Source: a virus
Lineage: Duplodnaviria > Caudoviricetes
Virus record (IMG/VR): IMGVR_UViG_3300040806_002135
Location: 1 to 56,526 of that record
Strand: one strand, 5' to 3'
DNA length: 56,526 bases
Both the position numbers and the translations under genes were made by a program. The notes below the pieces were generated by a model, which ran no database searches, had not been told where the DNA came from, and was given only the letters and a program-made list of their open reading frames with translations. Shown one piece after another: positions 1 to 56,526 of the stretch. The stretch's first letter is position 1. Each line of letters opens with the position of its first letter.

Positions 1-109
1 TTCAGATATCAAGATCTTCAAATGTTTATTGATTTGAATATCCAGTATTTGTTTATTTAACTTTCTGCATATAACCTGGTTTTTCCTGATTTCTTGAGAT
101 ATCAGGAAT

Positions 110-556
110 TCAATTGATTTGTTTTGGTGATTGTTCCAAGCCTTTTGGAATGTTGCCAAGCATGTGCTCTACTGTAACAGTCTGATTTATTTGTTTATTC
201 TCTTGTAGCACTCCCACTTCTGCTCCCATCATTCCAAGCAATCTAGAAGCAGGAGCAAAAGCCTTTTCCTGCTTCGCTAATAGGTAAAGATCGACCGCTT
301 CTGCTAGCACCCATTCTTTCGTAAGTACTGCTGTTCTGCTTTTGCTGTTCTCCAAGTCCTGCAAGTACTCCTGCACTCGATCACGCTTCAAAATATTGCT
401 TGCAATACCTGCTGCTGATTTTTCTGAGTATCCTGCTTCTTTTGCTGCCTCTATTCCATTGAAATTATTAGAAAAATATATATTGCAGAAGATTCGCTCT
501 TTTGGAGTGAGTTTGTTCTTGTTGGGTACTTGATTTGACATGAGCGGACATTTCAT
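110..556 (-). CDS. terS: Terminase small subunit
   Basis: LTPKERIFCNIY...NGIEAAKEAGYSEKSA...ASNIL...VQEYL matches the Terminase_2-type N-terminal HTH; start may be ATG 541. Confidence 0.88.
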   Translation of the reverse strand: MKCPLMSNQVPNKNKLTPKERIFCNIYFSNNFNGIEAAKEAGYSEKSAAGIASNILKRDRVQEYLQDLENSKSRTAVLTKEWVLAEAVDLYLLAKQEKAFAPASRLLGMMGAEVGVLQENKQINQTVTVEHMLGNIPKGLEQSPKQIN

Positions 557-659
557 CTTATACTTGTTCCATCGTCAGACACGGCAACGCAATCGCAAGC
601 CAGTCAGACGCAAATCAAATCCTATCAACATTATTTCTATAAAGTGTTAGGCGTTTGAT

Positions 660-689
660 TTGACATTTATTAGACGATTAGAGTATAAT
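660..689 (+). promoter_or_regulatory. Strong sigma70 early promoter
   Basis: TTGACA (660-665), 18-nt spacer, TATAAT (684-689), upstream of the early gene array. Confidence 0.88.
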
Positions 690-695
690 AGTACT

Positions 696-925
696 CAACA
701 ATTCAGACAAGGCAAGACACCCGAAAGTGCGAAAGCGCCTGAACCCTTGCCTTGTGTTCGCAGTATCTTCGAAAATTTAAAGACGTGAGCGCCTAACCAC
801 GGTAGTCCATAAGATTCACGCTGAAACTAGGCGGACTAGCCAACGCAGTCCGTTCAAAAAGATTCACCAGAAAACAGTACGTCCAACGTTGGGCGAAAGT
901 GTGGTGGATCAATGCCTCCTCCAGA
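696..925 (+). ncRNA. Structured 5' leader / candidate ncRNA
   Basis: No ORF; stems ACAAGGCAAG 707-716/CTTGCCTTGT 746-755 enclosing two GAAA loops, GGCGGACT/AGTCCGTT, GATTCACCA 861-869/TGGTGGATC 902-910; G-U pairs on the + strand. Confidence 0.55.
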
Positions 926-941
926 ACCATGCCCATTTGGG

Positions 942-1017
942 CATGGCTTAGAGTCCATCAAGGTGGACTGTAGGCCATGACTAAACATGGCATTCAATCA
1001 ACTAATCTGGAGGCAAT
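942..1017 (+). promoter_or_regulatory. Intergenic two-state stem element E0 plus RBS
   Basis: CATGGCTTA 942-950/TAGGCCATG 971-979 around AGTCCATC/GGTGGACT; alternative GCCATG/CATGGC; then AACTAATCTGGAGGC. Confidence 0.7.
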
Positions 1018-1137
1018 ATGCGAAAGCAATTAGTGGTCAGTCAGTTCCCTCAGTACCAACGCCCTCGGCGTTGGAGGATGAACCCACTAGAACGCCTAGA
1101 AATGGGCGTTCGTTACTACAAAAAACCAAAGATGTAA
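1018..1137 (+). CDS. Small basic hypothetical protein (39 aa, MRKQLVVSQFPQYQRPRRW...)
   Basis: Translated by hand; strong CTGGAGG RBS; stop abuts element E1. Confidence 0.6.
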   Translation: MRKQLVVSQFPQYQRPRRWRMNPLERLEMGVRYYKKPKM

Positions 1138-1215
1138 ACCTAGCATAAGACTGCTATCGGCAGTCTGTTAGTAGGTTTATGACCTGCTGTTTCAACAACT
1201 AATCTGGAGGCGACA
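1135..1215 (+). promoter_or_regulatory. Intergenic two-state stem element E1 plus RBS
   Basis: TAAACCTA 1135-1142/TAGGTTTA 1172-1179; AGACTGC/GCAGTCT; alternative AGTAGGT/ACCTGCT; AACAACTAATCTGGAGGC. Confidence 0.75.
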
Positions 1216-1527
1216 ATGTACCAAAGAGTAGAAGAATACGAATTCGTGCAAGCATTCAAAGACTTCAACCGTACCGATCAATTCACCAGAGATGGGCTGA
1301 ATGTTCTATTTGAACACCTAGTGTCTTTAGAAGAAGACACCGGCGAAGAGATTGAACTAGACGTGGTTGCTTTGTGTTGTGAGTTCTACGAGTACTCACT
1401 GAAAGAGTACAACAACGAACATTCCCAACAATGGGAAACCATTGAAGAACTCGCAGAACACCTAGCAGACTACACAACCGTTGCCGGAACAACTGGACGA
1501 GACACCATAATCTTCCAAGCATACTGA
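1216..1527 (+). CDS. Acidic early phage protein of unknown function
   Basis: F.R..QF...GL..LF..L...EEDTGEEIELDVVALCCEF pattern is familiar from phage early proteins; strong RBS. Confidence 0.8.
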   Translation: MYQRVEEYEFVQAFKDFNRTDQFTRDGLNVLFEHLVSLEEDTGEEIELDVVALCCEFYEYSLKEYNNEHSQQWETIEELAEHLADYTTVAGTTGRDTIIFQAY

Positions 1528-1641
1528 AAACTAGTTCAGAACAGTCATCGTTGACTGTTCGCAAGTAGGTTTCAACTACCTGCTACCTCACGGACAACTA
1601 CACCCAGTAGTGTCCTAAAAATAATAATTTCTGGAGGCAAT
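1525..1641 (+). promoter_or_regulatory. Intergenic two-state stem element E2 plus RBS
   Basis: TGAAAACTA 1525-1533/TAGGTTTCA 1566-1574; GAACAGTCA/TGACTGTTC; alternative AGTAGGT/ACCTGCT; extra hairpin; TCTGGAGGC. Confidence 0.75.
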
Positions 1642-2391
1642 ATGGCACTGTTAACAATCGGCGGAAACCCAAAACTCGCTAAGTCTGACACGTCCAACCA
1701 AGGCTTCATCACAGCAGGACTGAACTTGGCTGCTGCCAACACGTCCGGCTACGAAGTATGCCCAAGACGTTCAACAGGCTGCACAGCAGAGTGCTTGCTG
1801 TACCAAGGACGTGGACGCATGGCTTCCGTGATGGCAGCACGACTGACAAAGACTAAGTTCTTCTTTGAGCATCGTGCTGACTTCTTGGAACAACTGCATG
1901 GCGAGATCGACAAGTTCCAACGTTCGGCAACTCGCAAAGGACTGACTGCCGTCGTGCGGCTCAACGTGATGTCTGACATCAACTGGGAGCGCATCGATCC
2001 ATCGTTGTTCACTACCTTCCCCAACGTGCAGTTCTATGACTACACCAAACGGGAAGACCGAATGAACCGATTCCTTGACGGCAACTTTCCCAGCAACTAC
2101 TCGCTCTGCTTCTCACGCAGCGAGGACAACGAGGACTACTGTCGCACGGTTCTCCAACGTGGTGGAACCATCAACGTGGTCTTCCGTGACTGGTTTCCAC
2201 TCAGCTACCTTGGCTTCCCAGTGACGGACGGAGACAAGGACGATCTCACGTTCTTGACACCATCACACACAGTCCGTGCTGTGATCGCCAAGGGTAGTGC
2301 AAAGCACGACAAGTCTGGCTTCGTTGTCGATGCGACTGACAAGCACATGCAGTCATCTTGGCAAAGACAAAAAGCGGAGGCAATCGCATAA
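1642..2391 (+). CDS. GP88-like (radical-SAM-like) phage protein
   Basis: NPKLAKS, CPxxxxGCxxxC cysteine triad, VRLNVMSDI and FYDYTK motifs. Confidence 0.75.
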   Translation: MALLTIGGNPKLAKSDTSNQGFITAGLNLAAANTSGYEVCPRRSTGCTAECLLYQGRGRMASVMAARLTKTKFFFEHRADFLEQLHGEIDKFQRSATRKGLTAVVRLNVMSDINWERIDPSLFTTFPNVQFYDYTKREDRMNRFLDGNFPSNYSLCFSRSEDNEDYCRTVLQRGGTINVVFRDWFPLSYLGFPVTDGDKDDLTFLTPSHTVRAVIAKGSAKHDKSGFVVDATDKHMQSSWQRQKAEAIA

Positions 2392-2475
2392 CTGAGATCC
2401 ATGCCTAGACACTCAACGAGTGTCTAGACCTGACATCACGGTGATGCAGGGACTAACAACAATATCTGGAGGCAT
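2389..2475 (+). promoter_or_regulatory. Intergenic stem element E3 plus RBS
   Basis: CTAGACACTC 2405-2414/GAGTGTCTAG 2418-2427; CCTGACATCAC/GTGATGCAGG; AACAACAATATCTGGAGGC; outer stem degenerate. Confidence 0.65.
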
Positions 2476-2619
2476 ATGGAACAAGAAACAAAGATCGTAA
2501 CGCTTACCATCAAACTAGAAGTTGATGAAAACGTAGACGTTGAAGAGATGGTAAATGAGATGGACTACTCATTCGACTACGACGGAATTCTTGGATCAAC
2601 AATCACGGAGTATGTATGA
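2476..2619 (+). CDS. Small acidic hypothetical protein (47 aa, MEQETKIVTLTIKLEVDENVDVEEMVNEMDYSF...)
   Basis: Translated by hand; CTGGAGG RBS. Confidence 0.75.
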   Translation: MEQETKIVTLTIKLEVDENVDVEEMVNEMDYSFDYDGILGSTITEYV

Positions 2620-2732
2620 AACAGAAACTACTAGCCCGTAAACGATGGATCAAGGCGAGAGAAAAGGCTATTGATCGTATCCTTGCGAGGATACCAAAAG
2701 AAGAACAACCAACGGAGGAATCAACCAACTAA
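2616..2732 (+). CDS. Small hypothetical protein (38 aa, MKQKLLARKRWIKAREKAIDRILA...)
   Basis: ATGA overlap with the upstream ORF, GGAG RBS, stop abuts element E4. Confidence 0.6.
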   Translation: MKQKLLARKRWIKAREKAIDRILARIPKEEQPTEESTN

Positions 2733-2813
2733 AACCCAGATTGTTACGCTCTTCCCTAGAGCGTAGCGACCTGCGTTTTAAGCAGGGTTTAACAACCAAC
2801 TACTGGAGGCAGT
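2730..2813 (+). promoter_or_regulatory. Intergenic two-state stem element E4 plus RBS
   Basis: TAAAACCCAG 2730-2739/CTGCGTTTTA 2771-2780; TTGTTACGCTCT/AGAGCGTAGCGA; alternative CCTGC/GCAGG; AACAACCAACTACTGGAGGC. Confidence 0.75.
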
Positions 2814-3176
2814 ATGATTCATTGGAACATGACAACTAACACCTACTCAACAATCCACATCAACGATGTAGATGTTCGTACACTACGTCACATTGGCTAC
2901 AAGTTTTTTTGTGTAAAGATTGACTGGAATTACGAAGGTCAACTTGACGAAGATGACATTGAAAACCAACACGACACCAGCATCCAAGAAACAGTGTATG
3001 TCATTGCTGCAAATGAATGGCTTGCTGGACGTACCGCCTTCCTCCACTTGGACGATACCTACTCTCCAGCGGGAGATGCTTGGGCGGACGTAAGTGACGC
3101 AACAACCGCAACGGAAATCGAACCACTGGGCTTGAAACCGACTTACTACACCATCTCCATAAACCTAGAACCCTAA
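2814..3176 (+). CDS. Acidic hypothetical early protein
   Basis: 120-aa ORF with RBS, bounded by E4 and E5. Confidence 0.75.
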   Translation: MIHWNMTTNTYSTIHINDVDVRTLRHIGYKFFCVKIDWNYEGQLDEDDIENQHDTSIQETVYVIAANEWLAGRTAFLHLDDTYSPAGDAWADVSDATTATEIEPLGLKPTYYTISINLEP

Positions 3177-3267
3177 GAACCCAGACCGTCACCCTTCACG
3201 GAGGGTGATTGCCTGCGTTCTTCCAACGTAGGGTAACTAACAACGCCAACAAGGAGGTGACAACGCT
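3174..3267 (+). promoter_or_regulatory. Intergenic two-state stem element E5 plus RBS
   Basis: AAGAACCCAG 3175-3184/CTGCGTTCTT 3213-3222; GTCACCCTT/GAGGGTGAT; alternative CCTGCGTT/AACGTAGG; AAGGAGGTGA RBS. Confidence 0.75.
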
Positions 3268-3453
3268 ATGACCCACAAACAATTCTTTTGGCTAGATCGT
3301 CCTCAGAACGATGATGACATCTGGAACCTAGCCTTGGAAGTTCTTTGTGCAGAGGAATACGACTCGCCTGACGAAATCTCCGACGAAGTGCTTGGAGACA
3401 AACTCAACGAGTTACGAAAGGAATACAACATCGAACGCCCAAAGCTAACCTAA
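3268..3453 (+). CDS. Small acidic hypothetical protein
   Basis: 61-aa ORF with perfect SD AAGGAGGT. Confidence 0.75.
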   Translation: MTHKQFFWLDRPQNDDDIWNLALEVLCAEEYDSPDEISDEVLGDKLNELRKEYNIERPKLT

Positions 3454-3528
3454 CCAACCCCCTACCTCCAGGTCGAGTGGCAACACTCGGCCTAGAACAA
3501 CCGAAAAACATTATTTTCTGGAGAATTT

Positions 3529-4203
3529 ATGAACATCAAAGACCTCAAGGTACTTGTGGCCTGTGAGTCCAGCGGCACAGTCCGTGACGCCTTCAACCGA
3601 CTGGGCTGCAACGCTTGGTCCTGTGATATTTTACCGGCGAACGGACAGCTTATTCAGACCGATGTCCGTGAAGTACTGTTTCCTGACACATGGGATCTGA
3701 TGATCGCACACCCCCCATGTACCTACCTGACTGCCAGCGGGATGCACTGGACGACAAGGGGACTGCGTGACCCCAAGCTGACTGAGGATGCCCTCGACTT
3801 CGTGCGATTGCTGATGGACGCACCGATACGCCACATCGCAATCGAAAACCCAGTGGGGCGGATCGGTACGGCTATTCGCAAGGCCGACCAGTACGTCCAT
3901 CCCTACCTCTTTGGCCACGATACCAGCAAATGCACCGGCCTCTGGCTCAGTAACCTCCCCAAACTTCAACCTACAGAGTTTGTTCCAGCGGCACGACACG
4001 CTTGCTGTGGCAAGTGGCAGGACGAGGGACAGTGCAGCGAGTGCGGCAAGAAAACCAAGCCACGCTGGGCGAACCAAGCCCCATCGGGTGCTGACAGCAC
4101 ACCCCCATCGAAAGATCGCTGGCAGAAGCGGTCTGTTACGGCAACCGGCATCGCCGATGCGATGGCCCAACAATGGACTCAACACATACTGGAGACAGCA
4201 TGA
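3529..4203 (+). CDS. DNA cytosine-C5 methyltransferase-like protein (short phage type)
   Basis: VLVACESSG (motif I), DLMIAHPPC (catalytic PC), IENP (motif VI), KxTxLW, RSxT..GIA.AMA.QW. Confidence 0.85.
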   Translation: MNIKDLKVLVACESSGTVRDAFNRLGCNAWSCDILPANGQLIQTDVREVLFPDTWDLMIAHPPCTYLTASGMHWTTRGLRDPKLTEDALDFVRLLMDAPIRHIAIENPVGRIGTAIRKADQYVHPYLFGHDTSKCTGLWLSNLPKLQPTEFVPAARHACCGKWQDEGQCSECGKKTKPRWANQAPSGADSTPPSKDRWQKRSVTATGIADAMAQQWTQHILETA

Positions 4204-4412
4204 TCGAAATCACCGCACAACCATCGCAACGATACACTCCCCCCGTAGACGATTGGGAGAGTTTCATTCAGATCTGCCATGAGGAGGATTTTTCAGGTCT
4301 ACCTATGCTTGGGTATAGGCAAGACTATGAAATCGCCACAGTAACAGATCTGAGCATCCACACGGGCATATCGACGCCTTTCAACTTAGACGATTTGACT
4401 AGGAGTGAGTAA
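4200..4412 (+). CDS. Hypothetical protein
   Basis: ATGA overlap with the MTase stop, GGAG RBS. Confidence 0.6.
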   Translation: MIEITAQPSQRYTPPVDDWESFIQICHEEDFSGLPMLGYRQDYEIATVTDLSIHTGISTPFNLDDLTRSE

Positions 4413-4413
4413 A

Positions 4414-4842
4414 ATGAAACTAAATATTTCGGAGGAACGAGCAGACATCCCCAAGATCGACGCTGCCATCGGCAAGTGGCTCACGCACGGAACGACCATC
4501 TTCCAAATGCGAGACTTCGCCCAGCAGGCAGAAAAACTCTTGGACAAGATCAAGCTGCCCAAGGCTGACCGCTCCGGCGTACAACACGCCTTCTACTCCG
4601 GCAGCGTGGTTCCCAACCGTTACCGACACGAACGTTCAACGCACTGTGTCCTGCTGGAGCGCGGCACAAGGGACTGGTATCTCAGGTCCGTCTATCGAAC
4701 CACCCAATCCCCTAGCCAAGGCCACCGTGCCGAAACGTACCTCACCAAGAAACAGCGGGACATCGTTGTCCGCCAATTCACCAAGCAATTCACCGTCCTC
4801 AAGGATAACGCATTGGAAACCACCGCAAAGGAGACAGCTTGA
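4414..4842 (+). CDS. Hypothetical protein
   Basis: AGGAG RBS, packed tightly in the early operon. Confidence 0.7.
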   Translation: MKLNISEERADIPKIDAAIGKWLTHGTTIFQMRDFAQQAEKLLDKIKLPKADRSGVQHAFYSGSVVPNRYRHERSTHCVLLERGTRDWYLRSVYRTTQSPSQGHRAETYLTKKQRDIVVRQFTKQFTVLKDNALETTAKETA

Positions 4843-5048
4843 TCGCTGGCCAACGTACCGTGACCCCCTATGATCGCGGCTCCGCCGATGCCTACTACTG
4901 GCGTGGGCCGGAACCGCACTACTACTCCAGCGGCTGGCGTATCCCTGCGTCAGAGATGACGGAATACCAGATCGCCAGCTACCACCGTGGGTACTCTGAG
5001 GAGTACGAACGGAAAGATTATTTCACCTTCGGATGTGAAAGGGACTGA
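4839..5048 (+). CDS. Conserved small phage protein
   Basis: PYDRGSADAYY.R...PHYY...MT..QI..Y..GY motif familiar from phage hypotheticals; TTG start. Confidence 0.75.
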   Translation: MIAGQRTVTPYDRGSADAYYWRGPEPHYYSSGWRIPASEMTEYQIASYHRGYSEEYERKDYFTFGCERD

Positions 5049-5049
5049 C

Positions 5050-5175
5050 ATGGACGCTACCCTCCGTTTCCTGACCTTCCTGCTGCTGACCAGTTGTGCA
5101 TTTTTGCTGCTGGTCCCCAGTATCCTCAACAGCATCACCTTCTGGCTGAAGGTGTTTGAAGTCACCATCAAGTGA
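5050..5175 (+). CDS. Small membrane protein (41 aa)
   Basis: MDATLRFLTFLLLTSCAFLLLVPSILNSITFWL..., one hydrophobic segment. Confidence 0.55.
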   Translation: MDATLRFLTFLLLTSCAFLLLVPSILNSITFWLKVFEVTIK

Positions 5176-5184
5176 GGAGAGACT

Positions 5185-5427
5185 ATGAAACTTCCAACGA
5201 AACTGACCTTCCATTGCACCATCACCATTGACTCTGCAGATTGGGTCAAATGGTTTGAGTATGGCGTAGGCCGCAAACCAGCAGACCGTGACGAGTTTGA
5301 CAAAGATCTAGACGAAACCCTTTTACCCCAGATCATGGGCGCAATTATAGCGTGTAAAATTCCTGTCGAATCCCTCCAGCTTTCGGGCGCAGACAAACCA
5401 ATCATCACCAAAGACGAGGCGATCTAA
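5185..5427 (+). CDS. Hypothetical protein
   Basis: GAGGAG RBS, operon packing. Confidence 0.7.
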   Translation: MKLPTKLTFHCTITIDSADWVKWFEYGVGRKPADRDEFDKDLDETLLPQIMGAIIACKIPVESLQLSGADKPIITKDEAI

Positions 5428-5654
5428 TGCACTACCTCGTTTTCGCCGGAACCTCCGGCCCCCTGCGGCCCATCTTCCACACCACCGACTGGTCGGAAGC
5501 CGCCGCCATCCAAGGCCAGGTCCACTATGACCCAGCCCTCGACACCACCGCATGGCTGTGCGAGTTTGAGTCAGAAGACCTGCAATTCTTCCAGATCAAT
5601 CCGGCCCAGCAGGGCTGGGTTGATCCAACGTTCAACACGAAGGAGACGGCATGA
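5427..5654 (+). CDS. Hypothetical protein
   Basis: TAATG overlap, GAGG RBS. Confidence 0.65.
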   Translation: MHYLVFAGTSGPLRPIFHTTDWSEAAAIQGQVHYDPALDTTAWLCEFESEDLQFFQINPAQQGWVDPTFNTKETA

Positions 5655-6010
5655 ATCTGAAACACTGTGTACCCATGAAAATCTGGACATACAAATCCGT
5701 CAAGGCTTGGATCGTCAAGTACGAAGAAGACGGCGAAGTTGATTATGAAGTTCACTTTTCCCTCATGGATGCATCGGATCACGCAGGACAGGCATCCGCC
5801 ATTATGCCACTACCGGAGATCATCGAAGCCAAGGTTCTGATCAAGGACGGGTTTAGCTGGCCGGATCGTGAAGAGTATGGCGAACATCGTGGCAAGACAC
5901 GGAAAGATCCCAACGTTGTAGATTTCATCGAACAGATCGAAGCCGAACAGGAAAAAGAAAGGAAACTCTATGAAGAACTCGACGACGACGATGAAGAACA
6001 AACCTACTGA
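5651..6010 (+). CDS. Hypothetical protein with acidic C-terminus
   Basis: ATGA overlap, AAGGAG RBS, EELDDDDEEQ tail. Confidence 0.7.
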   Translation: MNLKHCVPMKIWTYKSVKAWIVKYEEDGEVDYEVHFSLMDASDHAGQASAIMPLPEIIEAKVLIKDGFSWPDREEYGEHRGKTRKDPNVVDFIEQIEAEQEKERKLYEELDDDDEEQTY

Positions 6011-6692
6011 GGCCTGCTACTACCTCCGCACCTCCAGCGCCACGAACGTTGGTGGCGATTCCGACGTGCGGCAGAAAGCCGCCATCGACAAGTACGCCTT
6101 CCAGCAGGATCTCACGCTGGTGCGGGGGGCCTACGACGCTGCCGTCAGTGGCAGTGACCCGATCCATGAGCGTCCAGGGCTGACCGACCTGCTCGACTGG
6201 ATGACCAAGAACCACATCACCCTGCTGCTGGTGGAGGACTCCTCCCGCTTCAGCAGGGACCTGATGGTGCAGGAGATCGGACACCAGTACCTCAAGTCCC
6301 TCGGCATCCAACTGGTTCCGGTGGACTCCCCCGACTCCTTCACGGAGGACAGCGAGGACCCCACCCGCACCCTGATCCGCCATGTGCTGGGGGCGATCCG
6401 GCAGTTTGAGAAGACGCAGGTCGTGCTGAAACTGAAGGGGGCCCGTCGGAGGGCACGGGGTTCCAGCGGCAAGCTAACCCGCGCTGGCGTAGGCAAGTGC
6501 GAGGGGCGGATCTCTCTGGAGGAACGCTACCCTGGCATCACGGAGCGGATCTACCACCTCCGTGAGGAGCGCAAACTCAAGTGGGCGGTGATCCCCCCGC
6601 AACTCTGGGAGGAGGGATTCACCAGCGAGGTAGGCACACCGATCAGCGTCAGCAGGCTCCACGCCCTGCACCGTGCGGCCTTGCGGCGCTAA
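5991..6692 (+). CDS. Small serine recombinase (resolvase/invertase family)
   Basis: YLRTSS catalytic motif, DAAVSG...RPGL, LLVEDSSRFSR, long E-helix, GKCEGR, C-terminal helical DNA-binding domain. Confidence 0.92.
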   Translation: MKNKPTEACYYLRTSSATNVGGDSDVRQKAAIDKYAFQQDLTLVRGAYDAAVSGSDPIHERPGLTDLLDWMTKNHITLLLVEDSSRFSRDLMVQEIGHQYLKSLGIQLVPVDSPDSFTEDSEDPTRTLIRHVLGAIRQFEKTQVVLKLKGARRRARGSSGKLTRAGVGKCEGRISLEERYPGITERIYHLREERKLKWAVIPPQLWEEGFTSEVGTPISVSRLHALHRAALRR

Positions 6693-6734
6693 CCCCTGCG
6701 GGGCGGCGGCATCATGGCCAGCGTTGGTCGTGTA

Positions 6735-7114
6735 GTACATTCGTATAATCATTTTTACACGAAACAAAAACCCGCTAGGCCGCAGGAATACTGGTCTTCT
6801 TATTCTTTATATATTATATGTATACATATATATATATATATATATATTATTATTATTATTATTATTATTATAAACGCATACGCGAGGAGCCGTTGGAAAA
6901 TAATCCAACACCACCCCCTCCAACCTACCTACCGCACATGCTTTCTATTTATGTATACATTTCCCGCTAGGCCAGACGGATACTGGGCTAGCGGGGAGTA
7001 CATTTAATGGTATATGGTAATTACATGTAACGATTTAACATCGTTTTTTCCTATACAGCCTGTGTACATTCACAGCTGAACATTCCCGAACATTGGCGAA
7101 CATTCAGAATGTTC
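6735..7114. repeat. Iteron-like G(T/A)ACATT repeats and CCCGCTAGGCC..ATACTGG repeats; candidate origin or res site
   Basis: GTACATT at 6735, 6998, 7064; GAACATT at 7078, 7088, 7098 (10-bp phase), inverted copy at 7107; CCCGCTAG at 6771 and 6963, inverted at 6988. Confidence 0.6.
6826..6874. repeat. (TA)10(TTA)8 microsatellite in a 49-nt pure A/T tract
   Basis: Read directly: (TA)10 at 6827-6846, (TTA)8 at 6847-6870. Confidence 0.95.
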
Positions 7115-7116
7115 AA

Positions 7117-8205
7117 CTAAAGCAGATCCACCACCCCTTTCGTATCGTCCGACGTAATCATCGCATAGTGCTTGAGCATCACCGCGACGGAATGCCCTGC
7201 AACGTTGGCGACCAGTTCCGCCCTGCCGCCGGACTCCAAGAGCATCTTGGTGATCCCTGCGGCACGAATCCCATGCAGGGGTTTTGGCCCAACGATCCCC
7301 AGTTCGGCGCAGCGCCGCCGGAACACTTGGGTCAGCGCCCATGCCGAGGCATACGCTGGATTCCCATGACCATCATCCAGCCACCACCTCTCCGCTGGTT
7401 TCCGTCTCTTCCGATCCGCCGCCACCAACTGCCGTAGGTGGAGGCCGATGGGGATGCGCCGTTGCTGTCTAGTCTTGACGGTCCACTCCAGTTGGGGGAC
7501 ATCCTCGACCAGGATGATCCCCTCTTCCAGCCGCACGTTGGCTAGCGGCAGGGACCAGATCTCGCCGGATCGCATGACGGCGTACCGTGCCAGCCAGAAG
7601 ATCCGCAGCCAGTCCTCGTTCCCCTTGTTCTGAAGTTCTTCTTCCAGTGCATCCAGTTGTTGAGTCGAGTAGATGCTGGGGTTGCGTTGGAACACCCTGC
7701 GTTTCTTGAGTCGGAGTGGTCGGGGCAGCAGGTTCTGATCGTAGAGCCAGTTGGCAAAGACCTGCAGGCTGCGTTGGTCCTTGGCGACGGTGGCATCGGA
7801 AGCGCCCTTGGAGAGCCGGACGTTGACAAAGCGGGTATTGGCTTCCGCATCAAAGAACTTGATGGAGTGATCCCCATTGATCTGGACCCAGAGAACGATG
7901 GCCCGTTTGTACTCGGTGAGGGTACGGGGGGCCAGCAGGTTTTCCAGGCTATCGATCCAGCGGGAGGCAGCGTTGGCAAAGAGGATGGGTTCGGCTCCCT
8001 CCCCTTGCTCCCCCAGCAGTTTCTTTCGGAGGGCGGCTTCTATTTGATGATAGGTGTAGTCCAGATCTTCCCGTGTGATGGAGGGGTGATCTTCGATGAG
8101 ATCCTTGACGGGGGGTCGTTTCCCAGGCTGTTTCAGTTTCCAGAAGCGTCCGCACCACATCTTACGTCGGACATCGTAGAAGACATCTTCCCTTTGTCTG
8201 CCCAT
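7117..8205 (-). CDS. int: Tyrosine recombinase / phage integrase
   Basis: Catalytic set: MRSGEI (R), VKT (K), LHGIR (HxxR), AGHS (H), KHYA (Y); core-binding domain LAPRTLTEY. Confidence 0.92.
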   Translation of the reverse strand: MGRQREDVFYDVRRKMWCGRFWKLKQPGKRPPVKDLIEDHPSITREDLDYTYHQIEAALRKKLLGEQGEGAEPILFANAASRWIDSLENLLAPRTLTEYKRAIVLWVQINGDHSIKFFDAEANTRFVNVRLSKGASDATVAKDQRSLQVFANWLYDQNLLPRPLRLKKRRVFQRNPSIYSTQQLDALEEELQNKGNEDWLRIFWLARYAVMRSGEIWSLPLANVRLEEGIILVEDVPQLEWTVKTRQQRRIPIGLHLRQLVAADRKRRKPAERWWLDDGHGNPAYASAWALTQVFRRRCAELGIVGPKPLHGIRAAGITKMLLESGGRAELVANVAGHSVAVMLKHYAMITSDDTKGVVDLL

Positions 8206-8208
8206 GTT

Positions 8209-8943
8209 TCAATAACTCAACATATGGGACACCCAAAGTAACCTTCCCAATACTCTGAAAGCACTTTCATCAGCTTCAGTCACCGTTTGTTCACGATACT
8301 GTTGATTGTCACTTATTAGAAGAATGGTGTTATCCAATTGTCGCTGGAGTCGTTTGATCAGTAAGGATTCGTACAACTGGATGAGATAAATCCCATCACC
8401 TCGGTACTGTTGATCCATCGTGACAACGACATAATCCCCGCTGGAAATCGTGGGAGACATCGAATCGCCTTCAGCGCAGAAAGCGGCAAGTTTGTTTTGA
8501 TCGAACCTGCGGAAACCCGATTGGTAAATATTGTAAGGGATGGGTAGATGTCCGGTAATGAATCCTTCCTGTTCCACGAAGTTGCCGCCACCCATGCTGG
8601 GGACAGCATCGAAGATTGGGACGGGCACACTGGCAATCGGCTTGCCGTTGCGTTCTTCGTGGACAGCGGAATTCGCGAGGATTTGGAGGGTTTCACGGAC
8701 AGCGTCAGCGGTTAGTTTTTCCCAGTCAGGCTCTTCGCCATCGCCAGACATTAGCCACTTTTCGCTAACAGAGAATAGATGTGAGATCAGACGAGCAGTA
8801 GAACGATCCAAATCTTGAGCGGTTTCAAGTCTAGACATTTTCCGTTGGGAGATACCGATTTTCTTTGCAAATTCAGCTTGAGATAGGTCAACCGCCTTGC
8901 GAACAGACCGAACACGTCTAGCAGATTCAGATACTGGAGTCAT
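8209..8943 (-). CDS. cI: CI-like repressor (HTH plus S24 autopeptidase)
   Basis: LSQAEFAKKIGISQRKMSRLE HTH; GDSMSPTI and LIKRLQ Ser-Lys dyad. Confidence 0.93.
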   Translation of the reverse strand: MTPVSESARRVRSVRKAVDLSQAEFAKKIGISQRKMSRLETAQDLDRSTARLISHLFSVSEKWLMSGDGEEPDWEKLTADAVRETLQILANSAVHEERNGKPIASVPVPIFDAVPSMGGGNFVEQEGFITGHLPIPYNIYQSGFRRFDQNKLAAFCAEGDSMSPTISSGDYVVVTMDQQYRGDGIYLIQLYESLLIKRLQRQLDNTILLISDNQQYREQTVTEADESAFRVLGRLLWVSHMLSY

Positions 8944-9208
8944 AATGGCTCAAAAAGAATAGTGTTTTTCCAAAATTGGGCACAACGTTTACTAGCAATG
9001 ATTTGTCTGAAGTACTTCATTTTAACCTTTAAAATGAGTGCTTTAACAAAATTAAACGCATTGTCTAATTTTGTTGTTGCAAAAAAGAACAATGAGTCTA
9101 GAATTGTCTAGACAAAGCTAGTCAACAATATTGACTAACCGTCTAATAAGGTACTAACTCTTTGCTAGACGATCAAGGTATTTCTGAAAAATTTTTGTAA
9201 CATTTTGC
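8944..9208. promoter_or_regulatory. Divergent lysis/lysogeny control region with operators
   Basis: AT-rich gap between cI and the replication operon; TTGCAA-N16-TAGAAT (9077-9104); palindrome TTGTCTAGACAA 9104-9115; IR TAGTCAA-N5-TTGACTA 9119-9137. Confidence 0.75.
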
Positions 9209-9982
9209 ATGTCTAACTGGGAGTTCTTGTCAGCAAGCCGTCTCAATAGTGAATGTCCGGCTTCGCTGAACTATCGCTACAACGAAGGAATCAAATCCCC
9301 CGACAACGTCTACCAGATTTTGGGAGACGCTGGAGAAGCAGGGATTGAGGCAATCCTTCGCAACCACAGCAGTAGCACCCACCACCCCCACCTAGCGGAG
9401 GCGGAGGTGTGGGCAACGATCAAGCGCCGGTGTGAGGAAACCGGCGTAGAGGCCCCCGCTGATGAGGACGTGGTCCGTGTAATTGCTGCGGTCGAGCAGT
9501 TCCAGCCTGCCACGGACTACGTTCTCAGGAGTTCCCAGGAGAAGATTCTTCTGGAGACACCCAGATTACCGATGCCTGTGATTGGTTATCTGGATTTCCG
9601 TGGTGAGGAGGGAGGAGAGGTGGTCATTGATGACGTGAAGGTGTCCAGCGCCAGACTGAGTAAGCCCAAGCCGGAATGGATTCTCCAGTTGGGCGTATAT
9701 GCGTTGGCAGTGAAGATCTCGCATGGACTTTCCTCTCTTCCTCGCACACGGATCATCTTTCTGAACCGGAGCAGCAAGCCGTCTTGTTCGGTATTGGAAG
9801 TGGAACACACGGTGGAATCGCTCTCCAACATCTTTCTCCGCGCCAGCCAGATCCAACGCTATCTGGAATTGGACTGGTGGCCACCCAACCGCAGTTCACA
9901 GTTCTGTAACGAACGAAACTGTGCTTTTTGGTATCGCTGCCACAGCGATCACCTCATCCCTTATTCAGAAATCGTCTCATGA
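9209..9982 (+). CDS. PD-(D/E)XK exonuclease (RecB/Cas4-like, probable Fe-S staple)
   Basis: LSASRL..ECP, GYLD, IDDVK, QLGVY, C-terminal C....C....C. Confidence 0.85.
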   Translation: MSNWEFLSASRLNSECPASLNYRYNEGIKSPDNVYQILGDAGEAGIEAILRNHSSSTHHPHLAEAEVWATIKRRCEETGVEAPADEDVVRVIAAVEQFQPATDYVLRSSQEKILLETPRLPMPVIGYLDFRGEEGGEVVIDDVKVSSARLSKPKPEWILQLGVYALAVKISHGLSSLPRTRIIFLNRSSKPSCSVLEVEHTVESLSNIFLRASQIQRYLELDWWPPNRSSQFCNERNCAFWYRCHSDHLIPYSEIVS

Positions 9983-10251
9983 ATTTGAAGCGATGCCCTC
10001 ACTGCCACCGTTCCCTGCGGGGCAATTACAAGGATTCGATCTCCTCCCTGATCAAAGGCTTGGGGATCACCAAAACCAAGTTTGCCGAAGATCTGGGAAC
10101 CAGCCGTTGGTTGGTACACCAGTGGATCAACGGGAAAGTCAACCCTGGACAGGAGTACATACACAGAATTGAGGAAGTCTACAATTTCGTTATACGACCA
10201 AGCTACCCACCGGAAACAGGTTCGGGCCAGCATCACTCGGCAGTTGAATGA
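9979..10251 (+). CDS. Cro-like HTH regulator with N-terminal CxxC
   Basis: ITKTKFAEDLGTSRWLVHQWINGKVNP HTH. Confidence 0.8.
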   Translation: MNLKRCPHCHRSLRGNYKDSISSLIKGLGITKTKFAEDLGTSRWLVHQWINGKVNPGQEYIHRIEEVYNFVIRPSYPPETGSGQHHSAVE

Positions 10252-10511
10252 ACGCCGCCGACGATCAGGTCTTGGGCCTCTTCCAGAGGAACCGCGAACT
10301 TATATCTCAACGGAAAGCCCGGAAATCACGATCACTCCAGCAGGTATGGGAGCATTCCACCGGCTGGTTAACTCCTTCAGAGAGGGAACTTCTGGAGGAA
10401 AATGACCGTCTACCCGATGGATATCGGACAGTAGACGAGAGAAAGCGCGGGTATCGATTGACCCAAGCAAAATTCAAGGAGATCTGCGATGGCAGCAAAA
10501 TTATTGGATGA
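10248..10511 (+). CDS. Hypothetical protein
   Basis: ATGA overlap, operon packing. Confidence 0.65.
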   Translation: MNAADDQVLGLFQRNRELISQRKARKSRSLQQVWEHSTGWLTPSERELLEENDRLPDGYRTVDERKRGYRLTQAKFKEICDGSKIIG

Positions 10512-11250
10512 TTTGATCCGTACCGGATTCAACCATCAGGAACCATTTCTGGTGATCAATGGTCGCCCAGGTGTGGGGAAGTCCACGCTTCTGGCGAACC
10601 TGCCGGATCATCTGATTTTCAATTATGACTTAGGCTTGGGCGAGTTGAACGCCCGTTCGATTGACATGAGTGAGCAGACGTTTGAGGACCAACTGTCCTT
10701 ACTGGAGCAGGTATCTCAGAGGCAGGGGGACATCAAGTGGGTTTGCTTTGACTCAGCAGACAAGATGGAGGTGAAGATCCAAGAGTCGGTCTGTCGGGAT
10801 CATGGTTGGAGCAGCATTGAGGAGCCCGGATATGGCAAGGGCTACATGTACGCCCGTGAGAAGAACGCCAAATTCCTGCGCTACACCAAGAGGTTGCAGC
10901 AGAAAGGATTTGGGATTGCGATTTCCTGCCATGCGGCCATCCGCTCACTGAACGAGCCCCATCTGGGCGAATCCTACGATCTGTACACCAGTAAGTTGCA
11001 CAAGCACATCGCGGCGGATCTTTATGAGGCCGCAGACGCAATCCTCTTTGCGACCATCAAGACATCTGTCCAGAAGAAAACAGGGGATTTCGGCAAGAAG
11101 ACCACCCAGAACGTAGTCAGTGGGGAGCGTATCCTCTACACGCAACCGATGACCGGTGTGGAAGCCAAGAACAGGTTCAACCTCCCATCGGAAATCCCGC
11201 TAGATGCAGAAGCCCTACTCAACCTCATCAGTGAAAACCGCAATCAATAA
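10489..11250 (+). CDS. Sak4-like / AAA_24 recombination ATPase
   Basis: GRPGVGKST Walker A, FDS Walker B, GYGKGY, AKNRF.LP. Confidence 0.88.
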   Translation: MAAKLLDDLIRTGFNHQEPFLVINGRPGVGKSTLLANLPDHLIFNYDLGLGELNARSIDMSEQTFEDQLSLLEQVSQRQGDIKWVCFDSADKMEVKIQESVCRDHGWSSIEEPGYGKGYMYAREKNAKFLRYTKRLQQKGFGIAISCHAAIRSLNEPHLGESYDLYTSKLHKHIAADLYEAADAILFATIKTSVQKKTGDFGKKTTQNVVSGERILYTQPMTGVEAKNRFNLPSEIPLDAEALLNLISENRNQ

Positions 11251-11259
11251 GGAGATCTC

Positions 11260-11772
11260 ATGATCACAGCCGTTGATCCCAGTCGCTCATCCGACACGTT
11301 TGAGTTGCAGCCGAAGCTACCGGCAGGAAAGCACATCCTCCGTTGTGTGCGGCTGTTGGAGGCAAGGAAGGATGGGAGCCACTACACCGACAAGGATGGG
11401 GATCGGAAGTGTCTGGCCATCTTTGAATCGGATTCCTACCCGAACCACGAAGGAATTTTCCAGGCAGTGTATGACTCGCGTCATTCGATTACAACAGATC
11501 GGGATTCCAAGCTAGGCCGGACAGCCAGGTTTGTTGGGCAGTTCATTCATTGTGCTGGCATCCCGCAGATCTCAACGCTGGAAGAAATGGTCGAGTTGAC
11601 GGCCCATGCGAATGTCGTCCACAAGGGTGAGTATGTGAACATCAAGGAGTGGTTCATCCCCTCCTCCTCATCAGGATCACCCAAATCACAAAAGGATCTG
11701 AATGCTCCTGCGACAGAAGATGAGGAGAGCCAGCAGCAGGGCCAACAAAATCCTGACGACGTGCCGTTTTGA
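11260..11772 (+). CDS. ssb: Single-stranded DNA-binding protein (phage type)
   Basis: LPAG.H...C N-terminus, Y.NIK, acidic DDVPF C-terminal tip, follows the Sak4-like gene. Confidence 0.75.
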   Translation: MITAVDPSRSSDTFELQPKLPAGKHILRCVRLLEARKDGSHYTDKDGDRKCLAIFESDSYPNHEGIFQAVYDSRHSITTDRDSKLGRTARFVGQFIHCAGIPQISTLEEMVELTAHANVVHKGEYVNIKEWFIPSSSSGSPKSQKDLNAPATEDEESQQQGQQNPDDVPF

Positions 11773-11774
11773 CG

Positions 11775-12467
11775 ATGGAGTTCAAGCAATCGCACCGCTC
11801 CAACAAGGCGTATACGGAGGAGCGGTCCTGCGTGGTCTGTGGGAAATCGTTCTTCATGAACGCTGCCCGATCCAAAATGACCTGTTCGCACGAATGTCGA
11901 TACGAGCGTCAAAAAGATCGTCAGAAACAAGTCCGGCGGATGGAACGGGAGATGACAAGGCTGGAGGTGTTGAAAAGACCAGCGACCTGTCTGTTCTGTG
12001 GGACACGGTACATGCGGAAAAAGGCTTCCCAGAAGCGTTGTCCAAGTTGTATCGAAAAGCAGGTAACGAGGATTTCGCAGGTTGAGAAAAAGAAGAGCCC
12101 GACGCAGCAGCAAGCAAGAGTTTTTGAAGGAGAAACGCATCAGTACTTCATGAACTCGTTGCGGGAGGCGGACCTGCGTTCGCAGGAACGGTTCTCAGCG
12201 CGGGTCCAGCACGTTGGAACCATCACCGGAGAAACCCAGTACAAGGAGGAGATTGCAAATTTCCTTTCAAAGGGCGGGAAGGTCCGCGTCATTCCGCCCC
12301 AGACGGAGGAATCCTCCTCCACCATTAGTTCAACATCATTCTCATTCAGTCGTTATGGCGAAACCGGCTCATCGACCTTTGGGCTACCGCAGTTCCTGGG
12401 AGGAGCAGTATGCGGAGCATTTGAAGGCTTTGAAAACAGCGGGGACGATCCAATCTTGGGCGTATGA
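11775..12467 (+). CDS. Zinc-finger hypothetical protein
   Basis: CVVCGKSF...CSHEC and CLFCG...CPSC; FLSKGGKV motif. Confidence 0.7.
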   Translation: MEFKQSHRSNKAYTEERSCVVCGKSFFMNAARSKMTCSHECRYERQKDRQKQVRRMEREMTRLEVLKRPATCLFCGTRYMRKKASQKRCPSCIEKQVTRISQVEKKKSPTQQQARVFEGETHQYFMNSLREADLRSQERFSARVQHVGTITGETQYKEEIANFLSKGGKVRVIPPQTEESSSTISSTSFSFSRYGETGSSTFGLPQFLGGAVCGAFEGFENSGDDPILGV

Positions 12468-12678
12468 AGCCGTCCGGTTACGGATCGCAGACAAGGGAGT
12501 CTACACGCCAGATTTCATGGTGGTGACCCCAGAGGAAATTCAGATGCACGAAGTGAAGGGCCAACGTCGGGAAGCTGGAATGGTCCGGCTCCGTACCGCA
12601 GCCCATCAGCATCGATGGGCCAGGTTCTTTTTGGTAACCAAAACCCGTGGGAACTGGGTCATCGAAGAGGTTGCCTAG
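12355..12678 (+). CDS. Small restriction-like endonuclease / putative resolvase
   Basis: S.WE..YA..L, YE, YTPDF, HEVKG PD-(D/E)XK motif. Confidence 0.82.
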   Translation: MAKPAHRPLGYRSSWEEQYAEHLKALKTAGTIQSWAYEAVRLRIADKGVYTPDFMVVTPEEIQMHEVKGQRREAGMVRLRTAAHQHRWARFFLVTKTRGNWVIEEVA

Positions 12679-12689
12679 CACAAAAACAG

Positions 12690-13055
12690 GGAGAATTGCT
12701 GGGGCCAAGGGCGTGGAGTCGCCTCCATAAAAATAGGACTCCTGATTCATTACGCCCAAAGCGATACACAAGCTGTCTTGGCGGTTCTCCAGATCAGAAA
12801 TGAGACGTAACCGGGCTGGCTTTTCGGGGAAGTAGTTGTTGGGCTCCTCGACACAATTCTATGTGCAAGTCAACTCCACGCGAACTTCCTGCCTAGGAAC
12901 AGGAAGGATTTTTGGGAGTCAGTAACCGAAGCAATATGAGGTATTTATGCTATCTGCCTCTACGCTGCGTCTCATGATTTTTTACCGATGGCGGTCAACT
13001 GGTGACGGCTGTTACCTCGGTCACTAGCGAGGTGTTCCTTTCAAAAAATCAGCCA
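12690..13055 (+). ncRNA. Candidate structured non-coding RNA
   Basis: 16-bp G-U-rich stem 12690-12705/12775-12790 with nested stems; ATGAGACGTA 12800-12809/TGCGTCTCAT 12966-12975; no convincing ORF. Confidence 0.45.
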
Positions 13056-13150
13056 GACATGAATACACCGGAAATCAATACTGGGTTCCCCATGCCCTAC
13101 GATGCCGCCATCCCCTCCACCTTCTTACCGACACACTTGTAGGAAATCAA

Positions 13151-13513
13151 ATGGAATATGATTTCACCGTTGATCCAGAAACTCCTCCGAAGGCTCGGTA
13201 CTCCCAGCGAGACGAGGAACTTTTCATTCTGAGAGACATGCCTGCGTATGCCTTGCGGCCAGCCAGCCAGTACCCGTTGGAAACCTACATGACTGGATAC
13301 GTTCGGGCCAGTCGGAAGCGTCGGCGGTTCAACTGGCCGAATGCTCGACCAGAGGTCCTCCGTGATCTGGCGAGTTGGGTGCTGAACAATCCGCCGAAGT
13401 TACGGGTAACGAAGGGCAAGTGGATCATTGAGTATGCGGTGATTCCACCGTTTCAAGAGGTAGCTTCGTTCCGGTTACCGAACGCTTATTTTGACGAACC
13501 GGCAATGGCGTAG
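13151..13513 (+). CDS. Hypothetical protein
   Basis: 120-aa ORF, AGGA RBS. Confidence 0.65.
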   Translation: MEYDFTVDPETPPKARYSQRDEELFILRDMPAYALRPASQYPLETYMTGYVRASRKRRRFNWPNARPEVLRDLASWVLNNPPKLRVTKGKWIIEYAVIPPFQEVASFRLPNAYFDEPAMA

Positions 13514-13515
13514 GG

Positions 13516-13815
13516 ATGCCTGCAGACAAATCGTTGGTGGTTGCAGCCACGCCAGGTCCGTGGGGGGTAGACGCCCGTCGAGACGGCGTCAAGGTCCGTA
13601 CCAAGAGTGGCGAGTTGATTTGTGACTGTGCCACCGTTGGTCGGAGTGCAGCAAAGGATCGTGCGAACGCAAGGCTGATCGCATGTGCGCCTTTGTTCAG
13701 AGACGTGCTACAGCACATGATCAATTATCAGGTGGACTATTCAGAGGACACAGATTGGAACGTCCGCCAGCTTCAACTATTGGCACAGAGGGCCATCACT
13801 GTGGCCCCCAAGTAG
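13516..13815 (+). CDS. Conserved phage protein (TPGPW...ANARLIACAP family)
   Basis: TPGPW and ANARLI.AP motifs. Confidence 0.8.
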   Translation: MPADKSLVVAATPGPWGVDARRDGVKVRTKSGELICDCATVGRSAAKDRANARLIACAPLFRDVLQHMINYQVDYSEDTDWNVRQLQLLAQRAITVAPK

Positions 13816-13851
13816 GGGTCACCAATACATGCTTCAGCATAGGAACCAACT

Positions 13852-14814
13852 ATGAAACTGATGAAGAACACCGTTGCTCCACAGCAGCGCGAGAAAGTAG
13901 GAATTGAAACAGTAACTCCAGAATACGCCAAGCAGTTGTTGGGGAAGAATATATCGAATCGCCCCTTGCGGAGCAAGCATGTGGATTCGATTGCCAGAGA
14001 CATGGCAGCGGGGGCATGGATGCTCAACAATGATGCGATCTGTGTTGCTACCGATGGAACCCTGTTGAATGGTCAGCACCGTCTGAGTGCAGTGGTCAAG
14101 TGTGGGAAACCGATCAAGATGTTGATGGCTTATGGCTTTTCGCCGGAAACTTACAAGGTCTTGGATTCGGGGAAAAAGCGTTCGGTTGCAGACAACATGA
14201 ACATCACGACCAATTTGGCAGCAGCGATCAAGATGGCATTTTCGTTGGCACAGGGGCAGTTCTATAGTGGCAACGACAACCCAAACTTCAAGGAGATCGA
14301 AACTCTGATGAACTCAGAATTCGGAACGATCTACGACACCTTGCCACGTCAGATCAAGACCTTGCCAGGTACATCTGTTCGGGTAGCCGCAATTGCAGCG
14401 ATTCTCAAGGGAGTTGATCCAGCGTATGTAATTCTGGAAATCAACAGCATCAGCAACTTGGATTATGAAAATGTGACCCGTGGAGGGCAGTCGATCCTTC
14501 GATCTTTGCGAAATCCAGTCAGCCTGTTCTATGAAAACAGATCAATCAAAGGAAGAGTGCACAAAGCGGCATACCTGTTCAAACATTTCCAGCAGTTGGA
14601 CCGTGACGTTAAGAATATTCGCATGAGTGATCGGGAGGCAGAAGAAGCCTTAAAGATCATGGGGGCGATGTTCAAGACGTTTTTGGATGAGGCCAAGGCG
14701 GAGGAATCTGGCGAGAAAGCGGTTCTGCGATATGCCTCATCGCCCATGCATGAGAGTTCAATGGGATACTACGACTACTCCTGTGGTTCTTCTCAACAAG
14801 TAGCCGGAGTCTAA
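13852..14814 (+). CDS. ParB/Srx-like N-terminal domain protein
   Basis: VTPEYA..LL..N..NRPL, GTLLNGQHRLSAVV, LDSG..RS. Confidence 0.8.
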   Translation: MKLMKNTVAPQQREKVGIETVTPEYAKQLLGKNISNRPLRSKHVDSIARDMAAGAWMLNNDAICVATDGTLLNGQHRLSAVVKCGKPIKMLMAYGFSPETYKVLDSGKKRSVADNMNITTNLAAAIKMAFSLAQGQFYSGNDNPNFKEIETLMNSEFGTIYDTLPRQIKTLPGTSVRVAAIAAILKGVDPAYVILEINSISNLDYENVTRGGQSILRSLRNPVSLFYENRSIKGRVHKAAYLFKHFQQLDRDVKNIRMSDREAEEALKIMGAMFKTFLDEAKAEESGEKAVLRYASSPMHESSMGYYDYSCGSSQQVAGV

Positions 14815-14816
14815 GC

Positions 14817-15437
14817 ATGATCCTGCCTGACCATAAGCTGTATGAATTCGTCAGGCGGGGTTACCTACCGGAGGATATCCACATAGGCCCCTGCTCAGTG
14901 GATCTCCGGTTGGGAAAACAATTCCGCACATTGGACGTGACAAAACTTCAACATTTCGACTGGCCATGTAGGACGACGCTGGTCGAATCCAATCAATATC
15001 GGTTGCCTTCGGGAGGCTTCCTGTTGGCAACAACAATGGAATCAATCAAGATTCCGAACGGTTACGCCGCCCATGTTCATGGACGCTCCAGCATAGGCCG
15101 GATGGGTCTGCAGATTCAGAACGCTGGTTTTATTGACGCAGGTTTTGAAGGCGAGATCACGCTGGAACTTCACAATCAATCTCCAAACGATATCATGCTC
15201 CGTGCAGGCTGGAGAGTGTGCCAACTCTCCTATCACTGCCTGCAGGAACATGCTCACCATCCCTACGCAGGGAAATATCAGAAGCAGGTTGGCGCGACAG
15301 CCTCAAGGCTGAGAGAGGACTCTGCTGCCAGTGAAAAACAAGTTCCAAAGCCCAGGTTCTGTCCGGGCTTTGAAATAAATACCCGTGCCAGTGGTGAACT
15401 CTGCCGTTGGTGTGGGCTTGACCGCAAAGACCACTAA
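14817..15437 (+). CDS. dcd: dCTP deaminase
   Basis: PCSVDLRLG, GRSSIGRMGL, AGFIDAGFEGEITLEL, Y.GKYQ.Q.G.T.SR. Confidence 0.93.
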   Translation: MILPDHKLYEFVRRGYLPEDIHIGPCSVDLRLGKQFRTLDVTKLQHFDWPCRTTLVESNQYRLPSGGFLLATTMESIKIPNGYAAHVHGRSSIGRMGLQIQNAGFIDAGFEGEITLELHNQSPNDIMLRAGWRVCQLSYHCLQEHAHHPYAGKYQKQVGATASRLREDSAASEKQVPKPRFCPGFEINTRASGELCRWCGLDRKDH

Positions 15438-15441
15438 GAAC

Positions 15442-15669
15442 ATGGAGAAGGTTATGGCAGCAGGAGATCAGATTTTTGATTATGACACCTATGAATTCAC
15501 GATGACCGACGTGACTGGAAAGAAGTTTTCTGTAGCAATGAATCACTGTGGTTCCAGTGAGGAGTTAGAAGAATTCTTCTGTCTAGTCGCAAAAGCCGCT
15601 GGATTCAACTGGGTCAAAAACGTGTACATGATCCCCACCACGGAGGATCTGAACAAATTAGCAGACTAG
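15442..15669 (+). CDS. Hypothetical protein
   Basis: Fills the gap between dcd and the primase. Confidence 0.6.
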   Translation: MEKVMAAGDQIFDYDTYEFTMTDVTGKKFSVAMNHCGSSEELEEFFCLVAKAAGFNWVKNVYMIPTTEDLNKLAD

Positions 15670-15676
15670 GAGGTTC

Positions 15677-18049
15677 ATGCCACCCACCACTGACGAGGAG
15701 GGGTGGCTGCACCGACGGGATGCAGCCATCCGCCGATATCATGAGTTGGGCCTGTGCCCAATTCCGTTACGGGGAAAGATCCCTCGTAGAAAGGCTTGGC
15801 AAAACGAGGAGCAGTATCGCAAGCCGGTTGAGGAAGTCCTACGGATGTTCCGGCCAGAGGATAACGTTGGCTTGTTGTGTGGAATCCAGATGAAGGATGG
15901 CCGGTTTCTGAAGGGGATTGATTATGATGATCTGAAGATGTGGGAGGAACACGGTGGGAATACAGACATCTCTTGGTTTTCAAGGGGTTCCATCGTCAAG
16001 ACCGGATCGGGGAAGTTCCATCACTATGTGTTGAGTGATGACCCAAACAAGTTTGTCTTTGGAGGAAGAAGTGATCCCACCCACGGCGGAGAAGTTCAAG
16101 GGGTAGGAACCCAGTGCGTGGCTCCACCATCGATTCATCCTGACACTGGGAAGGAATATCTCTGGGGTCAGGAGGACTGGGAGAATCTGGCTTTTGTACC
16201 GGACTCCCTGCTGAAGTATCACTACCCACCAGCGAAGGAAAAAAAGAAATTCGCTGGAGGGAGTACTGCCAAAACTGACAAAAAGACAGTAATCAAGGCT
16301 GTGGCCCCTACTGTTCAACCAGCCGGTGAGGTTTACTACGACTACAGCACCATCGATTTCATTGCACTGTTCCGTGCCCGTGGCTGGGTAATCCAAGAGA
16401 CGGGGGAGAGTGTCTACGTTCTCTGCCCGAACCGTGGGCAGCACAGCAAGGATACCGATGGAACATCTTCTACCGTGATCCTCCGCACGGATTCTGGTGG
16501 GCAACGGTTCAAGTGTCTACATGGACATTGCGAACAGTTAAGTGACCGGGACGAGTTGGTCAAGTTGCTCGGTGGAAAGGATATACTGGAGGGATATGCT
16601 CAGAAGATCATGCAGGCGGACACAGACTTTGACCGGCGGTACAAGGCTCAGATTGAGTCTGAAGCAAAACCAACGGCAGAGGAGTTAAGAGAGTCTGCAA
16701 AGAAGGAGGAGTCCAAGGAGAAAGGGATCATTGCGCCACCGTCCCTGTTGGAGCCTCCTGGGGCAGTAGGAGATCTTGTCCGTTGGATGAATGCCTCAAC
16801 CAGCGCCCCAATCCCGATCCTGCATGTGGGGGCCTCCATCGCCTTTGCCGGAGGGTTGTTGGGTCATTCGTACCAAGGACTCAATGGGGCACGTCCCCAG
16901 ATCTATGTGGTGGGATTGGCCGAAACCGGAACAGGGAAGGAACACGCCCGAACCGTATTGCGGAACATTGCTGATGCTGCAGGGGTAGGGAGTCGTTTTG
17001 TCGATGGCGAGATGTCTGGTTCCAGAGCATTGGAAATCACAATGGAAAAACGCCAAGGCCGGATGATCTGGTTATTGGATGAATTCGGACGGGCGATGAA
17101 GCCGATTCTGGCTGGAGGAAGCAATGGCTCCAGTTTCCAGCAATCGTTGGCTCAGACGATCATGAAGATGGATGGGTTGATCAACAGCACCTACGATGGC
17201 CAGCACTATGCGGATGGCCAGCCTGGGAAGGCCAAGGGTAAGCATACGGTATCGATCAAGTTTCCGGTCCTGTCGATTTATGGAACCACCGTCCCCAAGA
17301 ACTATGTTGGGATTCTGAAGCTGGAACACATTGCCGATGGATACATCAACCGTTTCCTTCATGTTCGCAGTTGGGAACCTGCGCCAATCCATCGGCCCTT
17401 GAATCAGCAGTTTCTGGCTGCAGATCCACCGGGGCATCTGGTGGAAACGGTGAAGCGTTGGGAGACATTGTCTCTGGAGGATGGGGTAGGGATTGGGAAC
17501 ATCCCCTTCGTTGCAGAGGATGCAACCTTTGAACCTCGGAAGGCCCGTGTGATGATCGCCGATGAGGATGCTGTCCAAGTCTACATGGACTTTGAAACAG
17601 AGATTGCCGAATGGAGAGCCTCCTTGGACAAGGATCTGGAGGGAGCAGGGGATCTGTTGGGACGCAGTGCTTGGAAGGTCCGCAAGGTAGCCTTGATTTT
17701 GGCAGCAGCAGACGAGCGTCCTGTGGTGGACAGAGAGATCATGCAGTACGCAGTCGATCTCGTTCGGTATTCTGAAAAGGTGGTGGAGGCGATGTTGCCG
17801 AACATCGGAGAGGACAATCCCGAACGTTCAAGACAACTGAATTCCATCGTCAATTACATCACAAAACAGAAAAAGAAAGGCCGCTCCCCGATGGACATCT
17901 CCAATCGATTCCGTGGGATTGAAAAGCGGATGAGGAAGGAGTACTTGGAGACGCTCATCGATGGCGGAGAGATTGTTCAGATCATCGAAGGAGAGGGAGT
18001 TTCCAAGAGGAGCCGGTACGTCAGTGCAAGGTGGGCGGACAATGGTTGA
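15677..18049 (+). CDS. Bifunctional primase-polymerase fused to a DUF3987-type helicase
   Basis: PIPL.GK.P, NVGL, IDYD, TGSGKFH, VAPPSIHP..G..Y.W; CP...H...C.H.HC Zn module; AETGTGK and LDEFG. Confidence 0.9.
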   Translation: MPPTTDEEGWLHRRDAAIRRYHELGLCPIPLRGKIPRRKAWQNEEQYRKPVEEVLRMFRPEDNVGLLCGIQMKDGRFLKGIDYDDLKMWEEHGGNTDISWFSRGSIVKTGSGKFHHYVLSDDPNKFVFGGRSDPTHGGEVQGVGTQCVAPPSIHPDTGKEYLWGQEDWENLAFVPDSLLKYHYPPAKEKKKFAGGSTAKTDKKTVIKAVAPTVQPAGEVYYDYSTIDFIALFRARGWVIQETGESVYVLCPNRGQHSKDTDGTSSTVILRTDSGGQRFKCLHGHCEQLSDRDELVKLLGGKDILEGYAQKIMQADTDFDRRYKAQIESEAKPTAEELRESAKKEESKEKGIIAPPSLLEPPGAVGDLVRWMNASTSAPIPILHVGASIAFAGGLLGHSYQGLNGARPQIYVVGLAETGTGKEHARTVLRNIADAAGVGSRFVDGEMSGSRALEITMEKRQGRMIWLLDEFGRAMKPILAGGSNGSSFQQSLAQTIMKMDGLINSTYDGQHYADGQPGKAKGKHTVSIKFPVLSIYGTTVPKNYVGILKLEHIADGYINRFLHVRSWEPAPIHRPLNQQFLAADPPGHLVETVKRWETLSLEDGVGIGNIPFVAEDATFEPRKARVMIADEDAVQVYMDFETEIAEWRASLDKDLEGAGDLLGRSAWKVRKVALILAAADERPVVDREIMQYAVDLVRYSEKVVEAMLPNIGEDNPERSRQLNSIVNYITKQKKKGRSPMDISNRFRGIEKRMRKEYLETLIDGGEIVQIIEGEGVSKRSRYVSARWADNG

Positions 18050-18584
18050 GGTGAAGCTGACACCATCGCAAATCATGATGGCAGCACACTGTGGAACGAT
18101 GCGACAGACAATGAATCTAAAAAACAGAAAGCCTGCTACCTATGGGGCCGGTCATTTGAATGACTGGCAACTTCATATCGAAGGATGCTTGGGCGAGATG
18201 GCTGTGGCGTCGTATTTAAATTTGTATTGGGACGGGAATCTAGGATTTTTTTCAAAAGCCGACGTGGGTTCCCTTGAAGTCCGAACGGCCTCCAATCATC
18301 GATACAATTTGATTCTGCATCCAGCAGACAAGGATGACTCCAAATTCATTTTACTGACAGGGCTCAATGGATCGTATCAGATCCACGGTTGGATCTATGG
18401 ACGGGAAGGGAAAAAAGAAGAATTCTGGAGAGATCCCTTGGGAGGAAGACCAGCGTTTTTTGTGGGGAAGGAGCATCTCCATCCGATAGAAACCATCATG
18501 AACGGGACTGAATCAATTTCTCCAGATACACCACCGCATCCAGCAACTCCTCCTGCAGATGCCTCAACCAGTCCACTTCCGTAA
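18042..18584 (+). CDS. Hypothetical protein, nuclease-like fold
   Basis: G.LGE.AVA.YL...ADVG.LEVRT degenerate PD-(D/E)XK pattern. Confidence 0.7.
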   Translation: MVEVKLTPSQIMMAAHCGTMRQTMNLKNRKPATYGAGHLNDWQLHIEGCLGEMAVASYLNLYWDGNLGFFSKADVGSLEVRTASNHRYNLILHPADKDDSKFILLTGLNGSYQIHGWIYGREGKKEEFWRDPLGGRPAFFVGKEHLHPIETIMNGTESISPDTPPHPATPPADASTSPLP

Positions 18585-18696
18585 GGTCTGTGCGGTCCAT
18601 CGTGGTCCCATATTTTGCATGGCCGACAGCAGCCCGTTGGACAATCCGGCTGGCAATGGCTGAATTGATGGAGTCAATCTCCGATATATTACTCAT
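18496..18696 (-). CDS. Small conserved phage protein (MazG-like helical motif)
   Basis: R..VG..KYGTT.DR.DL...DWL.HLQEELLDAVVYLEKL. Confidence 0.75.
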   Translation of the reverse strand: MSNISEIDSINSAIASRIVQRAAVGHAKYGTTMDRTDLTEVDWLRHLQEELLDAVVYLEKLIQSRS

Positions 18697-18860
18697 ATCG
18701 GCTAGAATCTATAAAATAAGTAATGATTTCAGTAGGGAGGGCACAGACTGAAAATCCGTGTGTCGCAGGTTCGATTCCCGCTCTGGCCACCAGTAAACAT
18801 CAGGGATAGCGGGTTCTTAGACGGCTAGACAATATCTCCGATAACTCCGATGATCGGAGA
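18677..18860. repeat. Arm-type-like CTCCGAT repeats flanking the attP core
   Basis: ATCTCCGATA 18677-18686 and 18834-18843, AACTCCGATG 18843-18852, inverted ATCGGAGA 18853-18860. Confidence 0.6.
18746..18792 (+). mobile_element. attP: attP core: 3' half of tRNA-Phe(GAA)
   Basis: GACTGAAAATCCGTGTGTCGCAGGTTCGATTCCCGCTCTGGCCACCA has anticodon loop, T-arm and CCA; no D-arm or correctly spaced 5' acceptor strand. Confidence 0.88.
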
Positions 18861-18996
18861 AATGCCAGCCAGCCCAGAAGTTTAAGAATGACCGTTCTTT
18901 TGCACTTCACACCAAATTTTCCACAACGCTAGTTAGAAAAATTTATTTCGGACTGGCTGAACATGTTGGATAGTCTATAGACGAATTGGCTAAAAA

Positions 18997-21900
18997 TCAA
19001 TCCGCAGTTTGAGCAAATCTTTCCACTCTGTCGTTGAGTGTCTGCATTCGTCTGGTAATCAGTTTCTCAATAGCTTCGATGGAACTACGAGAAGCGTTTT
19101 TCTTGAGCATCTCTCGTTTCCTCTTCTGCAGTTTCCTCACCGCTGTCTCCACCTGTCCTGCAAATCCTGCCAGCCGTGCCTCTGGGAATTCCCGTAGGTA
19201 TTCGGCAACATTTTCCCGATTCGCTCTACGTCCATTGACTTCTGCCTCATGCTCATTGAGGCGGGTAATGTTTGTGTAAAAACGATTGCTGGTGGCAGCA
19301 CTAGATTCGGTGTTGCCGTAAAACCGACCTGCCAAGGGAATCTTGTACGGAGGCAATTCTTCTCCGGTGACGGCACTGGAAAGAGTTTGTTCCGCCTTCA
19401 ATAATTCGCGTCCGACACCACCAAAGGCTTGTCCCACAAGGTAGTCCAGTTGATCCGGTGTTGGAGAGAACAGTCCTTTCTGGTAATCGGTCCCCCCGCT
19501 GGCAGCGTTGAGGAAGTAGGCCAAGTAGGTATTGAGAGTGGAAGCGGTATCCTTTGCGCGGGTGTACCCAGGAGTCGGACGGGTACTGACCATGTCCTCC
19601 TTAGCAATCGGGCTACCCGTCCAGTCGCGGTTTTCGGACAAGGCTACCAGTGGATCTGCAACGGTAGGAGCAATGGTCTGCACCGACCAGCCAGCGTTGC
19701 CGATGGGGTTGAAGGCATCCAAGAAGGAGCCTGTGAATTGGCCCACCCGTTTTGCGGTATCTCGGCCACCGGAGAGTACAAACTCGGTAAGAATCCGGCT
19801 GGTATTTGGAATGATATGCAATCCCAGTGGCATCGGGATGGTGAGGTAACCGCCTCCGACCAAAGGAAGAATGATATTTTTTTCACGCACAAAGTACGGT
19901 GGTTCATCCTCATCAAAGTCTGCAGCCTCCAGCAGTAACGCTTGCGCCGTACCCAGCAGGAGTCCGCCCTTGAGGATTTTTGCTCCGGCAGGACCCTTCA
20001 TGGTTTCATACATCCGTGCCGTGCCTTGGACCGCTGCATTGAAGAAGGAGTAGAGAGCCCCAGCTTGTGTGGCAATCTGACCCTTTCGGTTGAAGTTGAC
20101 CGTCAGGTTTTTTGCCAGTGAGGCTGCGGCCTGTTTGCTCATCCCTTCTTCCTTGGCTACCTTGTAAGCAGAAAGCCGGACAGCATTTTCCATCGCTTCG
20201 TTGTAGTCGGACAGCCAATCCCGAATGGCATTCAAGGTCTTCATTGGTTTGCCTGCAGACAAGCCTTTGAGTTCCTTTTCCAAGGCGGTGGCCCGTTCGT
20301 CAGATCGGGCGAACATGTCTTTGTATCCAGTCTGACCACCTTCCTGCTGGAACTCTTCCCAAAGCTGAGAATATTGGTTCTGGCGGTTGGTATCTTTCCG
20401 TAGGACTGCATAGATGCCCTTGAGGGCAAGAGGGGTTCCTGCGAAGACTTGCCTTTGTTTGTTGCCGATGGGAGTGCTGGTCAGGTTGATCAGGGCTCCC
20501 TGCACGTCTCGGATGAGGTTGACGACACCAAAGATTGGGTTGTACTGAGTATTGACAGAGGTCATCCATCGGGTGACATTGCCCAGGATTCCCATGACCC
20601 GACCAAGCTGATCGGCATCTAGGTTCTTGAGGGACCGGACCATACGTTGGCTGGATGGGTTCTTGGCGTTGAAGATGACAAACTTATCCTGTCCATTGAT
20701 ACGGGTGGAAAGGTAGTTGTCAGAGTTTCGGATGGAAGCATTGATCCGGCTGACCTTCAACCCAGTTCTTGTGTCTGTGGATGAGGTGACTGGTTCCTTG
20801 GCAAAGTTTTCAGCCATGTCCGAAGGCAGACCCATGTTCTTTAAGGTTTGTGCCAACTGCCGGACATCCTTTTGTCCAGCAGGATCGATGACCAACCAAA
20901 AGTCGGTGTTCGGATTTTGTGCAGCCAACCCGTAGACGGCTTGGGCTACCTTGTTTTTGTTGGATCGGGTGATCGCCCGTTCGCGTTGCAGGGCCACGTT
21001 GGCAAGGACATCGATGACGCCTCGTTCGGAACCAACGGCACGGCGGGAAGCAGGATTGCGGACATCGTATCCCTGACCGATTCCGGCCCCAGGTTGCATC
21101 GGTTGGAAGTCAAACTCTTCGCGTAGGAGGGGAACATACTTTTTGTAAACGTCTTCCCAAGTATCCACCGTTTCTGCAGATTCCAAGGAGGAATCCTTGA
21201 GGATCTGACGGGTCTGGGAGGTGATGTTGTCCACCCGTTGGGCCAGTTGTTCAAAGACCCTGCGTTTTTGTGGTGATAGGTTGGCTAGGTAGTCTCTGGC
21301 TTCTGCAGTGGTCCGTCCAGATCCTTTGTCAGGCATGTCAGGATTGACCTTGGCCATCTGGATGTTGCGCTCTTCGGCATGGCGGTTCCAGAGGTAGTTG
21401 TCAAAATCCTTGATGCTGACACCAAATCGTTGAAGGTCTTCCATGAGTGGCTGTAGTTCGTTCGTCAGGAAATCCTTCGTCTCCTTGGCAGTACGTCCGT
21501 GGTAGAGTTCTTCCTGCAGATATGGGTTCCAACGTTCATCAATGTTACCGACAGCCTCCTTGATGGATTCGACCACCCGTTTGGTATCGATCATCTTGTC
21601 TTGCATCGTATAGAGGTAGTCATCGATCTTCGATTCTGTCGGAGTTGTCCAGTTCGACAGTGGAACCTGACCCCCAATTAGGTTGGACGTGGGGCGGCTG
21701 GAGTATCGAACCCTTGCTGATCCGTATTCAATACGGTCACGAAGTTCTTGATTGATACGTCCTACTAAGGCTTCTCTTGGACTGACTCCTGACTCTATAG
21801 GAATTTCACGATATTCTTCTGGTTTTGCTTTGGCTTTGTTCCCACTGCCAACAACAAAATCTGTTGTTTGCTCTTTAAGGTAAGTGGCACGGCGATCAGA

Positions 21901-24900
21901 AGGAACATTTCTCAAAACATCTTTAACTGCTTTTTCAACATCATAGAGGCGAGGTTTTAAATCCTTGTTATCGTCCAAAACTCTTTGAACAATACTATTG
22001 TAATCTTTCTTGCTGATTCGGGCCGGAGGCTCTTTTAAATTTTCAGTCTTAAAACGTTCTTTTTCTTCGGCAGTCTGTTCTGCTCCTTCCTCCTCTTCCA
22101 CATCCCTTGTCCCTCGCTGTGCCCCCTCAATGATATTCCCATTCCCATCAACAAATTCCTGTTGAACCTGTTGCATGATTTTCTTCAACGCCGTTTCCGA
22201 ATACTGGCGCAGTCCCAGAGAACTCAGGACGTTCTGAACCAGATTTTCAAGGAATCCAACGTCTCTGGCTCCTGTTTCTGCAAAGTTCTTGGCAATGTAC
22301 TCTTCAATCTGGGTATTGCGGTCCTTGTTCACATAAGGCTGGGCATCTTTTGTCTTCAGCCATGCATCCACCTTTTTCCCATTCTTGATCCCAAAGTTCT
22401 TGATGAAGTCATTGAACTTTTCTCCCATCAGACCCCGTAGGCCAGCGTGGCCCAGTGCCTCATGGAAGGTGACTTCAACCATCCGATCCACTGCCTCACG
22501 GAGGTTCTTCCCTTGGATCTGATCGGCGATCAGCACAATGTTTCCGGTATCTGTCAGTGTGAATCCTTCTTCCAGGGAGTCTTCACGATTGGCCAGACCT
22601 GCTGCATCCCGATCCCGTCCCATTTCCTGCAGCTTGGCCACTGCTTCAGCCTTGTTGGCAACGACGGTCACCCGATCTCCGTTGGGGTCCAGCTTCTTGA
22701 GTACCGACTTGACTCCTTCCATTGCAGCCTTGACCTGCCGCGCCGTCAACTTCGTAGACGGACCTGCAGCATTGGTGGGACGGCTGGTGGCAGAGTAGGA
22801 GAAGCGTAGCCCCCGTGGGTTCCCATCGATAGTGTATTCTTCGTCACGGATATTGAACTCTTGTGCGTTGGGATCATAAAGACCCCCCTCATCAAATCCG
22901 ACTTCATTGGTCCCTCCAGACTCCCGCAAAGCGGCAGCGCCACGATCCTGCTCAATATCTGATCCTTGGTCTGCGATCAGTCGGGCTAGTTCTGATTGGG
23001 TGTCTGTTTCCGCAGTCTCAGAAAGTCCTTCGGCTTCCAGTGCAGCCAAGTCTTCTACCGATGGACCACTTTCCTCATCATAGATGGAAGCGAACTCCTC
23101 CAATGATGCAGTATCCACCGTCTCGGTTTCTAGCTTTGCGTTGGCAATTTCTTCCCTGGTAGCAAGTCCTCCTTCGCGGAGTTGTTGGAGCAGTTGCTGG
23201 GCTAACCGTAGTTGACTGATTTCATCATCAGGATTGAGTGCTTGGCGGTTTACTTCTTTTCGGAAAAGACCGTTGAAGCGTTGGCGATCTGCCAGCGGAA
23301 GTGCTTCCACTGCATTGCCCACTTCCTGCTCCAACCGATCCACTTCTGCTTGGTAAGGTTTGTATGCCTCTCCAACCTGGTTATCCAGTTTGTTAAACGC
23401 CACCCTAAGATCATAAAGTCTTTTCCTTTCTGCATTTTCTTCGGGAGTTAAATTGTCTTTATTAAATTTCCCGTTCTTTTTCCCCTTTTCGACCAAAGCC
23501 TTGTGTTTTGCACCAGCCTGTTCTGCCTCAATCCCCATCTCCTCCTGCTGCCTCTCCAAATCAAGGATAGCCTGGAACTCAGAACTCAGGTTACTGGATG
23601 TTTCCTCCGGTAATCTTTCCGGTAAGGGTGCTGTTTCTTCGACAACAGGTTCTGTTTGATTTAATTCAGCAAGGCGTTCATCAATTTTTTCCTTTAGACT
23701 TTTATTGGATGCCAGTTCAGCTTTGGTGGGATCTGTTTGAAAAGCCTCATCCATTAGTTGGGCTGCTCTTTCAAGTTTTTGACGATCCCTAGAATAACCT
23801 AAGTTACTATAAATAGTGGCTAGTTCTATTTTTCCTTCAGGCGATGTCAGATCAATTTGACTTTCCCCACTTTGCAAGGCTTCAAAAGGAATATCTCCTG
23901 GTAGATACCCGTAGTCCTTTTTGAGGTTGCCTTCAAGTAATCTGGCTATTTCAAATGCAGCATTGTCCTGATCGTAAATTTGGCCTACAGAAGCTTGACG
24001 ATCCGCTTTTAATTTTAAGTTCTCGTCAAGTTTCCCGATGGCTTGGGCTTTGCTGTAGAAGATTCCCCTTGGAAAAACTTTGCGCGGGACTACCAAGTTT
24101 GGAGCCTGTTCCACCGATGCCAACAACTTGCTCAAGGCAGGTGCAATTTGTTGAACCTGTTCTGGATTGGCTAGTCGGTACGGGTTGATTTCCGCAATCA
24201 GTTCTTCCGCACTCAGCAAATAGTTGAAGAACTGCTTGTCAATATTCCGACCTTCAGTATCCGCTTCTTGCACCCGTTGTCGCAACCCAGGGTAGAGAAA
24301 TTCTTCAATAGCCTTGAGTTCATTCCTGACGGCACTGTTTGCGTTGATTTTATCGCCTAGCAAAGAATGGGAGGCGTGTCCGAATTCATGGGCTAGTAAA
24401 TATCCGATTCTGGATTTATCTGAATCAAATTCACTACGGCCAGAGATTCCTACTCCTCCATTAAAGTGTCCGGCAGACCAGCTAGTCAATCCTTCAAACA
24501 CAAAAACGTTTGGAAGAGCCTGAGAGTATCTTGATTGAATCAAACCATCGATACCATCATCTAAAACTGGTTTTTGGTCTTGGTATCCAATCTCCTCAAA
24601 TTTCTCTCTGACTCTTTGAGGATTAGTGATTATTTCTTCTTCTGTGCCTCCACTGGGACGGGCATTCTCATCAAACGGAGCATCCGGCTCCAAGTCCGGC
24701 TGATCTCTCCGATTCACCAACGTTGGGGCTTCTGGTGGAGCAAATATATTTTTTGGGATTGCTCCAGCAGTATCGTCCGTTACCCGCCCATTGTTCGTTT
24801 TACCCTCTTTATTAATTGCAGGTAGAACTGGAGTTTCTGGAGCGACAGTCTCCTGTTCCAGTGGAGACTGAAACGCTGGGCCTTCCTCGGTAGTGGAGGC

Positions 24901-26619
24901 GCTGGTTTCTGTGGGCACAGGGTAGTTGTACTGCTCCTGCTGCCCGATCTGGCTAGGAGTTGGAGCCGTTGGTTCCACAGGCTGATCCATAGGACCAGCA
25001 GGCATTTCGATTGCCGAATCCCGCATGGTGAATTCGGGCTGTGGATCTGGTTCGGGGGCAGGCCGTTCGGGGGCAGTAGGTAGGCGGGAGTCAAATCCGC
25101 CTTCCTTCATTGTAAAGTCTACATCTTCTCCAGGTTGCTTCTGACGGCCAAACCTGAACGTTGGATCTGTAATCTCTTCGCCGTCTTGCCATAATCCAGA
25201 CTTTGGAATTCGGAACGCTTCGGCTTCTCTTTCCCCTGGAAGTTTGTCGTCTGCGATTTGTTTCCGTTGTGTGTCTGCTGTCGGAGCCGTTCTTTCAGAA
25301 GTGGCAGTAGTCGAGGTTCCAGAGGAAGCAGCAGGCGTCGCTTCATTCTTGGCTCTGGCCATCTCGTTGGTGGTCTTAAAGCGTTCTCGGATGGCTTGGG
25401 CCTCCAGTTTCATCAACTGCAGGGCATCCTTTTCACGTTGGACTTGTTCCTTGCGTTGTCGGGCTTGTTCCTCTGCTTGAGATTTCTGTATTCGTTCGGC
25501 TTCTTCCAGAGCAGCCTGTTGTTGGGCAGCCGCAAGAGTCTCTTGTCGCTGTGCCTCCAACGCATCGTTGGCGCTGACGGCGTTATACGCAGCATCTTGT
25601 GTCCTGCGTCTGAGGTCGGTGGCCACCGGATCAACACGGGAGTCTGCGGCCGCCAGTGCACCCTCGGCCACCGTAGGAACTGCTTCTGAAATTAATCCCA
25701 CCAGCATGGAGTTTCGGGCTTCTGGAGTGCTGAAGCGTCCGGTGAATTGTTCCATCGGGTTGCCGGTGGCGGTTTCACTGACTTCGTACTGTCGGCCTTC
25801 CTGCAATGCTCCTGATCCAGCCTGCAACCCCCCGATGGTTCCGTATCGTGCGGCTCTTCCTGCGTTCGGGAGTAGCCCCTTGGCGATGGCTCCAGAGGCT
25901 CCTTGGACTCCAGCAAGAGCAACCAGTTCGGGGTCCGTCAGGTTGGCAATGGCAACTTCATCGGCTTCCTTCTTGGCCTGTTTTGCAGCCTGATCTTCGG
26001 GCATCCCCTGCCGCATGTAGTACTGTTTGCGGTCACTGTAGGTACTGCCTCCTTCCAACGCTGCATTGGCTGCCAGCACACCAGCAAAACCACCAACGGC
26101 CCCAGGGACACCTCCGGTGGCTGCACCAATCAACGGTGGAACAATAGCAGGAGCAGATCCGATTGTTTCTTCCCCAGCCTGCAGAAGCAGATCATCAACT
26201 CTTCCCAAATATCCTTGTCTCTCCTGCTCCTCTGGCGAAGCGTAAGGCGCAGGAGATCGTTCCAGCAGTTGCCGGTTCCGTGCGGCCATGTCCTGGCCAA
26301 ATCCTTCCAGCCCTTCTGATCCCAGACTTCGTCCGAAATACTCTGCCATTGCGCCGACATTCATCCCAAACTTATCAGCCCCTCGCCCTGCTGCTGCCGG
26401 AACCCGCTCACTGAGGAATCCTCCCTCTTGAATGGGTTCTGGCCCCAGCAGGGACATGGTGACCTCGTATCTTGTGTCCTCATCTTCATTGGGAACTCCG
26501 ATACTGTCCATTTCCCGATTCAGCCGATCCCGCCTCCGTCGGTAGTCTTCCAGCACATTGCCGGTTTCGGGGACATAACTAAGTTTTCGTTCAAGATATT
26601 GTCGTGCTTGTGGAGTCAT
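18997..26619 (-). CDS. Giant virion-ejected polyvalent protein (zincin-like motifs, C-terminal LPD38-like domain)
   Basis: 2540 aa; HEFGH and HEALGH; C-terminal ENAVRL..Y, AKNLTVNFNRKG, LY.FFNAAVQG, N.DWTG.PI, PDQLDYLV; last gene of the structural operon. Confidence 0.85.
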   Translation of the reverse strand: MTPQARQYLERKLSYVPETGNVLEDYRRRRDRLNREMDSIGVPNEDEDTRYEVTMSLLGPEPIQEGGFLSERVPAAAGRGADKFGMNVGAMAEYFGRSLGSEGLEGFGQDMAARNRQLLERSPAPYASPEEQERQGYLGRVDDLLLQAGEETIGSAPAIVPPLIGAATGGVPGAVGGFAGVLAANAALEGGSTYSDRKQYYMRQGMPEDQAAKQAKKEADEVAIANLTDPELVALAGVQGASGAIAKGLLPNAGRAARYGTIGGLQAGSGALQEGRQYEVSETATGNPMEQFTGRFSTPEARNSMLVGLISEAVPTVAEGALAAADSRVDPVATDLRRRTQDAAYNAVSANDALEAQRQETLAAAQQQAALEEAERIQKSQAEEQARQRKEQVQREKDALQLMKLEAQAIRERFKTTNEMARAKNEATPAASSGTSTTATSERTAPTADTQRKQIADDKLPGEREAEAFRIPKSGLWQDGEEITDPTFRFGRQKQPGEDVDFTMKEGGFDSRLPTAPERPAPEPDPQPEFTMRDSAIEMPAGPMDQPVEPTAPTPSQIGQQEQYNYPVPTETSASTTEEGPAFQSPLEQETVAPETPVLPAINKEGKTNNGRVTDDTAGAIPKNIFAPPEAPTLVNRRDQPDLEPDAPFDENARPSGGTEEEIITNPQRVREKFEEIGYQDQKPVLDDGIDGLIQSRYSQALPNVFVFEGLTSWSAGHFNGGVGISGRSEFDSDKSRIGYLLAHEFGHASHSLLGDKINANSAVRNELKAIEEFLYPGLRQRVQEADTEGRNIDKQFFNYLLSAEELIAEINPYRLANPEQVQQIAPALSKLLASVEQAPNLVVPRKVFPRGIFYSKAQAIGKLDENLKLKADRQASVGQIYDQDNAAFEIARLLEGNLKKDYGYLPGDIPFEALQSGESQIDLTSPEGKIELATIYSNLGYSRDRQKLERAAQLMDEAFQTDPTKAELASNKSLKEKIDERLAELNQTEPVVEETAPLPERLPEETSSNLSSEFQAILDLERQQEEMGIEAEQAGAKHKALVEKGKKNGKFNKDNLTPEENAERKRLYDLRVAFNKLDNQVGEAYKPYQAEVDRLEQEVGNAVEALPLADRQRFNGLFRKEVNRQALNPDDEISQLRLAQQLLQQLREGGLATREEIANAKLETETVDTASLEEFASIYDEESGPSVEDLAALEAEGLSETAETDTQSELARLIADQGSDIEQDRGAAALRESGGTNEVGFDEGGLYDPNAQEFNIRDEEYTIDGNPRGLRFSYSATSRPTNAAGPSTKLTARQVKAAMEGVKSVLKKLDPNGDRVTVVANKAEAVAKLQEMGRDRDAAGLANREDSLEEGFTLTDTGNIVLIADQIQGKNLREAVDRMVEVTFHEALGHAGLRGLMGEKFNDFIKNFGIKNGKKVDAWLKTKDAQPYVNKDRNTQIEEYIAKNFAETGARDVGFLENLVQNVLSSLGLRQYSETALKKIMQQVQQEFVDGNGNIIEGAQRGTRDVEEEEGAEQTAEEKERFKTENLKEPPARISKKDYNSIVQRVLDDNKDLKPRLYDVEKAVKDVLRNVPSDRRATYLKEQTTDFVVGSGNKAKAKPEEYREIPIESGVSPREALVGRINQELRDRIEYGSARVRYSSRPTSNLIGGQVPLSNWTTPTESKIDDYLYTMQDKMIDTKRVVESIKEAVGNIDERWNPYLQEELYHGRTAKETKDFLTNELQPLMEDLQRFGVSIKDFDNYLWNRHAEERNIQMAKVNPDMPDKGSGRTTAEARDYLANLSPQKRRVFEQLAQRVDNITSQTRQILKDSSLESAETVDTWEDVYKKYVPLLREEFDFQPMQPGAGIGQGYDVRNPASRRAVGSERGVIDVLANVALQRERAITRSNKNKVAQAVYGLAAQNPNTDFWLVIDPAGQKDVRQLAQTLKNMGLPSDMAENFAKEPVTSSTDTRTGLKVSRINASIRNSDNYLSTRINGQDKFVIFNAKNPSSQRMVRSLKNLDADQLGRVMGILGNVTRWMTSVNTQYNPIFGVVNLIRDVQGALINLTSTPIGNKQRQVFAGTPLALKGIYAVLRKDTNRQNQYSQLWEEFQQEGGQTGYKDMFARSDERATALEKELKGLSAGKPMKTLNAIRDWLSDYNEAMENAVRLSAYKVAKEEGMSKQAAASLAKNLTVNFNRKGQIATQAGALYSFFNAAVQGTARMYETMKGPAGAKILKGGLLLGTAQALLLEAADFDEDEPPYFVREKNIILPLVGGGYLTIPMPLGLHIIPNTSRILTEFVLSGGRDTAKRVGQFTGSFLDAFNPIGNAGWSVQTIAPTVADPLVALSENRDWTGSPIAKEDMVSTRPTPGYTRAKDTASTLNTYLAYFLNAASGGTDYQKGLFSPTPDQLDYLVGQAFGGVGRELLKAEQTLSSAVTGEELPPYKIPLAGRFYGNTESSAATSNRFYTNITRLNEHEAEVNGRRANRENVAEYLREFPEARLAGFAGQVETAVRKLQKRKREMLKKNASRSSIEAIEKLITRRMQTLNDRVERFAQTAD

Positions 26620-26631
26620 TATTGGCCTTTA

Positions 26632-28932
26632 CTATTGAATCTTCGCTTGATTTGCCATTTCCTCCTCGTTCCTCCTTAGATCATCTATTCTGTTTTTAAG
26701 GATGTTATAATTTGGGATAATGTCCTCCAAGTAGATTTTGGTCAGTTTGCTCTTTGGATTTGCCAAGTCAGTTGCCTTGAATTCACCTTTAGTAAATCCA
26801 TCGGAAATTTTTGAAAGAGCGTCACGCAGGGCTACATAGTTATCTCGGATTCCTCTTCCATAAGCGACACGATCAAATTGTCTGAAACTATTGATCATAG
26901 TTCCGATAGATCTCATCCGTTCGTCAGCCATTTCCAATCTTTTATTGTAAGCATCCTGCTCTTCGGGAGTTAGTTTTTCAGAAGCTTGTGCTTCCATTTT
27001 TTCGTTTTGCCGTTTGACGGTGGTTGTCCCCTCAGAAACCTTTTTTGCGGTTTCATCCATTGGGGTAGTCAATCCGATTTTTTCAAGAAATCCTGTGTCT
27101 TCTGGAGGATTGTCCGTGTTCCGTACATCCTGCTTGGCAAGTTGCTTGAGAGTAGCCTGATCCTTAATGGTGTCCTTGCGGAAATCCTTAAAGAAAGGAG
27201 CGGCTTCGGCTTGTAGTTGTTGCAATTGTCCTTGCAATTCCTGTTTTTTGACAGGATCTGTTTCTGCAAAAAGTCTTGTCAGAAGGGTATTGTATTGAGA
27301 AGCGTATTGTTGGACTTTCCTTGACTCCTCGTTATTGGGAAAGGCTTCGGCAAGTTCTAATGCTTCAACAATTTCTCCTTCGGATAAAGTGGGTCCTCCT
27401 TTTGGAATGAATCCACTTCCTCCTGCTTCGGGGGGATTTCCTGCGTTGTTTCCACTTCTCAGATCATCATAATTCGGTATGGGAACCGTACCGGCTCTGG
27501 GACCATAGGTTTCATCTGCCATTTCTCTGGCAAGCTTGAGTGCATTCTGAGTTTGCAACTCATCAGCAAAGCCAACATCTGGAGTCAAGGTATCCAGAAA
27601 GTCTTTGAATCCGTCTTGCCATCGTTGAATTCGTTTAGCTTCCTTTTCCTCTGGAGTCAGATCTTTGAGTTTATCGGCGTATGCTAGTTCCTTTTTCTTC
27701 AATTCGGATTGCAGGTTGGCTAAGGCTATGGCCTTGCCTGTGTCCAATCCCATGCTTTCCCGAAGGTAATCTATTTTCCTTCTTTGTTCGTCATCCCCAA
27801 TTTGATTGCTCCTTTTCACAACGAGGGGAGTCAGTCTATCGTACTTGTTAACATCAATGTCAGCAGCATCCTGTCCACGCTGTTGCAACGCTTTTGTGGT
27901 GACCCCTTCCTGTTGTTGAAATCGGTTTATAAACCCAGGAGTCAGTCTATCGTACTTGTTAACATCAATGTCAGCAGCATCCTGTCCACGCTGTTTCTGT
28001 TCGGTTGTGTCAATCCCTGCTCTTTTCCCATAACTTTCGTCTTGAATGTCCGCCTGACCTTGAGCCAACTCCAATTTTGGCTCAATGGAATCTCGCAAAA
28101 ATTCAAGTTGAGCAATATTTTCTACGCCAAGTTTTTGTCTTAGCCTTTCAATAACATAGGAAGTTTGATCTCCAAAAATTTTGTTATCAATTCTTCCTTT
28201 ATTTAACTGGGCCTCTCCTTCCACAGTTCGTATCAGTTTTTGCAAATCTTCATTGCCAAGTGTTTGGAACAAAGAATCAATTTCGGCTTTTGTTTTAGCG
28301 TTTTGAAGCTTTCCAACAAAATCTAAGTTAGTTTGGGCTGTATCAATTCCTCTCTGTTTCAGAGCATCCGTCAAAAAGCCCATCTCTGCCTGCTTGTCTT
28401 TCAAAGCATACGCTTCCTTCGTAGACTCAGGGCTCACACTGGCAGGTTGAAAGTATCCGATGGGTTCATCGTCAAAGGCTGTCCCAGGCTCTCCAATAAA
28501 AGGAACGCCGGTTCTAGGGTTGATTAGCTTTTTGGCATAGGTTCCCGTTCGATCTGGAAGATCCAAGACAGATTCATCACGGCCCATGTTGAGGAATCCT
28601 GTTTTGTTGAATTCCTGTTTCATGTTTGCGTAATCTTGGTCCAGCAAGTTAATCTGGCCTTGAACGTTTTTGTAATCATCCGTTCTTGGATCAGCAGTAT
28701 TTCTTAGGTTGACCAACTGATCCCGCTGGGTCTTATACCTCTCCTCAAAATCCTTGAGTTGCTGATTCCCCTGGTCCACATTGTACTTGGCCAGCCTACC
28801 GATGACACTTCCCAGGTTCTGGTACTGTTCCCGTTCTCTACGGTTCCGCTCTTCCAACCCAGCCCGTTGGGCGTCAAACATGTTCTGATACAGTTGTTGG
28901 GGAAGAAACCCTGCGTTGTAATTGATTGCCAT
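26632..28932 (-). CDS. Internal virion / ejection protein
   Basis: 766 aa helical, Cys-free, between other ejection-type genes. Confidence 0.7.
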   Translation of the reverse strand: MAINYNAGFLPQQLYQNMFDAQRAGLEERNRREREQYQNLGSVIGRLAKYNVDQGNQQLKDFEERYKTQRDQLVNLRNTADPRTDDYKNVQGQINLLDQDYANMKQEFNKTGFLNMGRDESVLDLPDRTGTYAKKLINPRTGVPFIGEPGTAFDDEPIGYFQPASVSPESTKEAYALKDKQAEMGFLTDALKQRGIDTAQTNLDFVGKLQNAKTKAEIDSLFQTLGNEDLQKLIRTVEGEAQLNKGRIDNKIFGDQTSYVIERLRQKLGVENIAQLEFLRDSIEPKLELAQGQADIQDESYGKRAGIDTTEQKQRGQDAADIDVNKYDRLTPGFINRFQQQEGVTTKALQQRGQDAADIDVNKYDRLTPLVVKRSNQIGDDEQRRKIDYLRESMGLDTGKAIALANLQSELKKKELAYADKLKDLTPEEKEAKRIQRWQDGFKDFLDTLTPDVGFADELQTQNALKLAREMADETYGPRAGTVPIPNYDDLRSGNNAGNPPEAGGSGFIPKGGPTLSEGEIVEALELAEAFPNNEESRKVQQYASQYNTLLTRLFAETDPVKKQELQGQLQQLQAEAAPFFKDFRKDTIKDQATLKQLAKQDVRNTDNPPEDTGFLEKIGLTTPMDETAKKVSEGTTTVKRQNEKMEAQASEKLTPEEQDAYNKRLEMADERMRSIGTMINSFRQFDRVAYGRGIRDNYVALRDALSKISDGFTKGEFKATDLANPKSKLTKIYLEDIIPNYNILKNRIDDLRRNEEEMANQAKIQ
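27827..27995. repeat. 58-bp perfect direct repeat (111-bp period) inside a CDS
   Basis: 27827-27884 identical to 27938-27995, encodes QRGQDAADIDVNKYDRLTP. Confidence 0.9.
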
Positions 28933-28934
28933 TC

Positions 28935-30950
28935 TTATGCTCCTGGTGATCCGAACAAGCTGACACTATTTGGCATCACTGCATCTGCCAGTGATGTAAA
29001 TTGTTGGAATCCTGTGGGCCGATTGTAGTTGGCCATATTGCCTTGGAAGTTCATTCCGGCGGCAGCCAGCCTTGCCTGATCCATCGTGTTGGACCGGGCA
29101 ACGTAGTCCTGCAGTTGTCGGTCATACATGCCTGCCATGAAACCAGCGTTGTTCAATCCCATGCCGGACATGTTATTGATCATAGCCCCTTGGTTGTTCA
29201 GCAGGTTCCCTTGGTTCATGACCATGTTGGCCTGTTGTCCGTAATTCTGTCCCATCTGGTTGAGAGCCCCCAGTTGCTGGTTGTACCCCTGCATCTGATT
29301 GCCAAGCATGTTGGCCCTCATTCCCTGTCCTGCCAGTGTGTTGTTGAGGAATCCGGCCTGTTGCCCCAACAGATTGCTCTGTGCCCCCAAGTTCTGGCCT
29401 CGCTGACCTAAAAATCCAGCTTGGGCTTGAAGATCGTTGAGGCCACTGTTGTTGAGGTTCCCCTGCTGGGAAAGCAGGTTTCCGATCTGACCCTGTGCCC
29501 CCAGTTGCTGACCTACCTGTCCAGCCTCGGCACTCAGCGCATTGAGGCGGTTGCCGATCATGTTGGATTGATTGTTGATCAGATTTGCTCGGTTGTTGAC
29601 CATGCCGGATTGCAGACCCGCCTGCTGTGCGGTCAGTCCGGCGGCTTGGGCTGCAGAAGATCCAGCCTGCCCCATCAGGTTGGCCTGTTGTCCCAGCAAT
29701 CCAGCCTCCTGTCCGGCTAGATTGGCCTGCATTCCCAGCGCATTCCCACGTTGGTTCAGCAGGTTTGCTTCCTGCCCAACGCCTGCCTGTGTGGCCTGAT
29801 TCAACCCCGAACGTTGGGACAGGAATCCACCCTGTTGCCCCATCATTCCCTGTCGATTCTGGATACTCTGGTTGGCTGCCGTCAGTTGGTCCTGCCGTGC
29901 TGCTTCAGCCGCCGCTGTCTTTCTGTCTCCAGCGGCTCCAGCCAGCATTCGCTGGGCATCCCGTGCGTCTCCGCCAGCCTGTGCAATGGCCCGACGTTGG
30001 GCGGCTTCTGCTCCACGTTCCTGTCCCTTACGAGCCTGCTCGGCCAGTCCAGCGTACATTCCCTGGTCTTGGGTCAGGGCGGCAATGTCTCCAGCCTGTC
30101 CTTGCAGTCCTGCTGCATCGGAAATCATCCCCTCCTGCCCTTGGCGCAGCCGCTGGGATACCTCTCGGAGGGCATTGGTATCAGAGTACTGATCTGCAGC
30201 CTGTCCTCTCAGGGAACCCAAGTCGGATCGCAGTTTCTGGGCATCAGACGCCAATCCGGCAACATTCTGTCCTGTCTGACGAACGGTTCCAATGTCACCA
30301 CTCAGATTGGTGTTGATCCCTTGGAGATCCTGATCCAATCCTCCCAGCTTTGCTCCCATCCCACGATACTCGTTGCCTGCCTGTTGCATCCGATTGCCAA
30401 TGTTCCCTGACATGTCCGACAAACTGTTGATGCGCCCTTCCAGACCACCCATCCGGCCCATGATGTTCCCACGGTTTTGCCCAATGGCATTCACTCCTTG
30501 ACCCAGTTGACCCAGTGCTTGGTTCAACCCTTGGTATCCTCCGGCCAGTGCTGCCGACTGCTGTCCCAGCCCACCGAATCCTCCGATGGTCCCCTGCATG
30601 TCATTACTGATATCGCCGTAGGCGTTGATTCCTCCGGCAATGTTGCCCATCTGCTCACCGATCTGAGCATTGAGGCCCCCGAAGTTTGCCCCCAGATTGT
30701 TCAGTTGCCCACGCAGTGGGCTATAGCCACCTTGCAAGCCCTGCATTTGTCCAATAAATCCCTGCTGCTGCTGATTTGTCGTATCTCCCAAGGATTGATA
30801 CTGCTGCAGCATTCGGTCACGGTTCCCTCGCAACTGGTCGTATTCCTGTTGATTGAATCCTAACTGTGCTGCTGACATGGAAGGAGCCTGACGGTCCCAT
30901 CCCATGAATCCGTGAAAGGCGTCTTGAACTCCGCTGACAACTCCACCCAT
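28935..30950 (-). CDS. Q/G/N/A-rich internal virion (DNA pilot/ejection) protein
   Basis: MGG start, long heptad runs such as QQAGFLN and QEANLLN, position after the gp13-like gene. Confidence 0.75.
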   Translation of the reverse strand: MGGVVSGVQDAFHGFMGWDRQAPSMSAAQLGFNQQEYDQLRGNRDRMLQQYQSLGDTTNQQQQGFIGQMQGLQGGYSPLRGQLNNLGANFGGLNAQIGEQMGNIAGGINAYGDISNDMQGTIGGFGGLGQQSAALAGGYQGLNQALGQLGQGVNAIGQNRGNIMGRMGGLEGRINSLSDMSGNIGNRMQQAGNEYRGMGAKLGGLDQDLQGINTNLSGDIGTVRQTGQNVAGLASDAQKLRSDLGSLRGQAADQYSDTNALREVSQRLRQGQEGMISDAAGLQGQAGDIAALTQDQGMYAGLAEQARKGQERGAEAAQRRAIAQAGGDARDAQRMLAGAAGDRKTAAAEAARQDQLTAANQSIQNRQGMMGQQGGFLSQRSGLNQATQAGVGQEANLLNQRGNALGMQANLAGQEAGLLGQQANLMGQAGSSAAQAAGLTAQQAGLQSGMVNNRANLINNQSNMIGNRLNALSAEAGQVGQQLGAQGQIGNLLSQQGNLNNSGLNDLQAQAGFLGQRGQNLGAQSNLLGQQAGFLNNTLAGQGMRANMLGNQMQGYNQQLGALNQMGQNYGQQANMVMNQGNLLNNQGAMINNMSGMGLNNAGFMAGMYDRQLQDYVARSNTMDQARLAAAGMNFQGNMANYNRPTGFQQFTSLADAVMPNSVSLFGSPGA

Positions 30951-30951
30951 A

Positions 30952-31305
30952 TTATAACTCCTTGCTAAGTACGACTTGTTTTCGCTGTTTGTAATCTTTT
31001 AGGACTCTGGACCACCCTGGTCTTGCCGTCATGGTTGCTCGGATGCAGCCGACGTGTCTTGCCCAGTCTTCAATCTCAGGTTTCATAAGTTCATTTATTT
31101 CGTTTAGGTTCCCTCCGGCAAAGAGCCAGACCAGATGTCTTCCATTCCCCACATCCACCACGTTGGTCACAAGTGCGGACTGTTCTCCACGCCAAAGCTG
31201 AAACTGCCCCTGTTTGATCTTTGTCAACACCCACTCCACGGTTGTGTCTCTTTCGCGTTCAATCGCTGGCCTCAAGAGGCGGACACTGTCTGCCAGTCCA
31301 ATCAT
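30952..31305 (-). CDS. GNAT-like virion assembly protein (T7 gp13/P22 gp14-like position)
   Basis: QLW, L.WLFAGG.L, E.WA...GC, RPGW.RVL, K.L pattern. Confidence 0.75.
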   Translation of the reverse strand: MIGLADSVRLLRPAIERERDTTVEWVLTKIKQGQFQLWRGEQSALVTNVVDVGNGRHLVWLFAGGNLNEINELMKPEIEDWARHVGCIRATMTARPGWSRVLKDYKQRKQVVLSKEL

Positions 31306-32084
31306 ACGGGTACGGGCTGCTCCGGTTGTTGAAGGTCGGTCAGGGTGATATCACTCTCCAAGAGTGCAATCTCGCCATCTCCATCGTACTGAATCCACTG
31401 GAGGGTATGACCTCGTCCTCCCGCTGGCAAGTAGTGCTTGCTGGTCTGGTATGCCGACTCATCCAAGGCAGCATCCAGATTGAACTGCGAGATCATCTCT
31501 CCATCCAAATAGATCTGGAGATCTACATACCCTTGGTAGGTCACCTGGATTTCGGAATGATCCCGCAGTCCTCGGTAGTACCGTAGAGGGAGAGCCACCG
31601 GAACCGCCCGATGGACCTGCCCAGCAGTCGTGGCAATGTTGACTTGTTCCAGATTTGGGATGTACCCCCAACGCAACGCTGGATAGTACACCCGTCGGGT
31701 GTCCTGCCGTCTACCATCTCTAGCCGTCAGGATGATGGTGTCACTGAGATTGTTTGCCCTTTGGGCCACCTCATCCATGTTGAGTTTGAGTTCCACCGAT
31801 TGGTCAAAGGTAACTTCCCAGTAATGATAGAGTTGTTGGGTGGCAAACTGTTCCACTGGCACGGTTTCCAGTTGGAATCGGGTGATGGCCGGATCGCTGA
31901 TGGTGATCTGGATGACGTATCCTACCAGCCCTGGAGGCAGGAGAACCCGACGGGTCTTGCGTTCCGCCTGTGTTGGCAGTGCCTGTTGATTCACCAACGT
32001 CTGCCCATCTACATGAACGCTATAGCTGGGTTGCCCCTTGTACTCGACTCGGAGGGCTTGGGCAATAACTCTGGGTTTAATCAT
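31302..32084 (-). CDS. Virion structural protein (beta-rich, internally repeated)
   Basis: Three similar V.Y.G...L.V..DG units, continuing the pattern at the end of the nozzle gene. Confidence 0.65.
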   Translation of the reverse strand: MIKPRVIAQALRVEYKGQPSYSVHVDGQTLVNQQALPTQAERKTRRVLLPPGLVGYVIQITISDPAITRFQLETVPVEQFATQQLYHYWEVTFDQSVELKLNMDEVAQRANNLSDTIILTARDGRRQDTRRVYYPALRWGYIPNLEQVNIATTAGQVHRAVPVALPLRYYRGLRDHSEIQVTYQGYVDLQIYLDGEMISQFNLDAALDESAYQTSKHYLPAGGRGHTLQWIQYDGDGEIALLESDITLTDLQQPEQPVPV

Positions 32085-32241
32085 TGGTCTGGGATTCCAA
32101 AAATTCGATGCGTGTCAGCAATTCATCCAACTGGGTCTGCAGATTCCGGTTGTTCTGGGTCAGTTGCCGCAGGGTTTCCCGCAATCGTTCATCCTCAATT
32201 TCCTGATACAGATCTGTCTCTGCCACCCGCAACTGGCTCAT
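32077..32241 (-). CDS. Small coiled-coil protein (54 aa, MSQLRVAETDLYQEIEDERLRETLRQL...)
   Basis: Translated by hand; overlaps both neighbours' start/stop codons; possible tail plug or needle. Confidence 0.7.
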   Translation of the reverse strand: MSQLRVAETDLYQEIEDERLRETLRQLTQNNRNLQTQLDELLTRIEFLESQTND

Positions 32242-34772
32242 ATCGGCTCCGAACTGTACTGGATGCGGGAAATCCGATCTGCTTCGGTTTCCTCACAGAA
32301 CAGGTGGGCCACCGATCCTTCGGTCAGCGCAGGGAAGTACAATTGAGCCAAGGTCCCATCCTCTGTCAGAGTCGGAGTCAGGGCTATCGGTCCAATCTTG
32401 GTCACTCCATCCACCAGCACAGATACATTCAAAGGGCCTCCGGTGTACTGGAATTCCACGGCATCCCAGCGGCGCAGCGTTTGTTCGGCCAGCATGTCCA
32501 TCTCGACTCCTACCCCAATCAAACGCCCACCTCCGTTGGATACCCGAACGGTGGCCTTGCGTCCGATCCGTGCATCGGTACACCGAAACACCCGCTCCAC
32601 CAACTGCGTAGCAGGGAGCGTGAAGATATCGGTGACCACGTCATCGATGAGCAACTCCAGTGTGCCGGACAAGGATTCTCCGGTAATCTGTACCCCACGG
32701 AAAACTTTCAAATCCTGCAAGTTTCCAGCATCAAAATCGCGAGTCAGTACAGTAAAGTTCTGATTGGTTCCACCGCCCAGGTAGCCTGCTTCAGAATACA
32801 GATTGTTGGTCTGACCCCGATAGTGCAGAGAGGCTGCTGTCAGATTGGATCTCGCAATCCGCACCCCCTGGCGCATGTCTACAACGTAACCCTGCGTGGT
32901 TTCGTCGGTGGAGAGCAGGTAGTAGCGGTTGTCCACAACTCCAGCAACATTGTTGATCAGGGTGTCAGAGGGTAGAGAGAAGTCCTTTAGAATCCCCTTG
33001 CTTAGATTGGTGACGTTGGCTCCATCAAAGAAACAGATGCCATTGAAACTGATGTAGAGGACTCCCTGCATGATCTCACGGACACAACGATGGAGTCCGG
33101 CAGGAACGCCTTCTACAGTAGGAACCTTGACCTTCCGCATACTGTCGGCAGTGGAACCGAAAACCCGGTAGAGGGAGAAGTCGGTAAAGACCAGCAGGTC
33201 GGAGCCACGTCTTCCCAATGCGGTGATGTCATTGTCAAAGGAAAGGTATCCGGCCAGAGGCCAGTTGTTGGGGTCACTGAAACGGGAAATGTAAAGAGTC
33301 CGGCCCTCGACTCCAAAGAAGAAGTTATTGACCTCCGTTACATGCTGCATGTTGTACGGAGGCAAATCGGTATTGAGGATCGGTTGGATGTCAATCAAGG
33401 CTCTTGCTGGAACAAAGTCCAAGAACGTTCCGCTGGTGATGGAACCTTGTGTATCTACGGCAAACGCGATGGGAATGAAGACCCGTTCAAACGGATCGTC
33501 ATCCATCACGATTTCCACCAGAATGTCTACATGGTGTGCGGCTCCAGCGGTGCGGCTCAGTGTGAAACTGACTGATCCAGAAGAAATGGTACTGTAGTCG
33601 GTTATGTCGTTGTTGACCGTGTTGTAGAGGCAACCGTTGAAGGAATGCCAGTTGAGACGGGCCTTTCCTGGAGGGAGATTGTTGATGGTTACATTGAGAT
33701 CGGTTGTGTTGGAAACAGAGATGGTTCCCGAAGTGACACTGCTGTAGTAGAGATTGGCGACCTTCTTGATGACCGAACTGGTTCCCCCCGTCCGGTACAG
33801 CGCATACTTGCCTGTTGTGATATCACTGATTGTGACCAAGGCAGGCCGATTGATGTTGTTGGCATCCTTTGCAAGGGAACTGGCGCTATTGGAGGGATCT
33901 GTCAGATCAGACATCCCTGACTCTGCTCCTGTCGCCTCATCAAACCGTGCCAGCCCGTACTGGTAGGGAATTGGATAGTATCCGGTGCTGGTCGAGTACC
34001 AGAGGGAGGTATGGCTGGAAGCCCGATCTGCGTTTGTGCCAATCTGGGAAAAGCTGATGTTTGGTTCGGGAACCTCCAGTCCCATCCGGTAGGTCTGATT
34101 CAGATCCCCATCCAGAATACGGATGGGGGCGCTGTCCACTGCCACAAGGGTTGCTGTTGCCGAAGCAACCGGAGTCTGATCAATGACAATCTGGTTGGAT
34201 GCAGAAATGATGTTGGTGACCAATCCACCGTCAGGGAGAATCGAATCATTGGCAACCAGCCTGTCCCCAACATGGATCTTGTCCACCTCTCCAGATTCCA
34301 GCGTCAGTGTCTTGGCTCCGGCATTGACTCCATTGGCGGCAACACGGATGGAATAGGAATCCCGACCAATGTAGAGATCCTGAGAGTATTCCACGAAGGA
34401 ATTTGCCTGGAAGAGGCCCTTGATCAGTCCTTGAACGGTGATCGTATCCCCACTGGTGATCGTGTAGTCCCCATTGCGCTCAATGACCAGAGGGCTGGTG
34501 TACTCTGCATCTCCACTGCTGCTGAGAACGGTGGTGATGATCAGTTGAACGGCTGGAGTGACATTGCTGAAGCCACTGCTTCCAACCCACGTTTCTCCGG
34601 CCTCGTAGTAGAAGACCTGTCCACCTCCTTCGCCTCCAAAGGACTCTCCCTGCCGGATCGTGTTGTCATAGACTTCGGCATCGATGAGCAACTGACTGGT
34701 GGCTTCCGGCAGTCGATTGCCAGGAAGCAGTGTGTTCAGCCCCCCGCCGAAGTTCGACTGCTCTTGGATCAT
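32238..34772 (-). CDS. Tail nozzle / stabilisation protein (P22 gp10/T7 gp12-like)
   Basis: NFGGGLN start, LYISRFSDPNNWP, beta-propeller-like repeats, GICFFDG. Confidence 0.8.
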   Translation of the reverse strand: MIQEQSNFGGGLNTLLPGNRLPEATSQLLIDAEVYDNTIRQGESFGGEGGGQVFYYEAGETWVGSSGFSNVTPAVQLIITTVLSSSGDAEYTSPLVIERNGDYTITSGDTITVQGLIKGLFQANSFVEYSQDLYIGRDSYSIRVAANGVNAGAKTLTLESGEVDKIHVGDRLVANDSILPDGGLVTNIISASNQIVIDQTPVASATATLVAVDSAPIRILDGDLNQTYRMGLEVPEPNISFSQIGTNADRASSHTSLWYSTSTGYYPIPYQYGLARFDEATGAESGMSDLTDPSNSASSLAKDANNINRPALVTISDITTGKYALYRTGGTSSVIKKVANLYYSSVTSGTISVSNTTDLNVTINNLPPGKARLNWHSFNGCLYNTVNNDITDYSTISSGSVSFTLSRTAGAAHHVDILVEIVMDDDPFERVFIPIAFAVDTQGSITSGTFLDFVPARALIDIQPILNTDLPPYNMQHVTEVNNFFFGVEGRTLYISRFSDPNNWPLAGYLSFDNDITALGRRGSDLLVFTDFSLYRVFGSTADSMRKVKVPTVEGVPAGLHRCVREIMQGVLYISFNGICFFDGANVTNLSKGILKDFSLPSDTLINNVAGVVDNRYYLLSTDETTQGYVVDMRQGVRIARSNLTAASLHYRGQTNNLYSEAGYLGGGTNQNFTVLTRDFDAGNLQDLKVFRGVQITGESLSGTLELLIDDVVTDIFTLPATQLVERVFRCTDARIGRKATVRVSNGGGRLIGVGVEMDMLAEQTLRRWDAVEFQYTGGPLNVSVLVDGVTKIGPIALTPTLTEDGTLAQLYFPALTEGSVAHLFCEETEADRISRIQYSSEPI

Positions 34773-35551
34773 TCCATTGCCCGTTGGAGTTCTTGGACTT
34801 GTTTACTTAACTGATTGACCGATTCAATCAGTAACGGGATCAGGAGTTCGTACCGGACGGCCAATGTACCATCGGGACGTTGGATCACCGCTTCGGGGAC
34901 CACAGGTTGCACCTCTTGGGCAATCACCCCAACGCTGGATTCTCCACCTGTGGGATGATCCTCCAGCCACTCAAAGCGGACCCCACGCAACACCGCCAGA
35001 TCAGCCAGCGGGTTGGATGAGATCATCCGAACGTTTCGTTTCTTGCGGATATCGGAGGTGTAGTAGGCTGTGACATCCCCAGCGCACCGGATCTCGGCAG
35101 AGGCCCCGGTGACCGTCAGCAGTCCTTGGATTTCGGTACTGGTGGTAAAGGTCTTGTTGGAAAGACTTTGTGTGTCCGAGGTTCCGACCAGAGAGCCCGA
35201 AGGGATGGATTTCCCCAGCAAGTCCAGACTGATCGTGTTGGCAGTTCCATCGGTACTGAGGACAGGAATGTCTCCGTCTGTGGAACCATGAGTCTTGCCG
35301 TTGAGTTTGTCCACATTCAGATTGCTCACCTTTGTGGTCGAGGTGACCGTCAGCGGAGCCGTTCCTACGGCAATGTTGCTGATCAGGGAAGCCCCTGTGA
35401 CAGAACCTGTCGAAACGACAGTGTTGGCACTGACGGTTCCTGATGCAGTCAGACTCTGTACAGTGGAGTTCCCTGTCGCATCCAGCGAAATGTTGGGAGA
35501 GGCTCCGCTGTTGGATAGATGCCGAACTTCATTGACTCGTACAGTACTCAT
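34769..35551 (-). CDS. Short tail fibre with C-terminal S74 intramolecular chaperone
   Basis: GTAPLTVTSTTKVSNLNVDKLNG; SDIRKK.N, GVIAQEVQ.V.PEAV, V.YE.LIPLLIE.V. Confidence 0.9.
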   Translation of the reverse strand: MSTVRVNEVRHLSNSGASPNISLDATGNSTVQSLTASGTVSANTVVSTGSVTGASLISNIAVGTAPLTVTSTTKVSNLNVDKLNGKTHGSTDGDIPVLSTDGTANTISLDLLGKSIPSGSLVGTSDTQSLSNKTFTTSTEIQGLLTVTGASAEIRCAGDVTAYYTSDIRKKRNVRMISSNPLADLAVLRGVRFEWLEDHPTGGESSVGVIAQEVQPVVPEAVIQRPDGTLAVRYELLIPLLIESVNQLSKQVQELQRAME

Positions 35552-35935
35552 CTAGTAACTCCAAATAGCTGATTTTTCAGGTTTTCTTACGTCCAAATGT
35601 ATGAATCTCTGGGAAAAGTCGTTGCGCTGGTTGATCCCCAGTCCATTGAATCCGTGCTTGATTGCCAGCTTCAGTAGGCGTATGGCATCTGCCCCGTAGA
35701 TCAACACATCCACGGCCATCCCTCGTCCATGATATCCTGGTCCATTCGGCTTCATGCGTTCGCGTGGATTAAGTTTTGGGTCACGATAGGCGCTGGATAG
35801 GCGCATCGGTTGTCCGAACTCCTCCCGCAACGCTTCCAGCTTTTCCATCATTTCCAAGTCCATCGCGCAATTGTTCGTGAAGGAACAGGCGAGTTCCTCC
35901 CTGCTGAAATGGGGGCTGGATTCAATAGTACTCAT
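35552..35935 (-). CDS. Endolysin, peptidase M15 family
   Basis: HFSREELAC, LSSAYR, H..G.AVD, FIHLD. Confidence 0.9.
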   Translation of the reverse strand: MSTIESSPHFSREELACSFTNNCAMDLEMMEKLEALREEFGQPMRLSSAYRDPKLNPRERMKPNGPGYHGRGMAVDVLIYGADAIRLLKLAIKHGFNGLGINQRNDFSQRFIHLDVRKPEKSAIWSY

Positions 35936-36234
35936 GCGTTTTTCCCCATCATTTGTTTAGCTTTGATTTCCTTGCGCCACCGCTTGAACATCTTGATTCC
36001 AATGACAATCGCGATAGGCGCACCAAAGAACGCCGCAATTCCCTCGGCGGCTCCGGTGTCCAGCAGGACATCCGTAACGCCCCACGCCATGTCCTCTACG
36101 CTGGCATCTACGGGCGCAGAGAGGATGAAATCAATCGCTTCCTGGTTGTTCGGATCGGGGATCGCTTCAATCCCAGCGTCTGTGACGGCATCTGTCACCG
36201 TGTCCGTAATGAGATTCTTTATGATTTCTTCCAA
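35932..36234 (-). CDS. Small membrane protein (lysis-associated?)
   Basis: Acidic N-terminus, one TM segment, basic C-tail; upstream of endolysin. Confidence 0.6.
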   Translation of the reverse strand: MEEIIKNLITDTVTDAVTDAGIEAIPDPNNQEAIDFILSAPVDASVEDMAWGVTDVLLDTGAAEGIAAFFGAPIAIVIGIKMFKRWRKEIKAKQMMGKNA

Positions 36235-36449
36235 GATACCCTCTTGCTACTGGTTTTACGTTTTGCAGGAGCCGCCTTGCACATGGCCTTGGTAGGCCGA
36301 CACGCTGGATACGGACGTTTGCTGCCACCCTTGGCAGACTTTCGGCCACAAGCCTTCCCTGTCTTGCAGTCCACCCAGCCCTTGCCGCCGTTTCTCCCAA
36401 ACCAACCCTTCAGCCCTTGCTTTTTTTCTGGCCCGAACTTCGTTGCCAT
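36219..36449 (-). CDS. Small basic conserved phage protein
   Basis: GL..WF...WVD..TGK.CGR...R.YP.CRP. Confidence 0.8.
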   Translation of the reverse strand: MATKFGPEKKQGLKGWFGRNGGKGWVDCKTGKACGRKSAKGGSKRPYPACRPTKAMCKAAPAKRKTSSKRVSWKKS

Positions 36450-36580
36450 CCTCCTCCCATCGCTTTGTATCTCTTGGCGGCATATCCGTTGGCATAGGCA
36501 CTCGGATATACTTTGTACTTTCTTTTTGCTTCCGCCTTGGCCTTTGCCCAGAGGGCAGGCTTGGTTGGAGTATTGGCCAT
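36410..36580 (-). CDS. Small basic conserved phage protein (56 aa, MANTPTKPALWAKAKAEAKRKYKVYPSAYANG...)
   Basis: Translated by hand; PSAYA.G.....YK..GGGW motif, usually found beside the previous family. Confidence 0.8.
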   Translation of the reverse strand: MANTPTKPALWAKAKAEAKRKYKVYPSAYANGYAAKRYKAMGGGWQRSSGQKKSKG

Positions 36581-36984
36581 CAGATCTGCCTATCCGTATT
36601 TACACCGATTAAGCATTCCTTAGTCATCTTTTCGGCAGCTTGTAGCTTTTGGGGTTCAGACATTTCCAAAACCTGCTCGTACCGATAGTGCTTGCGGAAT
36701 TCATCGATGACGCAAGAACAGTTTTGAATGGAGAACTGAAGTGCCAACGGTTTTGGCATTCCTTGGTATTCAAACTGTGGCTGCATCTGCAGCGAACATT
36801 GATACGTCCACTGCAGTAGAAATAGGGTAGGGTAGTTGATCTCATACAGTTGTTGCTCAACTTCGTTGACCAACGGCCCTTTACTCTTGTCGAGATGCTG
36901 TGGCAGATTGCCGTGATGCGAGAACGCTGGCGGCGGCAACCCGCAGGTTGACAACAGGGCCAGTAGCAGCAGTGATTTCTTCAT
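36580..36984 (-). CDS. Secreted or lipoprotein-like hypothetical protein
   Basis: MKKSLLLLALLSTC signal peptide, four further Cys. Confidence 0.65.
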   Translation of the reverse strand: MKKSLLLLALLSTCGLPPPAFSHHGNLPQHLDKSKGPLVNEVEQQLYEINYPTLFLLQWTYQCSLQMQPQFEYQGMPKPLALQFSIQNCSCVIDEFRKHYRYEQVLEMSEPQKLQAAEKMTKECLIGVNTDRQI

Positions 36985-37283
36985 TAGTACTTTCCTTTTC
37001 TACCTTTCGGATTAGACGTAGTATGTCCTCCCTTGCCACCCCATAGGTCTTTGCAAGCCCAGTGTTTTGCAGTGCCTTTAGTTGCTGAAGCGCACTTGTG
37101 TCGTGCCTTAAAAGATTTTCTAGCTGCGGCAGAGTAATTGTTTCCATAGCCCTTTGCTCCATACTGAATGATCTTTTCTTTTCCACCGCTGCAGTCCTTG
37201 ACCACCCTCTTCTTTTTGCTTCCTGCTGGCGCTGGTCTGGGCTTGTTGCAGGGCATAGCCTTCTTATTGACTCTTGCTGGCAT
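36984..37283 (-). CDS. Small basic conserved phage protein
   Basis: KK..V, YGAKGY, RKSFKARHKC, A.HWAC..LW. Confidence 0.8.
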   Translation of the reverse strand: MPARVNKKAMPCNKPRPAPAGSKKKRVVKDCSGGKEKIIQYGAKGYGNNYSAAARKSFKARHKCASATKGTAKHWACKDLWGGKGGHTTSNPKGRKGKY

Positions 37284-37284
37284 C

Positions 37285-37578
37285 TTATTCTTTCTCCCGC
37301 AGTACGGCCTTCAGCAGTGTAGTTTGTTCGACTAGGCAGCTTCGCAGATCCCCCAGTATTTTGTTAGACTCAGAAATGATTCCTCTGAGTGCCTCATCGC
37401 TGGTCGTATCCTTTTTCATCCATTCGAGCCTTTCTTCTTTGTGCATCATGTCTGCTGTTGTTCGCTCCTCACGATGAGATTTTGTGATAAATTGGATATA
37501 CCAGAAACAAGCGATCAAGGAGCCAAGCCCTGCGCCTAAGTCGCTAACCAGCTGAATGATTGAAGATGATTCGGGCAT
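37285..37578 (-). CDS. Holin-like membrane protein
   Basis: Single N-terminal TM plus coiled-coil tail, near endolysin. Confidence 0.6.
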   Translation of the reverse strand: MPESSSIIQLVSDLGAGLGSLIACFWYIQFITKSHREERTTADMMHKEERLEWMKKDTTSDEALRGIISESNKILGDLRSCLVEQTTLLKAVLREKE

Positions 37579-37599
37579 AGCAGGTACTCGGCTAAAGGG

Positions 37600-38151
37600 T
37601 TATAGGGAATCAGGCCACGCATGAATCGGTGCTTTGCCCGTTGGATTTCCCTCTTCGTCCGTTGGGGTGGTGTGGAGTGCGATGAACTCTTCTAGTGTCG
37701 TGCAGCCATTGATGGCGGATTCGATTGAATTGGATGCGGCCCGTACAGAAGCCCTATAATCTAGTACTGCTTGCGGCACTGCGGTGCTGGTTTCGGCCTT
37801 CCGTACAACATACCAATCGGTGTCTTTAAGTAGGCTTCCTGCGGTTTGTTTTGTGCGGCTAATCCACTGGCTTTTGAGCCCCTGCTGAACCTGCTGGTTG
37901 CCGCCCATGTCTAATACTGGATTGCCGTCTGCGTCCGTTACGTTTATATCATCTAGGCTTTTAGGGTTATTAGCTGACCAATAAAACCGTTCATCATACG
38001 GATCTGGTGGCGCAGGAGGTTCTACCCAAACCATTCCAAGTGACGTTTTGAATTCTGGTGTCCACCGATTCCAGACTGACGGATGTGTAATGCCATTGGA
38101 ATCTGTCCAAGATCGTCCAACACGAATCGTAGTGCCGTTGTAAGTCCACAT
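37600..38151 (-). CDS. Tail fibre assembly chaperone-like protein
   Basis: LLKDTDWYVVRKAE...YR..VR motif, follows the fibre gene. Confidence 0.8.
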   Translation of the reverse strand: MWTYNGTTIRVGRSWTDSNGITHPSVWNRWTPEFKTSLGMVWVEPPAPPDPYDERFYWSANNPKSLDDINVTDADGNPVLDMGGNQQVQQGLKSQWISRTKQTAGSLLKDTDWYVVRKAETSTAVPQAVLDYRASVRAASNSIESAINGCTTLEEFIALHTTPTDEEGNPTGKAPIHAWPDSL

Positions 38152-38173
38152 AGTTAGTTATCCTTTTATCCTG

Positions 38174-40060
38174 TTAACGTGCGTTGCTAAATTTAAATGG
38201 TTGTTCTGCGAAGGCCATAAAGATGTAAGTTTCGCCATCATCGTTAATTTCTTCTTTAGTGGATCTAACTTTAAAACCATTACTTAAAAAATCTATGTAT
38301 ATGTCCGTTGCGGCAGTAGACCCGTTTCCACGATAGCCTTCTTGGATACTTTTATTAGCGTACAAAACTTTATTCATGACGTTACTGGAATCCCTAGCAT
38401 TGTCGTACATAGCCCAACTAGTATGAGTCGTGGTGGTGTCGGATGTGCATTTGCAAATTACAAGGGCAGGGCGGAAGCCACAGTACACAAACGGCAAAGC
38501 AGTAGACCCTTCGTAGCTGCCGAACTTACTGTAGCCTTCTACCGAATGCCAGCAGTAGGCTATAAAATTATGAGTATCATTAATATTAGTTGTATTAATA
38601 TTCCCCAGTAAAGGGACTATATTTCCATCAGTAAGTGGGTTTTTAATACCCCCACCTCCGGAAGTCGAAACATTCGTCTGAGCATTAGGTAATTGCAAAT
38701 ATAAATTATGATTCGTTGATAGGCTTTTGTGGTAAACGAACCAATATTCAGGATCATCTAAATCCTTAATTATTACAAAATCTAAACTACTTAGACCGGA
38801 CGGAATAGACTGATTCGAATTGGTGGCGTTATTACCGTAGTATTTTACAATACTAAACCCTGCATCGGTATTTATTGACATCCGCTTTGGGTATATTGTT
38901 GGCGATCCAGCAGGGGTATAATTGCTTTGTAGTACCCCATTAATTGATACACTACTATTAGAACTAGTAGCAGCAGACCCATTAGCGTTCATTGCGCCAG
39001 AAGTAGCCGTATTATCTGCTGTGGGTACCCCACCTGCTTTCCAGCACCAAGCTACAAACTTAGCATTGTTGTCATTTAAAGCGTTAGTTCCTGTGATTGA
39101 TTGAATTGTAAAGCCAGATGATGTTAAATCGGCATCAGCATTACCAGAATATGTACCTTCAGCATTAGTCTGGGAGGATGAAATCCATTTTAAATTCCCA
39201 TCCCCACGAACAGAATCCATTAACAAGTGATCTGAATTTACATTGGATGTTGGTAATAGTGTTCTTGCTTTAGTCCAAATTAAGTCTGGAGCAAAGTCTG
39301 TTGAAATTGATCTAGGGTAAATATTATCCCCCGTCCAAATCACAGCTTTAAAGTAATCCGCTGGCACATCACCAGTAACGGTTGGGGTAAAGTCTGGCAG
39401 GTTGGCAGTACAAAGTGCTAGTGCGCCAGTTGGTGGTTGGAAAGCAAAGCGTCCACCTGTTGAATTACCTGAGGCATCTGTATCATAATCGCCAGCACCA
39501 GTAGGAAGGTTTGATGCTCCACCGAAAGTAGGGTCTTGACCGAAATTAACTCTAATTTTCTGACTGCCAGAATTTGAAGCATTCCAGCATCTTAAACTAA
39601 GATTTGAAGTAAGGTTATTATGAATATATCCTGTTCCGTTCGAAATGTTTGCAGACAACTGCAATGCGCCATTTTTTGCTAGATACCACTTGCTATTCTG
39701 AATATCTACAATCACGCCTAATACATCTTCTGTTGTAAAGCTAATCGAAACTGCTGTTTGAGGAGCGTTATTCCAAGGTTCACCATCACCTCTAATTCCC
39801 CAAGAATTACTAGTATTGGTACCTTCCAGTAACCCAATATTCAATAAACTTAAGTAACTTGTTTCATAATAAATTTCAAAATAAGTAATCGCATTCGGTA
39901 ACATCTGCATTGATGAAGACACTGAGCCAGCAGAAGCTAAAAATGTTCCGGTAGTTAAATTCCCATCAGATAGCGAAATTGATGAGTTATATAACGGATT
40001 CAACGCAGCAAAATTATTCGTTGGACTGTCTGGGACAATATCGTGTGTGCTAAATGCCAT
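38174..40060 (-). CDS. Tail fibre / receptor-binding protein, C-terminal part (SPRY-like plus PDLIW.K.R repeats)
   Basis: DSPTNNFA.LNP, NFGQD, PDLIWTKAR, VAWCWKAG, GYSKFGSY, GF.PA, YIFMAFAEQPFK; ATG 40060 is the likely start. Confidence 0.85.
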   Translation of the reverse strand: MAFSTHDIVPDSPTNNFAALNPLYNSSISLSDGNLTTGTFLASAGSVSSSMQMLPNAITYFEIYYETSYLSLLNIGLLEGTNTSNSWGIRGDGEPWNNAPQTAVSISFTTEDVLGVIVDIQNSKWYLAKNGALQLSANISNGTGYIHNNLTSNLSLRCWNASNSGSQKIRVNFGQDPTFGGASNLPTGAGDYDTDASGNSTGGRFAFQPPTGALALCTANLPDFTPTVTGDVPADYFKAVIWTGDNIYPRSISTDFAPDLIWTKARTLLPTSNVNSDHLLMDSVRGDGNLKWISSSQTNAEGTYSGNADADLTSSGFTIQSITGTNALNDNNAKFVAWCWKAGGVPTADNTATSGAMNANGSAATSSNSSVSINGVLQSNYTPAGSPTIYPKRMSINTDAGFSIVKYYGNNATNSNQSIPSGLSSLDFVIIKDLDDPEYWFVYHKSLSTNHNLYLQLPNAQTNVSTSGGGGIKNPLTDGNIVPLLGNINTTNINDTHNFIAYCWHSVEGYSKFGSYEGSTALPFVYCGFRPALVICKCTSDTTTTHTSWAMYDNARDSSNVMNKVLYANKSIQEGYRGNGSTAATDIYIDFLSNGFKVRSTKEEINDDGETYIFMAFAEQPFKFSNAR

Positions 40061-40068
40061 AATCTTTA

Positions 40069-40806
40069 TTAGGTTACTGTCCAATCGTTATTATTACCGG
40101 AAACGTCATTACCAATGTTAGATGAATCCGCAAAGTCTAAATGAAATCCGTTGTCTCCGTAACTTCCTGTGTATGCTTTAGGAACCCAAATATCTTGTTT
40201 AGTTTCGCCAAAATATGATGCGTCGAGTGCTTGCCCGTCTATAAATTGTATGTTTGCTAGGTATCCACTAAATGGTTCAGTAGCATCAGATCCTCTACCT
40301 AAAGTAACAGGTCTTGAAGCTTTGTTAATGAATGGTTGTGTAAATGTAGTAACTGTTGGAGCAACACTATTTGGCCCAATAATTTCAACTCCATTTGCGT
40401 ATACAATCAATTTATTAGTCGCTCCAGTATCCATCATAATTACAAAATGATACCATGCACTTGGATCTCTGAATGCAGCAGAAGAGGTTGCCTCAATTTG
40501 CCACGCAGAATCAACATCGTTTCTAACACCAAAAAAGAATTGGTCAGAGGTCACACTAGTAAATATTATGCATCTGCCGCCACTGCCACTCCCACCGGCA
40601 TATGTATCAAAGAAACTATTCCTTAACCCAAGCCTACTACCAATCTTATACCATAAACTGATAGTTACTTTTGATTCATCAGTAACAGAAGATAAATTTG
40701 TTCTACTCAAATAACTAGACCCATCAAACCGTAATGACTGCTCAATCGGGTAGTCGTAGAAGCTAGCTGATCCGCCACTTTTTGCTGTGCCTTGTATAAT
40801 GCTCAT
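40069..40806 (-). CDS. Tail fibre N-terminal LamG/concanavalin-like domain protein
   Basis: IEQSLRFDGSSYL, FRDPSAWYH, FIDGQAL...FGE, W.PK.Y.GSYG.NGFHLDF, DVSGNNNDW. Confidence 0.85.
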   Translation of the reverse strand: MSIIQGTAKSGGSASFYDYPIEQSLRFDGSSYLSRTNLSSVTDESKVTISLWYKIGSRLGLRNSFFDTYAGGSGSGGRCIIFTSVTSDQFFFGVRNDVDSAWQIEATSSAAFRDPSAWYHFVIMMDTGATNKLIVYANGVEIIGPNSVAPTVTTFTQPFINKASRPVTLGRGSDATEPFSGYLANIQFIDGQALDASYFGETKQDIWVPKAYTGSYGDNGFHLDFADSSNIGNDVSGNNNDWTVT

Positions 40807-40825
40807 GGGCTTTTACCTGACTCCG

Positions 40826-41479
40826 TTAGCTAAGTGCGGCAGTTACTGATACCAGCACTACAGAAGCACTTGGCGCAAAGTATGACAACCAGTATTCGCC
40901 TGTTGCTGACAACGTAGTTAAATCCGCCGTTCCTAGCTTTACGGATGCCGCTTTACTGGCAGTATAAGCTGACGCATTGTTAACGTAGATGTTTCCAGAC
41001 TGTCCTGCCGTAATATTCGTAAAGGTAATCGTATAATTGGCAGTTGGCGTACAAGAAAAGTTATTAGTGGTGTTCATGTCAAAACTGGCAGTATTGGCTA
41101 CTGTGACTGTGCCACGATTGCCGCCAGTAAATGTCTGGTCTGCCGTCAGATCCGCAAAGTTGGATAAGCCCAGCGTGGTTCGTTGGGCCGTTGTATCCGC
41201 ATCATCTAATAGCGCCCGTCCTGCACTCGTCAGATCCGCCACGGCATAAGTATCGGACGCAGTGGTGTACAACATTTTGTCAGTGTCAGTGGTTAGGCCA
41301 CTGATCGAAGTCAGCCCAGCATCTAACGGTTGCTTACTACCTAAGTCCGTAGTCAAGTTACTGATCTTTGCTTGGGCAATCGCAGCATCTGCGGCAATAT
41401 CCGTGTTCGTGATGGTCCCGTCGGCAATGTCCTCAGACGTGAGTGGGACAGGGGTTGGTTGTTTTCCGATATAGGCCAT
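40826..41479 (-). CDS. Tail fibre connector protein
   Basis: MAYIGKQP N-terminus, LTSAGRALLDDA...AQRTTLGL, QTFT..R..F...NNF. Confidence 0.75.
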   Translation of the reverse strand: MAYIGKQPTPVPLTSEDIADGTITNTDIAADAAIAQAKISNLTTDLGSKQPLDAGLTSISGLTTDTDKMLYTTASDTYAVADLTSAGRALLDDADTTAQRTTLGLSNFADLTADQTFTGGNRGTVTVANTASFDMNTTNNFSCTPTANYTITFTNITAGQSGNIYVNNASAYTASKAASVKLGTADLTTLSATGEYWLSYFAPSASVVLVSVTAALS

Positions 41480-41820
41480 TAGCTTTGCTCCAATACTGAA
41501 ATGACCGCATCCACGGAGGAAGCGACACTGCTGGTTACTGTGATCTTGTCTCCGGTTTCCAATACGACTTTCTGATCTCCTCCAACCAACACCAAACTTC
41601 CTCCTACTGGAATCGGAGCATCCTTGACGAGGTAGGCAGTGGTTCCGCTCACCCCAAGACTACTGTCAAAGAGAACCGCACTGATGGTGATTGCAGCACT
41701 GTGTTTGTTTGCCAACGAGGCCCCAATAACGGTTGTTGTTGTTGCAGAGGGCGTCGTGTATATGTCGTTCCCGCTGGTTCCAATCGATGTTGTGATCTGG
41801 TTCTTAAATGTATTTGCCAT
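41479..41820 (-). CDS. Small tail-associated structural protein
   Basis: MANTFKN...YT.P..TT..VIG..LAN...KVVLETGD...S.LE family. Confidence 0.8.
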   Translation of the reverse strand: MANTFKNQITTSIGTSGNDIYTTPSATTTTVIGASLANKHSAAITISAVLFDSSLGVSGTTAYLVKDAPIPVGGSLVLVGGDQKVVLETGDKITVTSSVASSVDAVISVLEQS

Positions 41821-41822
41821 GA

Positions 41823-43301
41823 TTATCCTAGTGCAATGCTGAGTGCGAGGGCGGTCCCTGCTGGATCAAAGTCTGTCCCTGACGCTGGAATGGTCAGTGT
41901 CACATTCCCATTCACATCTGGCGTATTCCCATTCACCGAATCTACGGCTCCAATTCCATCGGCTCCTCGGAGATCCCCTGTGCTGAAGCCCAGTCCATCG
42001 TCACTGGTGAACGTCACAACCCCTGTGGACGCTGAATAGCTTCCTCCTGTGAATCCTGATCCTGTGGCTCCCCGCAGATCCCCTGTGGTGAATCCCAGTC
42101 CATCGTCACTGGTGAACGTCACAACCCCTGTCGATGCTGAATAGCTTCCTCCTGTGAATCCTGGCCCTGTGGCCCCATCCACTCCATCGGCAGGCTTGGC
42201 AAAGGTCACCACATCTGTGCTGGCATCATCGTAGGTGATCGTCAGCGCATAGTTGGCTGCATTGTTTGGATCAGTTCCCAATGCGGTGCTGGAGATTTCC
42301 TTTGGTGTGGTTCCATCGACTCCATCGGCAGGTTTTACAAAATCTGCAGTCGTCTGGGTTCCTGCCACATCATCAAAAGTAATCGTCAGCCGGTACTTGT
42401 TGGAGTCTGTTGGATGAGTCCCCAGTACGATGGTAGAAATCCCCCGCCCATCGGCTCCCGTTGGCCCCTGAGATCCGGTTGCTCCCTGAGATCCGGCGGC
42501 TCCCTGTGGCCCCGTTGGCCCCGTTGGGCCCTGGACTCCTTGTGTTGGGATGTCAATGACAAATTGCCAGGCGTTGTTGGTTCCAACGTCTCCGTTGCCA
42601 CTGCCCTTGTAGAGGTAGGTGTATCCGTATTCGGTTGCACTGGTACTCCCCCCGACAATCGCAAACTGCCCTGTCGAAATCCCTACGTTGCTCGGTGGGT
42701 CAGAATCTCCAACCAAGGCTGCGTAGGAACCGTAGACATGAGCAATGTGGAAGGCCCCTCCTGCCGATCCGGCTGCTCCGGTTGGACCCTGTGGCCCTTC
42801 GGCTCCTTGGGGCCCCGTTGGGCCTGCTGGGCCTTGAACTCCTTGGGGACCACGAACATTTGGAATGCTGTAGGTGTAGCGATTGGGGAAGCCTGTCAGC
42901 GTGATCGAATTGCCGATATCGTTGTGATTGGCCGACCAGTAGAAAACCTTGGAAGGAGAAGTGTTGCTGATCGTCAGTGTTGCCGTTGCTGCCGTAGGTG
43001 TTGCCCCCAACGCCTCATAGGCGGAGACAAAGGCTGCATAGGTATTGTAGGTTGTGCCATCAATGACGTAGACCACGCCCTCTGTTCCACCAAATCCATT
43101 CTCATCCGCACGGTTGCTCAGAGAGAATGTGTAGGCGTTGTTGCCTCCACCGTTGAAGATGGTGGAAGACTGGATGTTGAAGATGAATACATCATTCAAT
43201 AATCCGCTTAGTGCTGGCGCGGTTTCTGGGCCAGACCCTCCCTGCAGAGACAGGACGTATTCGCCACCAGATACGGTTACATCATAGGTATAGGTAGTCA
43301 T
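41823..43301 (-). CDS. Collagen-repeat tail fibre
   Basis: Gly-X-Y runs, C-terminal ALALSIALG docking motif. Confidence 0.85.
   Translation of the reverse strand: MTTYTYDVTVSGGEYVLSLQGGSGPETAPALSGLLNDVFIFNIQSSTIFNGGGNNAYTFSLSNRADENGFGGTEGVVYVIDGTTYNTYAAFVSAYEALGATPTAATATLTISNTSPSKVFYWSANHNDIGNSITLTGFPNRYTYSIPNVRGPQGVQGPAGPTGPQGAEGPQGPTGAAGSAGGAFHIAHVYGSYAALVGDSDPPSNVGISTGQFAIVGGSTSATEYGYTYLYKGSGNGDVGTNNAWQFVIDIPTQGVQGPTGPTGPQGAAGSQGATGSQGPTGADGRGISTIVLGTHPTDSNKYRLTITFDDVAGTQTTADFVKPADGVDGTTPKEISSTALGTDPNNAANYALTITYDDASTDVVTFAKPADGVDGATGPGFTGGSYSASTGVVTFTSDDGLGFTTGDLRGATGSGFTGGSYSASTGVVTFTSDDGLGFSTGDLRGADGIGAVDSVNGNTPDVNGNVTLTIPASGTDFDPAGTALALSIALG
41961..42170. repeat. 105-bp tandem duplication inside the fibre gene
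   Basis: Two near-identical units encoding TG(P/S)GFTGGSYSASTGVVTFTSDDGLGF(T/S)TGDLRGA. Confidence 0.9.
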
Positions 43302-45766
43302 CAGCTTCTGCCGTACTTGTAAATATCAAGGAAATCACATCCGGCAATCTGATAATTGTTTGATCCAAACAGATTGCTTTTGTTGGTATCTTGGAAAAAC
43401 TCCCAACATCGAATCACCGCCCATGCCTCTGGGCTGGTATTTACCTTCCTTTCCAGATAGAGATCAAAACCCCTGCGGTTGTTGTCTCCTCCACTGATTG
43501 CCAACGTTGGGATCGTTGTCGATGTAAAGTTGCTGCTCGTCCCATCCACGGTTGCCGTTGCTCCTGCCACGGACAACTTGGCCCCTTGGATGCCATGCCA
43601 CTTCAACCGAAAGGTTTCATTTGCTGCCAGATTTCCCAACGTCAAGGTGTTCCCAGAAAGGGACATTGTCGGATAGCTTCCGTTCATGGGGGCAACGTAT
43701 CCCAGATTGACTGGACTCGAAGAGCCTTGGTCATTGCGGTACAGTGTAAAGAAATAATCCGTCAGTTCTTCTGGGGCGGCTTCTGCGTTTGGCGTAAAGA
43801 CCAACCGTTGGGGCGTGTTGTTGCCCGTATTGATCAGGGAACCTGATGTGACCAGCGTCTCCTGGCCTCCCTCCAGAATGACCGCATTGTCCACTTCCAT
43901 ACGGGTCAGGTAGTAGTTGTTGATCGTTCTGCCGTTGCGCCAGTTGTAACTGTAGGCGATGGATTCCGGCCAATAGAGTTTCTGAGAGTAATTCAAGGAG
44001 GTTGTGCTGGCTCGGTACAACGACTGTCGGGCATTGTCGTAGTTGAACTCTGGCGTGGAATAAATTCCCAGCACTTCTGGTCGGATTTCGTAGATTCTGT
44101 CGTATTGGTAGGTTGTGACGTTCTTGGTTAGTTCCAGTTGGCTAGAGTAGGTGTATACTGTCTGACTTGCTCTTTGAGAGTCCGTAATCCCACTTGAATA
44201 GGAGTAAGTAATCTTCGTGTCTTGGATTGGTCCAGAATAGTTGTAGACATTCCCGCTTGCGGATATTCCCCATGTTGCAGGATAGGTGTTGTAGGGCTCT
44301 CCTAGTTTGTAAACGTTGTATCCATAACCAGTATTATCATATCTAACAAAATCACCTCTCTTTAGAGTCACGCCATTTACAGTGATTTCTGTTCTTGTCA
44401 TGGCATCATCATAAAAATTTCCAAAAAGAGAAGTATACCCAGCAATCCCAATCTGATTAGGCCCAGTAGCGTTGATTGTCCCTGCGTTTGCTGGAATCGG
44501 GGTTACTTTTGTGCCGATATAGCCAAATGGGTAGTAGTTCCCAACTTGCCAATACTGGTTGTAAGCGTCTCCATTGTTAAAAAGCTTGTAATCATAAGCC
44601 CACGCCTGCCCTGTCCGTTGACTCCCCCGTGTTACTGTGATCCCGTTGATCGTGACGGATGTTGTTGTAGGTTCTGTGGAGTAATAACTGATCTTCTGTG
44701 TTCCGTTTAAAGACACTGTCAGCTTGTAGGGATTTGCTCCTCCAACCTGCTCAATTTTCCAGTAGTTGTTCTGATCATTAATGTCGTTGTAACTAACAAC
44801 ATCTACAGTTCTTGTGTAGAACTTGTTGTCCGTTGCTCTTGCCCAGTACTCTGACCCCCCCTTTGTCCACTTGGTATGTCCATCCTCTGTTACTGCAGGA
44901 TCTGAAATCTCGTATCCCATGTAGGGAGCCTCACTGACCGTCACATCCACGGTACTTGCCGTAGGAGTTCTCTCCTTCAAACTTGCTGCTGGACTTGCTG
45001 AAGCATTTCCTAATGACCAGTAATAGTTCGTTGTTCCCGAAATCCTCCACTGGTAGTATCCGTTCCTGTCTGGGCTGGTAGCATTGTCAGGAGTTGTAAT
45101 CACATACTTTGTTCCAGATGTTCCAAACCAATAATCTGCTGTTCCAGCGTTTGCAGTAGTGACCGCCACTCCAGAGATTCCATAATCTTGAATGCTCGTA
45201 GTTCTGGTCTTCATCTCATACGGAGAAGTCTCGCTGACCCAGGTCTCCTGTGGATAGGCGTTGTTGCTGTTCGTATACCTTACATGCCCATCGACTGCCG
45301 CTTCGTTGGCATTGACATACCCAAATGCCGAAGCATTGCTGGCTGTCATGAACTGTGTGTCTGGAACCGTTGTCCCTGCGTCACTGTACTTGATCTCTGA
45401 TCCAATCTGGTAGTAAGGCCCCAGATTCCCCTTGTACCAAGTTGAATACCCTCGGATGGAACCACTCTGGCTGTATCCAAACTCAGAGGCAGTGGATGTT
45501 GTCAGCAACACCGACTGTGCGGCGACATAACTTCTTCCTGCATCAGAAGCGACCAGTTCCAAATTTGGGTCTGTGTTCGATACCGTCACCGTCATCTGCA
45601 GGTTCACTGTGCCATAGAAATCCGAAAGGCTGATCTCCTGCCCCCGTTTTGGAACGGTTGCCTCCACGCCCCAGTACTCTGAGAGGAAGGCTCCCCCATC
45701 AATAATGTTTCCGAATTCTTCTTCAACCTGAGAAAGGCTGATTGCTCCAGATTCTTGTAAAGGCAT
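43301..45766 (-). CDS. Putative adhesin / receptor-binding protein
   Basis: MPLQ.SGAISLS....EFG...SEY...ISLSDFYG fibre-attachment N-terminus; Y/T/S/G-rich beta body. Confidence 0.75.
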   Translation of the reverse strand: MPLQESGAISLSQVEEEFGNIIDGGAFLSEYWGVEATVPKRGQEISLSDFYGTVNLQMTVTVSNTDPNLELVASDAGRSYVAAQSVLLTTSTASEFGYSQSGSIRGYSTWYKGNLGPYYQIGSEIKYSDAGTTVPDTQFMTASNASAFGYVNANEAAVDGHVRYTNSNNAYPQETWVSETSPYEMKTRTTSIQDYGISGVAVTTANAGTADYWFGTSGTKYVITTPDNATSPDRNGYYQWRISGTTNYYWSLGNASASPAASLKERTPTASTVDVTVSEAPYMGYEISDPAVTEDGHTKWTKGGSEYWARATDNKFYTRTVDVVSYNDINDQNNYWKIEQVGGANPYKLTVSLNGTQKISYYSTEPTTTSVTINGITVTRGSQRTGQAWAYDYKLFNNGDAYNQYWQVGNYYPFGYIGTKVTPIPANAGTINATGPNQIGIAGYTSLFGNFYDDAMTRTEITVNGVTLKRGDFVRYDNTGYGYNVYKLGEPYNTYPATWGISASGNVYNYSGPIQDTKITYSYSSGITDSQRASQTVYTYSSQLELTKNVTTYQYDRIYEIRPEVLGIYSTPEFNYDNARQSLYRASTTSLNYSQKLYWPESIAYSYNWRNGRTINNYYLTRMEVDNAVILEGGQETLVTSGSLINTGNNTPQRLVFTPNAEAAPEELTDYFFTLYRNDQGSSSPVNLGYVAPMNGSYPTMSLSGNTLTLGNLAANETFRLKWHGIQGAKLSVAGATATVDGTSSNFTSTTIPTLAISGGDNNRRGFDLYLERKVNTSPEAWAVIRCWEFFQDTNKSNLFGSNNYQIAGCDFLDIYKYGRS

Positions 45767-45767
45767 C

Positions 45768-48452
45768 TTAGGATGAACTTACGGTGGCTTCGTTGTAATC
45801 GGCAATCTTGACATAGGCCACGGTTCCGTGGGCACTGCTGTCGGTTCCAACAGTATGCATCTGCAACGTTCTACCACTTGGAGTCGTGTACTGAATCCAC
45901 ATCGACTCGCCTGCGGTGGCCCGATGGATTGTTGTAAAATTAACACTGCAGGGTTTCTGTCCTGCCGGAGCCGTCCCATATACCCGATGAATCTCGGTGG
46001 ACCCTGCATCCGTATGGACATCAAAGTAAAAGTCGGTATCGTCTGTCTGGGAACTTGCTGTGGAAACCGCCCATGTTCCTGTGATCAGATAGACTCCTGC
46101 TTCTGGGAAATCCAATCCCCCATTGGCGTTGAAGGAGTGTGGTGACCCCCCAGGACGTTGGTTGTCATAAAGAGTGTTGGTTTCTGTCTGGCTCAGATCC
46201 AGTGTGGACCCGTTGAATCCTCCAAAGAGGTAGGAATCAAACTGCCAACGGAAGAAATTGGCTGTCAGTTCCCCGGCAGGCCCCTGCGCCCCACGCAAGT
46301 CTCCTGTGGAAAAGACCAGTTCTGGATAATTGGAAGAAAAGGTAACAATCCCCGTACTGCTGTTGTAAGTTCCAGCAGTCCATCCCTTGCCATCGTTTCC
46401 GTCTGTTCCATCGGAAGGGACATCAATCTGACCTACCAACGTCTTGGGGGCGTTTGGAACGTCATCCGTGAAGGTTGTGACCAGATTGTACTTTCCATTG
46501 GAAGGAGCCAGAAGTTCAATCGTTGCGACTCCTCGACCCTGATCTCCCTGTGTCCCTGGCAATCCTGCCAATCCGTCATTCCCTGGAGGACCTTGTGGTC
46601 CCTGTGGCAAGGTTACATTGCCTGTGTATCCTCCGTTGGATAACGCAAAGCGGATTGTTGATGCATTGACAACATCAACATTGGCAATCCCCACACCGTC
46701 CGCTCCATCCGCTCCATTGGCCCCGTCCGCTCCATCTGCTCCATCTGCTCCATCGGCCCCAGGAAGCCCCCGCACACTCTGTGGTGTGACAATGATGTCC
46801 CCGTTGCTTAGTGTCAGTTCAAGCTGGCTGTTGCTGTTGATCGATGCGTTGGTTGGTACGATCTTCGGTAGGTCAAAGTACGAAGTGTAGGTTGCCGGAT
46901 TGGTATCGAGTTCAAACCGGATTTGTTCGGTATTGCTGGGGTTGACACTTACCTCCACCAGCCCTGGTCCATCGGCTCCATCTGCTCCATCGGCTCCGGC
47001 AGGCCCTACAATCGTTCCTGTCGAAGTCAACACTGTCCCGTTATTGAACGTCAACTCCAGTTGGTTGCTTCCGTTGACAGCAATGTCTACAGCATTGACC
47101 ACAGGCAGGTTGACCGAATAGGTCGAGGAATCGGTCAGTGTGAAGGTGGCACTACTGGTCCCCTGTGGCTGGGTGATTGTACTGATCCCTACTCCGGCTG
47201 GCCCCTGCTGAGATACGCCTACGTCTTGATAGGTGATGACCAGTGAGTCGGATGCCGAATCATAATCAATGTTGACAATCCCAGGACCCGTCAGTCCCGT
47301 TGGTCCTGCTGGCCCCTCCAGTCCTGCCTGCCAAGCATTTCCATTCCAGAATTCCAACTCCTGTGTGGTGCTGTTGTAAATGACTGAGCCGGTGATTACC
47401 CCGGAGGTTGGTCTGGCTGCCTCTGTATAGGACCCCAGAAAACGGGCATTGATGTTGTCCGCCAGCGCCTGTGTCTTGGCTTGGTAGTGCAACGCACTGA
47501 AGCCCGTTGTGCTTCCATCGGAAAGCGTGTACTGCGTGTCCTCGGCGTTGATTGCCAACTTCTCCGCATCGGCTTTGGCGTTGCTGGCGTTGGTTCCCGC
47601 AGTGGATGCCGTGTTGGCAGATACTCCTGCGGTGTTACTGTATCCCTGTGCCTGTGCGGCATATCCTGCAGCCTGACTGGCTGATGCTGATGCCTGACCT
47701 GAGAATGTAGATGCCTCGACTGCGGAACTTGCTGCGGTGGTTGCGTTTGTCTCTGCCTGAGAGATGCTGCTGTTCTCATCAACAATTGCTGCTGCCAGCG
47801 AATTCACATCCGCTATGTTGTCACTGACCTGCTTGATCTTGGAACTCGCTCCCAGATTCAGATCATCGGCAACGATTTCCACATCTGCAAAGTTGTCTGC
47901 CACCGCCGCAACCTTGCTGGTTCCACTGTCCAGGTCTGTTGCCAACGTGGTGATCTCTGTGTCTGAACCTGCCACCGTGTTGATGTTGCTCAGTGCTGCT
48001 GCAACCGAAGCTACCGTGTTGTATTCTGCTGTGGAAAGAGGGATTGCCTCCAGAATCAGTTCAAAGAAGGTTGTGTTGGTGATGGCATAGGAAGCCCCCG
48101 CCACCACATCTTGAATGACCACATACAAACTGTTTGTCGAGGGATCACGGATCAGATCGTCTGTGTTGTATGCCTGACCCTGCGTGTAGTCTCCACTCCA
48201 GTTCAACCCCGGTGGCAGTTCTCTTTCATAGACAAACAGATCCCAGTATTCCGAATTGCCTTCTGTGGAAGGCAACGCAGTCCCCACAGGAACGGTTCGG
48301 GTTGCAATGTAAATCCGGTTGCGGGTTGCGTCACGGACAATGTCCCGCTCCACATAGGAATTGCTTGTGCTGTGGATGCCTCTCCACGAAACCCCAGGAG
48401 GTCCTTGGGTTCCCTGACTTTGGACAATGATCTGTGCGCGAGTGGTACTCAT
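45768..48452 (-). CDS. Long tail fibre with collagen repeats
   Basis: W.G.Y....Y..D N-terminal repeats, Ala-rich coiled coil, SALHY, (GAD)n collagen segments. Confidence 0.85.
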   Translation of the reverse strand: MSTTRAQIIVQSQGTQGPPGVSWRGIHSTSNSYVERDIVRDATRNRIYIATRTVPVGTALPSTEGNSEYWDLFVYERELPPGLNWSGDYTQGQAYNTDDLIRDPSTNSLYVVIQDVVAGASYAITNTTFFELILEAIPLSTAEYNTVASVAAALSNINTVAGSDTEITTLATDLDSGTSKVAAVADNFADVEIVADDLNLGASSKIKQVSDNIADVNSLAAAIVDENSSISQAETNATTAASSAVEASTFSGQASASASQAAGYAAQAQGYSNTAGVSANTASTAGTNASNAKADAEKLAINAEDTQYTLSDGSTTGFSALHYQAKTQALADNINARFLGSYTEAARPTSGVITGSVIYNSTTQELEFWNGNAWQAGLEGPAGPTGLTGPGIVNIDYDSASDSLVITYQDVGVSQQGPAGVGISTITQPQGTSSATFTLTDSSTYSVNLPVVNAVDIAVNGSNQLELTFNNGTVLTSTGTIVGPAGADGADGADGPGLVEVSVNPSNTEQIRFELDTNPATYTSYFDLPKIVPTNASINSNSQLELTLSNGDIIVTPQSVRGLPGADGADGADGADGANGADGADGVGIANVDVVNASTIRFALSNGGYTGNVTLPQGPQGPPGNDGLAGLPGTQGDQGRGVATIELLAPSNGKYNLVTTFTDDVPNAPKTLVGQIDVPSDGTDGNDGKGWTAGTYNSSTGIVTFSSNYPELVFSTGDLRGAQGPAGELTANFFRWQFDSYLFGGFNGSTLDLSQTETNTLYDNQRPGGSPHSFNANGGLDFPEAGVYLITGTWAVSTASSQTDDTDFYFDVHTDAGSTEIHRVYGTAPAGQKPCSVNFTTIHRATAGESMWIQYTTPSGRTLQMHTVGTDSSAHGTVAYVKIADYNEATVSSS

Positions 48453-48793
48453 CGACTCACCTCACCTAGTACTTTGATTTTTCCAACTAATACTTTTTCC
48501 ACGACGTTGTTTTGCTCTATTTCCAAATCGTATTCGTAAACTCCTGAGAGATACCCTGCTGTCGCAGAGGCTCCCACGGTGATGCGGATGTTCGGAGAAA
48601 CCGATTGCATTGTGATCTCCTGTCCACTGTTCCAGATGTCTGTCGGCGTGGCTTCCCCACGATGAGTCTTGATGTATAGACGTGCCGTATAAGTGGTCAG
48701 GTCCCGAATGTTCCCATCCTCATCCTTTACCGTCAGGTCTGCCCCAAACGTTGTTCCCTGCTCCACTTCAAAATCATAAATGCCGTAGGCCAT
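48449..48793 (-). CDS. Tail fibre anchor (BppU-like beta protein)
   Basis: EQGTTF, DLT.YTAR, YEYDLE, GKI.V..EVSR. Confidence 0.75.
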   Translation of the reverse strand: MAYGIYDFEVEQGTTFGADLTVKDEDGNIRDLTTYTARLYIKTHRGEATPTDIWNSGQEITMQSVSPNIRITVGASATAGYLSGVYEYDLEIEQNNVVEKVLVGKIKVLGEVSR

Positions 48794-49776
48794 TAGCGGG
48801 TAACTCGGAAGTAAGATTCATTGCGGCCTTCGCTTTTGCTGAAGGAGTTGATTCCTTCGTTCAGTAAGGCTCCACTGGCCAACTCCATAAACCTTCCACG
48901 GGCAATCTGGGCCTTTTCTGTGTTGCGGGTCTGCCCCTCTCGGTTGTAAGCCCTTTCCAGCGCACCAAACACCAACGCCTCATGATAAAAATGCCCGATG
49001 ATCGGCTCCGTGGCGTCTGCAGTAATGTCTTGAATCCTTGGCAACCCACGCAACAGGATCTCCTTGAAGACCTTCGTGGTTGCCGTTGCATCGATGAACA
49101 GATCCTCATCCCTTGCGGGAATCGGGAAGATCCGAAAACTTCTGGTCGAGGCCGTATTGTAGACAATCGCCTCTACCGGACCATTGCGCTCCCGCCACTT
49201 CGGAGTGGCATTCAACGTGTAGTTTGCCCGAATCGTTGAGAATGGATTGGGGACTACCCCAAAGACCCCATTCATGAACTGGCCTCCACTGCTGAAACGG
49301 AAAACCGCTGCGTCCAGTTCCCCTTCACTCATGATTGCCAGATTGATCCCGTCGAGGCTGGCGGAGACGATCTCCTCAATACTGTCTGGAACCGTTAGCA
49401 CCGGATCAGTTGGAAGATAGCTGATTGCCCCTGGTTGCTGCTCTCCTTCCGTCAAGTACCGGAAGATCGTCTCCGTCAACTTCGTGATCACATAACTTTG
49501 GTTGGAGATCACCACGGTGTCCCCTGTGCTGAGTCCGTGAGCCGATGCAGTCGTCACTGTGACCGTCTTGCCATCCACCGTGGCGGTTCCTGCTACGGCA
49601 GTTGCTGGTCCGCTGGATAGCGCAACCGTTGCCGTTACCTGTGGCTGTCGGCTGATGCGGACAAACTCCCGTTGGGCGTCATCGATGTAGCGGTTGATCT
49701 CCGCATTGCTCCAACGGCGGTTCTCTGTGTCCTGCAGGGCCTCCTCTACCCGCTCTCGGATCTCTCTTCTATTCAC
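48793..49776 (-). CDS. Head-tail adaptor / tail tubular protein A-like
   Basis: LQD....RWS..E...YI.DAQ.E, FPIP, HEALV.GAL.RAY. Confidence 0.8.
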   Translation of the reverse strand: MNRREIRERVEEALQDTENRRWSNAEINRYIDDAQREFVRISRQPQVTATVALSSGPATAVAGTATVDGKTVTVTTASAHGLSTGDTVVISNQSYVITKLTETIFRYLTEGEQQPGAISYLPTDPVLTVPDSIEEIVSASLDGINLAIMSEGELDAAVFRFSSGGQFMNGVFGVVPNPFSTIRANYTLNATPKWRERNGPVEAIVYNTASTRSFRIFPIPARDEDLFIDATATTKVFKEILLRGLPRIQDITADATEPIIGHFYHEALVFGALERAYNREGQTRNTEKAQIARGRFMELASGALLNEGINSFSKSEGRNESYFRVTR

Positions 49777-50225
49777 TGATTGATCTCAATCACTTCAAAT
49801 CTCTCCATGCTTTCATCAATTGGCTTGTCTGCGCCCTTGGGCCACCGAATCGCCCGAAGCTGGAACCTCCGTGAAGAGCGCCCCACCAACGATCTCATCG
49901 GATCGGGTTGCAGATATCTCGTTCGGACGGTGTCCGACAAGGCGTTGAAATGCTGGATTGGTAACAACACCGGCTTGTTGCGGGGGATGATGATCGTGTG
50001 GGTGTCCACGGTGACCGGAACCGGCCCCAAGTCCCACGACTCGTCTCCACTGTCAATCTGAGCCACCACATGCCCATCCGCTGGACGGTGCTTCACGTCA
50101 ACCTCCTGCGCCATTTCCATCCCATCCTTCACAAAGGTGAACTGGTCTTCCCCTGTGCGAACATAGGACTGGTGCAAGGTCGGTTCTGGTAATTTGTCTG
50201 GTAAAAGTCCTCCGGCTACGGCCAT
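49773..50225 (-). CDS. Hypothetical structural-region protein
   Basis: V.V.V......IPR...V.LP......L pattern, located after the capsid genes. Confidence 0.7.
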   Translation of the reverse strand: MAVAGGLLPDKLPEPTLHQSYVRTGEDQFTFVKDGMEMAQEVDVKHRPADGHVVAQIDSGDESWDLGPVPVTVDTHTIIIPRNKPVLLPIQHFNALSDTVRTRYLQPDPMRSLVGRSSRRFQLRAIRWPKGADKPIDESMERFEVIEINQ

Positions 50226-50252
50226 TGGTCTTCCTGGTTAGAGGTTACTGAA

Positions 50253-50286
50253 TTCCCGACGCCCCCAACGAAGGGAGACATCGGGA
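50253..50286 (-). terminator. Stem-loop after the decoration gene (terminator or mRNA stabiliser)
   Basis: Minus strand TCCCGATGTCTCCC/GGGGGCGTCGGGA; weak U tail. Confidence 0.5.
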
Positions 50287-50297
50287 GTAGTAGGCGA

Positions 50298-50726
50298 TTA
50301 AGAGTACGCTACGTTTGGCGCGAAACGGAAATCCACCCAGAAGTACATGTCTCCTGCAGTGGCAGCGGTTCCAACGGTGGTTACGGTTGCCCGTACCACA
50401 TAGTTGTCCTCACCATCGTCCGTTGCGGTGTAGGCCGTCACGGCGGTCATCTGCTTTGCAGCAGGGGACTCGGTTCGGGCTGCGGCCTTAATGCTGGTGG
50501 ATGCCAAGAAGGAATCCACGGTGTTGATGTCGCCAACCTGCACAGCAGCTGAAGTGCCGTTGTCGAAGGCGGTCTTGACGACGACGTTGGCCTTCTCCAC
50601 GATTGCGCCTTCCGGCACAACAATGTCAAAGGTGTAGGTTCCTGCAGCAGAAACATCCGCTGCTTGAACCCGAACATGCTTGCTCGTCTGAGGCATGTTG
50701 ATGTGTTTAACGAGAATCGATTCCAT
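50298..50726 (-). CDS. Capsid decoration / cement protein
   Basis: VPEGAIV....VVKTAFD.GT...VG, Ala/Thr-rich, directly after the MCP. Confidence 0.75.
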   Translation of the reverse strand: MESILVKHINMPQTSKHVRVQAADVSAAGTYTFDIVVPEGAIVEKANVVVKTAFDNGTSAAVQVGDINTVDSFLASTSIKAAARTESPAAKQMTAVTAYTATDDGEDNYVVRATVTTVGTAATAGDMYFWVDFRFAPNVAYS

Positions 50727-50776
50727 TATTATCTCCTAACTTGGAATCGCCCCACCCAAAGGTAGGGCTATTGTAA

Positions 50777-51835
50777 TTAGATGTCAGTTGCGCCAACTTC
50801 GATGCGATATAGGTACAAATCCTGCAAAATAACGCAAGAATACATCGTTTGCCACGAAACTGTACCTCTTTGTCCCAAGGGGTCGCCGGGGCCAGGTTTG
50901 GGGGCAACTACCGTCGAGCGGAGAGAATCCTTCCCGCCCAGCGTCGCGCATCCACCAAAGTCTGCAGCCATGATCACCAAGGGATAGACATCGATGTTTC
51001 CACCAGTTGCCTTCAACCCTGTGGAACCAACCGCTGCGCCTGCACCCTTGAAGGGCATCGCCTGTGTGGTCAGAATGAAGCGGATTCCTCTTGCGGCTCC
51101 TACCTCTCCGTCCATCACATCACCCTGATCGGCATACTGCTCTACGGGTACATAACCCGGAAGTGCTTCCAGATCCTGACGTAGATCTACATGACCAATC
51201 GCAACGAAGGACTCACGGATGGGGCTGGTGGAGACACCGTCGGTGGCATCCAACTGCTCTTTCAACTTGGTCGCGTCGTTGTTCTCCAAGACTCGGATTG
51301 CACGGTCCAACAAGGTCGTTGCCGCTGTTCCTGCCGCAGCGTTCTTATTGGCAATCGTGTAGTTCACGTCACTTCTTCCGGTACTGCCGGTTGAACGTGC
51401 GTACCCTACCTGTGATCCTGCCCGGAATTCCTTGTAGGAGATGAAGTCCAGCGTCTCGCCTGCTTGCTGCGCCTGTCGCTCTGTGATCACCTGGACCAGC
51501 GGATCGTGGCTTGCCGCCAACATGATGTCGGTGGTGTTCACATACGAACCATACTGCTGCAAATTGTGCTTGATGGTCGTGTGCTGCAAATTCACAAAAT
51601 TCGGGGTCACCCCTTCGGCAATCGGCGTGTCCACAATCGGGAACCGCTCGTACCGTCGGTGGCGAATCTCCAGACCCTCTTTCTGTGGCTTGGTTTCGCG
51701 TTGAGCAAATTTGCTGAAGGTGAGTAAACGCTTCGCAATCGGAAGCATTCGTTTTTGGATGGTGTAGGCATCGTGCTTCGACAGATCACCGTAAGATGAT
51801 CCGGTAAGCAGACCCGTTCCTGCATTGATAGCCAT
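50777..51835 (-). CDS. Major capsid protein, N4-gp56 family
   Basis: RRYE, AEGVTP, LQQYG, GEVG...GIRF, DVYP, GDPLGQRGTV.W. Confidence 0.93.
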   Translation of the reverse strand: MAINAGTGLLTGSSYGDLSKHDAYTIQKRMLPIAKRLLTFSKFAQRETKPQKEGLEIRHRRYERFPIVDTPIAEGVTPNFVNLQHTTIKHNLQQYGSYVNTTDIMLAASHDPLVQVITERQAQQAGETLDFISYKEFRAGSQVGYARSTGSTGRSDVNYTIANKNAAAGTAATTLLDRAIRVLENNDATKLKEQLDATDGVSTSPIRESFVAIGHVDLRQDLEALPGYVPVEQYADQGDVMDGEVGAARGIRFILTTQAMPFKGAGAAVGSTGLKATGGNIDVYPLVIMAADFGGCATLGGKDSLRSTVVAPKPGPGDPLGQRGTVSWQTMYSCVILQDLYLYRIEVGATDI

Positions 51836-51911
51836 TTTTCTTTCCTATGTTCTGGCCATCTGGTCATTGATCTCTATGATCAATCAACAGATAGTCGTCT
51901 ACCATGAAAAT

Positions 51912-52874
51912 CTAGACGGCGATGCTCTCCCAGAGTTCTTCGTCGTTCATGTCCTCTGGCCTGCGTTCCTGCTGTCTAGGATTACTGTTCTTGAGCAGAC
52001 CCTGTGCTGCCTTGCGGCGGACAGTGCCTTGCGTTCCTGCTGCTGCTGCTGGCGTTGCTACTGGTGCTGGCTCCGATCTGAACCTTTCCCGCCCCACTGG
52101 GGTGTTGAGAAAGTCGTTCATCACTGCCGCATGATCTGCCGGGTCCATCGATTTGGTCATTGCTGCCAGACGTATCGGTGCAGCCTTGACGTATTCCTCA
52201 AACTCCGGGCTTCTGTCAATGTCCATGTAGTCGTCACCAACGTGCGTTCTCATGTGCGCGGCATGTTGCAGGCGATACTGATTCGCCTTGTACTGCTGTG
52301 CTACCTCTTCCAGCTGGCCGATCCGGTCTTCCGGTATCTCCGGCATCTGGATTCCTTTTGTCGCCTTGGCGATTTCGTGAGCAATCAACTTTCTGTAGGC
52401 TGAAGTCAGTTCTTGGAACTCGTCCAACGTCTGCTTCGTTGTTGGATCAAACCAGTCTTCGTCCAAAGGACTCGGTTCCTTGGGCTTGGCTTCCACAGGA
52501 GTTTCCTCCTTCTGCTTTGCCAACTGGCGCTCCATCTCCAACCGCTCCAGGCGTAACTGCTGAAACTGCTCCCGCAGTTCCTTCGTCTCCTCGTTGCGGC
52601 GGTGGAACTCCTTCTCCAGGTCCTTGTACCGCTTCTCGTAATTATGCTCCTCCTTCCTCTCCTCGGCGGTGGGTTCAGAGGGTGCTTCTACCTCAAAGAC
52701 CTCTGATTCCTCCTCTGCCTCGTCAGTGGCTGTGGGGGATGCATCATCACTTACGTCTTCAACAACCGGGGCCCCTACTTGGTCCCATAACTGATCGTCC
52801 GATAATTCCACCGTCTCTGAAGCTGAGTCCTCAACCATCGATTGAGACAACCCCTGTTCTGTGGATTCTGCCAT
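51912..52874 (-). CDS. Scaffolding protein
   Basis: Acidic N-terminus, YEKRYKDL coiled coil, between portal and MCP. Confidence 0.8.
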   Translation of the reverse strand: MAESTEQGLSQSMVEDSASETVELSDDQLWDQVGAPVVEDVSDDASPTATDEAEEESEVFEVEAPSEPTAEERKEEHNYEKRYKDLEKEFHRRNEETKELREQFQQLRLERLEMERQLAKQKEETPVEAKPKEPSPLDEDWFDPTTKQTLDEFQELTSAYRKLIAHEIAKATKGIQMPEIPEDRIGQLEEVAQQYKANQYRLQHAAHMRTHVGDDYMDIDRSPEFEEYVKAAPIRLAAMTKSMDPADHAAVMNDFLNTPVGRERFRSEPAPVATPAAAAGTQGTVRRKAAQGLLKNSNPRQQERRPEDMNDEELWESIAV

Positions 52875-52919
52875 TGTCTTCCTTGCTCACAAGGTTAGCG
52901 CCTTCTCAAAGTGCCCCAT

Positions 52920-53159
52920 CTATCTGGGATCTGAGTTCTGGCGGACTGCTTGAGGGTTCATCGGCAATTCCAAGATCTCCTTGATTGCCTCCCGATACCC
53001 TTGTAAATGTGAAAAAATAAGCCTTTTGGCTTCACTGTCGATGGTCGCGTTCACCAACTGCTCATCCGTGTCCTTCAACGCTTGGAGTAAATGCTGGTAA
53101 AGCACTTTCCAACCGGGGGACTCCGGTAAGGTGCTGATGAGTCGTGGGTCCATCGGCAA
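52920..53159 (-). CDS. Small post-portal protein (Bbp19-like)
   Basis: SPGW..L, LQG...A...L.LP, typical position. Confidence 0.7.
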   Translation of the reverse strand: MPMDPRLISTLPESPGWKVLYQHLLQALKDTDEQLVNATIDSEAKRLIFSHLQGYREAIKEILELPMNPQAVRQNSDPR

Positions 53160-53163
53160 TTCC

Positions 53164-55506
53164 TTAGTTGACCGTTGGAATGTTTGCTGCCGGTAACTGG
53201 TTCTCTGCGGCCTGCTCCCGCTGCTGCGCCATCATCTCACGGGGATTGTTCTCCCCACCCTGCCGCTGCTGCTGGGCCTCCGAACTGCGCTGCTGCGCTA
53301 GCCGGTTCAACTGCGCTACCTGCGCCTGTCTCATCCTCTCCTGCTCCGCCTGTGCGGCCTGCATCGCCTGTTGCTGGGCCGCCTGGGCCTGCATCGCCTG
53401 TTGCGCCTGCATCTGCATCTGCTGCTGTTGCGCCTGCTTCTGCTGCTCCTCGTTGATCAACATGCTCATTCCGTAATAATCGGGTATCGCCTCGCGTAAT
53501 ACATTCCCCTGCCTCAATAACTCCATCCGCTCCTGAATCTGACTCTGGCGGATGTCCTCACTGGCTGCCTTCTTTTCATCCAAAATGGCCTTCGTCTTTT
53601 CAAATTCGCTGCGTAATTGGAGTTCCTGCTGCAAAGACTGGATCTTCATCTGCTCGGCCTGCTGTGCCTGCTGTGCCTGCTGCTGCATTTGCTGCTGCTG
53701 GTTCTGCTGGACCTCCTGCTCCGATTTGACGATCATCTCCGGGTCCAGATTAAATGCGCGAACCAACGGCTGGACAAAGGCATCGTACCGGATGTAGTTC
53801 TGTAACTGTGGTAACTGGCCGATTGTGCTGAGAAACTGGATCAATTGCGTGTTGTGGACTTCCTTTGCCACATACTGCGTCCAGCCTGTGCAGATCGCCT
53901 CGTAGTCCCCCTTCAAGGAAGAATCACTGCTGTCTACCATGATCCAACGGTAGATCGCCTCAATGTTCCGTGTGATCATGTCACTGATCGAACGGACCAC
54001 GTCTGCCGTTTGCTTGTTCGCGTTGGAATTTAGGATCGACATCCCTGTCGCCGTCCGGGTCTGCGAAGGAGACATGTCCCCATACCCAATCGCTGTCTGA
54101 CCACTGTCGAGATCTGCTTCCCGCTCCAACACCTGGATCAGGTTGAGCAACCCACTTGTCACGTCTGGGATCACAATCGATGCAAACGCATCCTGCACAC
54201 TCATCCCACTGCGGACCTTGAACTGCTTTCCTGCCCGAATCGACTCCAGATCACTGCCACTTTCAAAGGCTGCCGGATTGACCACCGTCATCGGAACTGC
54301 CGATAGTTCCTTGCCCTCGACCAACATCGCATAGGCAAAGTTGATCAGATGCTGTACGTCCCGAATCGCATAGTAGATTCCATCGCCCCAAATGCTCTCC
54401 GGGTTCCGTTGCCAGTAGGCAAAGTCATACGGCTTGCGGCCATCAAACGGGTTGATTGCCATCTTGATGACCTTGTGGCCTACCACATGCGCCACTACGT
54501 CCAATGTCCCCGTAAAGTCATCCTCAATCGGCAAATGCCCCTGCAGGTCCTTCGCGTCCAGCTTTCCCCAGAATTCCAAGACCTCAAACTTCTTCACACG
54601 GTGCGAATTCGTCTCGTCCAACGTCTTCGGATGCTCACTCTGGTCCTGCCCCTCGACACTGCCAATGTCTCCAGAAATCACCTCATCGATGACCTCTGGT
54701 AAAAAACCTTCCTGCGATCTTCCCAACTCCCGTAACTGGATCGATGACAGAAACGAACGCTGGATCACATACTCCGCATCGTCTGCCGATGACGCCTCCG
54801 GTGTCGGAAAGACATTCCAAATGCTGACGTAGTCCACCGATGGAACCAGTTCCGACTCAATCTGACTCTCTACCTGCTCCATGAACTGGCCTGATGCCGG
54901 GTCCATCATTCTGGTCGTCTGGTACACCGGATAGTTCACATACTCCAACATCGGAGACTTTGTGACACAGGTCCCGTACAGACAAAGTTCATGGATGCCG
55001 TCCAACAGGCTGTCCAGGTAATGAGTCTGGTCCAGTACGTCCCGAATCCGGTCCTCCATGTTCTGAGATCGCTGTTTCACGGCGTCCAGTAACTGGTATC
55101 CCTGCAGGCCCTGCTGGACCAGATCCTGTGGCAAGTACCTCGGTTTCCTCGACGGGGTTACCGCAAACGGGATTCTGCCATCGTCAAACAGCAAGGAACC
55201 AATCTTGACCTTTGCCGAATTGACCTTGCGACGGGTCTGGTTGATGAAAATCCCCCGACGGGCCGCTACACTGTCTCCACCCGCACTGTTGATCTTCTCA
55301 GGATACTTCGCCCGATACGCATCGTAGGCGTCCCGCCAGATCAACTCGTTCTCCCGACGGTACTCCTTCGCCTGCTCAAACAAATCCCGAACAACCTTGC
55401 CGATGTCATCCAATGGCGCAGAAATCACCTTGACCTCTACCGCCTCTGGAGTATCCAAGCCCTCCTCGTCTAGAATTTCTTCTGCGTCCTCTGGAAATAC
55501 TGCCAT
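53164..55506 (-). CDS. Portal protein with Q-rich C-terminal barrel
   Basis: 780 aa; YGT.V.K, W..FP.P, IWGDG, TATGMSIL. Confidence 0.9.
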   Translation of the reverse strand: MAVFPEDAEEILDEEGLDTPEAVEVKVISAPLDDIGKVVRDLFEQAKEYRRENELIWRDAYDAYRAKYPEKINSAGGDSVAARRGIFINQTRRKVNSAKVKIGSLLFDDGRIPFAVTPSRKPRYLPQDLVQQGLQGYQLLDAVKQRSQNMEDRIRDVLDQTHYLDSLLDGIHELCLYGTCVTKSPMLEYVNYPVYQTTRMMDPASGQFMEQVESQIESELVPSVDYVSIWNVFPTPEASSADDAEYVIQRSFLSSIQLRELGRSQEGFLPEVIDEVISGDIGSVEGQDQSEHPKTLDETNSHRVKKFEVLEFWGKLDAKDLQGHLPIEDDFTGTLDVVAHVVGHKVIKMAINPFDGRKPYDFAYWQRNPESIWGDGIYYAIRDVQHLINFAYAMLVEGKELSAVPMTVVNPAAFESGSDLESIRAGKQFKVRSGMSVQDAFASIVIPDVTSGLLNLIQVLEREADLDSGQTAIGYGDMSPSQTRTATGMSILNSNANKQTADVVRSISDMITRNIEAIYRWIMVDSSDSSLKGDYEAICTGWTQYVAKEVHNTQLIQFLSTIGQLPQLQNYIRYDAFVQPLVRAFNLDPEMIVKSEQEVQQNQQQQMQQQAQQAQQAEQMKIQSLQQELQLRSEFEKTKAILDEKKAASEDIRQSQIQERMELLRQGNVLREAIPDYYGMSMLINEEQQKQAQQQQMQMQAQQAMQAQAAQQQAMQAAQAEQERMRQAQVAQLNRLAQQRSSEAQQQRQGGENNPREMMAQQREQAAENQLPAANIPTVN

Positions 55507-55745
55507 TACTGCTTCTTCCGGTTCGCTCTTTTGCTGATCACTCGCAAATTGCTCGGCTTGTTGTTTCTTGGGTTTCCATCGCGATGATCGACCTCGCGGG
55601 TGCGGTCCCCCTTCGTAAGGCGTCCCGCTCCCACCATGCGCCGACGGGCCGTGTTCCTTGCGGCACGGGCCTTCTTCTGCTCCGGTTTTGCATGAAACTG
55701 GTCATACTCCCTCCGGTAATTACGGACTCTTGGCTTTTTGCTCAT
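55506..55745 (-). CDS. Small HNH protein
   Basis: RNYRREY, RAARN.ARR, VDHRDGNPRNN..SNLRV.S..ANR. Confidence 0.88.
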   Translation of the reverse strand: MSKKPRVRNYRREYDQFHAKPEQKKARAARNTARRRMVGAGRLTKGDRTREVDHRDGNPRNNKPSNLRVISKRANRKKQ

Positions 55746-55875
55746 CTACGTTCCAACGGTCCTCAATGTGGTAGACCAGCCGCTCCAACAACGCCCGAAT
55801 CTCTACCAGTTCGTCCAACAACGGGTCCATGTCCACTACGATCACGTCGTAGTTTTCTTCGTTCTCTGGACTCAC
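55720..55875 (-). CDS. Small acidic hypothetical protein (51 aa, GTG start)
   Basis: Translated by hand: MSPENEENYDVIVVDMDPLLDELVEIRALLERL...; GTGA overlap. Confidence 0.55.
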   Translation of the reverse strand: MSPENEENYDVIVVDMDPLLDELVEIRALLERLVYHIEDRWNVDEQKAKSP

Positions 55876-55994
55876 TTCTTCTTCATCCCCTTCTTGGCCT
55901 TCATCATCATCATCTGCTTCTGCATCGCCGGAGACATCTTCTTTGCCGACTTCCCTGCAGGCTTCTTCATCATTTTGCTCTTGCTTCCGTACAT
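55872..55994 (-). CDS. Lys/Met-rich micro-protein (40 aa)
   Basis: MYGSKSKMMKKPAGKSAKKMSPAMQKQMMMMKAKKGMKKK; AGGAG RBS upstream. Confidence 0.65.
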   Translation of the reverse strand: MYGSKSKMMKKPAGKSAKKMSPAMQKQMMMMKAKKGMKKK

Positions 55995-56116
55995 ACCCTT
56001 CTACTCCTACGAGAGTTGGTGTTGATGGTTACCTGGCTGGGGTGCAACACCCACAGGCTCCTATGTCCAGCGTCCTCAAGGCGTAGCCCTTGCTGGTTTG
56101 CTGACGAGGTTTCTTC

Positions 56117-56434
56117 CTATTGCCATACTTCATCTGTCTTCCTCTGCCGACTCCGTCGTTGTTCCGACCGTGCGAAAGTCCCGTCCCTCCATTGCCGCTT
56201 CATCCGCTCCGATACCATCTCCGACTTCAAACACCCGCAGGAACGGGATCTCCCACTCCGTAATACCTTGCCCTGCGTTCTCGCCTTGTATCCGCAATCA
56301 CAAACGCAGAACCACATCGCCTGACCCCACTCGTTGTCCTCTGCACGGTACTGCACCGTCCAACGGCCAAACCTTCTGCCCGATAAGTCCTCGTAGTTTC
56401 CCCAACCACGACGCCCCGATTTCCAACTACCCAT
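56117..56434 (-). CDS. Stand-alone Zn-ribbon domain of the type found N-terminal to HNH/AP2 endonucleases
   Basis: DLSGRRFGRWTV...W.C.CDCG...LRSG.S.SCGC; no nuclease domain follows. Confidence 0.75.
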   Translation of the reverse strand: MGSWKSGRRGWGNYEDLSGRRFGRWTVQYRAEDNEWGQAMWFCVCDCGYKARTQGKVLRSGRSRSCGCLKSEMVSERMKRQWRDGTFARSEQRRSRQRKTDEVWQ

Positions 56435-56526
56435 GTCTCTTCTTCCTGCGTCGTTTGCCCCTGGGGGTTCCCCCACCAGCCCACCGTACCGGCGTCGGCG
56501 TTGGCGGCGGCGGTACACTGGGACTG

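Follow-up and report, generated by a model that had tools for sequence, protein, structure and literature searches.

The window analysed here is the full 56,526 nucleotides of IMG/VR virus record IMGVR_UViG_3300040806_002135, which comes from an uncultured estuarine phage (Duplodnaviria; Caudoviricetes). The early genes are the first small genes of this phage, and the gaps between them hold folded RNA signals. Seven inter-gene elements (E0 to E6) are located at 927-3528, all on one strand and downstream of two tandem host-type promoters, which should drive the early operon. The features are as follows, with P1 for the outer stem, P2 for the inner stem and P3 for the downstream hairpin.

535-564, + strand: host-type promoter (11/12)
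660-689, + strand: host-type promoter (12/12), a perfect sigma-70 promoter upstream of the element-bearing gaps
927-991, + strand: E0, a structured leader folding into three hairpins (927-946, 952-969 and 974-991), then a leader with CTGGAGGC site and ATG at 1018
1135-1215, + strand: E1 (family A), P1 1135-1142/1172-1179 from the TAA stop, P2 1148-1166, P3 1170-1188, AACAAC leader and CTGGAGGC
1525-1641, + strand: E2 (family A), TGA stop 1525-1527, P1 1528-1533/1566-1572 (6 bp and a bulge), P2 1539-1560, P3 1564-1584, a fourth hairpin 1592-1615, A/T-rich leader and CTGGAGGC
2389-2475, + strand: E3 (family C), P2 2405-2427, adjacent hairpin P3 2429-2450, no P1, AACAAC leader and CTGGAGGC
2730-2813, + strand: E4 (family B), P1 2730-2739/2771-2780 from the TAA stop, P2 2741-2769, P3 2770-2786, AACAAC leader and CTGGAGGC
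3174-3267, + strand: E5 (family B), P1 3175-3184/3213-3222, P2 3188-3209, P3 3212-3232, AACAAC leader and AAGGAGG
3451-3528, + strand: E6, single hairpin 3468-3495, no P1 or P3, AACAAC leader and CTGGAGA site
5970-6692: serine recombinase-like protein
7117-8205, strand opposite to the elements and 4 kb off: tyrosine integrase (general phage integrase family match)

All six sites that the initial annotation had placed at 942-3267 were found, and the five P2 arm pairs that it quoted are correct; a seventh element, E6, lies just outside that range. E0 comes after the promoter and not after a gene, and can alternatively fold into one long helix.

In E1, E2, E4 and E5, the outer stem P1 begins on the stop codon of the preceding gene or right after it, and is stacked on the variable inner stem P2. 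The two form an irregular helix of some 20-23 positions, with arms of 20-25 nt, mostly 21-23 by our own count from predicted folds of the window elements and their relatives. Internal loops or 1x1 mismatches interrupt the helices of these four elements and of family D, which was seen in relatives. They have the form expected of a T7-type RNase III signal, a hairpin that spans roughly two turns and is not perfectly paired. Stop-codon bases are inside P1 in E1, E4 and E5 of the window and in family D of three relatives (L004, L212 and L216), while P1 of E2 begins one base past the stop codon. The P2 loops are 3 to 6 nt. P3 overlaps the 3' strand of P1 by 5-8 nt, and the two compete, as had been claimed. 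E3 and E6 are 10-bp hairpins only, and E3 has no P1, in line with the initial annotation, which called it degenerate.

On the 3' side of the hairpins there is generally a G-poor AACAAC leader and then a CTGGAGG ribosome site, with deviations in E2, E5 and E6. The ribosome site is 20-30 nt beyond P1/P3 in the unpaired G-poor leader and is covered by neither. AACAAC followed by GGAG has 13 matches versus 3.3 expected, 6 of which are at 1194-3523, and CTGGAGGC has 9 matches versus 2.5 expected (5 of 9 at 1007-2810). The tract is thus enriched, but it is not present in all elements as first supposed, since the A/T-rich leader of E2 has no AACAAC. The P1/P3 sequences and the 8-nt CTGGAGGC are conserved far past the needs of pairing or of a ribosome site; at the same time P1/P3 come in no fewer than five unrelated sequences and P2 in many, with the shape alone in common.

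Scanning for promoters gave no other convincing one among the elements at 927-3528. The sole + strand promoter-like match in the element region is 2789-2818 (10/12), which overlaps the ATG at 2814, and the relative L216 has zero promoter-like matches between 1000 and 4600. Past 3529 the genes of the window abut or overlap. The other + strand gaps of the window contain no stop-anchored two-tier element, the one exception being a lone hairpin that follows the stop at 10403.

Raw sliding-window energies over the whole window do not make the elements stand out, because G+C varies along the genome, and shuffle-based z-scores were used. On the + strand the z-scores of E0 to E5 are -6.2, -3.4, -5.2, -3.6, -5.8 and -2.9, and that of E6 is -5.5. 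For E0 to E5, only 0 to 2 per 200 shuffles match the fold of the native element. For 3 of the 7 elements, the antisense fold is as stable as that of the + strand or more so.

P1 and P3 are supported as competing structures of near-equal energy. When the first 13 nt were blocked, P3 formed in all P1-bearing elements tested (9 of 9), and the gap between the free and the 5'-blocked energy is 0.2-5.1 kcal/mol in 8 of the 9; in the ninth, E2 of L212, P2 and P3 are already the free fold. RNAalifold chose P1 and P2 for family B, and P2 and P3 for family A. We estimated how often P3 arises by chance by keeping its 5' strand fixed and shuffling the downstream part 1000 times. The fraction of shuffles as good as the native one is 0.018 for family A (E1), 0.013 and 0.045 for family B (E4 and E5), 0.028 and 0.024 for family D (L004 and L216), and 0.015 for E3. 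P3 is therefore non-random in each sequence family (p 0.013-0.045), and the five P1-bearing values give about 5e-5 by Fisher's method, for families that are only partly independent.

Pairing is kept in P2 while the sequence changes, as the initial annotation had it. There are 13 compensatory column pairs over the three families A, B and C: both sides are changed in 5 of 9 pairs of family A P2 (100% of cells paired), in 4 of 20 pairs of family B (97.7% of cells paired) and in 4 of 10 pairs of family C P2. If the partner is slid by 1-3 columns, pairing falls to 21-54% in these families. The P1 of family B has one double-changed pair (AU 6, GC 2, GU 1). P1 and P3 are near-invariant within families, so what supports them is that the families reach their pairing by different sequences, together with changes compatible with wobble, and not classical covariation.

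The 494 stem cells are made up of 451 Watson-Crick, 37 G-U and 6 other ones, with no A-C, in structures taken from + strand folds, which biases toward counting G-U as pairs. G-U is seen in 13 of 62 stem column pairs, and one conserved A-C 1x1 mismatch of family B, which would pair on the opposite strand, is kept as a loop. The 37 G-U versus 0 A-C cells indicate that it is the + strand RNA that folds. The earlier G-U argument for RNA thus finds backing in the pair counts of the relatives, but not in the whole-element energies.

Six further mosaic variants keep the same element order with different genes between the elements. Over the seven variants compared (the window, the L004 group, L212, L213, L214, L216 and L217), the order D/A/A/C/B/B/E6 is kept and the slots contain different genes or none, more than 12 different small early genes filling them in these environmental variants. 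E6, for example, is kept in L004. Element identity between variants is 84-99%, while that of neighbouring stretches is 72-76% (L004 and L216). All gene-content differences among the seven are at an element or its leader, where the initial annotation had proposed to look for gene gain and loss. The crossover points are scattered over P3, leader and ribosome site: E1 and E2 are fused inside the shared AGTAGGTTT..ACCTGCT stretch in L004 and L216, E4 and E5 are fused inside the AACAAC leader in L214, and one crossover is at the ribosome site (window 3256 versus L004 5913). Together, these data support the view that the elements are structured, conserved, acting on the sense strand and placed exactly at cassette boundaries.

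Other databases yielded little more. A blastn search with 600-4300 over 50,697 phage records matched 2 of them, and in the better one (Aeromonas phage phiWae15) the match is confined to the methyltransferase gene. Capsid and small-terminase searches found distant relatives only (<60% identity). IMG/VR contributed one relative as two near-identical contigs, and two IMG/VR small-terminase fragments in which the early region is absent. Species genomes gave 8 loci of at most 48% identity and no prophage relative, and other GP88 loci showed no similar elements among the matches listed. The 16-base family A motif occurs in at least 113 stretches of IMG/VR, of which one was recognised as the known relative and the rest are chance-like; a stricter 24-base pattern matches only the two known relative contigs.

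Five gaps of phage T7, R0.3, R0.5, R1, R1.1 and R1.3, are those that we take to hold RNase III signals. The T7 record used has no RNase III site features annotated, and the available text of a review supports the five gaps as signal sites (PMC3867540). The comparison was made by fold, and no sequence likeness was seen. In both phages, two-tier irregular hairpins lie between genes of one early transcript of the host RNA polymerase, with strong promoters upstream. Using the same folding, the T7 gaps have shapes comparable to the two-tier elements here, with z from -1.9 to -4.2, similar to or weaker than the elements. R0.5, in the gap of genes 0.4 and 0.5, folds as the P1-bearing elements do: its 6-bp lower stem starts on the UGA stop, an internal loop separates this stem from one of 9 bp above it, and a leader and ribosome site come next. 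However, the upper stem of T7 looks similar from site to site, whereas P2 differs in every copy and it is the lower stem and its flank that are conserved within a family. All P1-bearing elements of this phage have P3, whereas of the five T7 sites only R1.1 shows a downstream competitor, and a weak one (-5.8 kcal/mol, 0.051). RNase III cutting is established in T7 and putative for the elements.

PeSL of T4-type phages consist of a sigma-70-like promoter and a terminator stem-loop, in the available text of two reports (Arbiol et al. 2010, PMC2839356; Comeau et al. 2014, PMC4122927). According to the former, the stem-loops follow a stop codon and precede the next ribosome site, and one of them reduced lacZ expression like a strong terminator. 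As far as those texts describe PeSL, both systems have a conserved composite motif reaching from the stop codon of a small early gene to the next ribosome site, with G-T pairs in its stem-loop; both cluster among variable genes whose function is not known, and it is at these motifs that close relatives differ by insertions, deletions and replacements. Unlike PeSL, the elements have no promoter (window and L216), only one is followed by a T-run, and they have a long two-tier helix and a competitor hairpin. PeSL identity was rejected on the lack of a promoter inside the elements. Of the analogues named at the outset, the T7 signals are the fitting one, R0.5 having the same stop-anchored two-tier fold.

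SAS/ESAS of Cluster K mycobacteriophages, a start-site motif whose function is unknown (Pope et al. 2011, PMC3203893), provide another likeness. In the available text, a short conserved motif at the translation start of some non-structural genes is kept across relatives ahead of unrelated genes, and about half of the copies have an imperfect inverted repeat just upstream. The differences are that the motif there is the 13-bp GGGATAGGAGCCC, unrelated in sequence to CTGGAGGC; that the phage is another one, of another host phylum; that the inverted repeats described there have a family consensus while the inner stems here vary by copy; and that only the phage here has the stop-codon anchoring and the competitor P3.

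Rfam gave 0 matches at gathering scores over the whole window and 5 chance-level matches at 500-4500 (E 0.6-10; 15-21 bits versus thresholds of 50-95), so self-cleaving ribozymes and other known RNAs were rejected. Integron attC sites have the conserved core GTTRRRY. The 3' strands of P1 (GGTTTA, GCGTTTTA and GCGTTCTT) are unlike it, the crossovers are scattered, pairing is strand-specific and the only tyrosine integrase is 4 kb off on the other strand, with a match to a general phage family; the attC-like reading raised in the initial annotation was dropped. N4-type hairpin promoters were considered in view of a capsid distantly like those of N4-like phages and a 2540-aa virion protein, which has no solved-structure match and falls in unnamed PHROG families only; they were rejected because the loop of P2 has no constant length (3 to 6 nt) and a perfect host promoter precedes the operon. 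No described RNA family thus matches the motif in Rfam, as had been suspected, but its kind is known: the device is familiar from T7 signals and PeSL-like joints, and the added feature is the competing hairpin P3.

From the above, the reading that we favour, giving it about an even chance, is that the elements are RNase III-type processing or stability signals which also act as homology patches for cassette exchange. It builds on the structure, conservation, strand, position, P1-P3 competition and cassette junctions described so far. One long early transcript from the promoters at 535-689 would be punctuated by sense-strand RNA signals, with the foot of the helix on or beside the stop codon of the preceding gene, and the G-poor leader and strong ribosome site serving the next gene. 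We infer that the P1/P2 helix is cut by an RNase III-type enzyme of the host, specific for double-stranded RNA; alternatively the helix may be a 3' stabiliser following another cut. According to the available text of a review (PMC3867540), the idealised substrate of E. coli RNase III has 22 bp, and a target with loops or mismatches tends to be cut in one strand only, so that a 3' hairpin remains and stabilises the RNA. The 10-bp hairpins of E3 and E6 fall short of a classical substrate, so at least these two would have to act in another way or purely as stabilisers. With the 5' strand of P1 cut off or held by a terminating ribosome, its 3' strand would pair downstream as P3, which would end up as the 5' end of the next unit, and the polycistronic RNA would become separately stable gene units. 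Since the signals are conserved and the genes are not, the signals in this reading also act as short homology patches, at which related phages swap, lose and gain genes.

A more far-reaching version, which we put forward tentatively and hold to be less probable, regards the elements as bistable 'cut-and-recap' cassette boundaries. Removal or occupation of the 5' strand of P1 would release P3, which would protect the 5' end of the downstream unit while the upstream unit keeps a 3' hairpin, leaving hairpins at both unit ends. A gene inserted between two elements would acquire its own stability and translation signals, and such a plug-in expression frame, re-invented in at least five unrelated sequences, is not described for T7-type signals.

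Several other explanations bear on the same observations. P1 could work as a translation-coupled switch without cleavage, in which a terminating ribosome melts P1 and P3 forms. Initiation on the next cistron, or the exposure of the junction to RNases, would then change, and the expression or decay of a cassette would track upstream translation. The stop-codon bases within P1 in most P1-bearing types, the formation of P3 in 9 of 9 blocked elements at a cost of 0.2-5.1 kcal/mol in 8 of them, and its non-random occurrence all agree with this, but the ribosome site lies outside P1/P3, so no obvious effect on initiation is visible, and genes downstream of E3 and E6 have the same leader and ribosome site without any P1; we consider such a switch unlikely. 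We are equally doubtful of transcription attenuators, that is, leaky terminators or pause sites that, in the manner of the stem-loop part of PeSL, make expression fall gradually along the operon. The placement of PeSL stem-loops and the strong-terminator-like lacZ drop in the available text (PMC2839356) speak for them, as does E4, whose P2 was flagged terminator-like and has CCTGCGTTTT after it. However, a T-run follows only 1 of 7 window elements, the terminator-like count (11) is not above that of shuffles (7.8 +/- 2.8), and, as neither the elements nor the sequence after them has a promoter to restart transcription, true terminators would shut off the methyltransferase and all that lies beyond it. 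Stop-codon anchoring and P3 would also have no role.

The conservation of P1/P3 and CTGGAGGC beyond pairing and ribosome-site needs could reflect binding sites of a protein (a phage or host translational repressor or a sequence-specific endoribonuclease) and not targets of a generic double-strand RNase, with the Cluster K SAS and their upstream inverted repeats as an analogue in the available text (PMC3203893). At least five unrelated P1/P3 sequences sharing the shape alone point instead to recognition of structure, and no candidate RNA-binding protein was identified among the early genes; we consider this explanation improbable. The least probable one in our estimation is that the palindromes are DNA-level sites mainly for cassette exchange, attC-like or acting as cruciform or hairpin DNA. 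All gene-content differences of the seven variants are indeed at an element or leader, and the phage has the tyrosine integrase and the serine recombinase-like protein; it also encodes a Sak4-like annealing protein and an exonuclease. Yet the scattered crossovers fit ordinary homologous exchange and not a fixed cut site, the excess of G-U over A-C cells indicates selection on one strand, and compensatory changes maintain the pairing of P2 although its sequence is unconserved.

If the RNase III-type model is true, this phage group would be a very clean case of a fixed regulatory frame with traded genes. Small early phage genes are usually anti-host or anti-defence, and the frame would then point to where such genes may be sought. 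The competitor P3 would extend the mRNA-punctuation picture of T7 and predicts hairpins at both ends of processed early messages. The elements are short, modular and available in several non-identical versions, and could serve as insulating parts in synthetic operons. For the present, what we describe is a well-documented variant of a device already known, and the wider implications are so far hypothetical.

Four RNA libraries were inspected as contigs, which show no ends, strand or level and possibly include DNA. Their contigs cover parts of the operon, bridging E1, E5 and E6 in run X2, which is insufficient alone as evidence of transcription. As far as the coverage tables show, run X1 leaves 1518-1575, 2399-2438, 2740 onward and 3185-3212 uncovered, and these stretches fall on P2 in E2 to E5. 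In E4 and E5, a contig of X1 ends at the homologous base after CCCAG (2739 and 3184), and a contig starts at 1576 in both X1, with adapter letters ahead, and X2. These gaps and ends fit excision of P2, and just as well shallow coverage or a library in which hairpins are under-represented; the uncovered stretches are not counted as evidence. Contig joints in runs X3 and X4, leads only as they were placed at 88% likeness with short sides of 30-109 letters, resemble further cassette variants (3493 to 4199; 2779 to 3225).

The virus record in IMG/VR contains 56,526 bases with an estimated completeness of 75%, and no close cultured phage was found for the window. The genes and promoters of its early region are listed below; beyond this run the window also encodes a serine-recombinase-like protein, a tyrosine integrase and a primase-helicase, and the virion genes are on the minus strand.

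Genes and promoters of the early region
110-556, minus strand, small-terminase gene
535-564, host-type promoter (11/12 matches)
660-689, host-type promoter (12/12 matches)
1018-1137, plus strand, small early gene
1216-1527, plus strand, small early gene
1642-2391, plus strand, Pfam GP88 gene (PF17338)
2476-2619, plus strand, small early gene
2616-2732, plus strand, small early gene
2814-3176, plus strand, small early gene
3268-3453, plus strand, small early gene
3529-4203, plus strand, DNA methyltransferase family gene (phrog_757)

Within the operon's first 2.8 kb, all gaps contain a stable fold. The initial annotation had placed structured elements before the early genes, which is confirmed by the z-scores of the folds (-2.92 to -6.16) and extended by a seventh element (E6), a further sequence family (D) and seven cassette variants. 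Its concern that shuffled sequences might fold equally well was not borne out, as only 0–2 of 200 shuffles did so for each element.

Fold z-scores of the elements (plus strand, against 200 dinucleotide shuffles per element)
E0, plus strand, z -6.16
E1, plus strand, z -3.38
E2, plus strand, z -5.22
E3, plus strand, z -3.55
E4, plus strand, z -5.82
E5, plus strand, z -2.92
E6, plus strand, z -5.50 (absent from the initial annotation)

E1, E4 and E5 each form a single long irregular helix, in which an outer stem (P1), with the stop codon used in its first pair, is separated from an inner stem (P2) by 1x1 mismatches or small internal loops. E2 follows the same plan with a weaker P1. The recurring P1/P2 architecture described before thus holds for these four, but E3, like E6, is a 10-bp hairpin only. 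Genes past 3529 overlap or abut without such elements, and nothing comparable was found in the remaining plus-strand gaps of the window. The sole other stop-adjacent hairpin noticed on this strand (10403-10440) directly follows the stop of a replication-module gene ending at 10405, and has neither the competing downstream hairpin (P3) nor an AACAAC leader. The leader motif AACAAC..GGAG occurs 13 times vs 3.3 expected, with six occurrences within 1194-3523, and CTGGAGGC occurs 9 times vs 2.5 expected, five of them preceding early start codons. This 8-mer is the ribosome site kept in five consecutive leaders (1007-2810); its conservation exceeds the need of 16S rRNA base pairing, and may reflect common descent of the leaders or a recognition site.

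Homologous early regions were then compared among relatives. One relative is represented in IMG/VR, by two near-identical contigs (L003/L004). A single metagenome scan, queried with the aligned pair of GP88 proteins, gave six loci, among which L215 is the same relative as L004 (99.97% identical). Seven variants (the window, the L004 group, L212, L213, L214, L216 and L217) were mapped by clustering genes with blastp and typing the elements. In blastn the variants are mosaic: elements are 84–99% identical, while flanking stretches are at 72–76% in L004 and L216, or else replaced or missing. The order D, A, A, C, B, B, E6 is common to all variants as far as the contigs reach (A, E1/E2; B, E4/E5; C, E3), where D is an extra family of the same plan, present in relatives and missing from the window. 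The slots between elements differ in gene content, so the check for gene gain, loss or replacement at the elements came out positive; L004 also lacks the methyltransferase.

Gene content of two slots
A-A slot, window: 103-aa gene
A-A slot, L212: 58-aa gene
A-A slot, L213 and L214: 95-aa gene
A-A slot, L004 and L216: empty, with the 5' half of E1 joined to the 3' half of E2
B-B slot, window and L004: 120-aa gene
B-B slot, L216: 194-aa gene
B-B slot, L214: absent

A strict family A pattern matched in IMG/VR only the two known relative contigs, indicating that the element sequences are lineage-specific. In the window, GGAGGTGACAACGCTATGACC (3250-3273) provides the ribosome site and opening codons of the gene at 3268-3453; it remains in L004 (6170-6190) as the end of an unrelated 89-aa gene, stop codon included. 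From the sequence, this looks like a scar left when the window's gene was inserted via a crossover at the ribosome site. The inner stems of E1 type (AGACTGC/GCAGTCT) and E2 type (GCAGTCA/TGACTGC) have near-identical arms in swapped order (window 1148-1166 and 1539-1560; L212 1765-1881), an arrangement that simple hairpin inversion would not give.

The elements are very probably selected sense-strand RNA structures at cassette boundaries. When the named structures were scored on MAFFT alignments, 99–100% of cells were paired in family A (10 rows, 9 distinct), 97.7% in family B (9 rows) and 99.1% in family C (E3 type, 6 rows). Both sides changed in 5/9 pairs of P2 in family A, in 4/20 pairs in family B, one of them in P1 (AU 6, GC 2, GU 1), and in 4/10 pairs of P2 in family C. 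The anticipated covariation was thus recovered as compensation in P2 of all three families, but P1 and P3 are nearly invariant in family A, as is P3 in family C apart from a single U-A to U-G change. If the 3' partners are slid by 1–3 columns, pairing falls to 21–54% in the three families, and 0/500 shuffles reach the observed pairing or covariation score, a count that is not a probability since the rows are related.

The stems contain 451 Watson-Crick, 37 G-U, 0 A-C and 6 other cells, counted on structures derived from plus-strand folds and with a conserved A-C 1x1 mismatch of family B scored as loop; G-U occurs in at least one row at 13/62 stem column pairs. Because G-U would become an A-C mismatch on the opposite strand, the plus strand (mRNA sense) is the foldable strand that was kept. 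The earlier argument from G-U pairs to RNA stands on these cells, but whole-element energies do not separate the strands, the antisense being as good or better in 3/7.

The stretch between the end of P2 and the ribosome site opens with the 3' strand of P1, and in all P1-bearing types it gives a hairpin of -7.9 to -10.2 kcal/mol using that strand; in the two E2 copies, a further hairpin (P4) lowers the energy of this segment to about -20 kcal/mol. The proportion of 1000 shuffles (3' strand of P1 fixed, remainder shuffled) that folded equally well was 0.018, 0.013, 0.045, 0.028 and 0.024 in five different sequence solutions and 0.015 in E3, and nothing was found for E6 and an element confined to L212 (0.07 and 0.42). 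Fisher's method on the five values gives about 5e-5, for families that are only partly independent and were chosen after inspection. Blocking the first 13 nt shifts the folding energy by only 0.2–5.1 kcal/mol relative to the free fold, and P3 is present in every blocked fold, in support of the proposed competition for the 3' strand of P1. Unguided RNAalifold returned P1 and P2 for family B, and P2 and P3 for family A. Single changes in relatives fit both states; for example, an A-to-G change in L213 yields a U-G pair in P1 and a G-U pair in P3. In these models the two-state potential is real, and P3 may form as a cap after cutting or ribosome passage, an attractive idea that we regard as less likely than not.

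To compare with T7, five inter-gene gaps of its early region were folded, which we take to contain the R0.3, R0.5, R1, R1.1 and R1.3 sites; RNase III features are not annotated in the T7 record. In the gap following gene 0.4, a 6-bp lower stem from the UGA stop is joined through an internal loop to a 9-bp upper stem, and a leader and ribosome site come next; this is the plan of E1, E4 and E5, and the analogy drawn earlier is borne out there. For the T7 gaps, z-scores range from -1.9 to -4.2, and the P3 test was negative in four and found a weak hairpin at R1.1 (-5.8 kcal/mol, 0.051). According to the review PMC3867540, the early precursor of T7 contains five processing signals, the idealised substrate in E. 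coli is 22 bp long, many cellular substrates are below about 20 bp, and target loops or mismatches permit single-strand cuts, leaving stabilising 3' hairpins. From the T7-like position and shape, RNase III-type processing or stability signals are the best-supported mechanism, to which we give roughly even chances.

Other known systems fit less well. PeSLs of T4-type phages, described in PMC2839356 and PMC4122927 as a sigma-70-like promoter joined to a terminator stem-loop, located between small early genes and mediating modular shuffling, agree with the elements in position and shuffling. However, the elements have no promoter in the window and L216, and a T-run at E4 only, and therefore they are not PeSLs as characterized there. 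SAS/ESAS of Cluster K mycobacteriophages, whose function is given as unknown in PMC3203893, are a looser analogue, and the suggested Rfam comparison gave no family for the elements. The idea of attC-like hairpin sites for cassette shuffling is ruled out by scattered crossovers and strand-specific pairing. Ordinary homologous recombination between conserved element patches best accounts for the exchange of cassettes, and two proteins of the phage itself may assist it: an exonuclease and a Sak4-like single-strand annealing protein are encoded at 9209-9982 and 10489-11250, and together they could promote recombination across the short, imperfect homologies of the elements.

Thirteen RNA runs on record contain some of the stretch. 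Four were compared, as contigs that are blind to ends, strand and level and may include DNA. With that limit, contigs of two estuary runs match at at least 99% identity over much of 600-3574, and those of one run (X2) span E1 (1008-1383) and E5 plus E6 (3134-3574). Some stretches left uncovered coincide with P2 hairpins, and two runs have in common a contig start at 1576; these coincidences are given no weight in the conclusions.

An untranslated leader of ~320 nt with several hairpins precedes the first early gene (690-1017). Its part 925-990 folds alternatively as three hairpins or one long helix (z -6.2); it matches L004 at ~75%, and Rfam gave only weak, sub-threshold matches in it, at chance level. 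In the virion region, a protein of 2540 aa (18997-26619, minus strand) matches PHROG families of 2800–3900-aa proteins of unknown function over its last ~880 residues only, and by sequence no solved structure. ARAGORN found no tRNA gene in the whole window. The stretch 18757-18795 nevertheless resembles a tRNA T-arm and acceptor end, with GGTTCGATTCC at 18768-18778 and a CCA end; it is a candidate attachment-site core for integration into a host's tRNA gene, although the integrase gene is 10 kb away.
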